This document shows positions 1-64,000 of a stretch of 64,000 nucleotides of DNA, one piece after another. How positions within the stretch are numbered: position 1 is the stretch's first letter; each line of letters starts with the position of its first letter. Location of the stretch: UHGV virus genome UHGV-0174779, one strand, 5' to 3'. This DNA is from a virus. A program made the position numbers and the translations under genes. The notes under the pieces were generated by a model, which searched no databases, was not told the origin of the DNA, and was given only the letters and a program-made list of their open reading frames with translations.

Positions 1-911
1 TGCTTACCTTTATCAAATTGGTATGCTTTATGGAGAGCTAGGAAAATAGACGGACGGTTTTCCTTCAATACTTCTTCTTCAGTAGCACCTAAGTCAATTG
101 CGTATTGCATTAAGTTTTGATATAAGTTTTCATCCCAATTTGGAATCTCACGTTTCAGAATATTAACACATTCAATACTCTTGGCTTGGAAAGCTTCCTG
201 CTCTTTAGCTGCTGCTTCCTGCTTAATACGGACCTGAGCCTGTTCAAGCTGTTGACGGCGAGCTGTGTACTTCTCTAGGAAACGTTTGTTTTCAACATAT
301 GCTTGAGGATCTTCTACTGCAAGCTTGTCCCAATCAAAACCGTTATAATCTTCAATTACTCGGTCTGCTTCTAAAGACGCTAGTTCTAATACATCCTTCA
401 AACCTACTACACGTTCCTCGAATGCTTCCATATGACGCTGAAGAGTTGATTCTCGTTCTGTCATATCAGCACCAGTAAGATAGCCATTAGAAAGTTCTTC
501 AATAGTCATCTCACGTCCATCAGGAAGGGTGATAACGGTTTCGTAGTCTACATCAAAGACTTCACCTTCACCGTCAGCAGAATCATCTTCATATCCTGCA
601 TCACTTGAATCTTCTTCCTCTTGCTCTTCTGCTTCAGAGGATTCATCTTCATCTTCTTCGACTTCGCCTTCCTCTTCACGATCTTCCCAACCATCTTCAT
701 CTTCGAACTTAAGCTCATCGCTTTCACCGAGAAGGTCGGTATCAAAGTCAAAATCGTCACCGTCTTTTTCCGGGAACTCATCGTCAATGTCCACTTCTGG
801 TTCTTGTTCAGATTCTAATCGACCGAGTTCTTCTTTGAAAGAACCTTTCAGGTCATCCAGTTGGAGGAAAGATTTAAAATCGTTCGGGTCAATATAATTA
901 TCTTGTGGCAT
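1..911 (-). CDS. acidic protein, putative scaffolding protein (partial; continues beyond window start)
   Basis: Open minus-strand frame starting at ATG 911 (overlaps stop of upstream ORF, TAATG) and running off the window; very acidic D/E-rich product (MPQDNYIDPNDF...), position just downstream of portal in late operon. Not in ORF track because no stop in window. Confidence 0.4.
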   Translation of the reverse strand, partial: MPQDNYIDPNDFKSFLQLDDLKGSFKEELGRLESEQEPEVDIDDEFPEKDGDDFDFDTDLLGESDELKFEDEDGWEDREEEGEVEEDEDESSEAEEQEEEDSSDAGYEDDSADGEGEVFDVDYETVITLPDGREMTIEELSNGYLTGADMTERESTLQRHMEAFEERVVGLKDVLELASLEADRVIEDYNGFDWDKLAVEDPQAYVENKRFLEKYTARRQQLEQAQVRIKQEAAAKEQEAFQAKSIECVNILKREIPNWDENLYQNLMQYAIDLGATEEEVLKENRPSIFLALHKAYQFDKGK

Positions 912-1147
912 TATGAAACATCTCCTGCACTATTGATAGCAGCTTTTATGACCTCTTTTAAGCTACCCACCATTTTATACTTTTGATAACAATCTTCGCG
1001 TTTCTTATTCTCATGAGGTTCAGTTTGAACTATCTCTGTCATGAGTCTTTCTTTCAATGCCTCTAATGCTGCGTCAAGACTGCCGTTAAGATTGAGAGCC
1101 GCCAAAGCGGCGGCGTGCTCTTTATTGAATTGATGCCTAATGTTCAT
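911..1147 (-). CDS. hypothetical protein (78 aa)
   Basis: ORF between portal and scaffold-like gene, tightly packed. Confidence 0.35.
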   Translation of the reverse strand: MNIRHQFNKEHAAALAALNLNGSLDAALEALKERLMTEIVQTEPHENKKREDCYQKYKMVGSLKEVIKAAINSAGDVS

Positions 1148-1156
1148 TCGACGTCC

Positions 1157-3400
1157 TTACTTTTTACTTCCAAGACGTTTGCCTGGAATCCGTGAATCTT
1201 TGAGAGAAGCTTGTTGCTCTTTCTTAGTTACATTTGCTTCTTTCTTCTGGAGTTCCAAAGTCTTATTTTGAATGCGTGATTGCTCATTAAGCTTCTCTTG
1301 GTCAACTTGATGGGACATAACCATCTGCAATTCTTTCAGTACAGACTCATACTGACGGACCTGCTGCTGCATAAGAGCTAACTTGTGCTTAGCTTGTTCC
1401 AGAGTTGCACTGTTATCTTCTTTACGGTTTTCCAGAGTCATAGCATCTGCTGCATTTTCTTGCTTGAACTGCAACTCTTCCTGACGAAGACTTAACTCAT
1501 CCGCAGCTTTCTGCTGTTCGAATGTAGTACGTTCACGCTGGTCGAATGCATCAGCAATCATCTTCTGAGAAGAGGCCTGTACGTTCTCAACCTGTGCTTT
1601 AGTCATCTCAAGCTGGAGGATTTCCATCGGAGAAGGCTGCGGAGGCTGATACTGTTCCAGAGGCAGAAGGTATTTGTGAGTGTCCTTAATACCCATCAAC
1701 TCAAAGATCTGTGCAGTCATGTAACGGTCTTGCTCCAAACCAAAGAGAGGTGCTAACTGTGCATCTGCTGCAATCAGCTGTTTCAAGCTAATCAGTTTCT
1801 GTGCACGTTCTGCTTTCTCATTAGGAGAAATAGCTACAACAACTTGAAGATTATGACGAGCTGGCAATTGTTTAGGGTTTACCTGAACCATACCACGAGG
1901 GGTTTGTACCTCAATAGGAACTTCACCATTTTCTCGGATAAGGCTGTAAATACCACGCATCAATTCAACCATACCATTGTGAGCAATGTTACGACATACC
2001 ATACGGAGACGGTTCTGTGCAGCATTCATCATCAAACCTACGGTTGCATAAGCGTTATCATTCTTAAACACATCAGGGTTGATACCCATGCCAAGTTTAG
2101 TTACACCTGTACGTGTCTCTTTAAGCTCCTCAGACATGCCTAGGAGGCCGTCAATACCTTGAGGTAGGTTATGGTATGGGAACAGGTCAATAGCGTCCTG
2201 ACGTTCCATTTCAACCACTCCACCGGGGCGGTTATCAAGCAGAGAGCGACGGTCGTATGCACCAACAAGAGCTTTGTATCGACCATAGTTAGCATTGTTG
2301 ACGTTATCAATATAACCACGAACTAACGCGGTACGTAAATCCTGAATATCTTTCGTAATGTCATAGACTGATTGACCATAGAAGGAACCCGGAATCGGAT
2401 ACGGGCAGAAGGTTACAAACGGAATGTGAGTTACTTCTTCAGTGTGAAGGATATGCTCACCAGCTTGAATAACCTGATAGAGTTTAGACTCTTTATTCTT
2501 ATCTAGAACACCTGTACGAATGTAGTGCTCATAAACCCAAACCATAGAAGCAATATCTTCGGTATCTGTGCCAATATCAGCATCAATATCCTGACGCCAG
2601 TCAGTACGAGACCAAGCAACTGTAGATTGAGTGGTATCCATCGTGTCTGTCCAGTCGTTGAATGCTTCAATCTCATCTTTAGGGAAGCCCATAGCAACCA
2701 GATCTTCTTTAGAACGACGTACACGATGACAGAAGTATTGTGCATCTGCAAAAGAGGTAGCATGTTCATCAACAAAGATTTGCTCTGAAGGAACATATTC
2801 AACTTTCACACGTTTAACAGTTTGTTCATAAGTAACTTTAACATCTACTGTACCATCTTCATTCTCTTCAGTGAAGATTTCCAGATTCTTAAGTCCACCA
2901 GCTTCTAGTCCCTGAACATATGCAGCCAATGCTTCCGGTGGTACACCTTCAGCTTCTTCAGTTTGAGTAGAAGTGTGCTCATCCCAATAGTATTTGATAA
3001 AAGAGTTACGAGTAACCAGGCATTCTTGTGCAGCAGAAGAGATAATATTGTATCCCGGATTGTCACGCAGAAGAATTTGGTTAACTAATTTAGTTGCTAC
3101 ATCAGCAGCATCAGAATCCTGTTGGTTGTCAGCTACGAAAGTAACCGCTTCATCACCAGAACAGAATACGTTAATAATATCTTGCAGTGTACCGTTAACA
3201 GATTCCCAAACAGTACGATCTACCCAACTAGAGCTGCCAGCAGTTACTGGTGCAGGTAAGTTACCATAGAAATATTCCCAAGCTTCACGAGCATAGCCCT
3301 TAACAGCCGTGTCAACGTAACCTTGAGCGTAATTAAAACGACGTTGAAGGTCAACACGTAACTCGTCCAACACCTCTTCACTATATTTTTGCTTAGCCAT
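1157..3400 (-). CDS. portal protein (putative)
   Basis: 747-aa ORF immediately downstream of terminase large subunit; size and position typical of portal; RBS GAGGGAGAG upstream. Confidence 0.6.
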   Translation of the reverse strand: MAKQKYSEEVLDELRVDLQRRFNYAQGYVDTAVKGYAREAWEYFYGNLPAPVTAGSSSWVDRTVWESVNGTLQDIINVFCSGDEAVTFVADNQQDSDAADVATKLVNQILLRDNPGYNIISSAAQECLVTRNSFIKYYWDEHTSTQTEEAEGVPPEALAAYVQGLEAGGLKNLEIFTEENEDGTVDVKVTYEQTVKRVKVEYVPSEQIFVDEHATSFADAQYFCHRVRRSKEDLVAMGFPKDEIEAFNDWTDTMDTTQSTVAWSRTDWRQDIDADIGTDTEDIASMVWVYEHYIRTGVLDKNKESKLYQVIQAGEHILHTEEVTHIPFVTFCPYPIPGSFYGQSVYDITKDIQDLRTALVRGYIDNVNNANYGRYKALVGAYDRRSLLDNRPGGVVEMERQDAIDLFPYHNLPQGIDGLLGMSEELKETRTGVTKLGMGINPDVFKNDNAYATVGLMMNAAQNRLRMVCRNIAHNGMVELMRGIYSLIRENGEVPIEVQTPRGMVQVNPKQLPARHNLQVVVAISPNEKAERAQKLISLKQLIAADAQLAPLFGLEQDRYMTAQIFELMGIKDTHKYLLPLEQYQPPQPSPMEILQLEMTKAQVENVQASSQKMIADAFDQRERTTFEQQKAADELSLRQEELQFKQENAADAMTLENRKEDNSATLEQAKHKLALMQQQVRQYESVLKELQMVMSHQVDQEKLNEQSRIQNKTLELQKKEANVTKKEQQASLKDSRIPGKRLGSKK

Positions 3401-3425
3401 CTATTCTCTCCCTCGGTTGATAGCT

Positions 3426-3455
3426 TAAATAAAAGAAGGGAGGACAAACCTCCCC
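3426..3455 (-). terminator. hairpin (GGGAGG..CCTCCC) plus T-run between terL and portal
   Basis: Minus-strand stem-loop followed by TTCTTTTATTT; likely attenuator/RNA-stabilising hairpin inside late operon. Confidence 0.35.
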
Positions 3456-3460
3456 TTACT

Positions 3461-5002
3461 TTAGTAGCTCTGATTCCATCTGCTTACGTTTGCCTCATAC
3501 AAAGAAGCGCTTCCGTAGCTAACATCATGCTTAGAGCGACCACGATGTGTAACAGAGCACGCTGAATAGCGCATTGCATCCATTAAGTCATCATGTTCTT
3601 TAATAATCTTACCAACCTTACGGTGATATCTAGCTTTCTCTTCGAATAGCTTAGCGTTAGCGGCTGTGTTAAAGATTTTAAAGCGTCCACTCATCATTCT
3701 TTCACGGATATCTGTGATTCCCGGTTCTACAAAGAAGTTCTTTTTACCATCCATTCCAATTTTGTTGTAGAAGGTATCACTCTGTACGTTAACTCCTGCA
3801 TTCTTATAGAATTGAGCAACAGATGAACCACTACCTTTCTCAATATTGTCCGCATCATGCGGTAGGATGACAGGAATCCACTGACCACGACCATTAATAG
3901 CTGGAGCATGATACACTGGAGTAAAGCCACCTTCTTTATATGAGTCGTAAACATAGATAGTATCCGTGTTTGCGTCGTAAGCTGTCCAAACAGCAGCAGT
4001 TGGGTGATCAATACCAATATCAATTGCACAGACACGTTTCCACGTATCAGGAATTTCGAATGGTTCACATTTAATTGTGTCATCCGATACATCGTAAATC
4101 AAACCACTTCCTAACAATGGCATACCTTTTGAACGCATCTCTAATTGCCACGCTGGAATACCTTCAGTCATATCTTTTATATCTTGGTCAGTGATATGTC
4201 CACCTAGGTCTGCATGAGCATCCCACCAAGAAGCATTCTGGAAATATAGAGAACCTGTGTTCTCATCTCCTTCACCTTTCATAAATTTATCTACCAGTTC
4301 AGTTAAACCGTTCTCTGGTGTAGCTGTAATTGTAACTAGACCTTTAGTTGTGAGTGTACGTGTGACGCACTGTGCGAATATAGCCATAGACTCGTATGGA
4401 TCTTCTTCGTCTAACCAAATGTAATCAACTGTTGCACCCATCAATGTGTGTTCACCCTGTTGGGTTGAACGGAATTCTAATGTACTTAAACCGTCAAACT
4501 CTCCTCTCTCATTTTGATGTTTGATTTGTACGATTTGAAGTTTGTTACCATCTCGTTCTATCGTATCAATGACGATAGCATCACGAGGAATGACACCTGT
4601 CCCTAATAAATTTGTATCCTTTCCGATAGGTGTACCAAACAATTCCTTTTGCAATACTTTCCTTGTGGAATCCCCTGTAATACCAACTGCCCATGCTAAG
4701 ATAGGTCTTTTAAATTTATATCCTGTCCACCAAGTTGGGTAGCGACCTGTGACATGACAAGCAAACTCGTATGCCTCGCTATAAGATTTACCAACACGGT
4801 TCGCTGCACACAAGAATCTAAAGCGATGCTTCAATCCTGCTGCATAAAATTTCTTTTGGAAGTCATACGCCTTGAAAGACAAAATCCTATTATACTTCCT
4901 CCATTGGTCACGCTCTTTCAACATATTCAATAGTGCTTTCTTTTCATCTACACTAAGGTTGTTACCAGTTAGAGCTTCATAAATTTGTTTATCTAATGAC
5001 AT
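3461..5002 (-). CDS. terminase large subunit
   Basis: 513 aa; P-loop-like motif (FLCAANRVGKSYS) in N-terminal ATPase region, C-terminal nuclease-like region; RBS GGAGGAAG. Confidence 0.8.
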   Translation of the reverse strand: MSLDKQIYEALTGNNLSVDEKKALLNMLKERDQWRKYNRILSFKAYDFQKKFYAAGLKHRFRFLCAANRVGKSYSEAYEFACHVTGRYPTWWTGYKFKRPILAWAVGITGDSTRKVLQKELFGTPIGKDTNLLGTGVIPRDAIVIDTIERDGNKLQIVQIKHQNERGEFDGLSTLEFRSTQQGEHTLMGATVDYIWLDEEDPYESMAIFAQCVTRTLTTKGLVTITATPENGLTELVDKFMKGEGDENTGSLYFQNASWWDAHADLGGHITDQDIKDMTEGIPAWQLEMRSKGMPLLGSGLIYDVSDDTIKCEPFEIPDTWKRVCAIDIGIDHPTAAVWTAYDANTDTIYVYDSYKEGGFTPVYHAPAINGRGQWIPVILPHDADNIEKGSGSSVAQFYKNAGVNVQSDTFYNKIGMDGKKNFFVEPGITDIRERMMSGRFKIFNTAANAKLFEEKARYHRKVGKIIKEHDDLMDAMRYSACSVTHRGRSKHDVSYGSASLYEANVSRWNQSY

Positions 5003-5014
5003 ACTTCCTCCAGT

Positions 5015-5041
5015 TTAAAAATAGAAAAGGGAAAGTCCCTT
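5015..5041 (-). terminator. hairpin plus T-run between terS and terL
   Basis: AAGGG..CCCTT stem followed by T-rich run on minus strand. Confidence 0.3.
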
Positions 5042-5071
5042 CGTCAAAGAACCTCCCCTTCTTTCCTTTAC

Positions 5072-5545
5072 TTAACTCTCGTCCGCTTCCTCCCCCTTTT
5101 CAGCGTCCTCAGAGTTGTCTTCTTCTGGAGGCATAACGTCGATACCAAGTGCTCCAGTCAAGAAGTCCTTGATTTGTGCATTCAGTGAATCTTCGTTGAT
5201 TACATTCTCTTCCTCAATCTTAACTTCAACAGAGGCCGCCTTAGGATATACCAGATCTGCAACTTTTGATGCAGCCTTGAATCTAAGATCAGGTGGAATA
5301 TTGGGATCTTCGTAAATTTGAATTAACACTTCATCAGGAGACAAATGACTTGCAGCAACACGGTCCAACATTAATTGTGTCAGCTTACCTCTACTACCTT
5401 TGGGTCGTCCGAATTTATTTCCCTTTTGAAACTTCCCATTGCTTGGGTTCATACCACGGCCTTCAAGTTCTTCCGTTACTCCGGGTAATCTTCCTGTAAT
5501 CTCAGCTACCTGTGCAGGCGTGAGTTCTCCGTTTTCTCCAAACAT
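5072..5545 (-). CDS. terminase small subunit (putative)
   Basis: 157 aa, basic G/K/R-rich DNA-binding-like segment (GNKFGRPKGSRGK), acidic C-terminus, directly upstream of terL. Confidence 0.4.
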   Translation of the reverse strand: MFGENGELTPAQVAEITGRLPGVTEELEGRGMNPSNGKFQKGNKFGRPKGSRGKLTQLMLDRVAASHLSPDEVLIQIYEDPNIPPDLRFKAASKVADLVYPKAASVEVKIEEENVINEDSLNAQIKDFLTGALGIDVMPPEEDNSEDAEKGEEADES

Positions 5546-5568
5546 TTTATACTCCTTCTACATTATCA

Positions 5569-5596
5569 ACAACACAAAAAGCCTCCCAACGGAGGC
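5569..5596 (-). terminator. hairpin GCCTCC-CAAC-GGAGGC plus T-run
   Basis: Perfect 6-bp stem with tetraloop, followed on minus strand by TTTTTGTGTT; sits between ORF 5602-6003 and terS. Confidence 0.45.
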
Positions 5597-5601
5597 AAAC
5601 A

Positions 5602-6003
5602 TTACTTACAATCACCAACGGACAGATTAAACATCTTACCTAGAGCAATCGTCTCACCTTCCCACGGAAGTTCTGCACCCTTTCCTTCCTCTAAAAGAAT
5701 AGAGCCGTCGACCAAAAATTTTTCGTAGTCTCGCAGTGCGTCGTCTACTAATTCACTCTTGTGAATCCACGTAATTGTTTCTGTACCATCTTCTTCGATG
5801 CGAACATCACGATGCCATTCATCTTTGGAGGTAATGTAATCATGGAGCATTTCATATTCAGCTTCTTCAATCATCTCAATCATTGCACGAGCATAGTCAG
5901 GGAGGTGATCATATTTAGTAGATTCGTATTCAACTACTTCCAGAGTAGATGGTTGTGTTTTAGTTTTAGAATCAGGGCGAGTAGTGTGGATTAAATCTAA
6001 CAT
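5602..6003 (-). CDS. hypothetical protein (133 aa)
   Basis: ORF in minus-strand block, acidic product. Confidence 0.4.
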   Translation of the reverse strand: MLDLIHTTRPDSKTKTQPSTLEVVEYESTKYDHLPDYARAMIEMIEEAEYEMLHDYITSKDEWHRDVRIEEDGTETITWIHKSELVDDALRDYEKFLVDGSILLEEGKGAELPWEGETIALGKMFNLSVGDCK

Positions 6004-6006
6004 AAA

Positions 6007-6234
6007 TTAATATTCCTTATAAGTGTGTGGTTTGATAGTGGTGAACGCTCGGAAAAATAACCATCCTAGGCTACTAACTTCCATCGTTGCATCAAATTCT
6101 TCATCGTCATCTAAGTCAACCAGACGACCAATGCATTCTAATTCTTCAGGGGATATCTTAACAAAGGCACAAGTCTCTGTTCTGAACCGTGGAATCACCT
6201 CTGATAAAAAGTCTAATATTAAATTCATGATCAA
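6007..6234 (-). CDS. hypothetical protein (75 aa)
   Basis: ORF tightly packed with neighbours. Confidence 0.3.
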   Translation of the reverse strand: MIMNLILDFLSEVIPRFRTETCAFVKISPEELECIGRLVDLDDDEEFDATMEVSSLGWLFFRAFTTIKPHTYKEY

Positions 6235-6587
6235 TCTCCATAATCTAATTTAACCAACCGTCCGCCTAGGTATCCATAATTTTCTGGCTTAAGGTCTGAC
6301 AGGTAAAATTCTTTAGGAAGGGAGCCTTTCAAGGTGTGAAGCTCTGCCATCCACAATCCTCTGTGCTTAACCACCTTACACCTCTTCATTATTACTAAGA
6401 AACCAAACTTATCAGAGAAGACTACAGGACAAAGGTTGGGGTCTTTCATCTCAGAGAAATGTCTCTCTTGTAGGTTAGCAAGAATCCCTTTTAAGAAAAG
6501 CTTCCAAGATTTAAAAGTAGGAATCTTGATAGCATAACCTCTGAACAATATAACTGACCTAGTACAACCTCTTAAATCCAATCTCAT
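6231..6587 (-). CDS. hypothetical protein (118 aa)
   Basis: ORF overlapping neighbours by ATGA. Confidence 0.4.
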   Translation of the reverse strand: MRLDLRGCTRSVILFRGYAIKIPTFKSWKLFLKGILANLQERHFSEMKDPNLCPVVFSDKFGFLVIMKRCKVVKHRGLWMAELHTLKGSLPKEFYLSDLKPENYGYLGGRLVKLDYGD

Positions 6588-6694
6588 AATTCATCTCCCT
6601 TCTTTATTCCTAATAAGTCAGCGGCTATGTAACCAAACACAACAACAATAGGAACAGTGACAAAAAGAATTAAACCCAACAGTAACCATCCCAT
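6584..6694 (-). CDS. small hydrophobic peptide (36 aa, MGWLLLGLILFVTVPIVVVFGYIAADLL...)
   Basis: Alternative frame to track ORF 6618-6830; single predicted TM helix; stop overlaps ATG of next gene (ATGA). Speculative. Confidence 0.2.
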   Translation of the reverse strand: MGWLLLGLILFVTVPIVVVFGYIAADLLGIKKGDEL

Positions 6695-6871
6695 ACTTTT
6701 GTCCTCTGAGTAAAAAAAAATATAAAGGGCACATCATAAGACCTACCCGTAAAGGCCACCTCACATTAACACCCGTGAGTATACCTGTATTCCTTTTCGT
6801 AGTCTTCTTCAGAGAAGCTACCATATTCATCTTCAGTCATACATCCCTCTGATAAAAGTTAAAACATAAAG

Positions 6872-6932
6872 GGGACGTCATGTTAAGGCACTATCACATT
6901 AAGGCCATGTCACGTTAAGGCTACTTCATGTG
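6872..6932. repeat. three tandem ~18-bp iteron-like repeats (core TCAYRTTAAGGC)
   Basis: GTCATGTTAAGGCAC / ATCACATTAAGGCCA / GTCACGTTAAGGCTA read directly from sequence. Confidence 0.6.
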
Positions 6933-7097
6933 CAGTATCCAATCCCGTAATTAAACCCTCCATAGTTATATATAAGAGTTTAAAATCCTGATTTGACCGA
7001 GTGGGGCTAGCCGCTTCCCGCGCGTTTCCTAAAAAGGGGGAGTCCTCATTTAAAAAAGGGTTATTGGCAATGCCTTTACACCTCCTTCCACGTTCCA

Positions 7098-7535
7098 ACC
7101 TTTCCCCGTGCCTACTCCCCGTTATTCTTTCCCCGTGTATACTACCCAATACATTACCTACCCGTTTATTTAGTTCCCCTTTAAAGAGTGGATGAGAGGC
7201 TAGTCTTCCACTGTACCAATAGATTGAGGCGATATAATGCCCATGAGTAATAGTCACAAGCCCCCATAGTTTGAATGTAAATGATTCTAAATGTAATGAT
7301 TATGAGTGCAATAATGATGTATGTATTAATTAAGTGGATGATTGTATTTCTTTTAATAATTTCTTTTATTCCTTTCTTTTTTCAGCGTTCTGTTGGTCTT
7401 TTTCTTTTATGAGTTGATGATTATTTAAGTGGTATATTACTACCGCACTATCTAGCTACCTTTCCCCGTGGTCTGTCCTGCGGTTGTATGTCCCCGTCCT
7501 ATATAGATAGTAGAAATAGTTTACCCGTGGGCTTG
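7098..7535. repeat. cluster of CCCCGTG / CCCGT motifs flanking an AT-rich tract
   Basis: CTTTCCCCGTG occurs 3 times (about 7100, 7128, 7460) and about 10 CCCGT copies occur on one strand between 6740 and 7530; AT-rich stretch 7260-7440. Confidence 0.55.
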
Positions 7536-7594
7536 CTTTCCTTATCAGGTAGTGGTAAATTGAATCTATCGATTGAGTGGTTGGAGTAGTAGAG

Positions 7595-7762
7595 ATGATA
7601 ATCTTAGTAATGATGGTAATAGCTGTAGTGCTTCCTTTACTTGCTCTGATTGTTAGTGAAGTGGTTGAGTTGTTCACTGACAAAAGATTAGAAGTAGTTG
7701 ATAAACCAAGCAAGTTTGATGGTGCTCAGTTTAGTAGTAAGAAAGTTGAAATTAATTGTTGA
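7595..7762 (+). CDS. small membrane protein (55 aa)
   Basis: ATG with GGAG 8 nt upstream; hydrophobic N-terminal helix. Confidence 0.25.
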   Translation: MIILVMMVIAVVLPLLALIVSEVVELFTDKRLEVVDKPSKFDGAQFSSKKVEINC

Positions 7763-7787
7763 CATGTTAGGTAGTAAGAAATATATT
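7759..7787 (+). promoter_or_regulatory. sigma70-type promoter (TTGACA-17-TATATT)
   Basis: Consensus -35 and near-consensus -10 about 40 nt upstream of ATG 7829. Confidence 0.5.
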
Positions 7788-7828
7788 TATCTCATTGAAA
7801 CGAAGCATACCAACTAAAGGAATCAATC

Positions 7829-8308
7829 ATGAATAAGGCAAACTTTGTAATCGGTGCTCTGGTATTAACCTTCGGTAGCATGGCTATCGCTGACAAGATT
7901 GCTAGTGCTCCAGTTGCTCAAGCTGCTGTAGTCATGAGTGATGCTGCTGACACCTTCGTTAGCAACGCCCCTAAAGGTTGGCTGGTTTGTAAAGGATTGG
8001 ATTCAGATAATGTCACTACGTTGATGAAAGTTAAATTATCTAACGTAACCAATCGTGGCATGGTATTGTCTACTCGTACACTTGACAACCAGAATAATGA
8101 GGATATTCTGCTTTCCCGTAAAGACAATGACCCAGAGTTGATTACTTTTGGCGATGTGCAGACTATTAAAGGTTCTAAAGTTGTGACTAATCTGGTAACA
8201 TATGGCACAATGCAAGAAACCATGTTAGCCACCTCTGTCTACAGTGGGGAAGATAACAGTATTTGGACTTTCCGCTTTCAGATGGGTGATTGTGTTAAAG
8301 CAAAATAA
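7829..8308 (+). CDS. secreted protein with signal peptide (159 aa)
   Basis: N-terminal signal peptide (MNKANFVIGALVLTFGSMAIA); own promoter and leader. Confidence 0.6.
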   Translation: MNKANFVIGALVLTFGSMAIADKIASAPVAQAAVVMSDAADTFVSNAPKGWLVCKGLDSDNVTTLMKVKLSNVTNRGMVLSTRTLDNQNNEDILLSRKDNDPELITFGDVQTIKGSKVVTNLVTYGTMQETMLATSVYSGEDNSIWTFRFQMGDCVKAK

Positions 8309-8311
8309 TAG

Positions 8312-8340
8312 TTGACACGGTTATAGATTGGCAGTATTGT
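8312..8340 (+). promoter_or_regulatory. sigma70-type promoter (TTGACA-17-TATTGT)
   Basis: Leader downstream is homologous to that of gene 7829 (ACTAAAGGAATCAA). Confidence 0.45.
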
Positions 8341-8375
8341 TACCTCATTAAGACAACACTAAAGGAATCAAGACA

Positions 8376-8705
8376 ATGAAAACTCTGATTGCATCTGCTC
8401 TTTTATCTGTAGCTGTTCTCTCAACTGTAGGATGCTCTTCTTCTCCGCGTCCCAATGGTTGGTGTGCTCTGGAAGTTGAGGGCACTTGTGTGATGCGTTG
8501 GAAAGATGGTGTTAAGGTTCCTGCTGGTGAGATTGATATGAAGTACGAAGGTGCTAGTTGCTCTAATGGTGGATCTGTTGATGAGAAGGCCTATCGTGAG
8601 CGTGATATGAAAACACAAGCTGATTGGAAGAAGTCAGACTTTATTTCCCGAGCAACTCATTGCGGTGGCAACACTTCCACTAAGGGTAAAGAATGGGACA
8701 TTTAA
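8376..8705 (+). CDS. lipoprotein (109 aa), paralog of 16350-16646
   Basis: Signal peptide with lipobox (LSTVGC); shares RPxGWCA..VEGxCV.RW..G.KVP.GEIDM...GA.CSN motif with ORF 16350-16646. Confidence 0.65.
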   Translation: MKTLIASALLSVAVLSTVGCSSSPRPNGWCALEVEGTCVMRWKDGVKVPAGEIDMKYEGASCSNGGSVDEKAYRERDMKTQADWKKSDFISRATHCGGNTSTKGKEWDI

Positions 8706-8811
8706 AAAGAAGGGTTTGTAATACCAGTTCTACTTTGTTATCTTTGATTTTCACGGTGATTGCTACTGCAATTGCTTACTATTTCTTAATTGTTTTGGGA
8801 GTGTGATACCA

Positions 8812-9075
8812 ATGGGTAATGAAACTATTGCGCTGATTGATACGCATAATTACGGTGGCGTTACGCTCTCCTTTGATGAGTCAATCGACTATGCTTATTT
8901 GTCTTTTCTTACGAAAGGTGAGATAAAAACCATTAGCTTTCCTGCGGTCTATTTAGTGCAAGATTATCTCACTATTGGGAAGTATTTAGCTCAACGTGGG
9001 ATTCTTCTATCGCTGGAAGAAGTGGAACAGATCAGTATAGCATTTTTTGTCGAGGGTAGTAATGAAGAAGAGTGA
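8812..9075 (+). CDS. hypothetical protein (87 aa, C-terminus EGSNEEE)
   Basis: ATG with GGAGTG RBS. Confidence 0.4.
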   Translation: MGNETIALIDTHNYGGVTLSFDESIDYAYLSFLTKGEIKTISFPAVYLVQDYLTIGKYLAQRGILLSLEEVEQISIAFFVEGSNEEE

Positions 9076-9169
9076 TTATTTTTGGCGGTGCTTATTCGTT
9101 GTTACAGTGGCGTTATTTGTCTCTGATATGCTTTATTCTTACGTTTTATAACTATAGGTGACTATTATC

Positions 9170-9535
9170 ATGGGTGTTATCAAGTTTGTAGTGAAAGTGA
9201 TTGTAGGCTTCTTTCTGGTTGTTCTTCTGTTAGGTGTCCTGCTGTCGTCTATTGGTAGTGTAAAGGCTGCAACGTTCACGCCTGATACTATCGAAGGCTT
9301 GCAATGCACCTATCTTATAGAAGATTATGAAACTGGTAAAAAGTCACCTAAGGTTATTATTTTACATGTAGAAGATTTTGAGAGTGTCATAACCTACGAC
9401 AAGTCTATCCACATGACTAACGAAACCACTGGTAAGCAAATTACGGTCGATCACTTGCTGCGCTCGTCGTTGACGCTCTTTGATGAATCTATGAACGAAA
9501 TAAAATCCGGTAATGGTCAGTGTGTAAATCCATAG
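9170..9535 (+). CDS. membrane protein (121 aa)
   Basis: N-terminal TM helix; RBS AGGTGA. Confidence 0.5.
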   Translation: MGVIKFVVKVIVGFFLVVLLLGVLLSSIGSVKAATFTPDTIEGLQCTYLIEDYETGKKSPKVIILHVEDFESVITYDKSIHMTNETTGKQITVDHLLRSSLTLFDESMNEIKSGNGQCVNP

Positions 9536-9611
9536 GCTTAATCTTTCTGCTGTATTGTGCCGTGGTCATGCCTATGGTCATAATTTATCTGATTCTCTAA
9601 TCCTTCCTGTG

Positions 9612-9635
9612 AGCCTCCTAGTGAGGCTTTTCTCA
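9612..9635 (+). terminator. rho-independent terminator (AGCCTC-CTAGT-GAGGCT-TTTTC)
   Basis: Perfect 6-bp stem plus T-run after gene 9170-9535. Confidence 0.45.
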
Positions 9636-9894
9636 TTTCTAAGGCGATTGTATGCCTTACCCTCTTTTAGCTCGTTGTGATGCGTCTGAGAGCGTCAAAT
9701 ATTGCTTTACAAGCCTGTTCTAGTGTGTTATTCGCGTGCGCGTTCCTTTATATCTCTCCTCCCTGAAAATAATCAAAATAAAGGTTGCTTTCCTTCCTCA
9801 CTTCCTCTATTATCTATTCATCGGTTAAGCAGTACCAAGTAGACAACCTGATAAGTCGTACGAAAAACAGGTAATCGATAAGAAATAAAAAAGA

Positions 9895-9922
9895 TTGACA
9901 AGATGCTCAAACGTAGTAAGAT
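9895..9922 (+). promoter_or_regulatory. strong sigma70-type early promoter P1 (TTGACA-16-TAAGAT) with A-rich UP element
   Basis: Read from sequence; A-rich tract immediately upstream. Confidence 0.55.
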
Positions 9923-10041
9923 GGGTATCAGAAACAAAGCAAGGAAACTTGCAAATGCTCTTTAAAAACTTATCGTCCTGCCCTTTCGCAAAGATTCGCG
10001 CGAGATAAGGGAAAAGAATAAAAAGAGGACGATAAAAAGAG

Positions 10042-10069
10042 TTGACAAGGTAATCTAATAAGTTATAAT
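10042..10069 (+). promoter_or_regulatory. strong sigma70-type early promoter P2 (TTGACA-16-TATAAT)
   Basis: Perfect consensus hexamers, A-rich UP element. Confidence 0.7.
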
Positions 10070-10217
10070 GATTACCAGTTAGCAGATACACCGCTAACAA
10101 GTTCTTTAACAATATGACCTGATTCACTAGCCGAGCCGCTTAGTAATCCTCAATCAAATATAGCTGATTGATATATCCTCCCAATAAAGGGAACGACGAA
10201 AAAGATTAAAAAGATGG

Positions 10218-10246
10218 TTGACAGGCGCTGAGAGATAGGTCATAAT
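10218..10246 (+). promoter_or_regulatory. strong sigma70-type early promoter P3 (TTGACA-17-CATAAT)
   Basis: Consensus -35, 17-bp spacer, near-consensus -10, A-rich UP element. Confidence 0.65.
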
Positions 10247-11169
10247 GAGCACATTAGCTAAGGGAAACATTCCGAAGCGAAGCGAGACAACGGCTAACAG
10301 TTGCATAGCGTGAGTAAACATGCTGATAGATTTACCGCTCTTTAACAATTTAAACGTTCTTCTATATCGGTTGAACATGCTTGAAGATAATAACCATCGG
10401 AAAGTATGCCAGATAAAACGGTGTAAGATTCTCTAAACTATCAGAGGAAACAATCTTGCAATCCCTTACTGGAAACGTCACCACTGACAAACGGATTCAC
10501 TGAGTGCACGCAGAGACTTAAGCTAATCGCCCACGGTTAAGGGTAGCGGCGGTCATCGCTAACAAGGCGCTACAGTGAAAGAAGTTAATCAGGGTAGACA
10601 AGTCCGACGAATACAAGCTCAATTGCGAGCGGCGGGGAGCGGTTAAAAAGTGGCAAATTGCTATTTAACAATAAGGCTTAGTGTGAACGTTTACGATGTG
10701 AACGGCTTGAGATTCATCTTATGATGAAAGTACATAGTCGGTTTATGTAGTAAACTTGCCGAAAGATATAAAACGTCGGAACATTAGACGGTCAATGACT
10801 CTTTCGCAATAGTATCCCGTAGTGGGCGATGACTAGCGATTGAGAGTTGATACAAAAGGATAGGCGAGAGCGAAAACAAAGTAGACGATATTGCCGACGG
10901 TTACAATAAATGTAACTAATTAGAGTCGGACGCACTGCCTTATTGTGATGATTGATCATCGCTATCAGGTCGGCTTAGTTTATAGCGACTAATTAAAGAT
11001 ACCAGATGAAACATCACGGATAAGGAGGCGGAAAGGTTAACTCCTGATAAGACCGCCTCACTTACCTGTAACTACTTAAAAAGTGAGTGGTTAGAGTTAA
11101 GTTAATAGTGACTTAAGCAAGCTCATAGAGAGCGGGGCATAGTGCCCTTACAATTGAAAGGTGAATATC

Positions 11170-12069
11170 ATGGCTAAAATCTTTACTCTGGTTAACGAAT
11201 CTGGTTTTAACGCTCTGGCTAACAACATCCGCAGCAACAACGCAGCGATTAAGCAAGACGTATCTAACTTCCTGTTAGGGCACTTACAGCACTTCCGCAG
11301 CAACGGTAAGAAACTGGACGTATTACAAGCGGCGGTTGATTTCCTGTTAACTGAACGCTTCCGCGATATGGATGTTATTGCTACCGCAATCACTTTCTTA
11401 ACCCCTATCAAGTTTAACACCGATGCGGCAAATGGTCGTAAAAAGTGGATTAATCTGGAAGGTGAAGCGAAAGCTAAAGAAGATGCGAAAGAAGCGCAGA
11501 TTAAAACCAAAATGGAGCAAAACCGCGCTCGCTGGTCAAACGCTTTCGAAAACTTTGCTTTAGGTCGTGCAATTGAAGTTGATAATCCTAACTTCTACAA
11601 AGGCTGTAACGACAACGTGGCGGCACACCTGCAAATCCCGGCGAAAAACAAGGAAGATTTTAACCAAGATATTTACGCTTTGGTTGAACGCTTGAACGCA
11701 ATCCGCATTGAAGCCAAGTTGCTGGCTGATGAACGCAACGGCGCAACTAGTGATAACACTATTGCCTTAAGTGAAGAAGTTGGGAAGGTTAAGAAGTCTT
11801 TCGACTCACTCATCAAGAAAGTAACGGCCTCAACTGTAGCGATCTCTGATGACTATCTGATGAACGCATCAAGCAAGGAACTGGAATCACTTGATTCATA
11901 TGCTGATGAAATGGAAAAGGCTGTTGCAGCTATGCAGGAGAAGTTAGAAAGTCTGCGCGGTCGTATCTCTTCAACGGTTGCTACCCGTACCGAACAAGCT
12001 GCGAAAGAAGAAGAGGAAGAAGTATTGCGTAAAGCGGCTGAAATTATGGCAGCACGTCAGGCAGCATAA
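11170..12069 (+). CDS. early protein of unknown function (299 aa)
   Basis: First long ORF downstream of tandem promoters; RBS GAAAGG; followed by strong terminator. Confidence 0.7.
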   Translation: MAKIFTLVNESGFNALANNIRSNNAAIKQDVSNFLLGHLQHFRSNGKKLDVLQAAVDFLLTERFRDMDVIATAITFLTPIKFNTDAANGRKKWINLEGEAKAKEDAKEAQIKTKMEQNRARWSNAFENFALGRAIEVDNPNFYKGCNDNVAAHLQIPAKNKEDFNQDIYALVERLNAIRIEAKLLADERNGATSDNTIALSEEVGKVKKSFDSLIKKVTASTVAISDDYLMNASSKELESLDSYADEMEKAVAAMQEKLESLRGRISSTVATRTEQAAKEEEEEVLRKAAEIMAARQAA

Positions 12070-12092
12070 GTAAGACAATTTGAATAAACATG

Positions 12093-12127
12093 AGGCGCTA
12101 TCTTAACGGGTAGCGCCTTTTCTTTTA
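12093..12127 (+). terminator. rho-independent terminator (8-bp stem AGGCGCTA/TAGCGCCT plus TTTCTTTTAT)
   Basis: Read from sequence. Confidence 0.6.
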
Positions 12128-12171
12128 TCAGTGCATTGATTCAGTGTGCTAATAAAAGAATCTAATCAAAG

Positions 12172-12399
12172 GTGACGATTATGTTAACTACGCATACCAC
12201 GATCTACAGAAACCTTCGCAACGGTCAGCATTACCGCCTATCTAAAAAGTATGGCGTTGAATGTAAATGTATACTTACTGGTGAATGGTATCCGTCTCCA
12301 ATGAAGATTGAGACGTTAGAACATGAAGCGATTAGTTATACCATCACGCAAGAAACAACGTTAGGCCGTGTGCTACGTAAGTTAGGATTGAGAAAATGA
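12172..12399 (+). CDS. hypothetical protein (75 aa)
   Basis: ORF with GGTGA RBS. Confidence 0.4.
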   Translation: MTIMLTTHTTIYRNLRNGQHYRLSKKYGVECKCILTGEWYPSPMKIETLEHEAISYTITQETTLGRVLRKLGLRK

Positions 12400-12620
12400 T
12401 CATTAGTGAAGGCTTTGGTAAATGTCCTATTTGTAAGAAACATCGCAGCACCGGAAACCATCGCAAATGTAGTAGGATTCTCCAGAAACGCCATAACCAT
12501 GAAGAAGCAAAGAAGGTTTACGAAAACCAACGCTTAGAAGAGGTTAGAGCAATGGCAATTAAAGCATCATACAAACACTCCCACCGCATTGAATATATGA
12601 AAAGGTATCAAGCATCATGA
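12396..12620 (+). CDS. small Cys/His-rich protein (74 aa)
   Basis: CPICKK...H..H motif; overlapping stop/start with neighbours. Confidence 0.4.
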   Translation: MIISEGFGKCPICKKHRSTGNHRKCSRILQKRHNHEEAKKVYENQRLEEVRAMAIKASYKHSHRIEYMKRYQAS

Positions 12621-12823
12621 TTAACATTAAACCTCTTAGCAAGACCCCTATCGCCCTTCTTGGCCGTCGTGTTTCATACCGATACTTAAATAAAGGTAAG
12701 GCAATGACAGGAGTAGTTGCAACGATTAGTACACAAGGAAAGAAATTTCTCAACATGTCCGTTAAGATGGATGATGGTACAGTTTTAACACGTAGTTGGA
12801 AGTCGTTCGGTTTACTCAATTAA
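12617..12823 (+). CDS. hypothetical protein (68 aa)
   Basis: ORF, ATGA overlap with upstream gene. Confidence 0.4.
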   Translation: MINIKPLSKTPIALLGRRVSYRYLNKGKAMTGVVATISTQGKKFLNMSVKMDDGTVLTRSWKSFGLLN

Positions 12824-12892
12824 GTTGTTTGTTCAAGCCTATCGCCTTGATGGGCTTGCCCGATATAACTTATCACTGAAAGGAATAAGATT

Positions 12893-13336
12893 GTGGCTAA
12901 ATCAAAAATCAGCATGAAGGGCGGTCGTTGTTTTGCTATCTCTGAATTAGAGAAAGAGAAACCAAAGGCAACCAATCACGTCAGTAAGCGTAGTTTAAAA
13001 CGTCGTGCTGCAAAGGCTGAGGCTGAATCCCATACTCCTTCCAGTGTGGCAAAACGTGTAGGCCATCGTGTTCATCGTGCTGATGCGTTATTGTTAGCCG
13101 ATCATAAACGTTCTTTATTACAGAGCGGGGGAGCTAAAACAGAAGAGGAGAAGAAGTTAGAAATCTTCTGTAATGGTCGCACCCGTGGTAAGCAGAAGTT
13201 TAAGGGTAGCACGAAAGACCCTCAAGCATTCCCTAAGACAAGCCAGTGCGCACCTGATGTTTTCTACGCAGATAGTAAACACAAGTGGGGAGTTGAAAAA
13301 TACATTGACCCCATCAAAGAGGCAAGGGTTAAATAG
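12893..13336 (+). CDS. basic protein of unknown function (147 aa, GTG start)
   Basis: ORF with AAAGGA RBS; K/R-rich. Confidence 0.45.
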   Translation: MAKSKISMKGGRCFAISELEKEKPKATNHVSKRSLKRRAAKAEAESHTPSSVAKRVGHRVHRADALLLADHKRSLLQSGGAKTEEEKKLEIFCNGRTRGKQKFKGSTKDPQAFPKTSQCAPDVFYADSKHKWGVEKYIDPIKEARVK

Positions 13337-13416
13337 TAGGACTATAGCCCCCTCTTTTAGTACTATGACGCTCTCTCTGTCGCGTAGTGCCCTCTCCCCA
13401 TTTGAAGCTTCCGCAT

Positions 13417-13439
13417 AGCCGCCTTTGAGCGGCTTTTTG
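13417..13439 (+). terminator. rho-independent terminator (AGCCGC-CTTTGA-GCGGCT-TTTTT)
   Basis: Read from sequence. Confidence 0.55.
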
Positions 13440-13501
13440 CGTTGCTGTAAGTGCATTTGCGAGTGTATTTATAGCAACGGTCATGTGTTGCTTTCAGGTT
13501 T

Positions 13502-13528
13502 GCCCCGGCTACGGCTGGGGCTTTTTTG
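13502..13528 (+). terminator. rho-independent terminator (GCCCC..GGGGC-TTTTTT)
   Basis: GC-rich hairpin plus T6. Confidence 0.5.
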
Positions 13529-13576
13529 TACCCGTAGAATAGGAGGTAGCAAGTTCTGATAACAACGGCCCAGCTA

Positions 13577-13966
13577 ATGTTGACATTGACTATTTATTAT
13601 GAGGCAGGGAATCAGCCAACCGCATGTAAAGCTATGGTTGCGGATACCGTGATAAATAGAATGGCCCAACGAAAACTGACCGCTGAACAGGTGATAAGAC
13701 AAAAGAACCAGTTTGAGTGGATTCCGGTACTATTAAAACAGGAGAAACCTTATAAACGTTATGTAAAGCTGATTCGTGATAAAAATCCGATGACTAAGCA
13801 AGCCATTGGAGAAAGCGAGCGGCTAGCTAAACGTGCCCTTAAGAAGAATTATGTTCCGCTGTACAGTGGGACTTACTTTCAGAGTAAGAGCGAAGGGGTG
13901 CCAAAATGGTATGCCAATCCTATGTATTGTGGTGATTTAGTGTTCGATAACAGCTCTAGGGAATAA
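13577..13966 (+). CDS. SleB/CwlJ-family cell-wall hydrolase-like protein
   Basis: IYYEAGNQP...VINR motif resembles the Hydrolase_2 (SleB) signature AEARGEP..VA.V.LNR; no signal peptide evident. Confidence 0.45.
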   Translation: MLTLTIYYEAGNQPTACKAMVADTVINRMAQRKLTAEQVIRQKNQFEWIPVLLKQEKPYKRYVKLIRDKNPMTKQAIGESERLAKRALKKNYVPLYSGTYFQSKSEGVPKWYANPMYCGDLVFDNSSRE

Positions 13967-14164
13967 TCACTGGTGCCAGATTTGACAAACTAAATTCCTT
14001 TATAAACCAACCACTTAGTAAATTTATTGAAAAAGATGGTAGTATTCTGGGACTATGGTAATGCTCTGTATATAGACCCTTTGAAAATTTCTTAGAAAAT
14101 AAGTTTACTAAATATAACTTACTTAAATAATATTACTTTTAATCTCTGATAAAGGGTAAATAAT

Positions 14165-14467
14165 ATGACTTTAGAGATATATAAATTCCTTTTTGTAAGC
14201 TGTTTAACTATCAGCGTTATAGGATTTATTGTTCTAAGAAACAAAGCAGCAAGCTGGGAGAGAAAGTATAAATCTTTGATTCAAGTAGATGAGATGTATA
14301 ATGAGAAAGTTAAAGTAACACTCAACGATCTTATTATGCAAGTAGAGGACAGAAACAAGCGTCTTCAGAATCTTAACCATGAAGTATTACGCCTTGCTCG
14401 TGCTAATGAAGACTTGCGAGTAGCTATTGCTAAGCAGCAGGAGCTCTCTGACGAGCTTAAAGTATAA
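14165..14467 (+). CDS. membrane-anchored coiled-coil protein (100 aa)
   Basis: N-terminal TM helix then heptad-like region. Confidence 0.45.
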   Translation: MTLEIYKFLFVSCLTISVIGFIVLRNKAASWERKYKSLIQVDEMYNEKVKVTLNDLIMQVEDRNKRLQNLNHEVLRLARANEDLRVAIAKQQELSDELKV

Positions 14468-14778
14468 AAAACTAAGTAACATCAACCTATAGCCCTTGTG
14501 TTTATCAGAGGGCTATGTGAGGGTGTTCCTCATTAACTTATTAATTCAGGCATATGCCACACCGCTAGGGAGAGCTTGCTCAAACATCCGGTGCTAGACT
14601 AAAACCTGTTAATTTTCGATATACTTTCTGATATGTAGGGGTACATATTGGTTTGGGATTTAGGAGACTCTCTAGGGGTAGGGAGTCTTCACTAGTTTGT
14701 AGAGTAATTGGCTCTATAGTGAGAGTCATCCGCTATATCAACTGGCAATAATGCCTCCACTAATAGAGAGAGATAGGT

Positions 14779-14919
14779 ATGAAAGTATCAACCAAACGTA
14801 TGAACCGCCCTGAACGTATGGATGCAGTAGCTAATGGTGCTCTGAAACTGGAAGGCTTCTGGCTTCATGCAATGTCAGCCATCCGTAACAAGCAAGGCAA
14901 TTGGACCTATAACAGTTAA
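14779..14919 (+). CDS. small protein (46 aa)
   Basis: ATG with GAGATAGGT RBS; below track size cutoff; followed by terminator. Confidence 0.3.
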   Translation: MKVSTKRMNRPERMDAVANGALKLEGFWLHAMSAIRNKQGNWTYNS

Positions 14920-14928
14920 TAAATAAAA

Positions 14929-14957
14929 GGCTGCCTTCGGGTGGCCTTTGTTGTTTT
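14929..14957 (+). terminator. hairpin with UUCG loop plus T-rich run
   Basis: GGCTGCC-TTCG-GGTGGCC then TTTGTTGTTT. Confidence 0.4.
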
Positions 14958-15001
14958 AATTAAGGGACAGCTCTTACTTAAACTAACAAGAGGAAGCTAA
15001 A

Positions 15002-15178
15002 ATGTCTAAGCAAACAATCAAGAATACGCAAGCTGGTTACTCTTATGTTAACTCTCCTTGCTGTGGTGCTCGTGTTAATCTGGTTAAGGAAGAGGTTCAT
15101 ATCATTCAGCGTGGCGCTACTGTTGTTCGTTCATGCTGTGTCTGTGGTAATGACATTTTTATCAAAGGTAAAGTATGA
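15002..15178 (+). CDS. small zinc-ribbon-like protein (58 aa)
   Basis: CCGAR...CCVCG cysteine pairs; RBS GAGGAAG; stop overlaps next start. Confidence 0.35.
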   Translation: MSKQTIKNTQAGYSYVNSPCCGARVNLVKEEVHIIQRGATVVRSCCVCGNDIFIKGKV

Positions 15179-15447
15179 AAAAGCTTATAATCCTAGTGTG
15201 TCTTATCTCTGCATTTGGCTGTAAGGAAAGGGAGAGTATCTACAAAAGTGACTATGAAAGTTCTGGGTTTTGGTACGGAGGTTTCAGGTCAGAGCCACAT
15301 ACAGCAGATAATATGCTATTCTCCGTAAAAAGAAGCTCACAAGAACTTTCTTACTATGCATGTGCCTCTTTAGCTGAAGCTCATACCAAAACATATCCGG
15401 ACGGTGGTAGAATATATTGTCTATATCTAGGAAAATGGGAAAACTAA
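15175..15447 (+). CDS. lipoprotein (90 aa)
   Basis: Signal peptide with lipobox (ISAFGC). Confidence 0.45.
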   Translation: MKKLIILVCLISAFGCKERESIYKSDYESSGFWYGGFRSEPHTADNMLFSVKRSSQELSYYACASLAEAHTKTYPDGGRIYCLYLGKWEN

Positions 15448-15449
15448 TC

Positions 15450-15701
15450 ATGAAAAACTTCCAAGCTGCACCAATAACTAAAGTGATCGCAGTTAATGAT
15501 GTGATGATGACTGTTCCTCTGAACACTCGTCACATTGCGATTGATAAGATGGGCTATGTGTGGGCTTGGAAGATTAAGCCCTCGTACAATGAACTCTTTG
15601 ATGAGTTTGTTTGTACTGGCACATATAGCCCTACGTTCTTGGGTTTGTTTGGAGAGTTTGAAGGTCAGTATAAAATCATCACTCTCCCTGCTTGTGCTTG
15701 A
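15450..15701 (+). CDS. hypothetical protein (83 aa)
   Basis: ATG just after upstream stop. Confidence 0.4.
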   Translation: MKNFQAAPITKVIAVNDVMMTVPLNTRHIAIDKMGYVWAWKIKPSYNELFDEFVCTGTYSPTFLGLFGEFEGQYKIITLPACA

Positions 15702-15710
15702 GGATTAACG

Positions 15711-15812
15711 AGAGCTCTTAGTGAGGGTGTATCTTCCCCGCCTTCTAAGCGGTCGTTAAAGAAGTAAATGGAGTATGCAGGTTCGAGTCCTGTCACCCTC
15801 GCTAAGAGCTCT
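15711..15812 (+). other. long hairpin (about 18-bp stem) enclosing a tRNA-like T-arm (GGTTCGAGTCC); possible RNase III site or degenerate tRNA-like element
   Basis: AGAGCTCTTAGTGAGGGTG pairs with CACCCTCGCTAAGAGCTCT; internal GCAGG-TTCGAGT-CCTGT resembles a T stem-loop; a UCU anticodon-like loop (CCGC-CTTCTAA-GCGG) is present but I could not fit a canonical cloverleaf. Confidence 0.3.
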
Positions 15813-15821
15813 TGAGGTATT

Positions 15822-16337
15822 ATGAAGCTAGATCTAAGTAAAGCAGTTGTTGATAAAGGTGTTGGTTATTTGTATGTGTACCAACCAACACACCCTATGG
15901 CCAATAAAGCTGGAAAGGTGTATGTTCATAGATATGTTGCTCAAAATTTCTACGGTGTCGAACTGAACTCTGACCTAGTGGTTCATCACAAGGATGAGAA
16001 TAAGTTAAACAACGAACCATCTAATTTAGAAATCATGACTTATGAGGAGCATAGCAGGCACCATCATGGGGCTGTCATGGAAGAAAGGTTATGTTCTTTT
16101 TGTGGAGAGATTTACCTTGTTTCAGAGAATAGCAACCAAAGGTTTTGCTCACAGCTTTGTGCCAAATTAGATAGCAGACGGTTTGAAATAACAAAAGAAT
16201 CTCTTCAGTCTTTAATAGACATTTACCCCGTGTATGTAGTAGGGAGGTTACTGAGTGTTAGTGATTCGGCTGTCCATAAGAGATGTAGGATTCTTGGTGT
16301 TGTTAAAAAGCCGAAAGGTTTTTGGTTAACTAAATAG
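15822..16337 (+). CDS. HNH endonuclease
   Basis: HNH motif (VVHHKDENKLNNEPSNLEIMTYEEH). Confidence 0.6.
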   Translation: MKLDLSKAVVDKGVGYLYVYQPTHPMANKAGKVYVHRYVAQNFYGVELNSDLVVHHKDENKLNNEPSNLEIMTYEEHSRHHHGAVMEERLCSFCGEIYLVSENSNQRFCSQLCAKLDSRRFEITKESLQSLIDIYPVYVVGRLLSVSDSAVHKRCRILGVVKKPKGFWLTK

Positions 16338-16349
16338 AATGAGGTAGTT

Positions 16350-16646
16350 ATGAGTTGGGGTGGTGTAATATCCTTAATCTGTATCTTCCTTGTCTGTGTG
16401 GTCCTTACAGGCTGCGTACAGAGCCGTCCTGATGGATGGTGTGCAGTAGCAGTGGAAGGTGTTTGTGTTTCTCGCTGGCATAAGGGTGAGAAGGTTCCTT
16501 CTGGTGAAATTGATATGCGCTGGAACGGAGCAACCTGCTCTAATGCTAACCCGTCTATCAACGAAGAGAAATCTACGCCAGACAATGTTGTGATTGACAC
16601 AGCGTTGTGGTGTGGTGGCTCAGTAAAAACAACCGGTAAGGAGTGA
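16350..16646 (+). CDS. lipoprotein (98 aa), paralog of 8376-8705
   Basis: Lipobox (LTGC) and shared motifs with 8376-8705. Confidence 0.6.
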   Translation: MSWGGVISLICIFLVCVVLTGCVQSRPDGWCAVAVEGVCVSRWHKGEKVPSGEIDMRWNGATCSNANPSINEEKSTPDNVVIDTALWCGGSVKTTGKE

Positions 16647-16650
16647 TAAT

Positions 16651-16893
16651 ATGACAGCTCATTATTGGAACACAAAGAAGCTTCTTGAAGAGATGGCTGG
16701 AAGTAGCAGAGTACAGCTAATATCTATGCTTCGAAGGGATGCTCGCTCTTTACGCTTCCAAGTAAAGATTGGTAACTTCAGTGATGGTCTTTATTACACA
16801 TTGAAGGAAAGGATTAAGAAGACATACTTCATTATATATGGTTGCCCTAAGGGCGATTTTACTTATGACTTTTGGAATACTGACTACGATTAA
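16651..16893 (+). CDS. hypothetical protein (80 aa)
   Basis: ORF, tight spacing. Confidence 0.4.
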   Translation: MTAHYWNTKKLLEEMAGSSRVQLISMLRRDARSLRFQVKIGNFSDGLYYTLKERIKKTYFIIYGCPKGDFTYDFWNTDYD

Positions 16894-16902
16894 GGAGTTA
16901 TT

Positions 16903-17124
16903 ATGTTGTTAGAAGCTGAGCAATCATTGCCAGTAGTCCCTCTGTCCTCACTTCCTATCGGAAGTGCTTTTAGACATGGGGAGGTTTTTTGGATTAAGGG
17001 TAATCAAGTGGTTGGAGGGTATATCACCTGCATCAACATTGGCAACGGTGTTGTTGATGGTTTTCGTCCAGCCGCTGAAGTCACTCCTCAAGCTGATGCA
17101 AAGGTTGTAGGTTTAGTTTATTAG
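16903..17124 (+). CDS. hypothetical protein (73 aa)
   Basis: ORF with GGAG RBS. Confidence 0.4.
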   Translation: MLLEAEQSLPVVPLSSLPIGSAFRHGEVFWIKGNQVVGGYITCINIGNGVVDGFRPAAEVTPQADAKVVGLVY

Positions 17125-17441
17125 AGAGTTACCATGATCAAATCGTGACTATCGTGAAGGATTCTTACGAGAGTCCTTTGAGATAGGACTTCAGATCTCC
17201 TATCAAACTAACATTCACGTAACTAGCCCATAAGGGGCGTTACCCTTTAATAACCCAGCCCACTAAGGGGGGCGGGAGTTTAGTGCTGGATTAGCATAAC
17301 GCTTATTCCTACAAAGGCAACCGATTGTTAGATCTTACATGCAAACTTAATTAATAGGATATGGGAGGATTCGTCCCCTCCCCCTATTTTATTGAATCTT
17401 TATCTAAGCAAGTCTTATATAAATGTTTAATAGGAGGTTAT

Positions 17442-17753
17442 ATGAAACCCGCACAAATCCAATGGACTCCTTGGCAGATTGATTTGCTGAAGAAGCTTAT
17501 CAGTGAACATTCTGTTGAAGAAACGGCTGTCATGATGGGAACAACAGCACAGATTATTAATGCTGCGTGTTCTCGTTTTAAAATCTCTCGTGCTAAAGCT
17601 CGATTGAAGTGGTCTGAAGAAGAAGATCAGTTTGTTATCCGTAATGCCGGGTTCATGTCTATTCAGAGAATGGCTGACATGCTCGGTAGAAGTTATGCTG
17701 CTGTACAGAACAGGGCATGTATGCACCTTAATATTAGCCTCAAACTTAAATAG
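17442..17753 (+). CDS. tandem Myb/SANT-like helix-turn-helix DNA-binding protein (103 aa)
   Basis: Two W-containing HTH-like repeats (WTPWQIDLL..., WSEEEDQFV...); strong RBS TAGGAGG. Confidence 0.45.
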   Translation: MKPAQIQWTPWQIDLLKKLISEHSVEETAVMMGTTAQIINAACSRFKISRAKARLKWSEEEDQFVIRNAGFMSIQRMADMLGRSYAAVQNRACMHLNISLKLK

Positions 17754-17761
17754 GAATCAAT

Positions 17762-18007
17762 GTGAAGATCATTCCCAAGATTAAAGATAATACTGTTTCC
17801 TTGTCTACTATCATTCCCGGAAACCCATTCGTAATTCAACGTGGCTCAGCATCTCCTCAATATTACATGAGAGTTGAAAACACTTCTAGCAATATTAGTG
17901 TAGTTAACGGTTGGATTACTGTGGTAAATCTTCTCACAGGGGTCTTATGTGCTAAAGGTGCTGATACTCAGGTGGAAATGATTCGCATGTCAGTGGTTCA
18001 GGAGTAG
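17762..18007 (+). CDS. hypothetical protein (81 aa, GTG start)
   Basis: ORF only. Confidence 0.35.
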   Translation: MKIIPKIKDNTVSLSTIIPGNPFVIQRGSASPQYYMRVENTSSNISVVNGWITVVNLLTGVLCAKGADTQVEMIRMSVVQE

Positions 18008-18158
18008 CGTAATTATTCGGTTCGTAAACGGACAGAAAAAGGTAGCTAAATAAGCCCTCTTCTCTCCTCCTTTTAGTACTATGACGCCTCTTTTTAGGCG
18101 GCCCAATTTGCGTAGGGAATTCCCTCTACGCAGCCATAATTTTTAAGGAATTTCCCCT

Positions 18159-18392
18159 ATGTCTAAAGTAAGTGCAATTGATGCAATCCGTCAACCGTTC
18201 CAGTTCCAATCCAAATCAACCCAAACCTTCAGCGAATCTAAGCAAATTCGCTTGGGTGGCACAGAGAAAACTGTGTTCGATCTGGCTAAAAACAAGAGCG
18301 TTACCGTAGTTGATGGTGGCACTCTGGTTAACGTTTCTCATCGCATCCGCACTGGCAAAACTGCCAAAGACCGTACCAAGAAAGGTGAGTAA
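18159..18392 (+). CDS. hypothetical protein (77 aa)
   Basis: ORF only. Confidence 0.45.
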   Translation: MSKVSAIDAIRQPFQFQSKSTQTFSESKQIRLGGTEKTVFDLAKNKSVTVVDGGTLVNVSHRIRTGKTAKDRTKKGE

Positions 18393-18574
18393 CACCTATA
18401 GCCTTCTTCGGAGGGCTATGTGAGTTATTCTGACTCAACTAACCTAATCTTAATATATTTCCCGTATGGGGCCGATGCTAGGGCGAGGAGTATTCCTCAA
18501 ACATCCGTCGGATAGATATTTTAAGAGCAGGTTATCCACAGATATTGGGTAATATCTTTTTGTGTTTAAAGCTT

Positions 18575-18600
18575 GACTCTTTTCGGAGAGTCCTTTTTTA
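18575..18600 (+). terminator. rho-independent terminator (GACTCT-TTTCGG-AGAGTC-CTTTTTT)
   Basis: Perfect stem plus T-run. Confidence 0.55.
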
Positions 18601-18618
18601 AATTCAAAGAGAGGAAAT

Positions 18619-18771
18619 ATGTCTAAATTAGATTTAAAACTGCTAGCAGCAGCGGTAGTGATTTGTGCACTAGCACTGGTAACGCAGAGAACATCTGGAT
18701 TTATTCAGTGTTTCTTTTCTGGGCAATCCACTTATCAGTGGATTATTGACGAGTGTAAACAACAGGAGTAA
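18619..18771 (+). CDS. small membrane protein (50 aa)
   Basis: ATG with GAGAGGAAAT RBS; hydrophobic helix. Confidence 0.3.
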   Translation: MSKLDLKLLAAAVVICALALVTQRTSGFIQCFFSGQSTYQWIIDECKQQE

Positions 18772-18773
18772 GC

Positions 18774-19136
18774 ATGAATACACGTCCCATTAAGGGCAAC
18801 GTTAATATTGAAACTCTGAACAAGGTTGCATCAAACCTCGGTGGTATGTCCAACGAAGAACTTGAGCAAGAGCTTGCTTGGATTGCAAATGGTATTACGG
18901 TAGCGAAAAGTAAGATTGCTCGTGAGCAAAGTAATATGAAAGCTCACAAGTATGTTATACGTCGCGCAAACACGTTACCAGAGCGGGTTGTACATCTTGC
19001 CCGCCAGAACTACGAAAGTGCTAAAGAAGCTCTGCTTGAAGCTGAGTTTCAGAAGCACCAATTTATGAACAACTACAGAAACTTCCGAGATATTCTTTAT
19101 ATCCGTAAGTCAATTGAGTTGATTAAAAACCAATAG
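18774..19136 (+). CDS. hypothetical protein (120 aa)
   Basis: RBS AGGAG. Confidence 0.5.
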   Translation: MNTRPIKGNVNIETLNKVASNLGGMSNEELEQELAWIANGITVAKSKIAREQSNMKAHKYVIRRANTLPERVVHLARQNYESAKEALLEAEFQKHQFMNNYRNFRDILYIRKSIELIKNQ

Positions 19137-19147
19137 AGGTTGGTACA

Positions 19148-20347
19148 ATGTTTCCAGTAACATTAGAAGATACTGAAGGTAATGTTTTAACGGTTTATCC
19201 TCCTTGCTATGGATTCCTTCAGCTCCGCAACTATAACGGTGGTGCTGATGAAGGTGATGATGGCAAATACGATGAATATTTTGAACCTAACACCTATGAG
19301 GCAACTCGTGGGTGGAATATGCACGTTAAGGTTTGGAGCGAAGCATCTAATATTCGTAGTGCAGATGGGCAAGACTGCCTGTTAAGTGACGAGATGGATA
19401 TGTGCGATATTAAACATATCTGGAACTCTGGAACCCACTTAGATATGTTAGGTTTTCTGAGTTATCGTGACAAAAAGCCTGTAACCAAAGGGTTGGGTTG
19501 GGGTAATATTGATCAGGAAGGTGAGCTTAAAAATAACATTGAACGTTGGAATGACAAAAACCCTGAGTATCAAACCACACCTCGTGCTGTACTGGAAGCT
19601 ATGGAAGCATTTGTGGACAAAGACCGTCCCTCCTGTTTACGCTGGCACGAAAAAGGTTTTATGGGTGTAGCAACTGAGAATGTCCATGCTGACCGTTGTC
19701 TGTTCTATTTGATGTTAGACCGAACCTTCTATTGTGAAGATGAAGAGAGTCAGGTTGAAACCTTCCTTCATAAATGGTTGGTTGAAGGCTGGACAATCCT
19801 TCAGGCCTATGTTTACTCACGAATGGTTAGCACTTACACTAACCTCTTAGGAGAAACAAAAACAACTCTGGTTGGTAATGATTGGGATGCTTGTATCTTC
19901 CCAGCATCACTGTTTACAGTTGGTATGGCTGATAAGTATACTGAAGCATTTAAAGTGCCTTGGCGTCAGCAGTCGTACAATCATGGTTGTGGTCACTTCC
20001 GTGATGAAGATTTTAAATGGATTAGTTATGAAAATAACGAAACATCAGATTTACGAGTTAATAACTCAATGTTCTTGCCGGTGATGCACCCCGATTTAGT
20101 AAAGAGTGGATCAGAAACACTTGAATGTGACAACCTTCTGGTTAACTTTGTTCGTCGGGTATCTAAAGGTGAAAGAACAGCTGACAAATTACTCTACGGT
20201 AATCGTATCGAGACTAAGGATATGTTCAACATCTATAACATTATTCAGCGATTTAGTAGTGGAACTCTGGACCAAAGTTCGGAGTATTCAGTGGTTCCAT
20301 CCTCTGAATGGGATGGTATTATGAGCGGATTATTTTTAGGAAAATAA
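19148..20347 (+). CDS. protein of unknown function (399 aa), first gene of amidoligase cluster
   Basis: RBS AGAGGT; tightly linked to cluster. Confidence 0.65.
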   Translation: MFPVTLEDTEGNVLTVYPPCYGFLQLRNYNGGADEGDDGKYDEYFEPNTYEATRGWNMHVKVWSEASNIRSADGQDCLLSDEMDMCDIKHIWNSGTHLDMLGFLSYRDKKPVTKGLGWGNIDQEGELKNNIERWNDKNPEYQTTPRAVLEAMEAFVDKDRPSCLRWHEKGFMGVATENVHADRCLFYLMLDRTFYCEDEESQVETFLHKWLVEGWTILQAYVYSRMVSTYTNLLGETKTTLVGNDWDACIFPASLFTVGMADKYTEAFKVPWRQQSYNHGCGHFRDEDFKWISYENNETSDLRVNNSMFLPVMHPDLVKSGSETLECDNLLVNFVRRVSKGERTADKLLYGNRIETKDMFNIYNIIQRFSSGTLDQSSEYSVVPSSEWDGIMSGLFLGK

Positions 20348-20357
20348 AAGGTTAGTT

Positions 20358-21329
20358 ATGTCAATCTCCACAACGATCGTACCTCTGAATCTTCAACAAG
20401 ATTTAGGGGAACAGAAGTTCTTAGGTCGTGGGTGCTTCGGTATTCACAACTACATGCAAGGCCAAGTCATAAATGACATTAATGGCGACTCTGTAATGGA
20501 AGAAGGGATTCATAAACGCTTCAACCGTGATATCAACTTGCAATTGGAGATGTTGAATTACTGGACTCACTCTTTTCATGGTCTCGCTGCATCTGACATT
20601 GAAAAGAACTTGGTTGAAACAGCAGACATTATGAACTCTATGTCTTGCTATCGTGATGTATTTACGATCACTTCAGCGAATAGTGTTGCTGTCAACCTCC
20701 GTGAGCATCCAGCAGATCAAATCTTCACAGGACTTATGCTCTTCCGTAGTATTCTGGAAGGGCAGTATCGTGGAATGGATTTCCTATCAGAAGGAATTGA
20801 AGACAGGGAAGAGTGGCTGAAGCGTAAACGCATCGGAATTGCTCTAGTGTTAGCTGGGTTAGGTCGAGACTTCTTCGGTGGATGGTCTCAACGAGGAACC
20901 TCCAATGGGAGTGGAGAGAACACATCCATTGTTATTAACAACAATATGTCAGCAGCAGCATTCCTTCCTTTGGTTGTAGACTCTGATGAATACACGAAAC
21001 AAGTGTGGGTTCAAAACCCCTTCGGTGTTGGTGACAACAAGGACGGTTATGTTCGCAACCATAACCAAGATGCCTTACGAAGATTTGCTCGTGCTAAAGA
21101 TCAAGACCCGGACGAGTATGAAACAATGTCAGAGTGGTTAAGACTCTGGTCCAGCTGTCATGGTCACAAACGTGAAACAATAGACAATAAGTTGGAAAAC
21201 ATTACAGTACAAAACTTTACAGCCCGATTGATTCAGCGTACTGGTCCAACTTCTGGCCTTACGACTGAAGAAGTTGGTAACACAATCTCATCTCTCTTTT
21301 CTGAACTAGTGGAGTATTACAATGACTAA
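20358..21329 (+). CDS. protein of unknown function (323 aa), amidoligase cluster
   Basis: RBS AAAGG; overlaps next gene. Confidence 0.65.
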   Translation: MSISTTIVPLNLQQDLGEQKFLGRGCFGIHNYMQGQVINDINGDSVMEEGIHKRFNRDINLQLEMLNYWTHSFHGLAASDIEKNLVETADIMNSMSCYRDVFTITSANSVAVNLREHPADQIFTGLMLFRSILEGQYRGMDFLSEGIEDREEWLKRKRIGIALVLAGLGRDFFGGWSQRGTSNGSGENTSIVINNNMSAAAFLPLVVDSDEYTKQVWVQNPFGVGDNKDGYVRNHNQDALRRFARAKDQDPDEYETMSEWLRLWSSCHGHKRETIDNKLENITVQNFTARLIQRTGPTSGLTTEEVGNTISSLFSELVEYYND

Positions 21330-22128
21330 GCGCAAATTCTTAATAGGCAGCGACCCTGAGCTCTTCGTTCGTACTAGCAACGGAATCATCACCTCTGTAG
21401 CCGGTCTTCTAGGCTGCTCTAAGGACGATAAGATCGCTCTGGCTAAGGATGTTCGTCTTCAAGAGGACAACGTATTGGCTGAGTTTGATATTGACCCACA
21501 GAGCGGTTTTGAAGCGTTTAATGATAACATGCAACGTGGTATTGATCTCACCAATAGAGTCCTGAACAAACTGGACATGGAAACAGCTCCGGGTGTTAGC
21601 TCTCACATCTTCACTGAAGAGGAGATGAAGACTTTCAATGAATCAGCGTTCATCTTCGGATGTACTCCTGATTTCAACGCTTTCACTGGTCAGAAGAATC
21701 CATCCCCGACTTCTCAGAACAAGGGGCTTCGTACTGCCGGTGGTCACGTACATCTTGGCGTAGTTGGTTCTTTGGATATCACTCTGCAAACTCAGATGAT
21801 GCTGGGTGTGCTGTGTGACTACTTCCTATCACTCCCAGCAGTTATCATGGATAAAGATACTCGCCGTAAAGAACTTTATGGCAAAGCATCTGCAATCCGT
21901 TATAAGGACTACGGTATTGAATACCGTTCACTGTCCAACTTCTGGATTAACGATCGTGAAAATCGTAAGTTTGTTTACGATCAGGTTGACAAGGTTGTTC
22001 AGCAGTGTGATATGTCCACTCTGATGGCATTGCACTCTCGTCTTCCGATTGAGAAGCTTCACGAAATTATTAACGGTAATAACGTTAAAGAAGCGGACCA
22101 GCAGATCAAACTCCTTCAGGTAGCATAA
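21322..22128 (+). CDS. COOH-NH2 ligase (glutamine-synthetase/GCS2-like fold), putative
   Basis: N-terminal IGSDPELFV and GGHVHLG motifs resembling carboxylate-amine ligases. Confidence 0.5.
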   Translation: MTKRKFLIGSDPELFVRTSNGIITSVAGLLGCSKDDKIALAKDVRLQEDNVLAEFDIDPQSGFEAFNDNMQRGIDLTNRVLNKLDMETAPGVSSHIFTEEEMKTFNESAFIFGCTPDFNAFTGQKNPSPTSQNKGLRTAGGHVHLGVVGSLDITLQTQMMLGVLCDYFLSLPAVIMDKDTRRKELYGKASAIRYKDYGIEYRSLSNFWINDRENRKFVYDQVDKVVQQCDMSTLMALHSRLPIEKLHEIINGNNVKEADQQIKLLQVA

Positions 22129-22137
22129 GAGGTTATC

Positions 22138-22755
22138 GTGAGCTTAGTAGCTGATTTTTCTCATTACTATAGTGGCACATGGATTGCTAAACGAGCAGGC
22201 AACATCAACCTTCCCTGTTTTGTGATTGGTGTTGAGCAGAGAGGTAACTTCCGCAGCGACGACTTCTCACATGAAGCAGAACAAGCTCTGTACTTTGTTG
22301 TAGAGCAATGGTACAAGAATGAGAACGGGATTCTCCGAAACACTACGATGAATATTCCAGTGTTTGACCCAACCTTGATTCTTGAATCACCTGATGTTGG
22401 CTATCTGTTCCATAATGGTAACACTGTAAGCTGGACTCATATCAACCCTGTTCGTCAGAGAGCGAAGGGTTTGGTGGGTAACAAGATTCGAAATGCTCCG
22501 GGGGTTGGTCGTTCTATCTCTGGGGAAATGGTTTACAGTCTATTCAATCCTGAATTTGATGGATTGGTTACTCGTTACATTTACATCAACCCTACAGATG
22601 GTAAAGTGCATTATAAAGGTGCACGGGTAGGTCAGGTAGATCTGGAAGCACCTCGTGACTCTTACGGTCAGCAACCGATGCGACTTCTGGAACATTTTCA
22701 TCACATCTCTGAAAACCTTAGCAATTATAATATTACGTTGGTGGATTCGTTATGA
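22138..22755 (+). CDS. protein of unknown function (205 aa, GTG start), amidoligase cluster
   Basis: RBS AAGAGG. Confidence 0.5.
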   Translation: MSLVADFSHYYSGTWIAKRAGNINLPCFVIGVEQRGNFRSDDFSHEAEQALYFVVEQWYKNENGILRNTTMNIPVFDPTLILESPDVGYLFHNGNTVSWTHINPVRQRAKGLVGNKIRNAPGVGRSISGEMVYSLFNPEFDGLVTRYIYINPTDGKVHYKGARVGQVDLEAPRDSYGQQPMRLLEHFHHISENLSNYNITLVDSL

Positions 22756-23855
22756 CAACTGTAGCGCAAACTTTTGGATATCGAGAAGGTCGTTTAACTG
22801 AGGCGCATAGTTCAATTGCACTTCAGTGCGGTGTCGGTATTGAACTTGAACTCGAAGGTTCTGAACATATCGAAGCAGATATGTGGGATTGCACAGAGGA
22901 TGGTTCCCTGCGTAACGGTTGTGAAATGGTATGTTCACGACCTTACAACGGACAGGAGTTGTTAGACGCTATCAACAACCTGAGTGAAGCAGTAGCTGAA
23001 TCGCACGCCGAGGGGACTTGGCGTTGCTCTACTCACGTTCATATGGATATGAGGGATGCTGATAGTAATATCCTCAAGAAGACCATTCTAGCTTGGACCT
23101 TCTATGAAAAGATGTTGTTCAAGTGTTCAGGCTACCATCGTTACCGTAGCAACTTCTGCCCTGCTTTCGCAGTGGTACAAGCACAGGTAATGAATGCCTC
23201 TGACGCATTTAACTACGACGATGAAGAGTTCTTCAACCGTCTGGTTCGTTCATGGGATAAATATACATCTCTGAACCTTCTGCCACTTGCCCAATATGGT
23301 TCGATCGAGTTCCGTATCAGTGAGCCTAAGTGGAAACGTGGTCAACTTCTCAATCTGGTTAACCGCTTCTTAATGTTGAAGAAGCTGGCTTTAGATAACG
23401 CAGAGATGAGCAATGATCAGTTTATCGAGCATTTAAATACTGTACGATTTGCCCCAATGCTTCCTTATCTTCCACTAGATTACAGTCTGGATGAATTGGA
23501 TTTGCATTCAGGGTATTGTATGGCCCGTGATGTTTTGTACTGCCGTTCTCATGAAGTAGAGCAGTCTGGTCGTATTCGTTTACGTCGAACCAACCCAAGT
23601 GGAGAAGTTCTTGTTGACTTACGTCTTATCTCAGACTTCTATGGATACCTTGGATATGTCCGAGGGAATGCTAACAACTTGTACCAAGAGATTTTGGTCA
23701 TGCTTAATACAACAGATCTATCTACTGTACGATCTGCACCAGAGCAATGTATCCGTGAGATCTTTGACTTACTTCGTGAGTCAGGCCATATTGATAATAA
23801 TATCACAGGGTACATTCCAGATCATCTGGAGTATCAGTTAGAGCAAGCGCTGTAA
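22752..23855 (+). CDS. amidoligase (glutamine-synthetase-like fold), putative
   Basis: GVGIELELEG...EDGSL...CSTHVHMD motifs typical of predicted amidoligases. Confidence 0.6.
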   Translation: MTTVAQTFGYREGRLTEAHSSIALQCGVGIELELEGSEHIEADMWDCTEDGSLRNGCEMVCSRPYNGQELLDAINNLSEAVAESHAEGTWRCSTHVHMDMRDADSNILKKTILAWTFYEKMLFKCSGYHRYRSNFCPAFAVVQAQVMNASDAFNYDDEEFFNRLVRSWDKYTSLNLLPLAQYGSIEFRISEPKWKRGQLLNLVNRFLMLKKLALDNAEMSNDQFIEHLNTVRFAPMLPYLPLDYSLDELDLHSGYCMARDVLYCRSHEVEQSGRIRLRRTNPSGEVLVDLRLISDFYGYLGYVRGNANNLYQEILVMLNTTDLSTVRSAPEQCIREIFDLLRESGHIDNNITGYIPDHLEYQLEQAL

Positions 23856-23934
23856 TCAATGGGTGCCTCTGATAAAGGGGCACAATTTAAAGGTTAATTA
23901 GATGAAAGGGTTTACCCTTCAGGTGGATTAGAAA

Positions 23935-25965
23935 ATTTGCGGCATCGTATTAGCTGGCGGTAATCTGTCAAGCACCGATTTAGACGTATTCAACCAACTC
24001 TTTTATGCTGGGGTATTCCGAGGACAACATTCCTCTGGTATCTTTGGTCAGCGTAAAAGTACTAAGGAAGTCTTCACTTATAAGGAAGCTCTTCCCTCTT
24101 TCGCATTCATCCTACAAGATGAGTATAAGAAGCACACCACTGGTGAAACATCTTATACTGTAGCACCTTCATGGATTGTTGGTCACAGTCGTCATGCAAC
24201 GAAAGGTGCAGTTAACGCCAAGAACGCCCATCCTTTCCAACACGGTAACATCACTCTGGTTCATAACGGAACCTTGATGGACCAAGATCTGTTACCTGAC
24301 AGTAAAAACTTCGAGGTAGACAGTGAGAACATCTGCTACTCTATTAACACTATTGGTGCAGCAGAGACTATTCAAAAGCTGGATGGTGCTTTCACCTTAA
24401 TCTGGCATGATGCTTCTGATAACCGTCTTCATATTATTCGTAACGAAGAGCGTCCTTTCCATCTCGCACGTTGTAATAGAGATTGGTTTGGTGCTTCTGA
24501 AGAAGATATGCTGATGTGGATTCTGAAGCGTTCTAAGTCTCACAAAAACCGAATTGATGAGCACTTTGAATGTAAAGTTGGTACAGAATATATCTTTGAT
24601 ATGTCAAACAACAGCATGACTCTGGTTGAAGAGGTCGCCCATGAGCTTCCGGTTTTTACGGTAGTCAATCGTTGGGCCAGTTACTACTCGAACAACTACA
24701 GCCAAAGCAATTATCAAAGCTCCTCAAAAAGCAGTACAAGCAATCCTTACGACACGAAGCCGGGAGTGACAGCGGCAGACGTTCGTCGAAGAAACGCAGT
24801 GGTAAGTCAAAACAAAATCGCAAGCGATCGAAACATTGATATTCGCCGCGACATGACTGTGGAAATCACACCACATGAATTTGTTCCCTATGCAACTGCT
24901 GGTGCTGTTCCTTCTCGTGGTAAGATGATTGGTTATATCTACGATGAGAAATCTCAAGAGTACATTGAAGGTGATGTTCATAACGTAGACATTAAGGCTT
25001 ATCAGGATGCCCTGAAAGACCCTAAAATTGTTTACCGTGGGACAGTATCCTGCATCTCCGAAGTCGATGCTATGGTTCGTTTAGTAATCACAGCAGGTCG
25101 TTTTGTTGACCCATCTCTGGAGAAAAAGGAGCCTGAGTCAACTACTGCTGACTTCGATGATGATATCCCTTTTGACATGAATGATAGTTTCGTCAACAAG
25201 AATGGCGTTACTATCACTCGTAAATTCTGGGAAGCACACTCTCATGGTGATTGTGGTGGTTGTGACAAGCACATTGATTGGAAGGATGCACCTAAAGCAG
25301 TCTTCGCATATCAGTGCTACTGGCATCCCGAGTGTCTGGAAAGGTTGACTAAACCTAAAGAGGAAGAAGAGGAGGAGACTCCTATCGGTGTTTGTGAAAT
25401 CTGTGGTGAGGTTAAAACAGAGAATGAGTTCGATGAAGAACTTAGCCGCCTCCGTGGTGAAGATATCTGTAAAGACTGTGCTGTAGAAGTAAAGAAGAAA
25501 GTGTCTAATGCTACGATCAAAGATGGTTATGTCTGGATTAAAGCAACAGATACAACAAACACCCGTCGTCCTGAAATTGCTGTACGTGTAACTGAGGAAA
25601 TGATTGGTCGTATGACCGTATTACCCTCCTCAGCGAAACAAACAGGTATCACTCTGGAAGATGTTGTTGATGCTTATGTTGAGAAACGTGGCAACAGTAT
25701 TTTTGCAATCTCGACTAAGCCAAAAAAGGAGGAACCTGCTGAGAAAGCAGGTGTGTTTCCTGAATCACGAACAGCTCTCCGCAAAACTGTTGTCAGCTTC
25801 GACGGAAATCGAAGCACTGACTTCACCAAAGCCATGTGGTCAACCCTCGGATACTGCTCAGAGTGTTTTAAGCAGATTCCGTGGCGCGATGCTGAAAGTT
25901 GTACGCTTGGTTCTATGAATCAAGTTTATTGTAATTCTCCTAAATGTTCATTGAATAGAGGTTAA
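23935..25965 (+). CDS. class-II (Ntn) glutamine amidotransferase domain fused to Cys-rich zinc-ribbon repeats; predicted AUU start
   Basis: Frame is open from stop at 23929; translation CGIVLAGG...RGQHSSGIFG...HSRHATKGAVNAKNAHPFQHGNITLVHNG matches the GATase-II N-terminus (MCGIVG). The only codon that puts Cys at position 2 is ATT 23935, 8 nt after AGGTGG. The track ORF 24274-25965 (TTG) would remove the catalytic domain. Confidence 0.65.
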   Translation: MCGIVLAGGNLSSTDLDVFNQLFYAGVFRGQHSSGIFGQRKSTKEVFTYKEALPSFAFILQDEYKKHTTGETSYTVAPSWIVGHSRHATKGAVNAKNAHPFQHGNITLVHNGTLMDQDLLPDSKNFEVDSENICYSINTIGAAETIQKLDGAFTLIWHDASDNRLHIIRNEERPFHLARCNRDWFGASEEDMLMWILKRSKSHKNRIDEHFECKVGTEYIFDMSNNSMTLVEEVAHELPVFTVVNRWASYYSNNYSQSNYQSSSKSSTSNPYDTKPGVTAADVRRRNAVVSQNKIASDRNIDIRRDMTVEITPHEFVPYATAGAVPSRGKMIGYIYDEKSQEYIEGDVHNVDIKAYQDALKDPKIVYRGTVSCISEVDAMVRLVITAGRFVDPSLEKKEPESTTADFDDDIPFDMNDSFVNKNGVTITRKFWEAHSHGDCGGCDKHIDWKDAPKAVFAYQCYWHPECLERLTKPKEEEEEETPIGVCEICGEVKTENEFDEELSRLRGEDICKDCAVEVKKKVSNATIKDGYVWIKATDTTNTRRPEIAVRVTEEMIGRMTVLPSSAKQTGITLEDVVDAYVEKRGNSIFAISTKPKKEEPAEKAGVFPESRTALRKTVVSFDGNRSTDFTKAMWSTLGYCSECFKQIPWRDAESCTLGSMNQVYCNSPKCSLNRG

Positions 25966-25970
25966 ATCAG

Positions 25971-26204
25971 ATGGAAATTCGTAAGATGATGTTGGATAAT
26001 GTTGTAACTACTCGACGTATCCCGATGACGAGCACAGGATGTGACAACCTTCGTGCAATCCAGAAGTGGATGCAAGCTGGTATTGGTCAAGTACTTGAGA
26101 CACAGGTTGAGGTTCCGTTCCCAACGGTGATCAATAACGTACTTGCTGATTATGTAAAAATCAAAGGCATTAAGGTAGAACCTCATGTCAAATCTGGTTC
26201 CTAA
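25971..26204 (+). CDS. hypothetical protein (77 aa)
   Basis: ORF only. Confidence 0.4.
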   Translation: MEIRKMMLDNVVTTRRIPMTSTGCDNLRAIQKWMQAGIGQVLETQVEVPFPTVINNVLADYVKIKGIKVEPHVKSGS

Positions 26205-26409
26205 GAAACCGAAGATTACTCTCCTACAGTATTACATAGGAGTTCATATCGAATTAGTAACGGAGCAGCGAAAGCTGTATCCGTTCGCTTTCGGTCTGAT
26301 TGATGCACCATCCGATGAAGTAGAGAACGATGCGTTCAATGACTACTTCGAAATTGAAGCTCAGATTCAAAAAACTCGTAACGAAATTCTTAAACTTAAA
26401 GGTATCTAA
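26185..26409 (+). CDS. hypothetical protein (74 aa)
   Basis: ORF only. Confidence 0.4.
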   Translation: MSNLVPKKPKITLLQYYIGVHIELVTEQRKLYPFAFGLIDAPSDEVENDAFNDYFEIEAQIQKTRNEILKLKGI

Positions 26410-26411
26410 CA

Positions 26412-27608
26412 ATGACTACTCGTATCCGTGTTCTCCCTTATGGCCCTTCTGATTCAGTTCGTGAACTTACTTCTGCTATTAATGCTAAGATTCAGGAACT
26501 TCGACTGAATGCTAACGTAATGTCTCTGGTATCAGAAAACTCTCGTTATCGTTCTCGAGCCGGTGATATTGTTGTAAACTATGGCAACCGTCGTTATGAT
26601 GCTTCTTTCTTTGGTGGTGCAACCGTACTGAACCCTGTTGAAGCCCTGAACCGAGCAGCTAATAAAGTTGCAGCATTTAACGCATTACGGTTGGCTGGAG
26701 TTAAGACTGTTGAATATACCGTTGATCGTGAAGTAGCTCAGAGCTGGAACCAAAACGAAATCGTTTATGAGCGTGCAACCTTAACTGGACATTCTGGTGA
26801 AGGCATCACCGTACGTCTTCCGGGAGAAGGTACTGCAAGTGCTCCTCTGTATACGAAAGGTATTCAAGGTCCGCGTCGTGAATGGCGTGTTCATGTGTTC
26901 GAAGGTGTTATCACTTACGTTCAGAAGAAGATTCGTCGTAATGGATATCGTGAACTGGAAAGCTATCGTGAAAATATTCGCAACCATCACACTGGCTGGG
27001 TTTACTCTAACTCTTTCACTGAAGCTCCTCCTGATCAAGTTCTGATTCAAGCCCACAAAGCTGTGTCTGCTCTGGGTTTAAACTTCGGCGCTGTTGACCT
27101 GATTAGTAAAGGCTCTAACGCTTGGGTTCTGGAAGTAAACACTGCTCCGGGTCTGACTGGTACAACTCTGGAAACTTACACTCACAACATTGTTGAGTTT
27201 GTTAAGAGCTTCTCTGGTGTTGAGCCTGACTACCGCGTTGCTTACGAACTGCCTGTTGAAGAGTCGGAAGTTGAGTTTGCTGACTCAGCGGATGATGAGA
27301 ACTTTGCATTGACAGCTGAGCCAGTTGCTGAAGAGTCATCTGAACCTGTTCCTGAAACAATGCAAGTGGAAGAACAAGGGTTAGAGATCAACCCAATCAC
27401 CCGTCGTACCCTGCGTCGTGGTTATTATATCGCGAACATCAAGCATCCTGAAAACGGCTCAACTGTAGCAAGTAATGTAATTGTTTTCTTCTGCGGTCGT
27501 AACTTCTACCGCTCTGGTTGGAACGCACCAATTAGTGATCGTCAGCTTGGTCGTGTGTTGCAGATTAATAGCCTTACCCTGAATGATGGCACTGTTGTAA
27601 ACTACTAA
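26412..27608 (+). CDS. ATP-grasp ligase (RimK/GshB-like) with C-terminal extension
   Basis: ATP-grasp motifs: GHSGEGITV, REWRVHVFEG, GLNFGAVDLISKGSNAWVLEVNTAPGL. Confidence 0.8.
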   Translation: MTTRIRVLPYGPSDSVRELTSAINAKIQELRLNANVMSLVSENSRYRSRAGDIVVNYGNRRYDASFFGGATVLNPVEALNRAANKVAAFNALRLAGVKTVEYTVDREVAQSWNQNEIVYERATLTGHSGEGITVRLPGEGTASAPLYTKGIQGPRREWRVHVFEGVITYVQKKIRRNGYRELESYRENIRNHHTGWVYSNSFTEAPPDQVLIQAHKAVSALGLNFGAVDLISKGSNAWVLEVNTAPGLTGTTLETYTHNIVEFVKSFSGVEPDYRVAYELPVEESEVEFADSADDENFALTAEPVAEESSEPVPETMQVEEQGLEINPITRRTLRRGYYIANIKHPENGSTVASNVIVFFCGRNFYRSGWNAPISDRQLGRVLQINSLTLNDGTVVNY

Positions 27609-27614
27609 GGATAT

Positions 27615-27863
27615 ATGGATATGTTTTCATTGGAAGATCTAGTACAAAATGGAATGATGGAACAAAAAGAGCCTCTGATTGTAGGCTCTCGTAAAGAGTT
27701 GCGTAAGTTGTGTGAGGAATGGGGTATTACTAATCAGCGAATGATTGGTAATCAATTCTCTGCAATTGTAACTTTCCTGAAACGTGGTGATAAGTATTCT
27801 ATGGAATGTGTAGAACGTATCATCGCTGAAGCACAACAAGACAAAGGAGTGACCTATCTGTGA
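27615..27863 (+). CDS. hypothetical protein (82 aa)
   Basis: ORF only. Confidence 0.45.
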   Translation: MDMFSLEDLVQNGMMEQKEPLIVGSRKELRKLCEEWGITNQRMIGNQFSAIVTFLKRGDKYSMECVERIIAEAQQDKGVTYL

Positions 27864-28045
27864 ATAAGTATAAAGTTCTGTTTAAAGATACCAATGCCGC
27901 TGGTGAAATGCGAGCTATGGACCTAGATGCTGATATGTTTAACTTCTCTGATGGCAAAGTGACCTTCTTTCAGGGAAGTGAAGCTGTTGCAATGTTTGAG
28001 AGTGCAGCAATCTGTGGTGTAATCAAAATCTTTATTACAGAGTAA
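27860..28045 (+). CDS. small protein ending in ...ITE (61 aa)
   Basis: ORF overlapping upstream stop; C-terminal Glu. Confidence 0.4.
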   Translation: MNKYKVLFKDTNAAGEMRAMDLDADMFNFSDGKVTFFQGSEAVAMFESAAICGVIKIFITE

Positions 28046-28114
28046 TCTGCTTTAGCCTCTTCGAAAGAGGGGGCTAGTTCGGATAAACTAAACAAACCAA
28101 CAAAGGTATAGATA

Positions 28115-28534
28115 ATGTCAGAAGTAATTTACGTAGCAACTTATGGAAGTTTGAGAAGCGGTCAAGCTAACTATTTAATTAATGACCGAGCTGGTGCTAA
28201 ATCTATTGGTGAAGGTTGGACTGAAGATAACTTCGATCTGTTCCGTTACGGTGGTTCCTACTTCCCGAGCATCTCTCTCGCACACAGCAATAACAATAAG
28301 CCTGTTCGTGTAGAAGTGTTTGCTACTGACAAAGCAGGTCTGGAAGGTCCATATGACCGTCTGGAAGGCTACAACAAACATAGCCCTGAAGATAGCTTCT
28401 ATCAGCGTACCCAGATTGCTGTTAAGATGGACTCAGGTGAAACTGTTATCGCTTGGATTTATCATATCGACGAAGAACAAGATGTTCTGGTTGAGTCAGG
28501 AGACTGGTCAGAGTATCTAAAAAACGAGGGTTAA
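28115..28534 (+). CDS. gamma-glutamyl cyclotransferase (AIG2/GGCT)-like protein
   Basis: N-terminal VATYGSLRSG motif characteristic of the GGCT/AIG2 fold. Confidence 0.55.
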   Translation: MSEVIYVATYGSLRSGQANYLINDRAGAKSIGEGWTEDNFDLFRYGGSYFPSISLAHSNNNKPVRVEVFATDKAGLEGPYDRLEGYNKHSPEDSFYQRTQIAVKMDSGETVIAWIYHIDEEQDVLVESGDWSEYLKNEG

Positions 28535-28535
28535 T

Positions 28536-28769
28536 ATGGAGTTCGAAAAGATAAAATGTGTATCCGCATTCTATGATGAGGATACTGATATTGTTTTTTA
28601 TAACTTCTCCACAATCCCCCAGATAGAGAATGGAGATTGGGCCATCTCTGAGGGAGGTGATGTAGCCTATAATACAAGAACTGACCGTATCACTCAAGAT
28701 GATTTCCCGCCTGAGCTCCTAGAGCTTCTACCCTATATTGACTATGATATAGAAGTAGAGTATGACTAA
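28536..28769 (+). CDS. hypothetical protein (77 aa)
   Basis: ORF only. Confidence 0.4.
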   Translation: MEFEKIKCVSAFYDEDTDIVFYNFSTIPQIENGDWAISEGGDVAYNTRTDRITQDDFPPELLELLPYIDYDIEVEYD

Positions 28770-28974
28770 AATGAATTTTGAGAAAAGGCAGGCTCTTCGG
28801 AGGCTTGAAGCCAAGTATTTAATGTTACGGTGCAAAATCAACCGACACGAGCGTTTCGTTGAAGCTGCACAAACCAAAAACTTTGAATCATCAGTGGAGA
28901 TGTTCAAGACCCAACTTTCTTTTTATAGGAAAGAACAGGAACAAGTGTGGGATGAAATCCGTTCGTTCTACTAA
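28762..28974 (+). CDS. hypothetical protein (70 aa)
   Basis: ORF only. Confidence 0.4.
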   Translation: MTKMNFEKRQALRRLEAKYLMLRCKINRHERFVEAAQTKNFESSVEMFKTQLSFYRKEQEQVWDEIRSFY

Positions 28975-29000
28975 GCTCAAGGATTCCAAGGAGGAAGAGC

Positions 29001-30566
29001 ATGTCAAAGATCATTTTGGGAGACACAGGCTGTAAGGAATGTATCTCTCATGGTCGTGATAAAACCCACAACCACATGATTCTCTTCCGTAACGAAGAGA
29101 CCGGTGAGGAGTGGGGAAGTTGTAACCGTTGTGGGAATTACGAAGTGTTCGAAAAGGGCACTACACCTACTCCAAACGAGAAGAAAGAGTTATCCCCTGA
29201 AGAGTTGAGAGAAGTCTTAGATGATTGCTTAGAGCTTCCTCAGGGTGAACTTACTCGACGTTTAATCCCTAAAGCCGTATCAGAGCGTTTTGAGTGTCGC
29301 ATTGGCCTCAGCCAAACTGATGGTCAGACACCAGACAGTTACTTCTTTCCTCGTGAACGTGATGGAAACATCGTTGGTTACGAGGTTAAACTGCTAGATA
29401 GTAAGAAGTTTTATTACGTTGGCAGTGTGAAAGAAGCAGATTTATTTGGTATGGCACAGGCTCAGCGTGGTGATGTGTACAACAAGAAGCTATTCATTTT
29501 TGAAGACCCGCTATCTTGTATGTCTGGTTTCCATGTCCTTACAGCTTTTACAAATGCAACAAACATTAAGCCAGCATGTGTTTCTTTACCGTTCGGTGCA
29601 GGTTCAATCTCTTCTGTGTTGTCTCGTAATCGAGACTTCGTAAATGGTTTTGAGGAGGTTGTGCTCTGCATGGACAACGATGATGCAGGTGAGATAGCTT
29701 TAACAAAAGGTCGTTCTTTATTCCCTCATGTCAAGTTTGCTCGTATTCCTAAAGGAACTTTCCCATACAACGGTGTGGAGAAAGAGATTAAGGATGCGAA
29801 TGACATGCTTCTGTCTGGTCGTGGTCAAGAGTTATTCAACATTCTCAAGTATTCAGCAAAGCGGGAATCTCCTGCTGGTGCTGTAACAATCTTTGATTGT
29901 CTTGATGATGCTCTGAAGAAAGCAGAATGGGGTATCCCCTATCCGTGGAAGACTCTGAATGAAATGACCTTCGGTATTCGATGGGGAGAGGTGGTAGCAA
30001 TTGGTGGTGGAGTAGGGAGTGGTAAAACACTCATTGCTCACGAGCTGGTTGCTCATCTGTGCTTAGAGCATGGTTTTAATGGAGGTGGCTTCTTCTTGGA
30101 AGAGAAGGTAGGCATGTCTGTTAAGAACATTGCTGGTAAGTCAGCATCTATTCCTTTCCACCGACCAGATGTTGAATATGATGAGGAGGATTTGCGTAAT
30201 GAAGCACTTCGTTATGCAGACAAATTCTTCTTGTATGACAACTTCGGACAGAACGAATGGGAAGACATTAAACAGTGTATCCGTTTCTGGGTAGTTGAAA
30301 ACCAGTGTAAGTTTATCATCCTTGATAACATTACCGCTCTGGTATCTCATTTAACACCTTCAGAGATTAACACTGAAATCAGTAAGATTGCTTCCGAGCT
30401 TGCTGGTATGTGTAAAGAATTAGACTTTACCGCTTTCGTTCTATCTCACCTCAATGCTCCGGCAGGTGGTGCTCCTCACGAAGAAGGTGGACAGGTACGT
30501 GAAGTGCAGTTCACTGGTTCTCGTTCCCTTATGCGTAAACAAACCTGCGCATGTAAAACCTATTGA
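29001..30566 (+). CDS. DNA primase-helicase (T7 gp4-like), 5' portion; reading frame interrupted after helicase motif
   Basis: N-terminal Cys4 zinc ribbon, TOPRIM motifs (EDPLS, MDNDDAGE), Walker A GGGVGSGKT, Walker B FIILDN; C-terminal 11 residues before the stop look non-homologous; the remaining helicase C-terminus is encoded at 31133-31411. Confidence 0.8.
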   Translation: MSKIILGDTGCKECISHGRDKTHNHMILFRNEETGEEWGSCNRCGNYEVFEKGTTPTPNEKKELSPEELREVLDDCLELPQGELTRRLIPKAVSERFECRIGLSQTDGQTPDSYFFPRERDGNIVGYEVKLLDSKKFYYVGSVKEADLFGMAQAQRGDVYNKKLFIFEDPLSCMSGFHVLTAFTNATNIKPACVSLPFGAGSISSVLSRNRDFVNGFEEVVLCMDNDDAGEIALTKGRSLFPHVKFARIPKGTFPYNGVEKEIKDANDMLLSGRGQELFNILKYSAKRESPAGAVTIFDCLDDALKKAEWGIPYPWKTLNEMTFGIRWGEVVAIGGGVGSGKTLIAHELVAHLCLEHGFNGGGFFLEEKVGMSVKNIAGKSASIPFHRPDVEYDEEDLRNEALRYADKFFLYDNFGQNEWEDIKQCIRFWVVENQCKFIILDNITALVSHLTPSEINTEISKIASELAGMCKELDFTAFVLSHLNAPAGGAPHEEGGQVREVQFTGSRSLMRKQTCACKTY

Positions 30567-31132
30567 ACTCAGGGAAAGCTAAGTCGAAAGATATGCCAAT
30601 CCTGAGCTAAGCTAGACAGTCTTCCAAGAGCAAGGAGGCTTTATGGAAGAGAAACAAATAGAAGGTGCATCTAATTATTGGGTGCGGCCTGATGGTACGA
30701 TTTATAATAGTAAAACAGGCAATGTTATCTTAGGGGCCAGACATGGCAACGGATATTTAACTGTTTACTTAAGAATGGATACGGGACAAAGAAAGAAATT
30801 CTACATGCACCGACTAGTAGCTATTGCCTTTGTTCCTAACCCTCACAATTATCCATTTATTGATCACTTGGACCATACAAGAGATAATAACGTGGCAACT
30901 AATTTGGAGTGGGTAACCAACGCTGAGAATGTTCAGAGAGGTTACAATTTCTTTAATTATAAACGGAAGACTGTTTAGAAAGTGCAGAGACTAGGGTGGT
31001 CATAAGACCGAAGTACAGCCAAGTGGTGTCATTAACATTGACTTAAATGGAAGCAGTAGGCACACTTTTGTGTGGTGAGATAGTCCGATCTTGCAGGAAA
31101 CTGTAAGCAGCATGTAGTGGTGCGGGGTATGA
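30531..31132 (+). mobile_element. putative self-splicing (group I-like) intron carrying an HNH homing-endonuclease ORF, inserted in the primase-helicase gene (boundaries approximate)
   Basis: Helicase homology stops near 30530 and resumes near 31133 in an open frame without a start codon or RBS; intervening 0.6 kb contains HNH ORF 30643-30978. Confidence 0.45.
30643..30978 (+). CDS. HNH homing endonuclease (HNH_3 type)
   Basis: HRLVAIAFVPNPHNYPFIDHLDHTRDNNVATNLEWVTNAEN signature; RBS AAGGAGG. Confidence 0.8.
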   Translation: MEEKQIEGASNYWVRPDGTIYNSKTGNVILGARHGNGYLTVYLRMDTGQRKKFYMHRLVAIAFVPNPHNYPFIDHLDHTRDNNVATNLEWVTNAENVQRGYNFFNYKRKTV

Positions 31133-31411
31133 GTAGCGATCATATCTGAACTTTTGTGGTGTCAGTGTATCATTGGCTTTGAGCGTGACAAGCAAGCTGA
31201 TGGCTTAGCTAAGAACCTCTCAGTCATTCGATTACTGAAAGAACGTAACTACGGTCAGACAGGTGTCTGTTATACTAAGTATATCAGTGAGACCGGCAGA
31301 CTTGTAGAAAGGGAAGACTTTGAAGTTGACGAAGATAATCCATTCGTTTTAACTAACGGAGAGGATGCAGCTTCTCTCGTCAGTCAAGCAGATGGAGCTT
31401 CACCGTGGTAA
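31133..31411 (+). CDS. primase-helicase C-terminal segment (exon 2 or split C-terminal fragment)
   Basis: [47 protein letters not shown] aligns to the T7 gp4 C-terminal region ([46 protein letters not shown]); no ATG or RBS. Confidence 0.6.
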
Positions 31412-31962
31412 AGAAAAAGAAGAAAGTGTTTGCATTCGATATCGAGAGTAATGCACTATACGATGATATAACCAAAGTGTGGTGTATTTATATTTTCGAT
31501 GTTGAAACTGATGAAAGGTGGGGCTATCGGCCTCACCAAATTGAAGATGGGATTCGTAAGCTTACAGAAGCTGATGTGATCTTAGGTCATAACATTATTG
31601 ACTTCGACCTTTGTGCTCTGAAGAAAATGTATCCCAATCTGATCGACTATCGTTTTAACGTCTTCGACACTTTATGTCTTAGTCGATATCTTAAACCTGA
31701 CCGTATTGGTGACAGTCCTGAGTATCCGAAAGGCGACCCTAGACATGGCCCAAGAGGTCATGGCTTGAAGCAATGGGGTGAGTTCTTAGGGGAACTTAAA
31801 GGTGATTACGGTGAGCAAGAGGAAGCATGGGATGCTTTCACTGAGGATATGTTTACTTATTGTGAACAGGACGTTAACTTAACTGTTAAGGTTTATAAAT
31901 ACTTGTGTGAACTCACAGGATTTGACCCTTACGACCCACCTTCATTATATTGGAAAATGTAA
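31405..31962 (+). CDS. DNA polymerase A 3'-5' exonuclease domain, encoded as a separate ORF
   Basis: Exo I FDIES, Exo II HNIIDFD, Exo III YCEQD motifs. Confidence 0.8.
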
Positions 31963-31963
31963 A

Positions 31964-33250
31964 ATGATTGTTATCCCGATTAACCGAATTGCAGATAAGG
32001 TTGCTCAACAACCTGATATCACTGTTGGTCGTCACTTCATTGAACAGTTGATTAACAACAACTTGATTCCAGACTGTATTTGTCCCATCATCACTGGTGG
32101 GGCTGTTCGTGATGCTGTTCTTAATAACAGAGCACCTCATGACATTGATATCTTTATTGTCAGAGGACAGGCCCCAAGAACTCGAAATACCTTTATCCAC
32201 CATGACCAGTGGCAAGATCTCGGACGAGAGGTTGAAAGTAATGTGAAGGAATGGCTAGAATCACAAGATATTGAATATGCATCCCTTCTTGCTGAATCTA
32301 CAGATGAGCCGTATACTGGGACTTCTCAACTAACATTCACTGATATTATTGAGTTTCAGTGGAATGGGGTTCGTATCCAATTCATGTTTAATTATCCTAC
32401 TTCTATTGAAGAGGTATTGGATAATTTTCCTATGATGTGCCGTGGTGCGATGACTCTTGACAAGCTGTTCATGACCCCCCAGGGATATTTGGCTATGACC
32501 TCTCCTTGTCCAGTGGTTGTCTCTAGTCGTGAAATCAAGTATGTTCACAAGAAGTGGCCTAATTCACAGGTATTAAGATTCTCCGATCCATCTGTTGCAT
32601 ATCAATATATGGCACAAACTCGATACCTTCCTACACCTCAACCAGTTAGTCATCTGGTCAACGAACGAGGTCAGGTTGCTCTTATTGAGGATACAACAAG
32701 TGCTCATTATTGTGTTAATCGTGACATGAGTCGATTCTTTGGGATCCCTTATGAAGAGATTCAGTTAATGTCAAGCATTCATAGCTCTAGCCAGATTCAT
32801 GCGTATTGGTCTGAAGGGTTGACAAATTTAACAACTAACACGGGTGGTGATCTGCTTGGTCGAGAAGAAGACTCTAACCGACACAATGCAATTGAAGGGG
32901 TTTTTGTATCCCCTACAATGCGTCGAGCACAAGAGTCACGAAGAGTAAGCCCTACTCGTAGAATATCTTTTGAAGATCTTGGTATTACAAGCGATTCTAT
33001 GGAGCAATGGATGGCTAGACCTTCTCGTGGTCGATCAAATGGCTTTACTGTCGGCGCACGTCAGTTCTCTGGTCAGGGTTTTGCTGTTGGTGATATCAAC
33101 GCACCTGTTAGGGCTGTGTGGACTGATGAAGATATGGTAGAGAGTCGCGCTGATCAATTTGTTTCAAATAATCCTGAAGTATTAGAACCTCAAACCCGTA
33201 CAGTTCGGTTTGCCGATGAATCGGGTCGCGGTTTCTCTTTTGAAATGTGA
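31964..33250 (+). CDS. nucleotidyltransferase (Pol-beta superfamily, CCA/poly(A)-polymerase-like head motif) with R/S-rich C-terminal region
   Basis: ITGGAVRDAVL...PHDIDIFIV matches the GGxVRD...DxD nucleotidyltransferase signature. Confidence 0.5.
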   Translation: MIVIPINRIADKVAQQPDITVGRHFIEQLINNNLIPDCICPIITGGAVRDAVLNNRAPHDIDIFIVRGQAPRTRNTFIHHDQWQDLGREVESNVKEWLESQDIEYASLLAESTDEPYTGTSQLTFTDIIEFQWNGVRIQFMFNYPTSIEEVLDNFPMMCRGAMTLDKLFMTPQGYLAMTSPCPVVVSSREIKYVHKKWPNSQVLRFSDPSVAYQYMAQTRYLPTPQPVSHLVNERGQVALIEDTTSAHYCVNRDMSRFFGIPYEEIQLMSSIHSSSQIHAYWSEGLTNLTTNTGGDLLGREEDSNRHNAIEGVFVSPTMRRAQESRRVSPTRRISFEDLGITSDSMEQWMARPSRGRSNGFTVGARQFSGQGFAVGDINAPVRAVWTDEDMVESRADQFVSNNPEVLEPQTRTVRFADESGRGFSFEM

Positions 33251-33271
33251 ACAAATAACTAAGGAATAAGA

Positions 33272-33826
33272 ATGAGTTTACTAGGAAGCCCAGAGTTACA
33301 TAAATTAATTGACGATGGTGTTATTGATGCACCACACTCAGCTGTTAATTCCTCCAGCATTGATGTTCGTATTGGAGATCGCGTTCTGATGGAAGGTGCA
33401 GCTAATGGGGTTGTTGATATCTCTGCTAAAGAGTCCCCTAACTTCAATGAGGTTATGATTCCAGAGGAGGGGTTGGTGATCAAACCGGGTGAGTGTTTCT
33501 TAGCTCATACAGTGGAGACATTCAACCTTCCAGACAACATTAGCTGTGACTTCATGCTACGGTCTACTGTCGGTCGTTGCTTCTTAGAGCACATGCACGC
33601 TGGTCATGCTGATGGCGGTTGGCATGGCAGTCAGTTAACTATGGAATTCAAGAATGTCCTACAGCACCACTCTTTGCTAATTAAACCGGGGATGCGTATA
33701 GGTCAAATGGAGTTCTTTAAACATTCCTCCTCGGAAGAGGATAGCTACGCAACGAAAGGTTCCTATAATAATCAACAAGGGCCAACAAAAGCTTTTGGTG
33801 GAACAAATCATGCTGATATGGTATGA
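33272..33826 (+). CDS. dcd: dCTP deaminase / dUTPase-family protein
   Basis: IDVRIGD, IKPGECFLAHTVE, RSTVGR, GWHGSQLTMEFKN, IKPGMRIGQMEFF motifs typical of dCTP deaminase. Confidence 0.65.
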   Translation: MSLLGSPELHKLIDDGVIDAPHSAVNSSSIDVRIGDRVLMEGAANGVVDISAKESPNFNEVMIPEEGLVIKPGECFLAHTVETFNLPDNISCDFMLRSTVGRCFLEHMHAGHADGGWHGSQLTMEFKNVLQHHSLLIKPGMRIGQMEFFKHSSSEEDSYATKGSYNNQQGPTKAFGGTNHADMV

Positions 33827-33868
33827 TGAAGTCTACTTCATCTCTCTTTTAATGTGGATGAAAGATAA

Positions 33869-34063
33869 ATGAAAAAATTCTGGTTAGCAAAGATTAAGTG
33901 GGCATCAGGAAGTATGACTATGACCGCATTACCTACTCGTCAACAGGCTCGAGATTTTAAAAAGTCTATGTTCCATGGGGACTTAACTAAGAGCGTTAGT
34001 ATTCATAAGGCCAAGGAGTACTCCTCTGGTCGTGTTTATATCAGTGGAAAAGTGCACTACTAA
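33869..34063 (+). CDS. hypothetical protein (64 aa)
   Basis: ORF only. Confidence 0.35.
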   Translation: MKKFWLAKIKWASGSMTMTALPTRQQARDFKKSMFHGDLTKSVSIHKAKEYSSGRVYISGKVHY

Positions 34064-34135
34064 TTGGTAGTAGATATGATAACTCTCAAATGTATATAGA
34101 GTACAATAAGAATTTGTATTTTACAGGAGAGAGTT

Positions 34136-34465
34136 ATGTTAGATTTGAGTAAAGTGGCCCCGCCCACTGAAGAGATTACAAAATCCAAGGTGATGCAACA
34201 GTTTTATCATCGTGATATGCTTGGTCGCTTTATCAAGAATCGTGATGTTGTTGCTTGGTCTATCGGTAATCAGGGATATCTGTTGAAGGTTCTTCAGGTT
34301 ACAGGTTCAACTGCTAAGCGAGTTAAGGTGTATGACCCTGAAATGGGGCGTTCTAAGTCAGTAGACCCACAGAACTGCATCGTAATTACCCAGCAGGTAA
34401 TGGATAATATTGCACGTAACGTTGCTAACTCAGTTGAACTTGATGGAGAAAACCCAAATGCATAA
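34136..34465 (+). CDS. hypothetical protein (109 aa)
   Basis: RBS GGAGAGAG. Confidence 0.45.
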   Translation: MLDLSKVAPPTEEITKSKVMQQFYHRDMLGRFIKNRDVVAWSIGNQGYLLKVLQVTGSTAKRVKVYDPEMGRSKSVDPQNCIVITQQVMDNIARNVANSVELDGENPNA

Positions 34466-35021
34466 GAATGTCTTTGATTTACCTGAGATTGGTCGTGACA
34501 GCTATAGTGTGTTAGACCGGTCTGAGCTTTCAATCTCTCGCCTTGAAACAATGCAGGGTATGATTAGTGGAAACAGCCTAGAACACATCCTGAGCTGCTT
34601 ACAAGCTAACATGGAACTCTTGCATATCAAAGCTAAAAACTACCACTGGAACGTCTCTGGTGCAGGATTTCAGGGTGTTCATGGTATGTTTGATGAGCTG
34701 GAAGATTACGCACGACAAGTAGGAGATCGTATTGCTGAACGTATGCGATACCACTGTGTTAAGGTGGATGCTACAGCAGCTAATTATCTTTCTCACGCTT
34801 GGTTCTCAGAGGGTAATGCTGACCTAGATATGGACGGTATGCTCTCTGATATGTGCATGACCTTGATGTGTATTATCGAGAAGATGGATGAGTTTGATGG
34901 CGATTTAGCCTCCTATCCTGTCGACCAGAGTATGCTTCAAGAAATTAATGAAGGTCTTGGCAAGTATTGTTACTTCGTCAAGAGTAACATGTCCCATTCC
35001 AGTGGTGATGTGTCTTACTAA
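34458..35021 (+). CDS. Dps/ferritin-like protein
   Basis: NYHWNVSGAGFQGVHGMFDELEDYARQVGDRIAERM matches the Dps signature (HWNV.G..F..LH..F.E.Y). Confidence 0.55.
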   Translation: MHKNVFDLPEIGRDSYSVLDRSELSISRLETMQGMISGNSLEHILSCLQANMELLHIKAKNYHWNVSGAGFQGVHGMFDELEDYARQVGDRIAERMRYHCVKVDATAANYLSHAWFSEGNADLDMDGMLSDMCMTLMCIIEKMDEFDGDLASYPVDQSMLQEINEGLGKYCYFVKSNMSHSSGDVSY

Positions 35022-35081
35022 AACTCAAGCCCTGCCTCCTAACCCGAGGTGGGGCGAACTTATTTATAAGGATATAGATAT

Positions 35082-35261
35082 ATGTTATCAGCAATCGTAT
35101 GGGGTATTTGGGCTATCTTTATCGGTGGTGGTATTTATTGGGCTTCTGGTAAGCTTATTGAAGAAACTCCTGATAAGAAAGGTGAGATTCAAACAGCATC
35201 AACCATCATGGTTATCGTAGCTGTTGTTATCCCGTTCCTGCTTCACCTCCTGACTGCATAA
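35082..35261 (+). CDS. small two-helix membrane protein (59 aa)
   Basis: Two hydrophobic segments; below track cutoff. Confidence 0.3.
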   Translation: MLSAIVWGIWAIFIGGGIYWASGKLIEETPDKKGEIQTASTIMVIVAVVIPFLLHLLTA

Positions 35262-35269
35262 GGATTTAC

Positions 35270-35548
35270 ATGTCTAAAGTAATTAAGTTTTATAGTGATC
35301 AGTGTGCTCCATGTAAAGCAATGGCTCCTACCTTTGAGAAGGTTGTTAAGGAGTTTGATGTAGAAGTGGAAGAGATTAACATCCTTGAAGGTGATGGTCG
35401 TGAACAAGCTGTTAAGTATGGTGTACGAAGTATCCCTGCTTTCGTTGTGCCTGACCGTAACAGTGGTGCACACTACAGCCTCTCTGGTATGCAGACTGAA
35501 GCAAACCTGAAAGCATTTTTGGATACAGCTCTGAATGGTAATCGATGA
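35270..35548 (+). CDS. thioredoxin/glutaredoxin-like protein (CAPC active site)
   Basis: FYSDQCAPCKAMAP CxxC motif in thioredoxin-fold context. Confidence 0.65.
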   Translation: MSKVIKFYSDQCAPCKAMAPTFEKVVKEFDVEVEEINILEGDGREQAVKYGVRSIPAFVVPDRNSGAHYSLSGMQTEANLKAFLDTALNGNR

Positions 35549-36005
35549 TTTAGAGTATATCCCTGAAACTGGAGAGTTCTTTCGAAAAGGTAAGAAATTA
35601 GGAGGAACTCGAAGTAAGTACATAACCCTGCGGTTTAAAGGGAAAGTACACAAAGCTCATAAAGTGGCATGGTTCTTTTACTATGGAGAATGGCCTTCTT
35701 CTCAGATAGACCATATCGATAGAAATAAGAAGAACAACTCAATACAGAACTTGAGGTTGGTGGACACCTCGACAAACTGCCACAACCAGTTCGGGGCTAG
35801 AGTATCAAACAAGGAAACAGGGCTTCAAGGTGTTAAGGTTGTCAAATACAGATCAGGCACTATCAGATATAGGGCTGTTATTTGTATTGATAAAGTAGAT
35901 ATACATCTAGGTATGTATGGAACTGCCGAAGAAGCTCATCAAGTTTACATGAATCGAAAAAAGGAACTTTTAATTGAACGAACAACTACAAGCAACACTG
36001 ATTGA
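35535..36005 (+). CDS. HNH homing endonuclease (HNH_3 plus AP2-like domain)
   Basis: KAHKVAWFFYYGEWPSSQIDHIDRNKKNNSIQNLRLVDTSTNCHNQ plus RYRAVICIDKVDIHLGMYGTAEEAHQVY. Confidence 0.7.
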   Translation: MVIDDLEYIPETGEFFRKGKKLGGTRSKYITLRFKGKVHKAHKVAWFFYYGEWPSSQIDHIDRNKKNNSIQNLRLVDTSTNCHNQFGARVSNKETGLQGVKVVKYRSGTIRYRAVICIDKVDIHLGMYGTAEEAHQVYMNRKKELLIERTTTSNTD

Positions 36006-36630
36006 AGCAATGGGAAGTGACAAATCTGTAGTCAATGCAGCTAGAGTATCTTTCGGTGTTGTTCGAGAAGGTGACTTAAATGAGAGAGACACAAAACTTA
36101 TCAACTTCCTTGCACGGGAAAAACACTGTACTCCATTCCGACACCCGCAAGTCAGTTTCCGATGCAAAGCACCTATCGCAATTGCGAGACAGTTGGGCAA
36201 GCATCAGGTTGGATTCTCGTGGAACGAAATGTCCCGGCGGTATAAAGATGGAGCAGTTGAAGTCTTCATCCCTAAAGAGATTTTTGCGAGACCTTCGGAC
36301 CTCCATGCAGGTTCAGGGATTCAACTCCTCAACGGAGAACGAGCTGAAGCATTAATGCTGATTAACGATGCATATGAAGCTTCTCTAGCAGCATATGACA
36401 AGTTGATTGAATTCGTTGCACCAGAGCAAGCCCGATTTGTTCTTCCTCAGGGGATGATCACTGAGTGGGTGTGGACTGGTTCTTTATATGGCTGGTTTGA
36501 GTTGTGTCGTCAGCGACTCTCCTCTCATGCTCAGTATGAAGTTCGAGTGTTTGCCCAATCTCTAGATGAAGAAATGGCTAAGCTCTACCCAGTCTCATGG
36601 GCAGCTTTGAAGAAAACTTTGGAGAATTAA
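35974..36630 (+). CDS. thyX: flavin-dependent thymidylate synthase (ThyX)-like
   Basis: AARVSFG near N-terminus and ARQLGKHQVGFSWNEMSRRY resembling the ThyX RHR..S...SxRY signature (with K/Q substitutions). Confidence 0.55.
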   Translation: MNEQLQATLIEAMGSDKSVVNAARVSFGVVREGDLNERDTKLINFLAREKHCTPFRHPQVSFRCKAPIAIARQLGKHQVGFSWNEMSRRYKDGAVEVFIPKEIFARPSDLHAGSGIQLLNGERAEALMLINDAYEASLAAYDKLIEFVAPEQARFVLPQGMITEWVWTGSLYGWFELCRQRLSSHAQYEVRVFAQSLDEEMAKLYPVSWAALKKTLEN

Positions 36631-36631
36631 A

Positions 36632-36874
36632 ATGGTTAGGAAGAATATTTGGATTCTGAGTCGTGTTGAGGATACAGACAGAGGAGAGGATACAGAAATT
36701 CTTTGCTCTTTCACTGACTATCCTACAAAGCAGCAGCTTGAGGATGTTGGAGTAGAAGAGGATGTTTCTCAATCTCTTTTTGATAAAAGGGTTTCCAACT
36801 TAACAGCCAAACCCTTTGGTTACTCCTACTACATGCTTGACAGTGTGGAATTATTCTCACCCAACAACATTTAA
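36632..36874 (+). CDS. hypothetical protein (80 aa)
   Basis: ORF only. Confidence 0.4.
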   Translation: MVRKNIWILSRVEDTDRGEDTEILCSFTDYPTKQQLEDVGVEEDVSQSLFDKRVSNLTAKPFGYSYYMLDSVELFSPNNI

Positions 36875-36889
36875 ATTTAAGGTTGTGAA

Positions 36890-37093
36890 ATGAAAACATT
36901 GTGGACTTTTGACTGCCAAGATGATGATGGAGAACGTTGGACTTGGAAATATTTCCTAGGGAAACCAACACCTGATACTCCTGCTTTGGATTGTGTTTCA
37001 TACAAAGATGCTAAGAAATTAGTAAATGGAGAAAAGGTTTGGTCTCCGGATAATGAAGTTCAGTACTTTTTAACAGAACGGAAATTTTCATAA
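36890..37093 (+). CDS. hypothetical protein (67 aa)
   Basis: ORF only. Confidence 0.4.
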   Translation: MKTLWTFDCQDDDGERWTWKYFLGKPTPDTPALDCVSYKDAKKLVNGEKVWSPDNEVQYFLTERKFS

Positions 37094-37422
37094 TGATTGA
37101 CAGTAATACATTTAAGACTTCAAATGGAAGTGAGATAAGTCCCGCTGAAGTAATCAATCGGCACAGAAGGCAATTGATCATCCATTCCTATTTGTATTAC
37201 TGGTTGGATGACCCTATCTGGTCTGATGATAAATGGCAACAAGTTGCTAATGATTTGGTTGAGTTGCAAGCTTTGTATCCAGATCCTACCGGAGTCTTTG
37301 ACAATGAGTTCAGGGATTGGGATGGTTCTACAGGGATGCACCTCCCACATAATGAGGCTGTTGCTTGTATGGCTACAGCTGTTTACAGGATTCATAAAGA
37401 TATGAACCATGAAGTGCTCTAA
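37093..37422 (+). CDS. hypothetical protein (109 aa)
   Basis: ORF only. Confidence 0.4.
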   Translation: MIDSNTFKTSNGSEISPAEVINRHRRQLIIHSYLYYWLDDPIWSDDKWQQVANDLVELQALYPDPTGVFDNEFRDWDGSTGMHLPHNEAVACMATAVYRIHKDMNHEVL

Positions 37423-37594
37423 ATGCGAAGGAACAAACCTTCATTTAAGTAACAAGGTTATCAGAGAGCTTGCCAAAGGCTCTCCAACCAAAGGGAAGAA
37501 CAAACGATTTACTAACGTCAGGGTTTATACAGCAATCTGTAAAGACTGTTTAACCACTGAGTGTCATTACGAAGAAATTGGAGAGCGTAAATGA
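37409..37594 (+). CDS. small zinc-ribbon protein (61 aa)
   Basis: CSKC...CKDC motif. Confidence 0.35.
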   Translation: MKCSKCEGTNLHLSNKVIRELAKGSPTKGKNKRFTNVRVYTAICKDCLTTECHYEEIGERK

Positions 37595-38328
37595 GTCGTC
37601 GTCAATCACGGAAAGAATCACGGAAAGATCTTCGTCGGGAAGCACTTGTTACTCGTAAGGGTAAGCGAGAGTATGAAGAGGTGGTTTTAGCAAAGCCTGT
37701 AGTCCCTCAGAACCAGTTTCAGTCTGAGCTACTCAATGCTATTAAGACTAAACAAGTTGTGTTCACAGACGCTCCTGCGGGCTGTGGTAAGACCTTTGTA
37801 ATCACTTCCACGGTTATTGATGCACTGAAGAGTGGTAAGATTCAGAAGATCATCCTAAGTCGACCTTCAGTTGGCATGGGTAACTCTCTTGGGTTACTTC
37901 CTGGAGGGATGCGTGAGAAGTTTGAACCGTACCTGATGCCTATTATTGATGTTATTACTCAGCGATATGGTAAGGGATTCTATGAATGCCAAATCGGAAA
38001 TGGTAACATTGAATTTGTACCTCTGGAATATCTCCGTGGTCGTTCTTTCAATGATGCTATTGTTATCGTAGACGAGTTCCAGAACACAACTAAGGATGAA
38101 GCCTTCTCCATCATGACTCGATTGGGAGAAACCTCTCAACTGTTCTGCATGGGTGATACAAACCAGCATGATATGCGTGGTCGTGAGAGTGGCCTAACTT
38201 GGGCTACTAATTTTATTGATGAACACGATCTGTATGAGTATGCTGAGATTGTAGATGGTGAATCGGATGACATTGTTCGTTCTGGTTTCTGTAAGGCGAT
38301 TGTTAAAGCAATGGAAAAGAAAGCTTAA
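37591..38328 (+). CDS. phoH: PhoH-like ATPase
   Basis: Walker A DAPAGCGKTF, LPGGMREKFEPYLMP, IVDEFQN, GDTNQ motifs. Confidence 0.75.
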   Translation: MSRRQSRKESRKDLRREALVTRKGKREYEEVVLAKPVVPQNQFQSELLNAIKTKQVVFTDAPAGCGKTFVITSTVIDALKSGKIQKIILSRPSVGMGNSLGLLPGGMREKFEPYLMPIIDVITQRYGKGFYECQIGNGNIEFVPLEYLRGRSFNDAIVIVDEFQNTTKDEAFSIMTRLGETSQLFCMGDTNQHDMRGRESGLTWATNFIDEHDLYEYAEIVDGESDDIVRSGFCKAIVKAMEKKA

Positions 38329-38339
38329 ATAGTAACTTA

Positions 38340-38348
38340 TAATGTATA
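38340..38348 (+). promoter_or_regulatory. TAATGTATA element, candidate phage-sigma-dependent (middle/late) promoter
   Basis: Exact 9-mer 37 nt upstream of ATG 38385; same 9-mer recurs at 42799 (+) and 51252-51260 (-). Confidence 0.4.
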
Positions 38349-38384
38349 CTCCTTAGTGTACACTGATATATTAAGGAGTTCTAA

Positions 38385-38702
38385 ATGGCAGACCATGTAG
38401 GAAAGAGAGATTATGCACAAGAAAGACGTACCGCAATTGCCCGTGGTGAAACAGGCGTTGGGAGCAAGAGCGGAGATGCTCAGCGCCACCGTGCACGTCG
38501 CATCGTTGAAAAGCGCGATGGAAAAGCTGCTGTCAGAGGTAAAGACGTTGGACACAAACGAGCTGTCAAGTCTGGAGGCTCTAATGCGTCAAGCAACTTA
38601 CGTGTTGAATCAGTCAGCTCAAACCGTTCAAACGGCGGCAAAAGTGGTGATCGAGCTGGAAAAGCAGCTGGATCTCGCAAAGGAGCTTTAAGCTCATCAT
38701 AA
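38385..38702 (+). CDS. basic low-complexity protein (105 aa); alternative overlapping frame 38413-38691 possible
   Basis: Strong RBS AAGGAG 7 nt upstream of ATG 38385; followed by terminator. Confidence 0.35.
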   Translation: MADHVGKRDYAQERRTAIARGETGVGSKSGDAQRHRARRIVEKRDGKAAVRGKDVGHKRAVKSGGSNASSNLRVESVSSNRSNGGKSGDRAGKAAGSRKGALSSS

Positions 38703-38707
38703 TATGA

Positions 38708-38737
38708 GGCTACCCAATCGGGTGGCCTTTTCTTTTA
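38708..38737 (+). terminator. rho-independent terminator (GGCTACCC-AATC-GGGTGGCC-TTTTCTTTT)
   Basis: 8-bp stem (one G-U) plus T-run. Confidence 0.55.
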
Positions 38738-38773
38738 TATAAACTAAAATTAATCTTATTAGGTAAATAAAAT

Positions 38774-39022
38774 ATGTCTATTGTAAAAACTGTAACCATT
38801 ACTGATAACACTAAATTTGGCTCCATTACAACTACCTTTTACGCTGCAACCAAATTGACTTCCCAGCAATGTGTATCAGCTATCAAGCAGGTCCCTTCTA
38901 CAGCTCGTACTAATGTAATCCTTCGTGGAGCTGACGGGAAGTTTATCTCTTATAAGAATAAAAAAGTAAACAAAGGAATTCGCGTTGCAGTAGAAAACCT
39001 GATCCCATTCCCAAAAGGTTGA
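38774..39022 (+). CDS. hypothetical protein (82 aa)
   Basis: ORF only. Confidence 0.4.
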   Translation: MSIVKTVTITDNTKFGSITTTFYAATKLTSQQCVSAIKQVPSTARTNVILRGADGKFISYKNKKVNKGIRVAVENLIPFPKG

Positions 39023-39025
39023 GTT

Positions 39026-39430
39026 ATGTCATTACCAACTAGACATCAAAACAGATTCTTAGTCCTCAAGTGGGATGATATCGAAATGAATCTCACTGAA
39101 CATGAACTAGATTTGTTTCATGAATTATTATCAGAGATTCGCTCTGGTATACCTGAACGTCAGTATGTAGTTATCAGTGATAAGCACCCTCAAGAGTTTG
39201 AAGAAGCTTGGGGTATGAAGCTGGCTTACATCCAAAGAGCTATTCGAGAAAGAGAAGAAGTTGCTAATCAGAGGGTCATGGCCCATCTAGTCAGAGAGCA
39301 GCCTCTTGAAGTTAGGTCTTCACCTACGTCATCTCCGTGGAGAGTTGAAGGTAACATTATCCGAGTATCCCCTAATGACCTAGATGCAATAGCTGACAAT
39401 CAAGCATTTACAGATTTACTTTACCAATAA
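39026..39430 (+). CDS. hypothetical protein (134 aa)
   Basis: ORF only. Confidence 0.45.
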   Translation: MSLPTRHQNRFLVLKWDDIEMNLTEHELDLFHELLSEIRSGIPERQYVVISDKHPQEFEEAWGMKLAYIQRAIREREEVANQRVMAHLVREQPLEVRSSPTSSPWRVEGNIIRVSPNDLDAIADNQAFTDLLYQ

Positions 39431-39446
39431 TTTAAAGGAGTATAAA

Positions 39447-41291
39447 GTGAGCAACCCGGACGCTCTTCCATTTTTGACAGAGATGACTGTCGCTGATATA
39501 ATCTCTAAGCAAGCAAAGCACGGAGTGAGTTTCAACCGAAGAAATGCTCGGTGGTATGTTCACCTCCTTAAAGAGATTATTGTTAATATTGATAAAGAAC
39601 TAATTCCTCTCTTACCTAAGATGAGATTAGACGGCTCTACTTATATGAAGCCGTTTAAGAAGTCTGGAGCTTTGCAGAAGTGGCCTCAAGCCTATTGTGA
39701 TAGGGTTGGGCTGAAGAGGGAGGACATTGGTGGAGCTTTCACCTGTGTCGAATACGTAGACTTTGACCCATCGAAGGATGCACGAGTTAAAGAAGCTCTT
39801 ATGGATGAGGGCTTTCTTCCTCCAGAGTTTAACGTATCTAAAAAGCCTTGGAATACTTTCGAAATTAAGAAAGATATGAGAAAGTATGGAACATACCAAG
39901 CATGGTATACTGCTTGGATGCGAGGCAATGCTAAGCAAAAGCAGACAGCCGAGATGGTTGACGCTGATATAAAGAAATTCTTAGAAAAGCATTTTAGATT
40001 TAAGACTAAGAATTACATGAAGGCTTACGTATTTGGTTTGGGATTAAACCCGAATCGCCGTAATCCTGTAACGTTTGATGAGATTAAGAAAGCACTAGCC
40101 ACATCAAACAAGTGGCCTACAGCTCCTACAAACCTCGAGGAGACTCTTGAAGAAGGGCTAGGGGGTGAGCTAGGGAGTGTTGGGAGTTTGCTTAAGAGAC
40201 GCGTTGTAGCGGCTCACAGGCTAGGTCTTATCAGTGGACTTATAGCAAAGGAACGCGAAGATGGTAAACTTTCAGCAGAAGCTAACAGCTGCGCTACGCC
40301 GACTTTTCGATTCAAACATCGTATCGTGGTTAATATTCCCTCCCGTGGTCTGTTTGGTCACGAGTGTCGCAGTTTGTTTGAGTCTGACTATAACTCAGAC
40401 AGTGATCACTCTCGTCCTTTCGTTATTACTAACGTTGTTCCTGATGGTTGTTATATACGAAAAGGTACTAACGTAATTTACGAGAAAGGTAAGCCGGGGA
40501 AGAAAGACAAACCTGTAGGTGCTTACAAATATTACATACCCGCTGGTAAAGAAGTATTCTTAGGGTATGATGGTTCTGGGTTAGAGTTGCGTATGTTAGT
40601 GCACTATCTTGTGAAAGAGTGCCTTGACATGATGGAAGAAGCCAAAGCAGAGAACGATAAAATTAAGTATCTTAGGGCTGAGAAAGGCTTAGAGGCTGCT
40701 TATACTTATCGAGAGGTTCTTCTCTCAGGTGATATCCATTCCCACAATCAGAAACTAGCTGGCCTACCAACTAGAGATAATGCAAAAACTTTTATCTATG
40801 GATTTCTATATGGGGCAGGCGCAGCTAAGATTGGAGAGATTGTTGGAGGAGGTGCTCAAGAGGGTGAAATTCTCAGAGAACGTTTCTTAGCAGAATGCCC
40901 TTGTATCCCAATTGTCTTGGAGAGAGTACAAGCTCGTGCAGAAACAGGTACTCTTGAAGGTGTGGATGGTCGTAAGTTGACCATGAGACGGGATGCTACT
41001 GGTAAGGTTATGGTGCATAAAGCCCTGAATACCCTACTCCAGAGTGCAGGTGCCATTGTCATGAAATACTCCATTTTGTTCACAAATAAATGGGTAGAGC
41101 AGCAGGGTATTAGAGGAAATAAGGTGATTGACTATCATGATGAAGCACAGTGGTCTGTCAACCGTAACGACATTGATAAAATGAAAGAGATAGCTGAGAC
41201 TTGTGTTAAAAAAGCAGGAGAATATCTAAACATGCACTGTGAATTAGCATCTGATTGTCAGATTGGATTAAATTGGATGCACACCCATTGA
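39447..41291 (+). CDS. DNA polymerase A (T7 gp5-like) polymerase domain, separate ORF (GTG start)
   Basis: Motif B RDNAKTFIYGFLYGAG and motif C YHDEAQW; lacks exonuclease domain, which is at 31405-31962. Confidence 0.85.
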   Translation: MSNPDALPFLTEMTVADIISKQAKHGVSFNRRNARWYVHLLKEIIVNIDKELIPLLPKMRLDGSTYMKPFKKSGALQKWPQAYCDRVGLKREDIGGAFTCVEYVDFDPSKDARVKEALMDEGFLPPEFNVSKKPWNTFEIKKDMRKYGTYQAWYTAWMRGNAKQKQTAEMVDADIKKFLEKHFRFKTKNYMKAYVFGLGLNPNRRNPVTFDEIKKALATSNKWPTAPTNLEETLEEGLGGELGSVGSLLKRRVVAAHRLGLISGLIAKEREDGKLSAEANSCATPTFRFKHRIVVNIPSRGLFGHECRSLFESDYNSDSDHSRPFVITNVVPDGCYIRKGTNVIYEKGKPGKKDKPVGAYKYYIPAGKEVFLGYDGSGLELRMLVHYLVKECLDMMEEAKAENDKIKYLRAEKGLEAAYTYREVLLSGDIHSHNQKLAGLPTRDNAKTFIYGFLYGAGAAKIGEIVGGGAQEGEILRERFLAECPCIPIVLERVQARAETGTLEGVDGRKLTMRRDATGKVMVHKALNTLLQSAGAIVMKYSILFTNKWVEQQGIRGNKVIDYHDEAQWSVNRNDIDKMKEIAETCVKKAGEYLNMHCELASDCQIGLNWMHTH

Positions 41292-41667
41292 TTCAGAACT
41301 GAAAAACTGGAACACTAATGAACTAGTCTTATTGATTGGTTCATAACAAGGAGATTGAAGTGGAAGAGATGCCATCGGATTGGTGCTATCGTCAAAGCAC
41401 CATCTGTAATGAACAAGGACGTGCTGATGAAGCGCAATACTATTTGGAATTAGCTGAATTATGGAAAGAGAGAGAGGAAAAGAATGACTGCAACTGAACT
41501 GAAAGAAACCCTATCCACTGAAGAAGGTAAAGCTTTCTTCTTATCTCAAGTACACTCCATGGGTAAAGATGCCCTTCGCCAAGCAGTTGTTGAGCTTACT
41601 GGTGTAGTGATTGATTTGAGCATTGAAAATGAAACACTTGAAGCTAAAGTGAACAGTTAAATAAAAA

Positions 41668-41690
41668 GCTGCCTTAGGGCGGCTTTTCTT
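41668..41690 (+). terminator. hairpin plus T-run after polymerase operon
   Basis: AGCTGCC-TTAG-GGCGGCT-TTTT. Confidence 0.45.
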
Positions 41691-41701
41691 GTCTAAAGGA
41701 T

Positions 41702-42100
41702 TTGGATATGAATATTGGTTTAGATTATGACGACACTTACACAGCAGATAGACGTCTGTGGAGAGATGTAATAGGCTTGATGAAAGAGTATGGACATGAT
41801 GTAAGATTCGTGACTTTCCGTTTCTCAGAGCCTAATGGTTATGATAACGTGGATATCCTGTACGATGCAGAGACCCTGCAAATCCCTGTCATCTTTTGTA
41901 ATGGTGTGCAGAAGGATGAGGTATGTCGACAGTTAGGTTTCTTTGTAGATATCTGGATTGACGACTTCCCTGTTGGAATCCCCAAAAAGGACCACCTAGA
42001 CGGTATGCTGAAGGGCGTAAGACTTAATGACCTTAGGGCAGCACCTCCTGTAGAAATAGCCGCTCCTGTGTACTCTGAAGAGCCTCTGGTTATACGTTAA
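41702..42100 (+). CDS. HAD-superfamily phosphatase-like protein (possible nucleotidase)
   Basis: N-terminal LDYDDT (DxDxT) motif. Confidence 0.4.
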   Translation: MDMNIGLDYDDTYTADRRLWRDVIGLMKEYGHDVRFVTFRFSEPNGYDNVDILYDAETLQIPVIFCNGVQKDEVCRQLGFFVDIWIDDFPVGIPKKDHLDGMLKGVRLNDLRAAPPVEIAAPVYSEEPLVIR

Positions 42101-42249
42101 TAAGGAAATTAAATGATTTGGATTCACACCTATAAGATTGGAAAGAAAGAGATCACCGTTGTGCATCACTCTGAAGAAAGTGCTAATGCTTCCAAAGAAG
42201 TTCTTAAAGGAGAAGTTAAAGTATACGCTGAAGTAAAAGGAAATGAAGA

Positions 42250-42438
42250 ATGATTAATAAAATTAAAGATAATGAATATTTACTTAACTCTTCTATTTTA
42301 GATAATGGAAATACTATTGATTTCATTACTCTTTCAGAGTTAAAAGAGTTAGTAGATTCTTTATATTCAGAGGAACAAAATCGTTTGTTACAAGAGTCTC
42401 TTAGTGGAGATTATGTTTGTGATGGATGCTTGATTTAA
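42250..42438 (+). CDS. hypothetical protein (62 aa)
   Basis: ORF only. Confidence 0.35.
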   Translation: MINKIKDNEYLLNSSILDNGNTIDFITLSELKELVDSLYSEEQNRLLQESLSGDYVCDGCLI

Positions 42439-42540
42439 CTTTCTTTATAATAGGTAATAAGTAATGGGTGTTTATGAGAAGTTTCTTGTTTTTGTATCAA
42501 TTTGTTTAGTGTTAGATGTAATAATTATCTATTCTTTTAA

Positions 42541-42606
42541 ATAGAGAATCAAAGTCCCTAGGAGTCCCTACAACCTAAATCAAGGATTCCTTAATTCTCT
42601 ATTTTT
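42541..42606. repeat. 11-bp perfect inverted repeat (AAATAGAGAAT / ATTCTCTATTT) flanking direct AGTCCCT repeats
   Basis: Read from sequence in ORF-free region upstream of SSB gene. Confidence 0.55.
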
Positions 42607-42798
42607 ATCACGCAGGTGGCTCCTGCCCTTCCGGTAGTCTCTCAATTTCTTACAAACTTATGAGAGATTGTCGTCTGCGCCTTATCGTCGTCAGTCCCGT
42701 GCAATAACTTTATCAGCTATACAATATATACATTACTGGTATGTTATATCTACTACCAAAGATACTTATACTATATAGTACTCTTATCGGTATAAGCG

Positions 42799-42807
42799 TA
42801 ATGTATA
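42799..42807 (+). promoter_or_regulatory. TAATGTATA element, candidate phage-sigma-dependent promoter
   Basis: Exact 9-mer 60 nt upstream of SSB ATG; reverse-oriented copy at 42727-42735. Confidence 0.4.
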
Positions 42808-42866
42808 CTATACATAACCGCTCAAAGAGAGCAACAATCTTTCAAACTAAATAAGGAAATTTAATA

Positions 42867-43613
42867 ATGAGCATGATTCCAACTATCGCAACTTCTTCCC
42901 GTAAATCCAACTACGATGTAATCCCTGATGGTGAATACGAAGCACGTATTGTTCGTGTAGTAGGTTTGGGTGTTCACAATCGTGACCCTTGGATTGACCC
43001 GAAGACCAAAGCAGTAACTCCTAAGAATCCAGCATTCCGTATGGATTTAGCTTTCGAGCTGATTGGCGTTGATGCTACTGGTAAAGATTCCGATGGTAAG
43101 GCATTAGAACCACGTCCGGCTTGCCAGTTCAAGAGCTATGATGTAAACCCACGAGCTAAGAACTCTGGTATTCTTGATCTTTGCAAGATGATTGACCCAA
43201 GCATTCAAGCACTGAAAGGTGATCTATCTTGGTTCAAGGATGTTCTGTTAGGTCAGCCTGTTAACATTCTGGTTAACTCTTACACTAATAAAGCTGGTGA
43301 AGTTAAAAACTCCATCAAGACCATTTCTCCAATCCCAACCAAATACCGTGCAGCAGTTGGTGAAGCTCGTAGTCCTCTGGTATTCTTCGAACCATATGCT
43401 GAAACCGATGAGAACGTAGCATCCTATCAACTGATGTTCCCGTTCCAGCGCAACCTGCTTACTCAAGCTAATGACGCTAAGAACATGCCTCTGGCTGGTC
43501 GTGAAATTACTCGTGCTTCTGAAACAGAACAGAAAGAAGCTACTCCTTCAATCCCTACGATTGATAAAGAGCCTGCTTCTACTTATGAAGATGATAACGA
43601 TTCGCCTTTCTGA
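42867..43613 (+). CDS. single-stranded DNA-binding protein (T7 gp2.5-like), putative
   Basis: Acidic C-terminal tail ending in Phe (EDDNDSPF), as in T7 gp2.5; followed by strong terminator. Confidence 0.5.
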   Translation: MSMIPTIATSSRKSNYDVIPDGEYEARIVRVVGLGVHNRDPWIDPKTKAVTPKNPAFRMDLAFELIGVDATGKDSDGKALEPRPACQFKSYDVNPRAKNSGILDLCKMIDPSIQALKGDLSWFKDVLLGQPVNILVNSYTNKAGEVKNSIKTISPIPTKYRAAVGEARSPLVFFEPYAETDENVASYQLMFPFQRNLLTQANDAKNMPLAGREITRASETEQKEATPSIPTIDKEPASTYEDDNDSPF

Positions 43614-43634
43614 TAACTCTCCTTGTTATAGCTT

Positions 43635-43658
43635 AGCCACCTTCGGGTGGCTTTTTTC
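43635..43658 (+). terminator. rho-independent terminator (AGCCACC-TTCG-GGTGGCT-TTTTTT)
   Basis: Perfect 7-bp stem, UUCG loop, T6. Confidence 0.7.
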
Positions 43659-43905
43659 GTTGGAGACAATATGAAAAGTACATTAAGTGATAATGTAGGT
43701 TTTATCATCTTCTCTGCTCTCGTGTTCTTTGGAGGTATGAAGTTCAATGAATACCGAACAGACAGTAACAATCTTGATAAAGAGAAGCATCAACAAGAGT
43801 TAGAGATTGAAAGAAGTAAGGCAGCTGATGAAGTTGCTCAGAGGGTTCTTACTGGTTTATCCGACTGGAAGAAGAACACGGAAACTGTTTATAAAGAGAT
43901 GCATT

Positions 43906-45076
<1,171 letters not shown>

Positions 45077-45077
45077 C

Positions 45078-45899
45078 ATGGAAGAAGTTAAGCTCCCTGA
45101 AGTAGCAATTGTGGACGCGGATGTTCTTCGATATGAGGTGGGTGCCCTTACTCAGGAGCATCCATTCCTTGACACAGGACGTGTTCCAGTCGATTACAAT
45201 TTCATGATTGAACGACTTCAGTACAAGATTGATACAATTATAGCTCGCTCGGGTTGTAGTAAGGTTGTATTCTACTTCAGCGAAGGTGGTAACTTCCGTT
45301 TCGATATCGCTAAGCAACAGGATTATAAAGGTAATCGAGCAATATCTGAGAAACCCTTCCACTGGAAAGCGGTCGGAGATTATATCAAAGAGCACTATGA
45401 GTATATTGACGTCTTTGGTAGAGAAGCAGATGACGCTTTAGCTGAAAGGCAGCGTAGAGACAAGAACACTATCATCTGTACTAGAGACAAAGATTTATTA
45501 ATAACCCCCGGATGGCATTATCGCTGGGCTTGTGGAGAAAGGCAGAAAGAGGTTCCCCCTCACTACGTATCCGATTTAGTTTCATGGCAAAACTTCTTCT
45601 ATCAAATGTTGATTGGAGATGGTACGGATAATATCCCCGGATGTGGGGAACGCAAAGAAGTTATGTGGGGTGGTAAGCTTCAGCTTCGACGTCAAGGAAT
45701 AGGGAAGAAGGCAGCAGCTAAATTACTAGCTGGTGTTACAGACAAATGGACCATGTATCATATAGTGCGAATGGAATATTATAAGAAGTTCGATACTGAA
45801 GATGAAGAGAAAATGCTTGAGAATGCTCGGCTTCTCTTTGTTGGTCAGACTCCAGAAGACCTATTTGATTGGTCATGGTTAAACAAATCTTGGGAATAA
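45078..45899 (+). CDS. 5'-3' exonuclease (T7 gp6 / FEN-like)
   Basis: IVDADVLRY, YKGNR, GREADD, CTRDKDL, GDGTDNIPG motifs aligning with T7 gene 6 exonuclease. Confidence 0.7.
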   Translation: MEEVKLPEVAIVDADVLRYEVGALTQEHPFLDTGRVPVDYNFMIERLQYKIDTIIARSGCSKVVFYFSEGGNFRFDIAKQQDYKGNRAISEKPFHWKAVGDYIKEHYEYIDVFGREADDALAERQRRDKNTIICTRDKDLLITPGWHYRWACGERQKEVPPHYVSDLVSWQNFFYQMLIGDGTDNIPGCGERKEVMWGGKLQLRRQGIGKKAAAKLLAGVTDKWTMYHIVRMEYYKKFDTEDEEKMLENARLLFVGQTPEDLFDWSWLNKSWE

Positions 45900-45909
45900 G
45901 GATGTTATA

Positions 45910-46089
45910 ATGGGTAAATTTGATTATCGTTCATATGATGAAAACTCCTCCAATCGTGAATCTCGTAAAGACCAAAAGATTAAGCATCAACTGTTTGATC
46001 AGCGGACTGGACGTATTCCTCGTGAAGGCAAAGTAAGTCATCGTGTAAACAAACGAGTTTGGGAAGAAGCTGATTATGGCGAAGTCTGA
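45910..46089 (+). CDS. small basic protein (59 aa)
   Basis: ATG with AAGGA RBS; below track cutoff. Confidence 0.3.
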   Translation: MGKFDYRSYDENSSNRESRKDQKIKHQLFDQRTGRIPREGKVSHRVNKRVWEEADYGEV

Positions 46090-46477
46090 GAAGACACGCT
46101 GTAGCGGAACGTGGACTGAAGCTCGTTACAACTCTTTCATCAAGTCAGGGATTCGTTCTCTGACTAGAAAGTGGAAGCCCATGTTCGATGCACTAGCAGA
46201 CGCCAAGACAGAGCAGAAGATTAACCCGAAGACAGGTAGACTGGCAATGCACTTTAAGTGTGCCATGTGTGGTTCTGACCACCCTGTAAAGGATATGGCT
46301 TTAGATCATATAAATCCTATCGTTCCTCTAGACCATGAGGCTAGCTGGGATGAAATTATCTCTCGTGCTCTGTGTGAGAAAGAAGGTTTTCAGGTTCTGT
46401 GTAAAGACCCTTGTCATAAACTAAAAACAAAGATGGAAAACGATGCAAGAAAACAATTCAAGAAAGGAAACGAGTGA
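46076..46477 (+). CDS. HNH nuclease-domain protein
   Basis: CAMCGSDHPVKDMALDHINP...LCKDPCHKLK HNH-like motif. Confidence 0.5.
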   Translation: MAKSEKTRCSGTWTEARYNSFIKSGIRSLTRKWKPMFDALADAKTEQKINPKTGRLAMHFKCAMCGSDHPVKDMALDHINPIVPLDHEASWDEIISRALCEKEGFQVLCKDPCHKLKTKMENDARKQFKKGNE

Positions 46478-46698
46478 TGATCAAAAAATCTACGCAACAA
46501 GTGCTTCGCTTTCGCTATCGCAACTGGAGAGGCGAGGTTGCTGACCGGTCCGTTATTCCACTCCGAACCTCCGTTGCTAGCTCCCGTTTTCATAACGGTG
46601 GCAAACCTTGTTGGATTATGACAGCGATAGATATAGAGAAAGATGAGATTCGAGAGTTCAAGCTCTCTGATATTATTCAATATTATGATTTGATCTAG
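46474..46698 (+). CDS. hypothetical protein (74 aa)
   Basis: ORF only. Confidence 0.4.
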   Translation: MMIKKSTQQVLRFRYRNWRGEVADRSVIPLRTSVASSRFHNGGKPCWIMTAIDIEKDEIREFKLSDIIQYYDLI

Positions 46699-46706
46699 GA
46701 GAAAAT

Positions 46707-46832
46707 ATGATCTATAGTCAAGATATTCTGGATGAATTGCTTAAAATGACAAATCGCCTTACAGAGATTATTGAAGAAATAAAAGCCAGAGAAGAGTCTT
46801 ACTTAGCATCCGAGGAAAATTGGGATGTATGA
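46707..46832 (+). CDS. small acidic protein (41 aa)
   Basis: ATG with TAGGAG RBS. Confidence 0.25.
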   Translation: MIYSQDILDELLKMTNRLTEIIEEIKAREESYLASEENWDV

Positions 46833-46866
46833 TGAATTTGACGGTTTTTAAAACTTAGAAACAAAT

Positions 46867-46906
46867 AAAGCCCTCTTGGATTTCTCCTTGAGGGCTTTTC
46901 TTTTAT
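46867..46906. terminator. bidirectional terminator between convergent plus and minus gene blocks
   Basis: AAAGCCCTC...GAGGGCTTT hairpin flanked by A-rich (left) and T-rich (right) runs. Confidence 0.55.
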
Positions 46907-49900
46907 CACTCCTTAGGTCGAACTCTTACACGGAGTCTCGATTGACGCTTACTGCGTTCAAGCTTCTCTGACAATGAGCCACGTTTAATCTTCGGCTTCC
47001 CTTCGTCATTAAACTTCTCCAAGAACTGTAAGTACTCAGTACGATTCGTTGTCTTGTAAGAAGGAATCTTAATATCAGGGTTCTCTTCAATCACGCGTCT
47101 CATCTTCGCTACATCATCCCTGCCAAGCAACTTACTCTTAGCCTGTTCAGCTGTAGAACCAAAGATCTTCTCCAGTGCTCTGGATTTGTTACCACCTGCG
47201 GAAGAAGCACCAAGTTTAGCAATGGCAGAATAATCATCAGCACTAAACCAAGCTACTGGATTATCACCATACTTCTTCTTGTTTTCAGCAGCAGTCTGCA
47301 ATGCACGTACAAAGCGACGGTTGTTACCAGCCTTGTCAGCACCATGAACCCTGTCTAAAACTTCAGCCACACTGACTAACTCATCTAAGCTCTTCCCATT
47401 TAAGAAAGCTTTCTCTGCTTTATCAGCAAAGGCTTCTTCCTGTTGTTTGATACTTTCCAAGATATCGGAACTTGCTTGAGATCTTTCATCGTCAGGCAGA
47501 GCAGAACGAACCTTCTCCATCTCCAACTCTTCCTCTTGCAGTTTCTTAATATCAGAGTCAACCTTCTGAGCCTCCTCAACAGCCTTCCTAGTATCCGCAT
47601 CCAAGTTATCAAGCTTACCTTCAGTATCTCCAGTAACCTTAACAATCTCTTTCTCGATAGGAGTCATTGATTCGTACTTCTTAGCAAACTTCTCAACATC
47701 AGCCTCGATACGAGAACGAGCATTCTGATGCTCAGTCGGAGTCATAGGCTTCTCAAGAAGTGCATAACGGTTATCCATATAGGAACCAGCAAATGCTTCA
47801 GCATCCTCTCTAGATATGCCCTTATCTTCCATAGTACGCATCAGGCGGCGATGAATATCATCACGTTGACGTTGTACTGCCATAAGATCATTCTCACGCT
47901 CTTGGGCCGCTTTAAGCTCTTCACTGCGCTTAACTCTCTTGTCCACATCAAACTTACGGTTCATTTCTTCCGCTTGCTCATACATCCTGTTCCACTTAGC
48001 CTGACGAGCATCTTCCTCTGCATCAGTTAAACGACGCTGACGATCAAGGTAATCTGACTCGGCGTTATGGATACGTTCAATGTAACTACGGAACTTCTCT
48101 GGAGGAACTGGAGAGTTCTTATCGTGGTGAGCAGCCAACTGTTTCAATGTACGAGATTCCTGAGCCTCACGAACAGGTTTAGGTAAACCTTCCATCATCT
48201 TCTCAATCTCACTCTTCTGAGCTGCAATAGCCTCTAGAGTTTTACGTTCATTCTCAACAGCAGCCTTAGCATCTGAACGAGCCTGAGCTTTGTTTTTCAG
48301 AGTAGCAAGACGTTCTTCACGAGCTTGTATGTGTTTAGCAAAAGCTTCGTACTGAGAGTTTTTGTTAGCTTTATTGAAGGCATTCACTTCTCTGTTATAG
48401 GTGTTAATAAACCCATCCCAAATATCCTTCATCTGACCAACTTCCAAAGCCTCCTCCCTACCAGCCTTCTCTGAAGATTTAAACTTCCCATCTACAAAGT
48501 CATTCATCAACTTACGCATAGCATCTTTCTGAGCAGGACGTAAAGGTTCTGAATCAATCAAAGCATCAATCTCAGACTGAAGCTCTTTCTTCTGGTCAAC
48601 CAGTTTAGGAGCATCTTTCCTATCAAAAGCTTTGTTCTCTTCTAGAGCTTGTTGATACAACCTATCAAACTCATCCTCACGCTGCTTCTGATACAATCTT
48701 TCAGCACGACGTTTCAGACTATCCAAGTTAGTCACGTTCCCACCTAAACCTTTCTCCTCAGCACGTAATGCCTTAGTAGCAATGTCTTCTGGTAGACCAC
48801 GTTCCTTAACCCATTCAGCAAAATTAGTTCGTACAGTGTTGTTCTTAGCAGTAGCAATACCTTGCTGAGAAGCTAGCTGGTTACGAGCCATTTCTTCATG
48901 ACGTTCAGTGTTGATAGCATTATCTTCCTGACGAATGCGACGCATCAATTCCTTAGGGTCACCTTTATAAGCCAAGAAGTTTTCAGCAGTAGCTTTAGCC
49001 TTAGCAGCTTTAGAGTACAGAGAACGAGCAAAACGTTCTGCACGATCTTTAGTAGCCTGACGAGCAGCACTAGACATAGCAGCTAAACGTTCTACACCAC
49101 TTGCCGGTTTAACGTCCTGTACAGCTTCCTTAGGAGCTTTAGGAGCACGGGCAGGTAATGGCTCAGCTTTGACTGTTGGTTCCTCTACAGTTGGTTCTGG
49201 AGCCTGTGCGGCCTCTTCTTGAGCACGACGTTGTTCTGCCTGTTTAACTGCGCGTCTTTGAGCAACTAAATCACGAGCCGTAAGAGGGGTTTCTTGAGGA
49301 GCAGAGGAAGGAAGATTTTCTTCCGTCACAGTACTAGAAGAAGGCTCCCGAACCGGTTCGGTTTCCACATCATTTTGAGTCTTAAATTTAATGTCATCAA
49401 CAACTGGTTCTTCTTCCATCTTAGCCCGAGCTTCATCAGCAGTAGATTTAGCACGAGCAACTTCCAAATCACCACGAGCTAAAGAGCGGATAGCTTCACT
49501 GTTAGATTCTTGTTGCTTAACACGTTGAGAGCGAGCACGCTGAGAAGAGAAGCGATTCAGAGCATATTTAGCAGCACCGAGAGTATTCATTACCAGACTA
49601 GGAGAAGAAGCCTCACGGAAGCCATCATCAGTCAGGGAAGTCCAGCCACGATCTTGGTTGCTCATGAACTTAGCCGTATTGTTCAGAGTGTAAGCATCTT
49701 GGATAGGATTAAAACCTTCAGGCATACCTTTCAGTTTCTTCAACCCACCGATAGCTTTCTTCATCTCTGGAGAAACATTATCAGCCATCTTCTGTAGTTC
49801 AGTAGCTTTCTCTACAAAGTTATTAAAATCTTCACCTTCACGAGCTTTGAATCGATTTGCTTCATTGTAGAAAGTCTTGTAAGCATCAATGAAATCACGG

Positions 49901-51213
49901 TCAGCTTGTGTACGATTCTTAATATCAATCGGACTACCAGTAAAATCACCAGAAGCTCGGAGAGAAGTTAATTCACGGTCTAGGTTATCTAGAACATCTG
50001 TAAGAGCTTTCGTGTTGTCTTTGGTGTAGTCAGCCATCGCATCCTTCATAGCAACAGCCTGTTTCTGGTTGTGCTCATTATCAGCGAAAGCTTTACCACG
50101 AGTCTTAGCAGGAGAAGCTAAAGGATTAAGGCCAGGAATATTGGAATGTTCTTTCTGAACAGAAGCAGCTTTCTCAGCACGAGCTTGGTCAGTATTAAGA
50201 ATACGCTGAGCAGCAGGAGAATCTACAGCAACAGCATCTGTAATACGGAATCCATTCTCATCCAGAAGATTCAGAGCAGAAGCAGCGTTAGCAGTTTCAG
50301 CTTTAGAGTAAGCTTCTTTCAATTCATCAATATTTTTAGCACTACGAATCAGTTCGTCATCAGCAGCAATATCAGTCTTCGCATACTCTGGAGTGTTCTT
50401 GAAGACAGCAGAATCCGGACGGCTAATCAAACCATGAACTCCACCAACTGCGCCACCAAATGCAGCACCCATAGCCCCTTCTTCTATAACACCTTCCAAT
50501 GTCTTAGCTAGATCATTGTCATCACCATATTTGTTCTGAACCTCAGCAGCACCAACAAGAGCACCACCTTTAGCACCAGCCACTGCGTTACTAGCAACGT
50601 TCTGACCGATACGACCAAGAGCTGATTCAGCTGTCCCAACAGCACCCGGAAGGATTCTTTGAGCTGCATAGTTAGCACCACCAACTAGGGCTGCATCTAG
50701 AACAGACTTATCTTCCCCCTCTTTAGGGGTTTGGTCTGCATATGCACGACCGGTCTCACGACCTGCAATGATAGCAGCGGCAGCTAATGGGTTAGCAACT
50801 GTCAGACCAATGTCGGCAACCACCCCAGCATACTGACCAGCAGACTTACCAATCCCATCCTCAATCTTATCCATACGTTCTTTCAAGAGGTTTTGAGCGT
50901 TCTCTTGCATACGCTTCCCGTAACCAGTTTGTGCTCCAGTTAGATCTTCACCAATCTCAACTAAGCCTCCAATACCTCTAGCAAGATTAGCAGAGATATT
51001 TGCACCACCAGATTGAAGAGCATTTGACACACCTTGAGCAAACTCACCTATAGCACCACGTTCTTCTTGTTGTGGTTGTGCTACTGGTTGTTCCTCAGGA
51101 ATAGAGCCACCTGCTGCCTTATATTGTTCTCTCATTTGAGCTTGACGCTCCGGAGAGGCATTCAGATACGCAGGAGCTTTGGAAGCTTCTTCCCACGGTT
51201 TAATGTTAGCCAT
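46906..51213 (-). CDS. large virion protein (1435 aa), glycine-rich hydrophobic N-terminal region plus long coiled coil; putative internal/ejection or tape-measure-like protein
   Basis: Start at ATG 51213 (MANIKPWEE) with AAGGAG RBS rather than track start 51258; composition typical of phage internal/ejection proteins. Confidence 0.7.
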   Translation of the reverse strand: MANIKPWEEASKAPAYLNASPERQAQMREQYKAAGGSIPEEQPVAQPQQEERGAIGEFAQGVSNALQSGGANISANLARGIGGLVEIGEDLTGAQTGYGKRMQENAQNLLKERMDKIEDGIGKSAGQYAGVVADIGLTVANPLAAAAIIAGRETGRAYADQTPKEGEDKSVLDAALVGGANYAAQRILPGAVGTAESALGRIGQNVASNAVAGAKGGALVGAAEVQNKYGDDNDLAKTLEGVIEEGAMGAAFGGAVGGVHGLISRPDSAVFKNTPEYAKTDIAADDELIRSAKNIDELKEAYSKAETANAASALNLLDENGFRITDAVAVDSPAAQRILNTDQARAEKAASVQKEHSNIPGLNPLASPAKTRGKAFADNEHNQKQAVAMKDAMADYTKDNTKALTDVLDNLDRELTSLRASGDFTGSPIDIKNRTQADRDFIDAYKTFYNEANRFKAREGEDFNNFVEKATELQKMADNVSPEMKKAIGGLKKLKGMPEGFNPIQDAYTLNNTAKFMSNQDRGWTSLTDDGFREASSPSLVMNTLGAAKYALNRFSSQRARSQRVKQQESNSEAIRSLARGDLEVARAKSTADEARAKMEEEPVVDDIKFKTQNDVETEPVREPSSSTVTEENLPSSAPQETPLTARDLVAQRRAVKQAEQRRAQEEAAQAPEPTVEEPTVKAEPLPARAPKAPKEAVQDVKPASGVERLAAMSSAARQATKDRAERFARSLYSKAAKAKATAENFLAYKGDPKELMRRIRQEDNAINTERHEEMARNQLASQQGIATAKNNTVRTNFAEWVKERGLPEDIATKALRAEEKGLGGNVTNLDSLKRRAERLYQKQREDEFDRLYQQALEENKAFDRKDAPKLVDQKKELQSEIDALIDSEPLRPAQKDAMRKLMNDFVDGKFKSSEKAGREEALEVGQMKDIWDGFINTYNREVNAFNKANKNSQYEAFAKHIQAREERLATLKNKAQARSDAKAAVENERKTLEAIAAQKSEIEKMMEGLPKPVREAQESRTLKQLAAHHDKNSPVPPEKFRSYIERIHNAESDYLDRQRRLTDAEEDARQAKWNRMYEQAEEMNRKFDVDKRVKRSEELKAAQERENDLMAVQRQRDDIHRRLMRTMEDKGISREDAEAFAGSYMDNRYALLEKPMTPTEHQNARSRIEADVEKFAKKYESMTPIEKEIVKVTGDTEGKLDNLDADTRKAVEEAQKVDSDIKKLQEEELEMEKVRSALPDDERSQASSDILESIKQQEEAFADKAEKAFLNGKSLDELVSVAEVLDRVHGADKAGNNRRFVRALQTAAENKKKYGDNPVAWFSADDYSAIAKLGASSAGGNKSRALEKIFGSTAEQAKSKLLGRDDVAKMRRVIEENPDIKIPSYKTTNRTEYLQFLEKFNDEGKPKIKRGSLSEKLERSKRQSRLRVRVRPKE

Positions 51214-51251
51214 AACGTCTCCTTTTATAAATAAAAATGTCCTACCCCCTA

Positions 51252-51260
51252 TATACATTA
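51252..51260 (-). promoter_or_regulatory. TAATGTATA element (minus strand), candidate late promoter for the 1435-aa gene
   Basis: Exact 9-mer on minus strand about 40 nt upstream of ATG 51213, within a hairpin-forming segment. Confidence 0.4.
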
Positions 51261-51280
51261 TAGAAGGCAGGACTTAGGTC

Positions 51281-52930
51281 TTATTGCGTGAACCAGCTAG
51301 TGTCTTCGACAGCTGATAAAGCACCATTAAGCTTAGGGTTGGTTGCTGCACCCCCAACAGATTCTTCCGCTTGCTCAGAGAAAACACCTAGAGGGTCATA
51401 GAAACCACCAGAAGGAATTGCACGGTTAACCAATGCAGTAGCTCTCTTCTTATCCATACCAGAACCGATGTAAGCTTCAATTGTCGCTTTCTTAGCATCA
51501 GCAACACCTTTCATTGCAGAGGTGTGACCAACGTTAGCTTGCTTACGAGCATAAGAAAGAGCAGCATCAGTAGGACGCCATCCAGACTTCAGTGCAAACT
51601 TGTTGCCAACACGAATGAAGATTGATGGGTCTTCTGCAAAGTGCCCCAAGTCTTCTTCGGTAAGAGAACGAGTAGCACCAATTTCAGCCCTTGCGGAGTT
51701 CATGATAGCCTGCATGTAAGCAGAACGAGCTGTCTGATAGTCTTTATCCTTAACAGCCTTGTCAGCCAAATCCAAGTCTTTGTTGGACTGGTTAAACAGA
51801 CCACCTTTCTCTGCCCACTGCTTAGCAACTGTACCCTCAGCTGTGTTCTGAGCAAGACGAACTTCTTTCGGGTTAAAGTTAAAACTCTGAGCAGCTTGTT
51901 CAGCACGTTCAGCCTTAACCTTATCACGGAAGCCAATCAACTCTTTCTGACGTTCAAAGTTCATGTTAGCTCTTTCTTCAGCGGCACGACGAGTCTCATC
52001 AGCACGCTCACGCATAGTCTGCTCTTGAATCTGTTGACGTCTATCCCATTCAGCATTCTGACGTTCTTCACGAGCAGCATACAATGCTTCTTTCTGAGCA
52101 GGGTCTACAGCTTTCATCTTCAGCAGTGATGGGTCTCCGTTAGCAATAGCAGCTGCGATTGAGTCTTGAGAGAAGCCTTGTTCAATCAAAGCATCACGGT
52201 TAGCTTCCAGTTGCTTCTTAGTCTCGTCTTGGTTAGCCATACCTTGACCAATCTGGAAAGCTTCGATAGGAGACTTACCTGACATGATTGAAAGACCAAC
52301 ACCCATCAAACCTGTATAGAAACTAGAGTTCTGATAGAATGGCTCTTTCTGTAGCTTGTTCCAAGCTTCTGAAGGGTCTTTAGCTTTCGCAACTTGCAAG
52401 ATATCATTGTTAACACGCTCTTGATCTTTAGCACGAGTAGCAGCAGCCATTCCATCACCAGTGTCTTGTCCTTGAGCAAGAGTGTTAATCACACCTTGTG
52501 CCTGTTCCACCTGAGAAGGAGTAAACTCCATAGGACCAGCTTCTAGCGGTTTAGTAGGAGGCGTTACCGGAAGAGGTTCTGATTCTTGAGGAATAGAAGA
52601 AGGAGAAAGTCCAGCAGCTTGCATGGTTTCTTGGTTCTCAAACTCAGGAAGAGTTACAGCCTGTTGTGCTTGAGGTTGTACATCATTCGGAATATCAGAA
52701 GGAAGCCCGTTACTCTGAACAGGATTCAACATATTCTGATAGTCGACTGAAGTCTGACCTACAAGAGAAGAAAGTCCAGCAGGTATAGCAGGTCGTTGAT
52801 ACATAGAAATATCTGCTGTCTGAGTAGGTCTCGCCATATAAGGAGAGGCCGAAGCCGCTCCCGGATTAACACCATAGAAAGTATTTCTCGGGTCACGACT
52901 TCTGACCTGAGCGTAAGTTGTCTGTTGCAT
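51281..52930 (-). CDS. virion structural protein (549 aa)
   Basis: ORF in structural block; coiled-coil segments. Confidence 0.6.
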   Translation of the reverse strand: MQQTTYAQVRSRDPRNTFYGVNPGAASASPYMARPTQTADISMYQRPAIPAGLSSLVGQTSVDYQNMLNPVQSNGLPSDIPNDVQPQAQQAVTLPEFENQETMQAAGLSPSSIPQESEPLPVTPPTKPLEAGPMEFTPSQVEQAQGVINTLAQGQDTGDGMAAATRAKDQERVNNDILQVAKAKDPSEAWNKLQKEPFYQNSSFYTGLMGVGLSIMSGKSPIEAFQIGQGMANQDETKKQLEANRDALIEQGFSQDSIAAAIANGDPSLLKMKAVDPAQKEALYAAREERQNAEWDRRQQIQEQTMRERADETRRAAEERANMNFERQKELIGFRDKVKAERAEQAAQSFNFNPKEVRLAQNTAEGTVAKQWAEKGGLFNQSNKDLDLADKAVKDKDYQTARSAYMQAIMNSARAEIGATRSLTEEDLGHFAEDPSIFIRVGNKFALKSGWRPTDAALSYARKQANVGHTSAMKGVADAKKATIEAYIGSGMDKKRATALVNRAIPSGGFYDPLGVFSEQAEESVGGAATNPKLNGALSAVEDTSWFTQ

Positions 52931-52943
52931 ATTTGTCTCCTAA

Positions 52944-53912
52944 TTAAGTACTAGCCAACCCACCGATCACGCCCCCAGCTAATGCACCCCAAGGTCCAAA
53001 GGAAGAACCTGCTGCTGCACCACTCATAGCTCCACCAAGGAAACCACCTTTGCCACCAGATGTTTTAGTAGTTGTAGTTTGTCCGAGAGCACCGTTAAGT
53101 ACACCTGCTGCACCGAGTTGGTTGTTGATATCTTGCCATCCCCAATTAGCTGCGTTCTGAGCATTCTGGTAGGCATTATCATATTCATTCTGTTGTTGCT
53201 GTTGTTGCTGCAACCCTGCATTCCATTGATTCATCATTTGCTGTTGAGACAAATTAGCACCTTGCTGACCTAAGTTAGAAAGATTAGAACCGATAGTAGA
53301 AAGACCTGAGAGAGCAGCTGCCTGATTCTGTCTGTTACCAGAGAGGATACTTTCAGCCTGATTGATAGCAGAGTTATAGGCACTGTTGGTAATATCTGTT
53401 GCTTGCCCTTGCATCTGATTCAGAGCATCACCTTGGGCAAAAGATTTAGCCATACGAGCACCTGAGCCTTGCTGACCAGCATACTGTTGAGCTAACTGAG
53501 GAAGAGCATTACGTGCTAGATTCTGTTGAACCTGTTCATTATTAGCTGTAATGGCTGCTTGCACAGCGTCATCATCATACAGTTGACCAGCGAGAGCACC
53601 AATCTGTTCTCCAGTAATCCCACCTTGTCCAGAGAGGCTCTGATAACCTTTATAGGCATTATCTAGGTATCCTAACCCTTGACCTGCTGCATCCATATAT
53701 TGCTGTGAGAGAGTTCCTAGAGCGCCAGATTGTGCCAAGTTATTAAGAGCTTCTGTCTGGTTGTTATTAAACCCTACATTGTCACGATAAACATAATCCC
53801 CTGAACTAGTATTACCAATCTGTTGGTTAAGCTGGTCAATATACTGTTGAATGTATTCAGGGCGAATCATTTGGGAAGTAGTTTTACTACCCCCGCCTCC
53901 GAAAAGTCCCAT
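52944..53912 (-). CDS. Q/N/G-rich virion protein (322 aa), paralog of 53925-54977
   Basis: Low-complexity Q/N-rich sequence, similar N-terminus (MGLFGGGGSKTTS) and Gly-rich hydrophobic C-terminus. Confidence 0.6.
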   Translation of the reverse strand: MGLFGGGGSKTTSQMIRPEYIQQYIDQLNQQIGNTSSGDYVYRDNVGFNNNQTEALNNLAQSGALGTLSQQYMDAAGQGLGYLDNAYKGYQSLSGQGGITGEQIGALAGQLYDDDAVQAAITANNEQVQQNLARNALPQLAQQYAGQQGSGARMAKSFAQGDALNQMQGQATDITNSAYNSAINQAESILSGNRQNQAAALSGLSTIGSNLSNLGQQGANLSQQQMMNQWNAGLQQQQQQQNEYDNAYQNAQNAANWGWQDINNQLGAAGVLNGALGQTTTTKTSGGKGGFLGGAMSGAAAGSSFGPWGALAGGVIGGLAST

Positions 53913-53924
53913 ATCAAATCTCCT

Positions 53925-54977
53925 TTAGTTTGCTCCGAATGCCCCTAAGACACCACCTAAGATATTACTACCTGCTGTGGATAACCAGTTAGACTGACCT
54001 CTCTGTTGAGAAAGATTAGAACCTCCAATCATAGGACCAGCCATTCCAGATTGCCCACCTGAGTTGTTATAGGAACTCCAAGCATTCTGAGTCTGTTGAT
54101 TAGGAGAGAAAGCACCCATACGCCCTGCAATACCTAATCCAGTGATACCAGCACCTAGGAGCTGTTGTCCAGTGTTAACCCCCGGAGCAGCATTCTTAAT
54201 CGTGTACCCAGCCATTGGGCTTACACTGTTTAATACATTAAGCTGGTTGTTAAGCTGATTCCACCCATACTGCTGAGAACCAATAGCGTTCTGCCAATTA
54301 ATATCAGCTTGAGCTTGGGCTTGTTGCTGTTGTAGATTACCAGCCATGAGTTGATTCTGAATAGCCTGTTGAGTTGCCTGAACACCTTGGGCACCAAGAT
54401 TGAGGTTCTGTCCAGCTAAACCAGACTGAGCACCAAGCAAACCTCTCTGGAAGTTCTGATCTTGTTGAAGAGCACTTACACCCATGTTCTTGCCACTGAT
54501 AGTACGAGACAGGTTAGTGTTAGCACCATTCAAAGCAGCCCCTTGAGCCGCAGCCCTACGGAGGGAGCCGGAGTCAGAGCCATTGCCAAGAGAGACATTA
54601 GAAGCTGCTTTGCTAGTAGCTTGTGCAAGAGCCGAATTATTCAAACCTTTACTAAAGTTATTAACCCCTTCAGCCGTTACTCCACCACCATTAACAATAT
54701 TCTGATACTGTTGAGCAAGAGCGTTTAATTGGTCCAACCCTTGCTGTGTACGAGGTGTGTACATATCAGCCAATTGCTTCTGAGTAGTAGAAGCTGCTAA
54801 GTTGTTCAGAGCACCCTGTTGGTTGCCATTAAACCCAGCCAGCTGTTGGGAGATGAATCCCGGATCGTTGTTCTGCATATTCTGAGCATTAGCAACAATC
54901 TGCTTCAGCAGGGCATCAACCTGAGAGGAAGGGGCTACTGTGGTTTTGCTAGAAGCTGATTTTCCAAATAAAGACAT
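53925..54977 (-). CDS. Q/N/G-rich virion protein (350 aa), paralog of 52944-53912
   Basis: MSLFGKSASSKTT N-terminus, Q/N-rich body, Gly-rich C-terminus. Confidence 0.6.
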   Translation of the reverse strand: MSLFGKSASSKTTVAPSSQVDALLKQIVANAQNMQNNDPGFISQQLAGFNGNQQGALNNLAASTTQKQLADMYTPRTQQGLDQLNALAQQYQNIVNGGGVTAEGVNNFSKGLNNSALAQATSKAASNVSLGNGSDSGSLRRAAAQGAALNGANTNLSRTISGKNMGVSALQQDQNFQRGLLGAQSGLAGQNLNLGAQGVQATQQAIQNQLMAGNLQQQQAQAQADINWQNAIGSQQYGWNQLNNQLNVLNSVSPMAGYTIKNAAPGVNTGQQLLGAGITGLGIAGRMGAFSPNQQTQNAWSSYNNSGGQSGMAGPMIGGSNLSQQRGQSNWLSTAGSNILGGVLGAFGAN

Positions 54978-54996
54978 AAGTCCTCCTTAAAGATTA

Positions 54997-55779
54997 TTAC
55001 TTTACACCAATGCTAGCCAAACGTCTGAGCACTGCCTGTGTTTGTGGACTGTACTGAGAACCTGCTGCATGTGGTGCACTTGCCCTCTGAACTGTTTGAG
55101 AAGTAGGAGGTTTACCTGCAAGCATAGCAGCTACTCCTAATACTGCATTACCAAAGTTCTGTTGAGGCTTCTGATCTTCTCCATCTTGCACTTCATCAGA
55201 GTAAAACTCTACCGGATTGCCACCTAAAACACCAGTCTTAGAAGCAGCAATTTCTGCCTGAGTCGGAGCTTGTGCGGCCTTCTCTCTATCTAACAAGTCA
55301 GGACTAAACTGATTAACTGGTTGAACAGCTTGCAAAGCTCCAACAGGGTTAGCAATCTGAGAAGCTGCATCACCATAGAAAGGAAGAAAGTGTTTATTGT
55401 TCATAGAGTCAAGAGCTTGTGGAGTAAACCCTCTTTTACCAGCGAACATTTGCTTAGCACCACCGATACCTTCCGAGTAACCAACCATTGCTTTCTTAAC
55501 ATCGCCATTAAAAGCTTTTAAGTTATCTCTGATATAACGAGCACCCATGTCAATATTCTTTGCTGGGTCCAGTCTATCTTCCAGTTTGTATCCATAGTCT
55601 TTAGCCAACCCCTTACTAATCTGCATTAAACCTACAGGACCAGTTCCAGAAGCCACCGTAGGACGACCACTAGACTCTCTTTGGATTACAGCATGAATCA
55701 AAGCAGCAGGAATCCCATACTTCTTTGAAGCCTGTTGAACCATTGGGTCTAGTTCTTCAATACCCATCTTAATTGCCAT
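54997..55779 (-). CDS. lytic transglycosylase (SLT-domain) virion protein
   Basis: IQRESSGRP...GPVGLMQI motif of SLT domain. Confidence 0.7.
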   Translation of the reverse strand: MAIKMGIEELDPMVQQASKKYGIPAALIHAVIQRESSGRPTVASGTGPVGLMQISKGLAKDYGYKLEDRLDPAKNIDMGARYIRDNLKAFNGDVKKAMVGYSEGIGGAKQMFAGKRGFTPQALDSMNNKHFLPFYGDAASQIANPVGALQAVQPVNQFSPDLLDREKAAQAPTQAEIAASKTGVLGGNPVEFYSDEVQDGEDQKPQQNFGNAVLGVAAMLAGKPPTSQTVQRASAPHAAGSQYSPQTQAVLRRLASIGVK

Positions 55780-55791
55780 AATATCTCCTTG

Positions 55792-56823
55792 TTATAGTCC
55801 AGCAAAAACCTTAGCTGCATTTATTACAGGAACCGATAAATTAACTACAGTGTCAGCTCCTAGGTCGTAATTTTGATCCCACTGAAACAGATACCTTCCA
55901 TAGCCAGTTCCTATCGCAGAACCACTCATGGTGTGAGATCTCATTTGCTGATATCTCCATCCACTGCCTTGGCCTTTTATTGCACCTATTCCAGAGGTAA
56001 GAGGTATCATGGGGTATGACATTCCAGTGTTACCACCTCCTGAGCCTATAAAAGTATCCACAGTGAAAGGTGTTCTGTTAGTAGAGAAGACACATTGTGT
56101 GGTACCCGGAGAGTAGATATTCAAACCTCCATTATGTTCCGGAACCCCTGCCCCATTGCAGAATACTGCAACTCTAGCAAACACTGAACCACCCTCATTA
56201 GTGTTGCCGTTTACGTAAGGTCTGTTCTGGTAGACACGAATAACTCTGTCATCAGATGTGTAAGACAGGCCAAGACCTCCATCAGACCAGTTAGCGAACA
56301 CAACAGCGTTTGCCATATTGAACCCACCGATATTTGGTATCTGAAGGGCATTGTTTATGACCCCCTGCCAAGCCCAAATACATTGACCAACAACTCCAGC
56401 ATCTGATATGGAAAAATAGTCTGCTGTATTTGAGAAAGTGATTCCGTAATTCCTATCAGCTCTAGGCCAAATTTGATAAACGTTGAACCCACAATCAAAC
56501 AGGGGGTTACTGCCAGGATTCTGGTTCAGAGTAACCCTAAAAGATGAGGCATTTTCTACATAGATGTTATTTACACAATAAACATCAGGGACTAAGTTAG
56601 GAGGGACTTCCCATTGCCAGCACAGAGAACCAGTGGGGACAATAATTATCTGACCACTACCATCCCATCCACTAATAGGGAAAGATCTCCCAGCTCCATT
56701 AAAGTTAAAACTCCCTCTTATACTATTCTTGAACTGAGGGAAAGTACTTCCGCTATCAATAAATAAGGGAGCAGGGGTTGCTGGCCCCGGCCCTACTGGT
56801 TGTGCCCATATTCCATATGCCAT
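55792..56823 (-). CDS. tail protein (343 aa)
   Basis: ORF in tail block, G/N/S-rich beta-rich composition. Confidence 0.55.
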   Translation of the reverse strand: MAYGIWAQPVGPGPATPAPLFIDSGSTFPQFKNSIRGSFNFNGAGRSFPISGWDGSGQIIIVPTGSLCWQWEVPPNLVPDVYCVNNIYVENASSFRVTLNQNPGSNPLFDCGFNVYQIWPRADRNYGITFSNTADYFSISDAGVVGQCIWAWQGVINNALQIPNIGGFNMANAVVFANWSDGGLGLSYTSDDRVIRVYQNRPYVNGNTNEGGSVFARVAVFCNGAGVPEHNGGLNIYSPGTTQCVFSTNRTPFTVDTFIGSGGGNTGMSYPMIPLTSGIGAIKGQGSGWRYQQMRSHTMSGSAIGTGYGRYLFQWDQNYDLGADTVVNLSVPVINAAKVFAGL

Positions 56824-56824
56824 A

Positions 56825-57793
56825 TTACCAACTCCCTATTCTAATTCTCAGAGCACCACTTCCATCGTAGAAGTCTATTCTGTTTCCATTCATCCACAAC
56901 TGTGCCCCACCTGTACCACCCATAACAAAATCACCACCAACGGTGAATCTCCAGTTAGTCCCTGACATTGTACCGGCTGTTATTTTATCCGCTGATAGAC
57001 TTTGGATCTGAGCGTTGGTTATTGATACATTAGTAATCTGTCCCCACTCAATAGTCGCAGTTGCAATTTGAGCAGAGGTGATAACTACGTTAGTAATGTC
57101 AGCAAACTCCATAACAGCCCTACCGTTCTCAACCTTGAATGGTGTACTTCCTGATGTGCCATCAGATACCACAAACTTATCAGCTGTTACTTGGAATTGG
57201 CTTATAGATCCATTGTTTGTTAACTTTACCCCTGCTGTCTTACCATTTACTGTGGAATTAACACCCCAAGTAGCTTCATACTCAGTTAGTTTCATATACT
57301 GAGAAGCACTACCTGTCCCATTCGTTAAATCAGATTGAATAAGGGCAATCTCTTGTCCTTGATCATTGACGATACCTTCAACAGTTTGAATAGATGCCGT
57401 ATTGCCTTCTATTGAAGTCTTAATACCAGACATAGTTGAATCCAATTTGACAGGAGGGCTAACCGAATTATCCCAAATATCATCGGTGGATAGATTACCC
57501 ATTTGTGTTATGATATCTGCAATGGCAGTCTCAATCTCTGTCGTAACACGGTTCTCTAGTTCATCGAATTGCAAATTCATAGCATGAAGGGCTTTAATAC
57601 GAACATCAATCTCCTCATGGATTTCATCTATAGCTTGGAACATTTGATTAGTTGCAGTACTAATATTCTGGAGTTCATCATATATTGCAACGTTATTAGT
57701 TTCTACACTCTCAGAGGTGTTTAGAAAGCCCACACTATAAGGTTGTGTTGTGTTGTTTCTTCCGGTATTCTTACGAAAGCCACCAGCACCCAT
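56825..57793 (-). CDS. tail fiber-like protein (322 aa)
   Basis: RBS TAAGGAGG; T/S/G-rich. Confidence 0.55.
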   Translation of the reverse strand: MGAGGFRKNTGRNNTTQPYSVGFLNTSESVETNNVAIYDELQNISTATNQMFQAIDEIHEEIDVRIKALHAMNLQFDELENRVTTEIETAIADIITQMGNLSTDDIWDNSVSPPVKLDSTMSGIKTSIEGNTASIQTVEGIVNDQGQEIALIQSDLTNGTGSASQYMKLTEYEATWGVNSTVNGKTAGVKLTNNGSISQFQVTADKFVVSDGTSGSTPFKVENGRAVMEFADITNVVITSAQIATATIEWGQITNVSITNAQIQSLSADKITAGTMSGTNWRFTVGGDFVMGGTGGAQLWMNGNRIDFYDGSGALRIRIGSW

Positions 57794-57807
57794 AGAACCT
57801 CCTTACA

Positions 57808-57840
57808 ATAAACAAGAAAAGGGAGCACGAAGCTCCCTTG
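57808..57840 (-). terminator. hairpin (AAGGGAGC-ACGA-GCTCCCTT) plus T-run inside tail operon
   Basis: Perfect 8-bp stem followed on minus strand by TTCTTGTTTATT. Confidence 0.5.
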
Positions 57841-57843
57841 TTA

Positions 57844-60801
57844 TTATCTTCGCCCGCCAACAGCAAACTCAATAGTTAACCCATTGATAGCTGCATTACT
57901 GTTAACATCATTATCTATAACATTATAGAATAGATACGGATGGTTCAGTCGGACGCTTACATGCCTGTCCACACCAATTATATAAGGCTTTTCACTGTGG
58001 ATATGCCTATCCTCCTGGTCCGAATACTGACTACCGCCAGCTTGGAATATGTAGGTACCCGACCCTGTTACTTGTGGACGGAATCGATTTATGTGCTTCT
58101 GATTCCATTCATTAGTTACATTGTCAAAATCAATACCAGTTCTTTCCAGTCTCATCTCTAAAGGCTTTTTGACAACAATGTCATTCAGCCTATCATAAGA
58201 ATAGTCATAAGGGCCTATGTCTACTTGGTAAAAACCTTTCATCCAAGAACCTACTACAGTTACTCTCTGACGGAAGTTAGTAGAATCCTTTCTCCACACA
58301 AGCTCACTAATTGATGGATCATCCCAAGTATACTCTTGGAAATCAACCCAAGTAGGACCTTTCTCTAAAGTCGGAGGATCCACTAAACCAATACAATGAG
58401 AGAATGGAATTGTACGAAAAGACCATGTATCAAACTCATAATTCCATACAGCAGCTTTTGTACAAGCAAAACTCCCAGCAGGTTCTCCGGGACCAACATA
58501 GAGGATCCACACTTCCTTCTTATCCTGATGCAGATGAACCTTAGTGGCTAAAGGGTTTACTAAACACACCTCATTGATAAGCATATTCTTGACCCTGTTG
58601 GATGCAATAGACTTCTTGGTTGCACCATTGTGTAGAATAACATCATTCTGAGTAACAACAAAGTGACCACTTTCAACTTCAACTACACACTCAGGTGCTA
58701 AGATTCCAGAATCATTGAATAGTTTCTTGAACATCAGTGGCTGATATGTGTTGTTAGTTGGAGATCCAATGTAAGTCTCAAACTCTGTATAGATAAACAG
58801 GTAATCTTTAAGAGGAAGAATCTCAACTAAACTACCATTTGAGTCAGCTAGATCTATATACCCGGCATACCCATTTTCCAGAGCCTCAGTCTGTCCTACA
58901 ACATTTGCTGCTAAGTCTGAAGTCACATATCTATCATAAGCAAAATCATCCCATAGAGTAGGTGCCTTATTCTCATTAGCATAGTTAGACCAGCGAAGGC
59001 GAAGAGGGTAATGAGTAGTAACCCCTGATGCATTAGACTCTCGCATATTAAGAGCAAATAGGCGATTATTAAATGCACGAATCCTCTCGCACTTCCAGTT
59101 ATATTTCACAACAGATGGATTTCCGTTAGCATCAACTATTGTTTGCTCACCCCACCCCGGAAGATCTGTGAAATACTCAGAGGCAAACTCTTTTACTTGA
59201 GGGGTTTCGTAGTGAGTAGTGAATACTGCGCAGTTAGAGATGATCGTATTATACCAGGGATACTCCTCAAATGCTTCATAATCTCTACGAGCTACTTGAC
59301 TAGCAGTGCAGGTTATCTTCACTTTGCCAGTCTTAATAGCAGTTAAGGTAAAAGAAGGGTCGGTAGTGGAGGTAGAGGATAGATACCCCGGCTGGTCTAC
59401 CACCCAATTATAAAGATACTCCCCTTCAGGGAATGCCGTTGCAGTTATTACTAATTCATCCCCAACATCAATTTCGGTATCCACAATGTCAAGAGTTAAG
59501 GATTCAAGCTGAGTTGACCTAGACATAGCTTCATTTATCGAATAAGCTTCAACGCCATCAACCATAGAGTAATCATAAAAAGGGTTTCCCTCTGACATTG
59601 ATGAGGTGTCGATACCTGAATCCATAGAACTGGATTCTTCAGAAGGAGCTGATGCAGCAGCAAAAAGAGTTCTGCTTGATAACTCAACCCTAACATTACA
59701 AGTGGCTGCTCTCCCCCCTTCTTCCGTGGTTGCTGTTATAACTGTAAATCCAGCTGTGAGTCCAGAGACAGTGCCTTGAAGACCTGTTCCCGAAACAGTA
59801 GCAATGTTTGGGTTAGAGGAAGTCCAAGTTATTTTCTGATTTGCAGCATTTGATGGGATTAGGCTAGCATACAGAACATAAGACGTCCCACGGTTAATCT
59901 GTAAATCTGTTTGACTTAAAGATATACTGTCAATCTGATTAATAACACTAACAGAGCATTCTGAGGTCTTAGACCCGTTGCTTACAGTTATCAGCGCATT
60001 ACCTACCCCTTGAGCGGTTAACACTGCTGTAGTAGTGTCACCGTTAGGTGCTACAGAGATAATGGCTGGGTTAGAAGAAGTCCATGTTAGTGGAGTCTTA
60101 CTTGTTGTTGCTGTAAGAGTGGTTGTTCCACCTTTTCGTAGTTGCACAGAATCTCGGTTAAGAAAAATACCAGAATCCGAATCGACAACCCTTACGGAAA
60201 TGCTGGTAGTCACAGATTCATCTTCATTAGAGATCGTGACAGTGAAGCTTCCCTCATTAGACAAGACGCTTAATGTAGCTTTCTTACTATCGACAGGGTC
60301 AACTAGTATTGAGCCATAAGAAGGGTTACTAACCTCCCACACGAGGGATGGAGAAGTAACACCCTCTGGAAGAAGAGATACCTCGAGAATCTTGCTTTCA
60401 TTAAAATTCATAATGACAGATGTTTCTTTAGGGATGATCTCTGTTAATACAGGATTGATTTTAATATAAGACACAGCTTTTTTGGTAACTGTAGCCACTC
60501 TTCGACTAACATCAACCATAGATTCATTATTTAACCTAAAAATACTCTTATCTGTACCTACTAGTAAGAAACTTTTGTTAGCACTGAAGTAGTCAAAAGG
60601 CATTGAAGTGAATGATAATGGTTTTATTTCTTTATCACTCTCGACGTAAGAAAGAGGGGCAGAGCCCCCCGTTTTAAAGACGCGTTGTTCTACAAACCGA
60701 GCATTGATTGCATTGGTGAATGCATTAGGAGCCAGATCTGTAGGAGATTGGTCGGCAATAACACCAACCGCACCCAAAGATTTTATTGGGTAGAGAGCCA
60801 T
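57844..60801 (-). CDS. large tail protein with multiple bacterial Ig-like (Big_2-type) domains (985 aa)
   Basis: Repeated segments of the form LTWTSSNPAIISVAPNG...TAQGVGNALITV typical of Big_2 domains. Confidence 0.65.
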   Translation of the reverse strand: MALYPIKSLGAVGVIADQSPTDLAPNAFTNAINARFVEQRVFKTGGSAPLSYVESDKEIKPLSFTSMPFDYFSANKSFLLVGTDKSIFRLNNESMVDVSRRVATVTKKAVSYIKINPVLTEIIPKETSVIMNFNESKILEVSLLPEGVTSPSLVWEVSNPSYGSILVDPVDSKKATLSVLSNEGSFTVTISNEDESVTTSISVRVVDSDSGIFLNRDSVQLRKGGTTTLTATTSKTPLTWTSSNPAIISVAPNGDTTTAVLTAQGVGNALITVSNGSKTSECSVSVINQIDSISLSQTDLQINRGTSYVLYASLIPSNAANQKITWTSSNPNIATVSGTGLQGTVSGLTAGFTVITATTEEGGRAATCNVRVELSSRTLFAAASAPSEESSSMDSGIDTSSMSEGNPFYDYSMVDGVEAYSINEAMSRSTQLESLTLDIVDTEIDVGDELVITATAFPEGEYLYNWVVDQPGYLSSTSTTDPSFTLTAIKTGKVKITCTASQVARRDYEAFEEYPWYNTIISNCAVFTTHYETPQVKEFASEYFTDLPGWGEQTIVDANGNPSVVKYNWKCERIRAFNNRLFALNMRESNASGVTTHYPLRLRWSNYANENKAPTLWDDFAYDRYVTSDLAANVVGQTEALENGYAGYIDLADSNGSLVEILPLKDYLFIYTEFETYIGSPTNNTYQPLMFKKLFNDSGILAPECVVEVESGHFVVTQNDVILHNGATKKSIASNRVKNMLINEVCLVNPLATKVHLHQDKKEVWILYVGPGEPAGSFACTKAAVWNYEFDTWSFRTIPFSHCIGLVDPPTLEKGPTWVDFQEYTWDDPSISELVWRKDSTNFRQRVTVVGSWMKGFYQVDIGPYDYSYDRLNDIVVKKPLEMRLERTGIDFDNVTNEWNQKHINRFRPQVTGSGTYIFQAGGSQYSDQEDRHIHSEKPYIIGVDRHVSVRLNHPYLFYNVIDNDVNSNAAINGLTIEFAVGGRR

Positions 60802-60810
60802 ACTTCCTCC

Positions 60811-61614
60811 TTAGCTAATACGTCTCCAGATATATGCTGCACGGAAAGGTGGTAACGTATTTATAGGTTGACGAGATACGTCATCATAGCCAAATGTTGC
60901 ATCACCCGTGATAGAGTGGGTGTGGGTATCAGAGCTTGTTACAGCAGAATATCCACTACCGGGGTTGTACCAGTTAGGTGAACTGTTATGACCACTAGCA
61001 TCTCCTCGCCCAAACGTTGTTGTATGGGTGTGTGTATAGTTAGAAAGAGAAAAACTAGAACCAGAGATTGTGGTTAATGGTAGATTCTCTGTCTTAATCG
61101 TGTTGTAAACACGACCACCAGTAGCACCAGCAGTAAACTCCACACGCTGAGCATTAGGGACTGTTCCGTCAGGGTTCACAACTCCGGCACCCATAATAAC
61201 ACCAGTAACAGCTGTCCAGATACCAAACCCTAAAGATGTAGAATCCCCCGGATTGATATCCTCCTCAGTGATGTAGTAGGACCCAACCCTATAAATCTTG
61301 TTTTGCATCCAGTTAAGCATAAAAGCTTCCATTTGAGCTTTAGTGGTAAAATCATTATTACCAGTGCCTGCTGTACCATTTTTAATCATCAGGCCGCCAA
61401 CATCCATATAATCCCCAGCAAAAGAAATTTTGTCAGAGATAGCGGCTAGTGTATCAGAATCTACAGTCATAGGTTCTGTTAAATTAGGGAATGTGTTCTG
61501 TAATACTTGTTTAACTAGGCGCAGCTGGGCTGCACCTTCATAAATATAATCTCTATCACGAGGATAGAGAGGGTTTAAGTCGGTAACTACTACCGCATTA
61601 GTTTCAATAGCCAA
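60811..61614 (-). CDS. tail fiber protein with collar-like domain (267 aa)
   Basis: HTHT...HTHS motif and G/T-rich region as in phage tail collar fibers. Confidence 0.5.
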   Translation of the reverse strand: MAIETNAVVVTDLNPLYPRDRDYIYEGAAQLRLVKQVLQNTFPNLTEPMTVDSDTLAAISDKISFAGDYMDVGGLMIKNGTAGTGNNDFTTKAQMEAFMLNWMQNKIYRVGSYYITEEDINPGDSTSLGFGIWTAVTGVIMGAGVVNPDGTVPNAQRVEFTAGATGGRVYNTIKTENLPLTTISGSSFSLSNYTHTHTTTFGRGDASGHNSSPNWYNPGSGYSAVTSSDTHTHSITGDATFGYDDVSRQPINTLPPFRAAYIWRRIS

Positions 61615-61626
61615 GAGGCACCTCCA

Positions 61627-62118
61627 TTAATATTTACCTTCGGTATAAAGATCAGCTTCTGCAACCCTTCTGTTATGAAGACCCTGACTTCTCTGCTTCT
61701 CTCCCTTGACCGTTATCTTATCCCAACGAAGAAATTCGGAATAAACATCACCTTTCACTTCTCCATTGATAACCTTTCTTAGCTTAGATGTGCTCAAAGC
61801 CCCACTACCAACATTGAAGTTGAAAGAAGTGAGCGCATCAAACTCATGAACTAACAAAGGAACCTTTATGTTCTTCTGAGTAGCACGAACAGAGTCTTGC
61901 GTGTCTCTATCTAGCAGAGCTAGACAATCCTCTATAGAATACGTTAATCCTTGTCTAACCGGATACCCATTCATGTCGCGCGTAGCCCCTACACATATCG
62001 TCCAGATACCTGCGGAATCTTTATAAGCTTTGGTTCTCATACCCTCATGCTTCATGATGAATTCCATTCCAGCTGGGCTTAAGTTTAGCTGTACAGGTGG
62101 CAATGCGGCGTTGTCCAT
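61627..62118 (-). CDS. lysozyme (GH24, T4 lysozyme/lambda R-like)
   Basis: FIMKHEGMRTKAYKDSAGIWTICVGAT signature. Confidence 0.8.
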   Translation of the reverse strand: MDNAALPPVQLNLSPAGMEFIMKHEGMRTKAYKDSAGIWTICVGATRDMNGYPVRQGLTYSIEDCLALLDRDTQDSVRATQKNIKVPLLVHEFDALTSFNFNVGSGALSTSKLRKVINGEVKGDVYSEFLRWDKITVKGEKQRSQGLHNRRVAEADLYTEGKY

Positions 62119-62148
62119 TTCTAACCTCCTTTTTGTAATCCCTTTAAA

Positions 62149-62367
62149 TTAAGGTAGTATCTTTCTCAGAGCGTTAGATTCAGCATCAGGACAAATAACG
62201 ACTAAATTATTCTGAATTGTCCTCTGCTTGCACTGAGAACTAAGCTTCTCTACCTGAGCAGGGACAGTTACTAATGGGTGAACTGCGCCTACAGGAACTG
62301 CGGTAGATACCACAACACCTGCACTTAGACACACTAAACCGTATACAGCTTGTTTCATCATTTTCAT
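62149..62367 (-). CDS. small secreted/membrane protein next to lysozyme (72 aa)
   Basis: N-terminal hydrophobic signal-like segment. Confidence 0.4.
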   Translation of the reverse strand: MKMMKQAVYGLVCLSAGVVVSTAVPVGAVHPLVTVPAQVEKLSSQCKQRTIQNNLVVICPDAESNALRKILP

Positions 62368-62469
62368 TTTTAATGTCTCCTATATATTAACCTCTTATTA
62401 GTATAATGATTTCATTACCACTTATTGACACTCGCTACTAACCCCTCCCATTACGGGAGGGACTATAGA

Positions 62470-64000
62470 TTATGCCAGCTTAACAAAGGACCCACCACCT
62501 GATACGGTTGGATCGACACCTGTAGTCCCTATATAGATGACCTTAGTGTTTGCACTACCTACTACCGGGTTTGTTAGATTAGCTAGTGATGCCTTACCTA
62601 GTTCACACGACTGGAAAACTACGTTTAGTACATTACCACCACCATCAATGTTGTAATATGGGGTGCTTATAGAAGGGTTTTGTTGGTCTATTGCTACATA
62701 TCCAGTGACATTTAAGGCAGCACTAAAGCTCGGATTAGTAAAGCCTCTTACCTTAATCTGACCTCCTGATATGAACTCAGTAGCACACCCATTCATAGAA
62801 ATCATATAAGGATCAATGAATTCGAAAGCCCAAGCCTCCCCACCTTCAGGTCGAGGAAATACCTCTTCAACAGAGCAATCAGTCATGGTGCTATGCTGAA
62901 GTCTACCTAAAGAAAAACCAGTCTGGTACCCTCTGATTCCGACGTTTCTAATATCCATGCTGGTGCCAGATTGATATAAAACTCCAGTCTCAGAGTTATA
63001 GTAAGAAATGTCAAACCCCGTAATACCAACCCTGTTAAACTGAACAAAAGAGGTTCGGATGATTCCTCCAGAAAAAGCATTATATGCCTTAAGCCCGGTC
63101 TTACCCCCTTCAAAGATACAATCCTCTACTACAGGAGAAGCTGCCTTCCCTAAGAAGAGACCATATTGTGGTGCAATAGACTCCGCTGTTGATGCAGACA
63201 TGCCAAGACGTCTAAACATACACTTACTAACATGGGCATGAGAACAATAGGATTTCATCTCATGGTCTGATAAATCCCAGACAGAAGGTATAAACACACA
63301 GAGAGCATCCACTGAATAACTAGGACCTACTTGGGTGTAAGAGTTTGATGTTTTATAAAACACTGTAGACTCAGCCCTACCTTTTCCCCTTATTCCACAA
63401 TTGTCATAAATAGGAACGGCTACAGAAGTGTGGATGTTCCCAGCTGGGAAATCAATAATCACTTTATTTCGTTTAGCATAATCCATAGCTCTCTGGATAG
63501 CAACAGCGTTATCAGTAGATCCGTCAGGAACAACTCCCCAAAATTCTGCTTCATATGTAGTAACGTTCAAACGTTTCCAACAATATAAACCTTCTTCAAC
63601 AGGGAAAACGACTATACCATAGTCATTCACCTGACCCTCTCTAGGGATGCTTTGGAACAACCCACCGCCTCGCATCGCCTGAGCTTCTGATGATGCAAAA
63701 GCAGATGCAACTCTGATAGTAATCCCAGCGGAAGGAGGGTTTACTGTTTGAAGTGCGGAGAGGTTTAAGACTCGGCCTATGGAATTAAACCCATCGTAAG
63801 AGGATACCTTGCTTGACATTTCTAGAGCTGGGAATACTTGACCATAGGAAGCAGCTTCTGTACTAACTGTCGCATCAGGGATGCTAACTGGTTGTGTAAA
63901 ACTCACTTTGTTAGTAAAAGAGGTAATATCAGAGTTATCTCCACTTTTTGCTGCTACAAGTGCTAATCGAGCATTCTCAGCACTAGTGGAACCTGTACCA
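62470..64000 (-). CDS. tailspike with pectate-lyase-like beta-helix (putative depolymerase), 5' end beyond window
   Basis: WGVVPDGSTDNAVAIQRAMDYA motif typical of pectate-lyase-3 tailspikes; reading frame remains open upstream of the track GTG start through position 64000 with no in-frame start codon. Confidence 0.65.
   Translation of the reverse strand, partial: GTGSTSAENARLALVAAKSGDNSDITSFTNKVSFTQPVSIPDATVSTEAASYGQVFPALEMSSKVSSYDGFNSIGRVLNLSALQTVNPPSAGITIRVASAFASSEAQAMRGGGLFQSIPREGQVNDYGIVVFPVEEGLYCWKRLNVTTYEAEFWGVVPDGSTDNAVAIQRAMDYAKRNKVIIDFPAGNIHTSVAVPIYDNCGIRGKGRAESTVFYKTSNSYTQVGPSYSVDALCVFIPSVWDLSDHEMKSYCSHAHVSKCMFRRLGMSASTAESIAPQYGLFLGKAASPVVEDCIFEGGKTGLKAYNAFSGGIIRTSFVQFNRVGITGFDISYYNSETGVLYQSGTSMDIRNVGIRGYQTGFSLGRLQHSTMTDCSVEEVFPRPEGGEAWAFEFIDPYMISMNGCATEFISGGQIKVRGFTNPSFSAALNVTGYVAIDQQNPSISTPYYNIDGGGNVLNVVFQSCELGKASLANLTNPVVGSANTKVIYIGTTGVDPTVSGGGSFVKLA

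Follow-up and report, generated by a model that had tools for sequence, protein, structure and literature searches.

Positions 6700-7600 of the window, by which we mean the whole 64,000-nucleotide stretch of viral DNA that was analysed, very probably (we would put it at about 0.85, on sequence comparison) represent the concatemer junction of a Kuravirus (phiEco32-like) E. coli podophage whose assembly is circularly permuted. The initial annotation had proposed either a replication origin or a genome terminus, terminal repeat or packaging region, and it was the second proposal that was borne out: positions 7009-7201 are the homologue of the mapped direct terminal repeats (DTRs) of phiEco32 and YF01, with 88-96% identity over the full 193 bp. 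The region thus reads as a genome end and packaging site, and a replication origin is not demonstrated. All of the features that had been noted here (tandem repeats, CCCGT motifs, AT tract and gene layout) recur in 13 related genomes, and for that reason none of them can be put down to chance. Coordinates are collected in Table 1.

The first 193 bp of the phiEco32 record are the same as its last 193 bp, and both match window positions 7009-7201 base for base in register: alignment of the repeat covered 193 of 193 positions with phiEco32 (87.8% identity), PH444 (95.9%) and PGN6866 (94.4%), and also with YF01, whose record carries a 193-bp DTR annotated as a repeat_region. BLAST placed window position 7201 at position 1 of the phiEco32 record and window position 7009 where the YF01 and SU10 records end. 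Experimental support has been published for several of these ends. As recounted in a later paper, mapping of the DTR in phiEco32 relied on restriction analysis, primer walking and subcloning; the YF01 paper verified the 193-bp DTR on full-length nanopore reads, and the same source gives a DTR for phage Paul that was found with PhageTerm; the SU10 paper describes read coverage that drops sharply at both repeat ends. The DTR is already known for the genus, and it is by homology that its identity, length and boundaries are shown for the window genome. In the Kuravirus group (phiEco32, YF01, Paul and SU10) the repeat agrees with that of the window not only in length, with the identity given above, but also in its boundary sequence, in an internal AAAAAGGGGGAGTCCTCA block and in its place, with the TerS/TerL arm on one side and the right-arm early genes on the other. 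It is present only once in the window because the assembly is permuted or collapsed. No CDS was annotated over the DTR itself in the 11 annotated relative records inspected, and the ORFs called here at 6910-7257 (-) and 7001-7195 (+) across the repeat, together with that at 6618-6830 (-), were rejected as spurious, the alignment over the DTR having indels that are not multiples of three. An inverted repeat within the DTR (GGGGGAGT/ACTCCCC) was also considered as a conserved hairpin and rejected, as Bas93, Bas94 and Bas89 alter one arm with no compensation.

Table 1. Features at and around the junction (positions are those of the window).
Feature	Position	Strand	Basis or remark
Terminase large subunit (TerL)	3461-5002	-	PHROG terminase large subunit
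Candidate terminase small subunit (TerS), 157 aa	5072-5545	-	Directly upstream of TerL
Hydrophobic small ORF, 36 aa, left-end operon	6584-6694	-	ORF list; AGAGGA upstream of ATG
Repeat cluster A, units TAAAGGG/TAAAGGC and two CCCGT (6746, 6772)	6717-6780		Repeat families D1, D2, D5; kept in 13 relatives
Acidic ORF, 24 aa (MTEDEYGSFSEEDYEKEYRYTHGC), dividing the repeat array in the window genome	6766-6840	-	ORF list
Repeat cluster B, unit TWAAGGS-N4-TCA-N0-2, period 16, three exact cores	6861-6937		TRF; pattern unique in window
Relic of deleted small CxH...CxxC ORF, includes CCCGT at 6944	6922-6966		About 45 bp left in window
Nearly invariant block abutting the DTR (TTATATATAAGAGTTTAAAATCCTGATTTGACCGAGTGGGGCT)	6966-7008		13-genome alignment; predicted left-end sigma70 promoter
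Boundary word GGCT|AGCC, perfect 8-bp palindrome	7005-7012		Putative terminase cut or nick site
Direct terminal repeat (DTR), 193 bp	7009-7201		Homology to DTRs of relatives; single copy in window
Four co-oriented YCCCGT inside the DTR (7105, 7118, 7132, 7161; spacing 13, 14, 29)	7100-7170	+	
Boundary word GGCT|AGTC	7198-7205		Second putative cut or nick site
AT-rich tract with invariant blocks CCCCATAGTT (7262-7271) and TTATGAGTGCAATAATGATGTATGTATTAATTAAGTGG (7300-7337)	7260-7440		Composition, alignment
Extended -10 element TGgTATATT, putative sigma70 early promoter, start near 7445	7430-7438	+	Alignment
Right-hand cluster, three YCCCGT (7465, 7493, 7524; spacing 28, 31)	7460-7530	+	
Hydrophobic small ORF, 55 aa, first right-arm gene	7595-7762	+	phrog_7482
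Sigma70 promoter TTGACA-17-TATATT, 11/12	7759-7787	+	Promoter scan
ORF, 159 aa, homologue of C-terminal part of phi32_128-type early protein	7829-8308	+	phrog_21410, phrog_36409

The two edges of the repeat share a short word. GGCT|AG lies at 7008|7009 and 7201|7202, 193 bp apart, both copies are kept in 13 aligned genomes, and the fuller pattern GGCTAG[CT]C occurs in the 64-kb window only at 7005 and 7198. The boundary at 7005-7012 aligns to the record ends of phiEco32, YF01, SU10 and IME267, and the IME267 record begins and finishes exactly at GGCT|AG boundaries. The nearly invariant block on the left of the DTR possibly holds a terminase site; in the S2 table of the SU10 paper the matching region is listed as a potential sigma70 promoter upstream of CDS1.

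The gene layout agreed with what had been described, a site between a leftward packaging block and rightward early genes, as the portal, TerL and TerS-like ORFs run leftward and small early-type ORFs rightward, the DTR separating the terminase/structural arm from the right-arm early genes. TerL was 99% identical in amino acid sequence to those of phiEco32 and MN03, and 37-39% identical to TerL of the LUZ24/PaP3/tf type. For the candidate TerS, a family profile gave weak matches to NV1 TerS (7joq, E=9.5e-4) and PaP3 TerS (6w7t, E=0.043), 11 of 30 homologues matched DUF5681, and the YF01 paper assigns the same ORF as TerS. A single-sequence phmmer search of this ORF against PDB sequences gave no match, and a Foldseek search of the PDB with its AF2 model (pLDDT 67) gave nothing significant, PaP3 TerS being ranked fourth (E=1.7). 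The first right-arm ORF is annotated in MN05, NJ01, O18-011 and Bas93/94. On the left side the window genome, unlike its Kuravirus relatives, has lost a CxH...CxxC ORF between the DTR and the tandem repeats ('iterons'); at the corresponding site 12 of 13 relatives encode a protein of 53-69 aa, the longest ORF in O18-011 being a different one of 52 aa. As a result of this loss the iterons are only 94-142 bp from the DTR in the window genome.

On this arrangement the virion genome would be linear, its left end being the reverse complement of position 7201 and running toward lower window coordinates, so that small early ORFs would be followed by TerS, TerL and portal. The right end would lie at 7009, after the second DTR copy, and the right-arm early genes would read away from 7009.

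The claim of about ten CCCGT motifs was accurate: there are 10 in 6700-7600, all on the + strand, the reverse-strand form ACGGG being absent from that interval. With 25 copies in the other 63 kb, this amounts to an approximately 28-fold enrichment (Poisson P ~7e-12). The longer motif said to occur three times, CTTTCCCCGTG, was likewise found at 7100, 7127 and 7460 and nowhere else in the window. Apart from the copy that remains from the deleted small gene, the motifs form clusters, phased at about 28 bp, which flank the DTR, and a further set lies within it. Across 14 genomes the number, strand and 27-31-bp phase of CCCGT were kept while the surrounding sequence diverged; the right-hand cluster had a spacing of 27-31 in all relatives, and even the divergent DTR of Bas89 still keeps the number, strand and phase of YCCCGT (spacing 31, 28, 30). 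No cluster of CCCGT or of TWAAGGS, the motif of the tandem repeats, was present elsewhere in the 64-kb window. These co-oriented, phased arrays, within the DTR and to its left and right, are our best candidates for a terminase recognition signal, although this assignment is a tentative one. A Chi-like role for the motifs in protecting the ends was considered and rejected, since their genomic orientation does not change between the two ends, so that relative to each end they point in opposite directions. We found no description of the CCCGT and TWAAGGS arrays at the junction in the literature, and regard them as a modest detail.

Three tandem repeats of about 18 bp had also been reported. The three tandem copies were confirmed, but their period is 16 bp: TRF returned a period-16 array at 6883-6921 (2.4 copies, score 50), and the 12-mer TCAYRTWAAGGC occurs at 6878, 6894 and 6910 and not elsewhere in the 64-kb window. 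These exact cores are flanked by degenerate units, giving 5-8 units per genome in cluster B across 14 genomes, and this array has stop codons in all six frames. Several relatives lack the intervening ORF, and there clusters A and B adjoin each other. The TWAAGGS array is another candidate for terminase recognition, about as tentative as the YCCCGT arrays or slightly more so. The distance between iterons and DTR ranges from 94 to 446 bp among relatives, which fits poorly with a strict cut-site geometry, and the position of the iterons between small early genes means that they could instead be regulatory. Promoters for gp36 (phage sigma) are a doubtful explanation of the iterons, as the units hold TAATGTGA / TAACGTGA, which match only 3-5 of the 6 positions of the AATGTA core.

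To the right of the DTR, the reported 180-bp AT-rich tract (7260-7440) was confirmed: its GC content is 26.5%, compared with an average of 42% over the window, and it ranks within the bottom 0.4% of 180-bp segments. The window is equally AT-rich at two other spots. Near its end, block ATTATTTAAGTGGTATATTAYTACCGCA around an extended -10 element is nearly invariant in 13 aligned genomes. TGnTATATT itself is unchanged in 11 of the 13, Bas93 and Bas94 having one or two changes, and the divergent Bas89 keeps the element. It was not called in our scan for sigma70 -35/-10 pairs, which gave three matches against 4.8 expected, only the promoter at 7759 being convincing; the SU10 paper reports an early promoter of the same form upstream of CDS125. 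On balance, the conservation slightly favours the idea that the right-end early operon is driven by a conserved sigma70 promoter of the extended -10 type, with the AT tract as its upstream region.

The proposal that iterons and an unwinding element form a replication origin at this site was not supported. If the 16-bp repeats were initiator-bound iterons and the AT tract a DNA-unwinding element, the region would resemble iteron-type origins such as lambda ori and plasmid oriV in having direct tandem repeats (three exact cores plus degenerate units) and, within a few hundred bp of assembled sequence, an AT-rich tract that is among the three most AT-rich spots of the window; the cumulative GC skew minimum is also located here, and promoter annotations place phiOL and phiOR of T7, which act as secondary origins, near the genome ends. 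However, iterons and AT tract are about 330 bp apart only in the assembly. Because the DTR lies between them they would be at the left and right ends, respectively, of the linear virion genome, approximately 77 kb apart, and neighbours only in a concatemer or a permuted assembly; moreover, their separation varies among relatives. No match to the DnaA box TTATCCACA within one mismatch was found in 6700-7600, and among the ten flanking ORFs scanned with PHROGs none was assigned a replication function, those not involved in packaging all being of unknown function; no initiator gene was identified next to the region. Typical iterons, at about 19-22 bp, are longer than the 16-bp units found here. 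The skew minimum coincides with, and is explained by, the switch in transcription direction, and T7 has the same kind of arrays, which are not known to be its primary origin. Taken with the division of the two elements by the physical ends, this makes an origin very improbable.

Some of the same observations could mean that the arrays are operators, bound by a phage or host regulator of the two divergent early operons, and not packaging signals, a reading that would leave the DTR assignment unaffected. It would suit the iteron clusters, which have small early ORFs on both sides and ribosome-binding sites immediately downstream and whose distance from the DTR is not conserved, and the right CCCGT cluster just downstream of the putative early promoter. 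Nevertheless we consider it unlikely, as the DTR itself contains four CCCGT that are not near any promoter, no motif clusters occur in the rest of the 64-kb window, which by SU10 homology should include other early promoters, and T7 and tf have analogous co-oriented arrays centred on their terminal repeats. The right CCCGT cluster might also act as RNA, as part of a 5' leader on the early transcript that is structured or C-rich and works, for instance, as an attenuator or for Rho loading, given that it lies between the putative start (~7445) and the first ORF (7595) on a C-rich, G-poor strand and that a conserved ACCGCA...TGCGGT stem is predicted. RNAalifold on the putative leader from 10 genomes returned that 6-bp stem with compensatory change in 0 of 10 predicted pairs, which lends no support to an RNA element; a search of Rfam with 6400-8000 (E<=1) gave no match, and the same motif recurs with the same strand and phase inside the DTR and on its far side, where no such transcript is expected. 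An RNA role thus seems quite improbable. The motifs are short, as chance or low-complexity sequence without function would have them, yet the probability of the CCCGT cluster, the restriction of the 12-mer iteron core to this site and the retention of both arrays in 14 genomes, in which motifs turn over while number, strand and phase are retained, make that explanation negligible.

The preferred reading, a junction with packaging signals, finds parallels in other phages. T7 likewise has a short exact DTR (160 bp) with co-oriented short motifs before, inside and after it and with E. coli early promoters adjoining the repeat; in the T7 sequence we counted 13 co-oriented CCTAAAG around the repeat, spaced 13 apart, and no copy on the opposite strand. 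The window genome, for comparison, has 10 CCCGT spaced 13-14 and 28-31 apart as well as TWAAGGS repeating every 14-16. The likeness is one of functional layout and no homology is claimed, there being no sequence similarity and the terminase belonging to another lineage. According to the SU10 paper, Kuraviruses (phiEco32-like phages) are without an RNA polymerase of their own, which would exclude for them the RNA-polymerase-dependent steps that have been proposed for processing of the T7 junction. Podophages of the LUZ24/PaP3/tf type (DTR of 184-186 bp; PaP3-type TerS nonamer) have a homologous TerL, a TerS to which the candidate of the window genome may be related, and the identical layout TerL <- TerS <- [DTR] -> early genes. 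Phage tf, whose ends are mapped, has GATATCCC at both DTR boundaries and co-oriented CCACTGGATG repeats, motifs which differ from those of the window genome; its record annotates a 4-nt 3' protrusion, whereas the reads in the SU10 paper suggest blunt ends. In the lambda cosB R sites and SPP1 pacL/pacR, several short repeated TerS sites flank the terminase cut site, as is in part set out in PMC7672466; this offers a functional analogy, though packaging here would be of the DTR type and not cos or headful.

In the mechanism we propose, concatemers would carry one DTR per junction. A TerS/TerL terminase related to the PaP3/LUZ24/tf type would recognise the junction and cut or nick it at GGCT|AG(C/T)C, the word common to both boundaries, and strand-displacement synthesis would duplicate the DTR, following the model for T7. 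A broader idea, which we regard as rather doubtful, is that the junction carries a defined three-part signal, acting in cis, for packaging in short-DTR podophages without an RNA polymerase of their own. Its parts would be three strictly co-oriented YCCCGT clusters with a phase of about 28 bp to the left of, inside and to the right of the DTR; a TWAAGGS tandem array with a period of 14-16 bp, both arrays being read by a PaP3-like TerS oligomer; and the palindromic GGCT|AGCC word, which at both boundaries would allow a single nicking specificity to cut opposite strands and so duplicate the repeat. Lineage-specific motif swaps, to TGCATAWSTA in Crifsvirus ECO319P1, CCACTGGATG in tf and CCTAAAG in T7, would then reflect co-evolution of signal and terminase. 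The phased single-strand arrays and the boundary word are concrete targets for asking how DTR-type terminases find and process the junction. The finding is a detail on a known element and not a new kind of system.

By homology, the result also indicates the true ends and orientation of the phage genome. When a linear genome with terminal repeats has been assembled in collapsed, permuted form, the picture of iterons next to an AT tract can be an artefact. Records of this group are often deposited permuted, and ORFs such as phi32_1 are at times called over the repeat or the iterons.

BLAST searches with positions 6000-8500 and 6700-7600 of the window matched, among phage records, only 75-78-kb Escherichia and Shigella podophages at 75-92% identity, members of the phiEco32 group (Gordonclarkvirinae: Kuravirus and relatives), with the phiEco32 minus strand corresponding to the plus strand of the window. 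The points at which the alignments stopped were, at the level of sequence comparison, decisive for the identity of the region: the match ended at record position 1 in phiEco32 and WFI101126, equivalent to window 7201, and at the last record base in YF01 and SU10, equivalent to window 7009. In the phiEco32 record the first 193 bp equal the last 193 bp and align base for base with window 7009-7201, and the same 193 bp are annotated as the direct terminal repeat (DTR) of YF01. The window has one copy of the DTR, as expected of an assembly in which both copies have been collapsed into one and the contig starts at another point. Together, these end matches and the single collapsed copy indicate that the region is a concatemer junction. 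The initial annotation had offered a terminus or packaging region as one of two readings for 6700-7600, and this half of the proposal was borne out: the element is the DTR junction already known from Kuravirus, which places the predicted physical ends of the linear genome at 7009 and 7201.

The YF01 paper states that restriction profiling, primer walking and subcloning were used to map the phiEco32 repeat, that the repeat of YF01 was observed on full-length nanopore reads and that of Paul found with PhageTerm, and that 30 phages of the phiEco32 group have DTRs of 192-193 bp recognised by similarity. For SU10 a sharp read drop was reported at either repeat end (SU10 paper). The latter paper also describes an internal repeat whose length differed from read to read (CCCTTTTTTA-10 nt-CCCTTTTTTA in phage orientation); its counterpart in the window, TAAAAAGGG at 7030-7038 and TAAAAAAGGG at 7051-7060, falls where the DTR is most conserved. 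One matched record, phage PH444 (PP350014.1; 114,913 bp, about 1.5 times the group genome length), is flagged UNVERIFIED_ORG, and its length suggests that it is concatenated or misassembled.

Features at and around the terminal repeat (window coordinates)
Feature	Position	Strand	Remark
Portal	1157-3400	-	left of region
Terminase large subunit (TerL)	3461-5002	-	left of region
157-aa ORF	5072-5545	-	left of region
36-aa hydrophobic ORF	6584-6694		flanks junction
CCCGT, n=2	6746, 6772	+	left of DTR; spacing 26
24-aa acidic ORF	6766-6840		flanks junction; between the two iteron clusters
CCCGT, n=1	6944	+	remnant of deleted gene
CCCGT, n=4	7105, 7118, 7132, 7161	+	inside DTR; spacing 13, 14, 29
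CCCCATAGTT	7262-7271		near-invariant block
38-nt block TTATGAGTGCAATAATGATGTATGTATTAATTAAGTGG	7300-7337		near-invariant in 13 genomes
TTTTTCAGCGT	about 7377-7387		near-invariant block
ATTATTTAAGTGGTATATTAYTACCGCA	7420-7447		near-invariant block
CCCGT, n=3	7465, 7493, 7524	+	right of DTR; spacing 28, 31
55-aa hydrophobic ORF	7595-7762		flanks junction

Several small minus-strand ORFs also lie to the left of the region, and the small plus-strand ORFs to the right are homologous to early genes in the right arms of phiEco32 and SU10. A listed 70-aa ORF at 6618-6830 appears spurious. TerL shares 99% identity with its phiEco32 counterpart and 37-39% with TerL of the LUZ24/PaP3/tf type. The 157-aa ORF itself had no match in Pfam; DUF5681 was matched by 11 of 30 homologues, and a profile of the family searched against the PDB returned the terminase small subunit (TerS) of NV1 first (E=9.5e-4) and that of PaP3 third (E=0.043). 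A Foldseek search with an AF2 model (pLDDT 67) gave no significant match. On the weak profile matches, and on the same assignment in the YF01 paper, we call this ORF a probable TerS.

Alignment of 13 genomes showed that GGCT|AG is kept at both DTR boundaries. The window reads GGGGCT|AGCCGC at 7008|7009, forming a perfect palindrome (GGCTAGCC), and GAGGCT|AGTCTT at 7201|7202. Within the window GGCTAG[CT]C is present at these two boundaries only; as two copies of an 8-mer in 64 kb are about the chance expectation, the weight of this evidence rests on exact placement and conservation, not on count. The record of the Suseptimavirus IME267 starts GGCCTTTCTC... and stops ...ACAGTGCT, the same two points. 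A comparable arrangement was found in phage tf (HE611333.2), whose TerL is homologous (37% identity), whose ends have been mapped biochemically and whose gene order is likewise TerL <- TerS <- DTR -> early promoters; its 186-bp DTR, determined by experiment, has the word GATATCCC at each boundary. We infer that a shared, partly palindromic word could serve as the site of a single nicking specificity that would cut opposite strands on either side of the repeat, cuts which the T7 duplication model requires.

The initial count of about ten CCCGT motifs was confirmed: there are 10 in 6700-7600, all on the plus strand, compared with 25 in the other 63 kb (Poisson P ~7e-12); ACGGG was absent from the same interval. 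Over 14 genomes, 138 CCCGT lay within 700 bp either side of the DTR start, and in 13 genomes no ACGGG was found within 900 bp on either side. The four sites inside the DTR were at +96, +109, +123 and +152 in 11 genomes and shifted by 1-2 bp in Bas93 and Bas94, whereas in Bas89, where just 57 bp of the DTR could be aligned by BLAST, there were still four, spaced 31, 28 and 30 bp. The right-hand cluster kept a 27-31-bp spacing in every genome compared. Number, strand and phase are conserved while the intervening sequence changes, a pattern characteristic of protein-binding arrays, and we regard the motifs as a putative array of this kind. No CCCGT clusters were present elsewhere in the window, which favours a role confined to a single site over that of a general promoter operator.

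The three tandem repeats reported initially were also confirmed, with a period of 16 bp (TRF, 6883-6921) in place of about 18 bp. The 12-mer TCAYRTWAAGGC occurs at 6878, 6894 and 6910 and nowhere else in the 64 kb, and stop codons interrupt every one of the six reading frames of the array. Its unit, TWAAGGS-N4-TCA-N0-2 (the iteron), recurs with a period of 14-16 bp, at 5-8 units per genome in 14/14 genomes. In the window a looser second cluster lies at 6717-6780, separated from the first by the 24-aa acidic ORF, whereas the two are contiguous in several relatives. In 8 of 13 genomes an extra TTAAGGC was found some 20-30 bp past the opposite DTR boundary, and an inverted copy (GCCTTTAC) lies within the DTR. 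Read in phage orientation, the array runs from the stop codon of a conserved small CxH...CxxC (zinc-ribbon-like) protein to just ahead of the next small gene's ribosome-binding site. The CxH...CxxC gene, situated between the left DTR and the iterons, was present in 12 of 13 relatives (53-54 aa in most, up to 69 aa in three); in the exception, O18-011, the longest ORF at this position encodes a different 52-aa protein. The window lacks this gene, of which about 45 bp remain (6922-6966, including one CCCGT), and its loss accounts for iterons 94-142 bp from the DTR compared with 224-446 bp in relatives. The annotated phi32_1 of phiEco32 (296-496), which uses a frame other than that of the conserved ORF and runs through the non-coding array, is probably a mis-call.

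The AT-rich tract described initially (7260-7440) was confirmed, with a GC content of 26.5% that falls in the lowest 0.4% of 180-bp windows. To the right of the DTR the 13 genomes show nearly invariant blocks amid indel-rich sequence, the last of which holds an extended -10 element, TGgTATATT (7430-7438), unchanged in 11 of 13 genomes; Bas89 keeps it, and Bas93 and Bas94 differ by 1-2 bases. Its -35 region is not conserved, and a scan for consensus -35/-10 pairs did not call it. We infer from the sequence a sigma70 early promoter with a start near 7445 for the 55-aa ORF, of which the T-rich tract would be the upstream region. A canonical TTGACA-17-TATATT promoter, matching the SU10 early promoter in form, lies ahead of the next gene (7759-7787). 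The 38-nt block holds GATGTATGTA, a 9/11 match to the promoter motif of the phage sigma factor gp36 (tAATGTATAtA), and exact AATGTA cores occur at 7274 and 7290.

The other half of the initial proposal, a replication origin with iterons beside an unwinding element, was unsupported and is very improbable. The DTR lies between the iterons and the AT-rich tract, so that these are at opposite ends of the virion chromosome, and the distance between them differs among relatives. No DnaA boxes were found in the region, no replication function is assigned to any of the flanking ORFs scanned, and the GC-skew minimum coincides with the switch in transcription direction. To our knowledge, no true origin has been mapped in phiEco32-group phages. 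Equally AT-rich stretches occur at two further sites of the window (about 13981-14290 and about 42171-42430; 180-bp windows of 26.5% GC or less), and either could be relevant for locating an origin.

The junction reading invites comparison with T7, which the arrays and boundary word appear to parallel. The terminal repeat in the T7 record is 160 bp long, and 13 CCTAAAG are present on one strand, mostly 13 bp apart, of which two precede the repeat, three lie within it and eight follow it; E. coli early promoters and phiOL/phiOR adjoin these arrays; the architecture is common to both phages, but the motif differs. The tf DTR and the sequence beside it carry three CCACTGGATG repeats, all in the same orientation. 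The more distant ECO319P1 (Crifsvirus; TerL 61%) retains the GGGCT|AGC...AAAAAGGGGAAGT block, followed by five co-oriented TGCATAWSTA in place of CCCGT. By this comparison a co-oriented array is a general element of short-DTR phages, its motif particular to each lineage. A limited literature search found no description of co-oriented phased arrays or of a shared boundary word.

ECO319P1 (OP172790.1) also has five DnaA boxes (TGTGGATAA / TTATCCACA) within about 250 bp at ~250-500, near its ORF-poor junction region and roughly 600 bp from the GGGCT|AGC block. These have no equivalent in the Kuravirus window, and might function as an origin dependent on DnaA or as a titration site.

Follow-up and report, generated by a model that had tools for sequence, protein, structure and literature searches.

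Rtp45-like lipoproteins in the early region of a phiEco32-like phage and their possible relation to LptD

The closest described relative of the lipoproteins discussed here is Rtp45 of the small siphophage Rtp. Cryo-EM of its complex with the LPS translocon LptDE shows that Rtp45 binds on the periplasmic side and blocks the phage receptor-binding protein (RBP); contact with LptD is made by residues 30–35 and by a hairpin in the lumen (PMC12685063). In Rtp and in Dhillonvirus, the lipoprotein gene adjoins the gene for the RBP. The Llp protein of phage T5 is similar in outline. It is a small early outer-membrane lipoprotein that binds a receptor from the periplasm and prevents binding of the RBP, but its target is FhuA rather than LptD; a FhuA-Llp structure has been reported (PMC9586334). 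The two also differ in mechanism: the action of Llp is allosteric, that of Rtp45 the physical displacement of a loop (PMC12685063). Within the phiEco32 group the nearest counterpart is phi32_106 of phiEco32, which carries the annotation ‘putative phage lipoprotein’.

With respect to gene organization, two further systems invite comparison. The morons of lambdoid phages, as described by Hendrix and colleagues in 2000, are reportedly accessory genes with a promoter of their own. In the early-promoter cassettes of T4, for which the term PeSL was used by Arbiol et al. in 2010, a regulatory sequence is said to be repeated before neighbouring variable genes.

The stretch of DNA analysed here, referred to below as the window, has a length of 64,000 nucleotides and is a Kuravirus, a podophage of the phiEco32 group of E. 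coli phages. Positions 7759–8705 are the beginning of its rightward early region and of the first early operon. All of the open reading frames and features named in the original prediction for this DNA were found at their positions: 7829–8308, 8376–8705, 15175–15447 and 16350–16646 encode proteins of 159, 109, 90 and 98 aa, respectively. The lipoprotein genes fall in a cluster classed as early in phiEco32 and SU10 (PMC4281155).

Two lipoproteins of the Rtp45 family

The lipoproteins encoded at 8376–8705 and 16350–16646, both on the plus strand, had been proposed to be paralogs, and pairwise alignment confirmed this relationship with 40% identity (BLASTP, E 8e-24) and conserved Cys positions. 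Judged by profile scores, both are clear members of PF24052, the Rtp45 family, with E 8e-31 (106 bits) for 8376–8705 and E 1e-34 (118 bits) for 16350–16646, compared to a curated cut-off of 27 bits and a score of 125 bits for Rtp45 itself. Both also belong to phrog_4281, and phmmer matched them directly to Rtp45 (PDB 9RPS_D) with E 5e-21 and E 5e-14, respectively. The expected lipobox, defined by a PROSITE-type pattern, is present in these two proteins and in the third lipoprotein of the region. In the paralogs the segments read LSVAVLSTVGC and IFLVCVVLTGC, and the +2 residues are Ser and Val.

In an alignment of 10 sequences, including those from Rtp45, TheodorHerzl gp26, Solomon, phiEco32, SU7 and EK5, 20 columns do not vary. 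Among them are those of the lipid Cys, the Cys30-Cys38 pair and the hairpin segment; at the level of sequence, the motif G.CV..W..G..VP.GE.D and both cysteines of the pair are invariant, and the structural role of the pair and the hairpin is the one described for Rtp45 (PMC12685063). The proteins of the window have in common with Rtp45 a lipobox signal peptide, this Cys pair with the hairpin segment, the Pfam and PHROG family, and a C-terminal KEW motif. Over core residues 20–60 the identity to Rtp45 is 61% for 8376 and 52% for 16350. In contrast to Rtp45, they extend 20–35 residues further at the C-terminus and have a second Cys pair, which in the 109-aa protein (lipid Cys20) is formed by Cys62 and Cys96; the C-terminal parts of the two paralogs are 35% identical.

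The 98-aa protein represents the core copy, conserved throughout the subfamily with 75 to 96% identity. It is the ortholog of phi32_106 (75% identity), and the two genes have the same position in the early region, 3′ of the tRNA-Arg locus. In the window the core copy comes after a gene for an HNH endonuclease and a tRNA-like element of aberrant form. This endonuclease (15822–16337) was considered as a relative of Rtp40, and both have 171 aa, but the similarity is not significant.

The 109-aa protein is the extra copy. Compared with phiEco32, a second lipoprotein copy has been added at the head of the early region; compared with Rtp, there are two divergent copies in one genome, one of which has its own predicted promoter. 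Two places matching the lipoprotein were found in only one of 378 GenBank phage records, and a scan of IMG/VR did not find close relatives of the extra copy. Against the sister phage L004, pN/pS was 0.10 for the mature part of 8376–8705 and 0.14 for 16350–16646, and this purifying selection indicates that both are real genes. An AF2 model of the 109-aa protein, made from an alignment of only five sequences, had a pLDDT of 53.7, and a Foldseek search of the PDB with this low-confidence model gave nothing below E 3.8. AlphaFold predictions have been described as unreliable for Rtp45 by its authors (PMC12685063). Searches of the PDB with the two lipoproteins matched no chain of Llp at E ≤ 10.

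The third lipoprotein (15175–15447, plus strand) requires a correction to the original prediction, in that apart from its lipobox it is unrelated to the other two. This 90-aa ORFan is encoded by a precise gene-sized insertion that separates two coupled genes. It had no match among GenBank phages and no meaningful match in the PDB, and among 1.84 billion representative proteins only its own cluster was found (one representative, 98% identical).

Tail genes and LptD as a candidate receptor

By analogy with Rtp45, it is probable that the two early lipoproteins, a core copy and an accessory copy with the predicted promoter P2, block LptD against superinfection. Transcription by host sigma70 RNA polymerase would begin at the promoters P1 and P2 during the initial minutes of infection. 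P2 would drive the accessory copy (8376–8705), the 159-aa protein would be co-expressed from P1, and the core copy (16350–16646) would follow further along the early region. Sec would export each precursor, which would then receive its lipid at the lipobox Cys and be cut by signal peptidase II; with Ser or Val at +2, Lol would direct it to the inner leaflet of the outer membrane. The conserved N-terminal core (motif RP(D/N)GWCA...G.CV..W..G..VP.GE.D, with a Cys30-Cys38 disulfide) would then dock on the periplasmic side of LptD, and the hairpin would be pushed into the lumen of the barrel, displacing extracellular loop 4. RBPs of phages requiring LptD would thereby lose binding, which would shield the infected cell, and subsequently its debris, against superinfection and against adsorption that wastes progeny. 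The extra copy presumably entered by a moron-like insertion that included its promoter; what it adds may be expression that is earlier or at a higher level, a further specificity, or both of these. A role of early envelope proteins in exclusion or receptor masking had been suggested in general terms for this region. For the two paralogs, the matches to PF24052 and Rtp45 and their place in the early cluster are consistent with such a role; for the 159-aa protein and the third lipoprotein, no function could be assigned.

The tail genes bear on the same question. On the minus strand, 55792–56823 encodes a 343-aa homolog of gp19 with a DUF6453 domain, which is related to the LptD-binding RBPs Rtp44 and RBP-Oekolampad. 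It was matched by tblastn (E 2e-9), to 9RPT_C (E 8e-9) and to PF20051 (E 5e-23, compared to 1e-113 for Rtp44 itself), and BLASTP aligned it with Rtp44 end to end over 307 residues (E 2e-11). The neighbouring gene for gp18, a tail needle with a lambda-J-like tip domain, lies at 56825–57793 on the same strand. Its product matched 7Z4B_EA (E 6e-171) and PF09327 (E 3e-21), and residues 49–242 align with residues 905–1068 of Rtp43 (E 2e-6). The two co-directional genes form a candidate RBP module in which the DUF6453 protein is encoded directly after the J-like tip protein. As in the Rtp43/Rtp44 module the order is tip, then RBP, with gp18 resembling the C-terminal part of Rtp43 and gp19 the full-length Rtp44, but where Rtp has a J protein of 1136 aa, the tip in the window is a podophage tail needle of 322 aa. 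DUF6453 and PF24052 occur together in the same phage lineages, with at least 10 phages common to both sampled match lists, some of them represented by separate GenBank and RefSeq records.

Given the homology of gp18 and gp19 to Rtp43 and Rtp44, kuraviruses may have LptD as their terminal receptor. LptD is a conserved and essential component of the LPS translocon. That it is essential could explain why selections for resistance to the kuravirus ES17 yielded O-antigen-loss mutants only (PMC11990801). A broader proposal is that the Gordonclarkvirinae enter via LptD by means of a gp18 and gp19 module shared with siphophages, that the early lipoprotein is the cognate exclusion factor, and that the lineage of the window has added a second, divergent and promoter-driven copy. 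We offer it tentatively, as a serious possibility that falls somewhat short of being probable.

The lipoproteins could also serve to exclude competitors only, the kuravirus itself making no use of LptD but blocking it against co-occurring LptD-dependent siphophages. The retention of a full-length Rtp44-type gene directly after the J-like tip, and the conservation of the gp19 gene in roughly 90 Gordonclarkvirinae records among those matched, would be hard to explain if LptD were irrelevant to entry by the phage itself, and we judge exclusion of competitors alone to be unlikely, though worth bearing in mind. Several observations weigh against the reading preferred above, and some of them agree with exclusion of competitors. 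Kuravirus infection is O-antigen-dependent, host recognition has been ascribed to the O-antigen with no protein receptor known, and the short tail fibres have been proposed to bind a receptor on the cell surface, by analogy with the binding of LPS core by T-even phages (PMC11990801). LptD dependence of kuraviruses was not reported in the literature searched, and gp19 of SU10 is missing from the published mass-spectrometric lists of virion proteins. In the window the core lipoprotein is of the NJ01 type and gp19 of the phiEco32 type; therefore the two alleles do not co-vary. Unlike Rtp45, the lipoproteins at 8376 and 16350 belong to a podophage, and their genes do not adjoin that of the RBP homolog (55792–56823) but lie about 40–47 kb from it. 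Weberviruses likewise have the lipoprotein gene about 10 kb from the RBP gene, which is in keeping with exclusion of competitors; it also indicates that adjacency is not universal in the PF24052 family.

A further possibility is that the lipoproteins have been re-targeted, either to another outer-membrane protein or to LptDE as a means of host takeover, for example by halting LPS/O-antigen export, with different targets for the two paralogs. The C-terminal extension and its extra Cys pair, both missing in Rtp45, are grounds for thinking that the target could have shifted, as are the low identity of the paralogs in this part and their divergence overall. We nevertheless regard re-targeting as rather improbable, since conservation in the family is highest in the very part of Rtp45 for which contact with LptD has been reported.

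The insertion and the first early operon

The original prediction described the beginning of the early region as duplicated promoter-leader cassettes. The regulatory part of the second unit does resemble that of the first, but the locus as a whole is better described as a moron-like insertion of ~500 bp. Relative to other Gordonclarkvirinae, the inserted DNA (8309–8806, plus strand) comprises P2, a leader, the lipoprotein gene and a small membrane ORF. It was revealed by alignment with EP335 and EK5 and by blastn synteny: in these two phages the next gene starts ~15–25 nt after the stop of the 159-aa homolog, whereas in the window and L004 this interval is longer by ~500 bp. The insertion was found in L004, L005 and L006; it is absent from all sequenced isolates and is carried by three metagenome contigs. 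The small ORF (8693–8806, plus strand) overlaps the stop codon of the lipoprotein gene and encodes a single-pass membrane protein of 37 aa, which is conserved in L004 and for which no family was found. A weak hairpin at 8755–8776 lies within it and lacks a clear T-run.

As with morons and PeSL, an accessory gene with its own predicted promoter, missing from close relatives, sits between genes that are adjacent elsewhere, and a regulatory sequence is repeated. In contrast to these systems, no convincing terminator or stem-loop is present. The setting also differs from that of lambdoid morons, since the phage is lytic and the gene has an early phage promoter, not one expressed in the lysogen.

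The gene preceding the insertion (7829–8308, plus strand) belongs to the phi32_128/SU10_0125 family, the hypervariable gene with which the early region of Gordonclarkvirinae begins; its pN/pS against L004 is 0.05. Its 159-aa exported product has a predicted Sec-type signal peptide (AIA|DK) and conserved cysteines at 54 and 155. The predicted model has eight beta-strands, according to which the protein is a periplasmic beta-barrel. It has to be considered whether this barrel is itself an exclusion factor, which might inhibit the transglycosylase of incoming virions in the manner of T4 Spackle, so that the operon would provide two layers of exclusion. We think such a role quite improbable. Apart from relatives of the protein in other phages, fold searches with the model returned only small beta-barrels of a generic kind. 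PADLOC and Pfam gave no match for this protein, the ORFan lipoprotein, the 37-aa ORF or neighbouring genes. In a word-indexed protein search, single queries gave three matches each, and a profile query reached further.

Each of the genes 7829–8308 and 8376–8705 had been credited with its own sigma70-type promoter, and predicted sites bear this out. P1 (7759–7787, plus strand; TTGACA-17-TATATT) has 11 of 12 consensus matches, serves the first early operon, and corresponds to the only promoter that has been described before the first of the early genes of SU10/phiEco32 (PMC4281155). P2 (8312–8340, plus strand; TTGACA-17-TATTGT) has 10 of 12 and is collinear with P1. Six sites with at least 10 of 12 matches are present on the plus strand in 7.7–10.3 kb, and none on the minus strand in 6–18 kb. 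Dinucleotide shuffles had 2.07 ± 1.48 such sites and reached six in 3% of cases; at a threshold of 9 of 12, sites were no more frequent than in shuffles. One of the stronger sites, at 8082 within the 159-aa gene, was treated as spurious because its TTGACA encodes conserved residues T-L-D-N.

The 14-mer ACTAAAGGAATCAA, which includes the Shine-Dalgarno sequence AAGGA, occurs exactly twice in the 64 kb, each time immediately 5′ of a start codon (7813–7826 and 8358–8371, plus strand). By itself this repeat is only moderately unusual, since the window has about 28 exact repeats of at least 14 nt, including three within 1 kb, and the Shine-Dalgarno sequence accounts for 5 of the 14 bases. The promoter-leader regions of P1 and P2 align collinearly with a local score of 38, compared to 15.4 ± 2.4 for shuffled regions (maximum 31 among 2000) and at most 22 for other promoters or gene-upstream regions of the window. 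The two leaders are more alike than a shared consensus accounts for. In L004 both promoters are kept, P2 being TTGACA-17-TATTAT; its two leaders are identical at 10 of 14 positions, and to this extent the conserved shared leader of the original prediction has to be qualified. That P1 and P2 are alike merely in their −35, −10 and Shine-Dalgarno sequences, with the lipoprotein gene read through from P1 and P2 not a separate promoter, would fit the absence of a terminator between the 159-aa gene and the lipoprotein gene, the agreement of the P2 −10 element at just 4 of 6 positions, the loss of the exact 14-mer in L004 and the frequency of 9/12-level sites in shuffles, but is made very improbable by a collinear score above all 2000 shuffles and above those of the window’s other promoters, by the persistence of P2 in L004 with a better −10 element, and by the clustering of the stronger sites at the start of the early region.

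Implications for kuraviruses

Kuraviruses are common, resistant to restriction systems, and often weighed for therapy, and their conserved early lipoprotein has been annotated merely as ‘putative lipoprotein’ since 2008. Sequence similarity ties this lipoprotein to Rtp45, and the matching tip and RBP genes have been located in the tail cluster. The kinship to Rtp45 hints that LptD is the final receptor of this group of phages; being essential and conserved, LptD is an attractive phage target. A specific and cheaply testable hypothesis results, with LptD as the receptor and the lipoprotein as the blocker, and the proteins at 8376 and 16350 are a natural pair of divergent candidate blockers, useful for a comparison of specificity. 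The extra copy with its own predicted promoter would suggest that genes for exclusion travel as small self-contained units and enter the operon that is transcribed first.

The Rtp45-type lipoproteins

The four open reading frames of the original prediction (7829-8308, 8376-8705, 15175-15447 and 16350-16646) were found at those coordinates. The lipoprotein genes at 8376-8705 (109 aa, the extra copy) and 16350-16646 (98 aa, the core copy) are paralogous, as had been proposed; the pairwise alignment gives 40% identity (E = 8e-24). Both match PF24052, 'Phage lipoprotein family' (E = 8e-31 for the extra copy, 1e-34 for the core copy), both fall in phrog_4281, and each has a direct match to PDB 9RPS chain D (E = 5e-21 for the extra copy, 5e-14 for the core copy). 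The protein in this chain is Rtp45, a lipoprotein through which phage Rtp excludes superinfecting phages; it was solved in complex with Shigella LptDE-LptM (PMC12685063). Rtp45, which has a Cys30-Cys38 disulfide, lies on the periplasmic side of LptD, its residues 30-35 pairing with LptD residues 318-323; its hairpin runs up the lumen and extracellular loop 4 is displaced by up to 20 Å, so that the phage receptor-binding protein cannot bind (PMC12685063).

When members from kuraviruses, Suseptimavirus, Rtp, Dhillonvirus and Webervirus are aligned, 20 columns prove invariant, among them the lipid-bearing Cys, RP.GWCA, G.CV, W, VP.GE.D and the C-terminal E of KEW. Over the core (residues 20-60) identity to Rtp45 is 61% for the extra copy and 52% for the core copy. 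Unlike Rtp45, the kuravirus proteins run on for 20-35 residues at the C-terminus, and this extension adds a further Cys pair, C62/C96 for the extra lipoprotein and C63/C88 for the core one. The original prediction had called for a lipobox check; the third lipoprotein of the window fits the pattern as these two do, and none of the three has Asp at +2. By the established +2 rule of the Lol pathway, outer-membrane sorting is therefore expected. Judged by sequence, the two copies belong to the Rtp45 family on every criterion tested save one: neither gene adjoins that of a receptor-binding protein, which is likewise the case in Weberviruses. In outline they would work as Llp of phage T5 does, but the two are not of the Llp family: no Llp chain is among their PDB matches at E ≤ 10.

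The 16350 gene corresponds in position to phiEco32 phi32_106, its ortholog. Identity across the subfamily is 75-96%, and a tRNA-Arg gene normally lies 5′ of this gene. The 8376 gene is nearest (about 70%) to the allele found at the core position in SU7, ECBP2 and EK010, and it has a mosaic appearance: the signal peptide and the start of the mature protein are siphophage-like, the signal peptide being 58% identical to that of TheodorHerzl, and the C-terminal extension is SU7-like (68%). A sister phage from a metagenome contig (L004) served for comparison: synonymous differences of the 8376 gene reach a proportion of 0.82 across the codons of the signal peptide, as against 0.24 across those of the mature protein.

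Upstream of the core gene, an aberrant tRNA-like element (15723-15801, +) stands in place of the normal tRNA-Arg(TCT) of relatives. ARAGORN found no tRNA anywhere in the window, and with the Rfam tRNA model, whose threshold is 29 bits, the element scores 30.2 bits. It retains the anticodon loop and the T-arm, has a different acceptor stem and apparently no D-arm, and carries an insert of 18 nt in its variable region; a 12-bp inverted repeat lies on either side, and L004 has the same variant. Between this element and the core gene lies an HNH homing-endonuclease gene (15822-16337, +; PF13392), missing from that spot in L004, EK5, phiEco32 and SU7.

The third lipoprotein (15175-15447, 90 aa) is unrelated to the extra and core copies. 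Two translationally coupled genes, overlapping in EK5 and L004, are parted here by its gene, a precise gene-sized insertion (15183-15449) whose start overlaps the upstream stop codon (ATGA). No relative was found in GenBank phages, and nothing beyond its own cluster among 1.84 billion representative proteins.

The insertion and its putative promoter

Across more than 80% of the first 25 kb, the window is 92-93% identical to Kuravirus genomes (Gordonclarkvirinae, phiEco32-like podophages of E. coli). Structural genes occupy the minus strand up to ~7.2 kb and plus-strand early genes begin at ~7.5 kb, which places the lipoprotein locus at the head of the early region. Almost no DNA-level match to 7500-8800 was found in GenBank phages, and this is thus a variable spot in an otherwise conserved genome. 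Two metagenome assemblies (L005 and L006) are the same phage as the window, and L004 shares its layout.

In EP335 and EK5 the homologs of 7829-8308 and 8812-9075 are about 15-25 nt apart; in the window and in L004, about 500 bp more lie between the two genes (8309-8806, +). This insertion contains a putative promoter (P2), a leader, the extra lipoprotein gene and a hydrophobic, single-pass membrane ORF of 37 aa (8693-8806, +), which overlaps the lipoprotein stop codon (ATGGGACATTTAA), is conserved in L004 and matched no known family. By comparison with L004, pN/pS is 0.10 for the mature extra lipoprotein, 0.14 for the core lipoprotein, 0.05 for the 159-aa protein encoded at 7829-8308 and 0.35 for the 37-aa ORF; every gene so compared is under purifying selection. 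Like a moron, the insertion is missing from relatives and has its own promoter, but it lacks a clear terminator. Only 1 of 378 matching GenBank phage records holds two lipoprotein matches and, since it belongs to a Klebsiella phage, two copies in one kuravirus are new among sequenced isolates.

The 159-aa protein starts with a Sec-type signal peptide (AIA|DK) and contains two Cys that are invariant. Its family (157 proteins, including phi32_128 and SU10_0125) is confined to Gordonclarkvirinae, with short forms of 160-167 aa and long forms of 290 aa in which a cytoplasmic domain and a membrane helix precede the same periplasmic domain.

A sigma70-type promoter had been predicted for each of 7829-8308 and 8376-8705, and both were located: P1 (7759-7787, +; TTGACA-17-TATATT) and P2 (8312-8340, +; TTGACA-17-TATTGT), each with at least 10 of 12 consensus matches. 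Six sites reach this level, P1 and P2 included, all of them between 7.7 and 10.3 kb on the plus strand; shuffling the 12-kb region by dinucleotides gave 2.07 ± 1.48 such sites, and six were reached in 3% of shuffles. [quoted passage not shown] Exactly this layout is seen in the window (P1, hairpins at 9559-9697, promoters at 9895, 10042 and 10218), with P2 as one promoter more.

The predicted common leader was also recovered, as the 14-mer ACTAAAGGAATCAA, present in the 64-kb window at 7813 and 8358 only; a 14-nt repeat in 64 kb is not rare by length alone. The two promoter-leader regions are collinear through an upstream A/T tract, the -35 and -10 elements, CTCATT at the predicted start and the ribosome-binding site. 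Their local alignment scores 38 (shuffles 15.4 ± 2.4, maximum 31 in 2000 trials), and all other promoters and upstream regions of the window score 22 or less. L004 keeps both promoters, and its two leaders agree at 10 of 14 positions.

Other features were noted nearby. A small membrane-protein ORF (7577-7762, +; phrog_7482) ends within the P1 -35 element; the annotation of its homolog in NJ01 notes a similarity to rtp71 of phage Rtp, another gene in common with Rtp-like siphophages. A promoter-like site within the 159-aa gene (8082-8109, +; 10/12) is probably a by-product of coding sequence: its TTGACA codes for an invariant T-L-D-N, and the -10 element is degraded in L004. From 9540 to 11160 extends an ORF-poor stretch of ~1.6 kb, with four terminator-like hairpins, the three strong tandem sigma70 promoters and then ~900 nt without a convincing ORF before the next gene. 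It is 83-89% conserved in EK5 and L004, had no Rfam match, and could be a long leader or a non-coding RNA.

Tail genes and LptD

In small siphophages the Rtp45-type gene adjoins that of an LptD-binding protein (rtp44/rtp45), 3′ of a J-like gene (PMC8594841), and for this reason the window was searched with Rtp44. This search led to gp19 (343 aa; 55792-56823, -), which Rtp44 matches almost end to end (tblastn E = 2e-9, BLASTP E = 2e-11). gp19 falls in DUF6453 (E = 5e-23), as does Rtp44 (1e-113), and its sole PDB match is 9RPT chain C (E = 8e-9), the Oekolampad receptor-binding protein bound to LptDE. Immediately upstream, 56825-57793 (-) encodes gp18, identified as the tail needle by its match to gp18 of SU10 (7Z4B_EA, E = 6e-171). 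A lambda-J-like domain forms its tip (PF09327, E = 3e-21), and between residues 49 and 242 it can be aligned with the J-like Rtp43, residues 905-1068 (E = 2e-6). With homologs of the tip, the receptor-binding protein and the exclusion lipoprotein present, kuraviruses therefore carry all three parts of the LptD module. At least 10 phages occur in both the DUF6453 and PF24052 sampled match lists, and the groups in common are Gordonclarkvirinae, Webervirus, Dhillonvirus, Rtpvirus, Veterinaerplatzvirus and phage F20. Alleles of gp19 range from 45% to 99% identity among kuraviruses, and receptor-binding proteins often vary in this way.

Against a link to LptD, gp19 goes unnamed in the SU10 structure paper, where the needle is gp18 and the ejection proteins are gp20-24; neither of the two SU10 studies lists it by mass spectrometry. 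It likewise counts against the link that the window pairs an NJ01-type core lipoprotein with a phiEco32-type gp19. In the BASEL study, host recognition by kuraviruses is put down to O-antigen and a surface receptor is suggested for their short fibres, with LptD unmentioned for the group (PMC11990801). Our literature search found no paper tying LptD to kuraviruses. A podophage reported to use LptD has a precedent in Pseudomonas phage DEV (PMC12892993).

Proposed role in exclusion

The original prediction suggested superinfection exclusion or receptor masking for the envelope proteins; homology to Rtp45 supports such a role for the two paralogous lipoproteins only. In the first minutes, early transcription from P1 and P2 would supply the 159-aa protein, a predicted periplasmic barrel, together with the extra lipoprotein, and the core lipoprotein would come later, from downstream early promoters. 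Sequence analysis shows the gene structure, the promoters, the family membership, the insertion and the selection on these genes; we infer that the two lipoproteins are exported, lipidated, sorted to the outer membrane and bind LptD in the manner of Rtp45, which would block LptD-dependent adsorption on the infected cell and later on its debris. Whether the excluded phages would include the kuravirus itself depends on whether gp19 engages LptD. The arrangement is new, in that the genes are in a podophage, are unlinked from the receptor-binding gene and include a duplicated, promoter-equipped copy; the proposal that kuraviruses may use LptD as a receptor is also new. Two copies may provide earlier or higher expression, a broader target range, or escape from receptor-binding proteins that tolerate one blocker.

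What the first reader, a model, noticed from the sequence alone, without database searches (positions are those of the whole stretch)
9895..11160. Three tandem consensus sigma70 promoters followed by about 900 nt without ORFs
P1-P3 (9895, 10042, 10218) each have TTGACA and near-consensus -10 boxes with A-rich upstream elements, resembling T7 A1-A3. Downstream, 10260-11160 contains no ORF longer than a few codons on the plus strand before the first early gene at 11170. The strongly transcribed leader may be a non-coding RNA, a processing substrate or a host-factor sponge.
Basis: seen in the sequence. Interest (0 to 1): 0.55.

Follow-up and report, generated by a model that had tools for sequence, protein, structure and literature searches.

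The report
rRNA-style promoters driving structured phage RNA
In this phiEco32-like coliphage, three strong host-type promoters are each followed by the same "boxA" anti-termination signal that E. coli uses on its ribosomal RNA operons. They feed into a conserved, non-coding, elaborately folded RNA of about 0.9 kb that matches no known RNA family.

Summary
The window is a phiEco32-like (Kuravirus) coliphage. The three sigma70 promoters lie at 9895, 10042 and 10218, and 10253-11169 is non-coding (no codon periodicity, frequent 1-2-nt indels, no conserved ORF). The promoters and the gene-free spacer were already noted for phiEco32 and SU10.

Two findings appear in no paper I could search:
- **boxA after every promoter.** A perfect match to the functional gamma-proteobacterial boxA consensus GYTCTTTAANA lies 25-84 nt after each predicted start (9957, 10101, 10337). 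The third shares 16 nt with the E. coli rrnB leader. Sixteen related genomes keep 3-6 such modules; their flanks differ but the core is constant.
- **A real structured RNA.** In 16 genomes, 243 predicted pairs are 98.9% paired. Seventy-one pairs show compensatory double changes (34 in shuffles, 5-11 in slid controls). MFE z-score is -8, and G·U pairs place the structure on the + strand. Rfam gives no match.

Best reading: an rRNA-operon-like unit bounded by terminators (promoters, boxA, structured RNA, gene 124). Nus factors would make RNA polymerase Rho-resistant and aid folding. What the RNA does is unknown. Nothing was tested experimentally.

The parts
9611..9629 (+). Intrinsic-terminator-like hairpin that closes the preceding early unit (promoter 7759, ORFs 7829-9535)
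   Evidence: Terminator scan; SU7 record annotates a terminator at the equivalent place
9871..9922 (+). Promoter P1: A-rich UP-like tract, TTGACA (9895-9900), 16-nt spacer, TAAGAT (9917-9922)
9939..9952 (+). Hairpin GCAAG-GAAA-CTTGC in the P1 transcript, 4 nt before boxA-1 (boxB-like position)
   Evidence: Read; RNAfold of the upstream context
9957..9967 (+). boxA-1, GCTCTTTAAAA; exact match to GYTCTTTAANA, about 28 nt after the predicted P1 start
10018..10069 (+). Promoter P2: A-rich UP-like tract, TTGACA (10042-10047), 16-nt spacer, TATAAT (10064-10069); 12/12 match
10078..10098 (+). Hairpin GTTAGC-9 nt-GCTAAC in the P2 transcript, 2 nt before boxA-2
   Evidence: Read
10101..10111 (+). boxA-2, GTTCTTTAACA; exact consensus match, about 25 nt after the predicted P2 start
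10194..10246 (+). Promoter P3: A-rich UP-like tract, TTGACA (10218-10223), 17-nt spacer, CATAAT (10241-10246). Found at about -950 from the gene-124 ATG in 13 of 15 relatives by a strict pattern
10288..10324 (+). Two 5' hairpins of the P3 transcript. h1 is 10288-10303. h2 is 10307-10324 (boxB-like; 3 of its 6 pairs show compensatory changes, one with four pair types)
10337..10348 (+). boxA-3, GCTCTTTAACAA. Together with its 3' flank it shares 16 nt (GCTCTTTAACAATTTA) with the E. coli rrnB leader. It sits in the most conserved 30-nt block of the leader (87% invariant)
10349..10647 (+). Domain I of the structured RNA, closed by helix 10349-10362 / 10634-10647. It contains the long irregular helix stack 10477-10599
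10648..10671 (+). Hairpin 10648-10666 overlapping a degenerate boxA-like word, GCTATTTAACAA (10660-10671). The word fails the consensus (C4 is A) and is base-paired, so it is probably structural and not a NusB/E site
10668..10946 (+). Domain II of the structured RNA, closed by the 10-bp helix 10668-10677 / 10937-10946. In inner helix 10755-10760 / 10863-10868 all six pairs covary
   Evidence: covariance model R1 scores 144.9 bits on 10753-10870
10526..10534 (+). 5' arm (AUCGCCCAC) of a candidate inter-domain helix or pseudoknot with 10822-10830
   Evidence: 100% paired in 16 genomes, 2 pairs with compensatory changes
10822..10830 (+). 3' arm (GUGGGCGAU) of the candidate inter-domain helix
10947..11148 (+). 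3' series of eight hairpins (10947-10960, 10968-10990, 11002-11019, 11025-11059, 11066-11096, 11098-11115, 11121-11133, 11134-11148). Four of the eight have compensatory changes. No T-tract terminator follows
11156..11166 (+). Shine-Dalgarno region of gene 124 (AAAGGTGAAT). It is predicted to pair with 10330-10340, just 5' of and overlapping boxA-3. This helix is tentative: it has no covariation and is broken in TH34
   Evidence: helix 3
11170..12069 (+). Homologue of phiEco32 gene 124 (299 aa, mostly helical, function unknown). It always follows the RNA and is confined to the same 98 phage records
12092..12119 (+). Strong intrinsic terminator (12-bp stem, then TTCTTTTAT) that closes the unit. 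Present in all 16 genomes, with variation in the loop

Best explanation
The region is a self-contained early transcription unit built like a ribosomal RNA operon and bounded by intrinsic terminators (9611-9629 and 12092-12119). Three tandem strong sigma70 promoters with A-rich UP-like tracts fire on host RNA polymerase. Within the first 25-84 nt of each transcript, usually just after a small hairpin, the RNA presents an rrn-type boxA. Inferred step: boxA recruits host NusB-NusE(S10), which with NusA, NusG, SuhB and S4 converts the polymerase into the fast, Rho-resistant, RNA-chaperoning form used on rrn operons. That lets it transcribe about 0.9 kb of untranslated RNA, helps the long-range helices form, and carries on into gene 124 and possibly past downstream terminators. 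Shown steps: the 10253-11169 transcript is non-coding and folds into a conserved two-domain structure plus a 3' hairpin series, on the + strand. Inferred step: this RNA is itself a functional product, either as the 5' part of the gene-124 mRNA or released by processing. Its size, its conserved junctions and loops, and its strict pairing with gene 124 suggest it binds protein(s) or acts as a scaffold, and is not merely a stabilising leader. What it does biochemically is not known.
For: - **Identity:** 98 phiEco32-like phage records match at 75-93%. The region is the roughly 1.9-kb gene-free spacer between phiEco32 genes 125 and 124.
- **boxA statistics:** GCTCTTTAACAA with at most 1 mismatch gives 7 hits against 0.57 expected; 4 are on the + strand in 9957-10671. 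The published functional consensus GYTCTTTAANA (PMC5725501) has 4 exact hits in 64 kb, and three lie directly after P1, P2 and P3.
- **Match to the host signal:** 16-nt identity to the rrnB leader, which has the same hairpin-then-boxA layout.
- **boxA in relatives:** 16 genomes carry 3-6 consensus boxAs interleaved with promoters, in 59 distinct sequence contexts with a constant core. The translated early unit driven from 7759 has none.
- **Non-coding yet constrained:**
- **Structure:** 243 pairs, 98.9% of cells paired (shuffles 93.2%, 0/500). Seventy-one pairs have double changes (shuffles 34.0 +/- 3.4, 0/500; slid controls 5-11), and covariation is 0.250 against 0.130. MFE z-score is -8.0.
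- **Strand:** 391 G·U cells; 98.9% paired on the + strand against 89.2% if read on the - strand.
- **Unit boundaries:** the terminator after gene 124 is conserved.
- **Need for read-through:** terminator-like hairpins in the early operon number 30 against 12.5 expected, and no strong sigma70 promoter appears before 19913.
Against: - Nothing was measured. No transcript ends, no Nus-factor binding and no Rho sensitivity were tested.
- The leader is G>C (C 18%, G 24%) and heavily paired, so it may be a poor Rho substrate even without boxA.
- One boxA downstream of P3 would serve all three promoters, so one per promoter is not explained by anti-termination alone.
- The boxB-like hairpin is only modestly enriched: 24/50 contexts against 180/600 random positions. 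No GU-rich boxC is visible after boxA-3.
- rrn-type complexes are best established against Rho, so read-through of the intrinsic terminators is uncertain.
- All sequences come from one narrow clade (75-93% identity), so covariation events are not independent.
- I could not read the two primary phiEco32 papers (Savalia 2008, Pavlova 2012). They may already mention the spacer or boxA.
Confidence: 0.65

Rival explanations
1. Nus-factor decoy. The main job of the multiple boxA copies on very abundant early transcripts is to titrate NusB/NusE(/SuhB) away from the host's seven rrn operons. That would collapse host rRNA synthesis and ribosome assembly. Anti-termination of the phage RNA would be secondary.
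For: There are 3-6 consensus boxAs per genome, one behind every promoter, where one would do for anti-termination. A transcript started at P1 carries three copies. The promoters are near-consensus with UP-like tracts. From established knowledge (Friedman et al. 1990, recalled, not checked here), transcribed boxA copies can compete for NusB.
Against: Untested. It does not explain the 0.9 kb of conserved structure. phiEco32 already shuts off host sigma70 transcription with gp79 (PMC12276001). Modules could simply have duplicated as promoter+boxA units.
Confidence: 0.15
2. Cis-regulatory 5' UTR. The whole structure exists to control or stabilise the gene-124 message, for example by sequestering its Shine-Dalgarno sequence in the long-range helix 10330-10340 / 11156-11166. 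NusB/E binding at the overlapping boxA-3 would act as the switch.
For: The RNA and gene 124 always occur together, between two terminators. No terminator separates them. The predicted outer helix covers the AAAGGTGA ribosome-binding site. There is precedent for boxA/NusB-E affecting translation near an RBS, at suhB (PMC5725501, PMC12360218).
Against: The outer helix has no covariation and loses 4 of its 9 pairs in TH34. Thirty-eight helices in two closed domains are far more than known translational operators need. Constraint extends along the whole 900 nt.
Confidence: 0.2
3. Replication element. The structured transcript primes or activates an origin, in the manner of ColE1 RNA II or the T7 primary origin. 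The conserved structure would be needed for R-loop formation.
For: It is a long gene-free conserved region behind strong promoters. G-rich runs are present, GGGTAGCGGCGG and GCGGCGGGG. The origin of these phages is not defined in any paper I could read.
Against: There are no iterons or AT-rich unwinding block. The repeat search found only short words. No skew analysis was done. Transcription runs on into a translated gene.
Confidence: 0.08
4. The boxA-like words are DNA operators for a phage or host DNA-binding protein (a roadblock or repressor just downstream of each promoter), not RNA signals.
For: A repeated 11-12-bp word sits at a fixed short distance downstream of each promoter.
Against: The word is not palindromic and is always on the transcribed sense strand. 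It matches the host RNA signal over 11-16 nt, including its flank. Variation is confined to position 10, the N of the RNA consensus.
Confidence: 0.05
5. The stretch encodes small proteins, or it is neutral spacer whose apparent structure is an artefact of relatedness.
For: Automatic annotation of some relatives places 30-66-codon ORFs there, for example CHD5UKE1 gp119-127, SU7 gp104 and NJ01_006.
Against: There is no codon periodicity, frameshifting indels are frequent, and start codons are not conserved. The called ORFs differ in place and strand between records. Slid controls, which keep the relatedness of the sequences, give 5-11 double-change pairs against 71.
Confidence: 0.03

Closest known systems
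E. coli rrn operon control region (tandem P1/P2 promoters with UP element; boxB-boxA-boxC leader; NusA/B/E/G-SuhB-S4 anti-termination complex)
   Same: Both have tandem strong sigma70 promoters with A-rich upstream tracts and a hairpin followed by boxA near the 5' end. The boxA is identical (16 nt shared with rrnB). Both are followed by a long, untranslated, highly structured RNA with long-range helices.
   Different: This one is encoded by a virulent phage and has one boxA per promoter instead of one for both. No boxC is recognisable. The RNA is 0.9 kb, unrelated to rRNA (no Rfam hit), and is followed by a protein gene on the same transcript.
boxA leaders of CRISPR arrays and the suhB 5' UTR (PMC7665894, PMC5725501)
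   Same: A stand-alone rrn-type boxA is used outside rRNA on an untranslated or poorly translated transcript, with no phage N protein.
   Different: Those are host chromosomal loci with a single boxA. Here there are 3-6 copies in a lytic phage's immediate-early unit.
Lambda nutL/nutR (boxA-boxB plus N protein)
   Same: A phage early transcript uses boxA and host Nus factors for processive anti-termination.
   Different: In lambda the order is boxA then boxB, the boxA is the weaker CGCTCTTA form, and the phage N protein is needed. Here the order is hairpin then boxA, the boxA is the full rrn form, and the signal sits on the very first transcripts, before any phage protein exists.
T7 A1-A2-A3 early promoter cluster
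   Same: Three tandem strong host-polymerase promoters stand at the head of the early region of a virulent podophage.
   Different: As I recall T7 (not checked here), its leader to gene 0.3 is short and is not a 0.9-kb conserved structured RNA. I know of no rrn-type boxA behind each T7 promoter.
Large ornate phage- or prophage-associated RNAs (GOLLD, ROOL; from memory of Weinberg et al. 2009 and 2017)
   Same: These are RNAs of several hundred nucleotides, multi-domain, supported by covariation, carried by phages, with unknown function.
   Different: There is no sequence or structure match. This RNA has a narrow host range (E. coli/Shigella Gordonclarkvirinae only). It sits in a defined early unit with boxA and is joined to an mRNA.

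Membership tests
rrn-type boxA / Nus-factor anti-termination signal | RNA word matching the functional gamma-proteobacterial boxA consensus GYTCTTTAANA | tested here: met
   Exact matches at 9957, 10101 and 10337. 10337 shares 16 nt with the rrnB leader. 10660 fails the consensus (C4 is A).
rrn-type boxA / Nus-factor anti-termination signal | On the sense strand, promoter-proximal in the transcript | tested here: met
   All three are on the + strand, 25-84 nt after the start predicted from the -10 box. Starts are predicted, not mapped.
rrn-type boxA / Nus-factor anti-termination signal | Precedes RNA that would otherwise be exposed to Rho (long and untranslated) | tested here: met
   About 917 nt with no coding signature. 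However, its composition is G>C.
rrn-type boxA / Nus-factor anti-termination signal | Binds NusB-NusE and recruits SuhB; read-through depends on nus genes | not testable with these tools
   Needs binding assays, ChIP or genetics.
rrn-type boxA / Nus-factor anti-termination signal | Accessory boxB hairpin upstream and GU-rich boxC downstream, as in rrn leaders | tested here: inconclusive
   A hairpin lies next to boxA in 24/50 contexts against 30% of random positions. The P3 hairpin h2 covaries. No UGUGUGGG-like boxC is visible after boxA-3.
Lambda-type nut site | boxA followed by a boxB hairpin that is bound by a phage N protein | tested here: not met
   The order here is hairpin then boxA. 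No search for an N homologue was made.
Sigma70 promoter with UP element (T7 A1-A3-like early promoters) | Near-consensus -35 and -10 hexamers at 16-18 nt spacing, with an A/T-rich tract at -40 to -60 | tested here: met
   10/12, 12/12 and 11/12 matches. Upstream 24 nt are 54-62% A. Reported as sigma70 promoters for SU10 and phiEco32 (PMC4281155).
Any described RNA family (Rfam 15: rRNA, RNase P, tmRNA, 6S, introns, GOLLD, ROOL, OLE, riboswitches, r-protein leaders) | Covariance-model match at or near the gathering score | tested here: not met
   No hit at E<=1 in 9000-12500. At E<=10 the best match is 19.3 bits against a 66-bit gathering score.
Structured non-coding RNA (generic) | Base pairs kept through compensatory changes beyond controls, strand-specific, with no coding signal | tested here: met
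Protein-coding gene(s) | Conserved ORF, third-position bias in substitutions, indels in multiples of three | tested here: not met

The most novel reading that the evidence does not exclude
The 10288-11148 transcript is a new class of large (about 0.9 kb) ornate phage RNA that acts in trans. It would be produced by a phage-borne copy of the host's rRNA transcription machinery signals (UP-promoters plus boxA) and folded with the help of the Nus-factor chaperone. It would then serve as a ribonucleoprotein scaffold or decoy in host take-over, possibly together with gp124. The multiple boxAs would at the same time drain Nus factors from host rrn operons.
Probability: 0.3. Interest if true: 0.85.

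Novelty: new variant of a known kind. Interest (0 to 1): 0.72.

Why it matters
Three reasons.

1. It would be a case of a virulent phage copying the host's rRNA-operon control logic (UP-type promoters plus full rrn boxA) for its immediate-early transcription, with no N-like protein. The 7-11 paper (PMC8948821) says the anti-termination strategy of that related phage 'remains to be defined'. Here there is a concrete, testable signal for the phiEco32 branch.

2. RNAs of about 900 nt with dozens of covariation-supported helices are rare. This one sits in a well-studied, easily grown coliphage group that includes phiEco32, SU10 and BASEL-collection phages, so genetics, probing and cryo-EM are immediately possible.

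3. Public annotations of several relatives carry spurious small genes over this RNA and should be corrected.

Tried and rejected
- **Known RNA families:** Rfam at gathering-like and permissive thresholds gave nothing. There are no tRNA or tmRNA genes in the window.
- **Coding test:** rejected small proteins on either strand.
- **Wider relatives of the RNA:** two conserved 22-25-nt patterns were scanned. IMG/VR gave 5 close relatives. Metagenomes gave 6 contigs at 82-93% identity. GTDB genomes gave one chance hit in Rheinheimera with no further similarity. So I found nothing outside the E. coli/Shigella Gordonclarkvirinae.
- **gp124:** no Pfam, NCBIfam or PDB relative. PHROG 13018 has unknown function. 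tblastn finds it only in the same 98 records. A single-sequence AlphaFold model was too poor to search with (pLDDT 49.8).
- **Homology to the Salmonella phage 7-11 leader:** some words looked similar by eye, but nhmmer and covariance model R1 with filters off found nothing. Rejected as undetectable.
- **Fourth boxA-like word at 10660:** first counted as a boxA, then set aside because it fails the functional consensus and is base-paired.
- **boxB hairpin enrichment:** only modest, so not claimed as a defining part.
- **Second copy of the RNA domain in the window:** none.
- **Literature:** the two primary phiEco32 papers are not held. Two literature searches were too generic and returned noise.
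Full report
**What the window is.** The 1.8 kb around the finding matches 98 phage records at 75-93% identity, all E. coli or Shigella phages of the phiEco32 group (Kuravirus, Suseptimavirus and Nieuwekanaalvirus; subfamily Gordonclarkvirinae). The finding lies in the long gene-free spacer between the homologues of phiEco32 genes 125 (window 9158-9535) and 124 (window 11170-12069). In phiEco32 itself that spacer is about 1.9 kb.

**Checking the observation.**
Each has an A-rich tract upstream, 54-62% A.
- Promoter-like scores as such are not enriched in the window: 14 sites against 15.6 simulated. Their credibility rests on three other things. They cluster within 324 nt. They recur in relatives. 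[quoted passage not shown] So the promoters and the gap are already known.
- The claim of 'no ORF longer than a few codons' is loose, since ORFs of 20-38 codons exist, but the conclusion is right.
- Across 16 genomes the stretch 10253-11169 shows no codon periodicity in its substitutions (137/131/123, p=0.68). The adjacent gene gives 77/48/236 (p=1e-37).
- The leader has 285 single-nucleotide gap runs against none in the gene. Its ORF starts are not conserved.

**First new element: boxA.** Reading the sequence, each promoter is followed by a word nearly identical to the E. coli rrn boxA.
- GCTCTTTAACAA with at most one mismatch occurs 7 times in the window against 0.57 expected. Four of these are on the + strand between 9957 and 10671.
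- The consensus derived from functional data for gamma-proteobacteria is GYTCTTTAANA (PMC5725501). It has four exact matches in 64 kb. Three are at 9957, 10101 and 10337, which is 28, 25 and 84 nt after the starts predicted for P1, P2 and P3. The fourth, at 3595, is antisense inside a minus-strand ORF and is consistent with chance.
- I fetched the E. coli K-12 rrnB leader. It reads hairpin, then 'ac', then TGCTCTTTAACAATTTATCAG. The phage's third copy reads ccGCTCTTTAACAATTTAaacg, so 16 nt are identical.
- The 15 related genomes I fetched, together with the window, carry 3-6 consensus copies each, interleaved with 2-4 TTGACA promoters. They occur in 59 distinct flanking contexts. Variation inside the word is almost confined to position 10, the 'N' of the consensus.
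- The 30-nt block around the third copy is the most conserved in the whole leader, 87% invariant.
- The other early promoter, at 7759, leads straight into translated ORFs and has no boxA.
- A fourth look-alike at 10660 (GCTATTTAACAA) fails the consensus at the critical C4 and is base-paired in the structure. I treat it as structural.
- A small hairpin often sits 1-5 nt before boxA, as in rrnB. The enrichment is modest: 24/50 against 180/600 random positions.

**Second new element: the leader is a conserved structured RNA.**
- Its identity to relatives equals or exceeds that of gene 124, for example 0.894 against 0.743 for SU7.
- Only 43% of its columns vary, against 79% of third codon positions next door.
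- RNAalifold on 16 genomes predicts 243 pairs in 38 helices.
- Counting those pairs gives 98.9% of cells paired (shuffles 93.2 +/- 0.2; 0/500 reach it). Seventy-one pairs have changes on both sides (shuffles 34.0 +/- 3.4; 0/500). With partners slid by 1-3 columns, a control that keeps the relatedness of the sequences, only 5-11 pairs do, and 34-46% of cells pair.
- The single sequence folds 8 standard deviations better than its shuffles.
- There are 391 G·U cells and nine near-invariant G·U pairs. The structure is therefore 98.9% paired as + strand RNA but only 89.2% on the other strand. This is the strand transcribed from P1-P3.

**Architecture, in window coordinates.**
- Two 5' hairpins (10288-10303 and 10307-10324), then boxA-3.
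- Domain I, closed by 10349-10362 / 10634-10647.
- A hairpin at 10648-10666.
- Domain II, closed by 10668-10677 / 10937-10946.
- Eight 3' hairpins running to 11148.
- A candidate 9-bp inter-domain helix, 10526-10534 / 10822-10830. It is paired in all 16 genomes and has two compensatory changes.
- A predicted outer helix joining the 5' flank of boxA-3 to the gene-124 Shine-Dalgarno region. It has no covariation and is broken in TH34, so it is tentative.

**What it is not.**
- Rfam has no match at E<=1 over 3.5 kb and only noise at E<=10.
- There are no tRNA or tmRNA genes in the window.
- The RNA was found only in this phage clade. IMG/VR gave 5 contigs, metagenomes 6, and GTDB genomes one chance hit.

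**The transcription unit.**
- No terminator separates the RNA from gene 124.
- A strong intrinsic terminator follows gene 124 at 12092-12119 and is conserved in all 16 genomes.
- Another terminator at 9611-9629 closes the unit upstream.
- The unit is therefore promoters/boxA, then RNA, then gene 124.
- gp124 has no recognisable family. It is confined to the same 98 records. It gave only a low-confidence, mostly helical model.
- Downstream, the early operon holds many terminator-like hairpins (30 against 12.5 expected) and no strong sigma70 promoter before 19913. Processive read-through from P1-P3 would be useful there.

**How it most likely works.**
- Shown: the promoters, the boxA words, the non-coding status and the RNA structure.
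- Inferred from established knowledge of rrn and lambda anti-termination (summarised in PMC12360218; the rrn complex structure is Huang et al. 2020, cited there): boxA in the nascent RNA recruits NusB-NusE. With NusA, NusG, SuhB and S4, this shields the polymerase from Rho, speeds it up, and holds the 5' RNA near the exit channel so that distal segments can anneal. That last property suits an RNA whose domains are closed by helices 270-290 nt apart.
- CRISPR arrays are a precedent for a stand-alone boxA protecting a long untranslated transcript (PMC7665894).
- What the RNA then does is unknown. Its complexity argues for a protein-binding, scaffold or decoy role, or an elaborate control of gene 124.

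**Caveats.**
- The leader is G>C and highly paired, so Rho might not load well anyway.
- One boxA per promoter is more than anti-termination needs. That keeps a Nus-factor decoy role open.
- The clade is narrow, so covariation events are not independent.
- I could not read Savalia 2008 or Pavlova 2012.

**Novelty.** No held paper mentions boxA together with phiEco32, Kuravirus or SU10. The Kuravirus papers I opened do not mention a non-coding RNA. A 2025 review of Rho termination lists boxA use only for rrn, lambdoid phages, hisG and suhB. I rate the promoters as already known. The boxA modules are a new instance of a known signal in a new setting. The RNA is a new family. Overall this is a new variant of a known kind.

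Noticed in passing
L034:4865-5917 (- strand) plus L033:1-129 (Salmonella phage 7-11, NC_015938): This distantly related phage also has about 1.15 kb with no annotated gene between its validated early sigma70 promoters and gp151. It has no boxA-like word (at most 2 mismatches allowed) and no similarity to the Kuravirus RNA detectable by nhmmer or by covariance model R1. Its MFE z-score is -2.8. A 237-column block is almost identical in 7-11, SE131 and pSal-SNUABM-01, while the flanks diverge strongly. It may be a second, independent long early leader RNA.
   Followed up: partly
L003:1881-3471; L002:2163-2363; L013:1324-1491; L015:1164-1364: Public records place small 'hypothetical protein' genes over the promoter/boxA zone and the structured RNA. 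In CHD5UKE1 there are nine to ten, on both strands, and NJ01_006 is labelled 'cathepsin L-like cysteine proteinase A'. They differ in place and strand between records and are probably false gene calls.
   Followed up: partly
window 9158-9535 (+): The 125-aa ORF upstream is labelled 'terminase' in phiEco32-like records and in PHROG 13168. It is far too small for a terminase and begins with a long hydrophobic stretch (MTIIMGVIKFVVKVIVGFFLVVLLLGVLL...). It looks like a small membrane protein with an inherited wrong name. Neighbouring small ORFs are likewise labelled 'polymerase' in the records.
   Followed up: no
window 12120-12170 (+): The sequence directly after the gene-124 terminator (GCATTGATTCAGTG..CTAATCAAAGAA) is conserved in all 16 genomes, even where the next gene differs. 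The SU7 record annotates a promoter there. It scores poorly as a sigma70 promoter in this window.
   Followed up: no
window 12000-30000 (+): Terminator-like hairpins are more than twice as frequent as in shuffles (30 against 12.5). Several strong ones lie on the coding strand inside the early operon (13417, 13502, 14926, 17363, 18108).
   Followed up: no
window 39474-39502 (+): A perfect 12/12 sigma70 consensus (TTGACA-17-TATAAT) lies deep in the + strand gene cluster. It is the only other 12/12 site in the window. It may correspond to the internal host-type promoter reported near the phage sigma-factor gene in phiEco32 and SU10.
   Followed up: no
window 10413-10430 / 10768-10785 and 10553-10569 / 10956-10972: Short direct repeats sit at similar positions in domain I, domain II and the 3' region of the RNA: ATAAAACG.. 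words about 355 nt apart and TCATCGCTA.. words about 403 nt apart. They hint at an ancient internal duplication or a repeated protein-binding word.
   Followed up: no
window 7257-7829: Gene orientation switches here, with minus-strand ORFs up to 7257 and plus-strand ORFs from 7829 behind the promoter at 7759. By comparison with phiEco32 coordinates, the window seems to run across the junction of the linear genome's ends, so the source record is probably circularly permuted.
   Followed up: no
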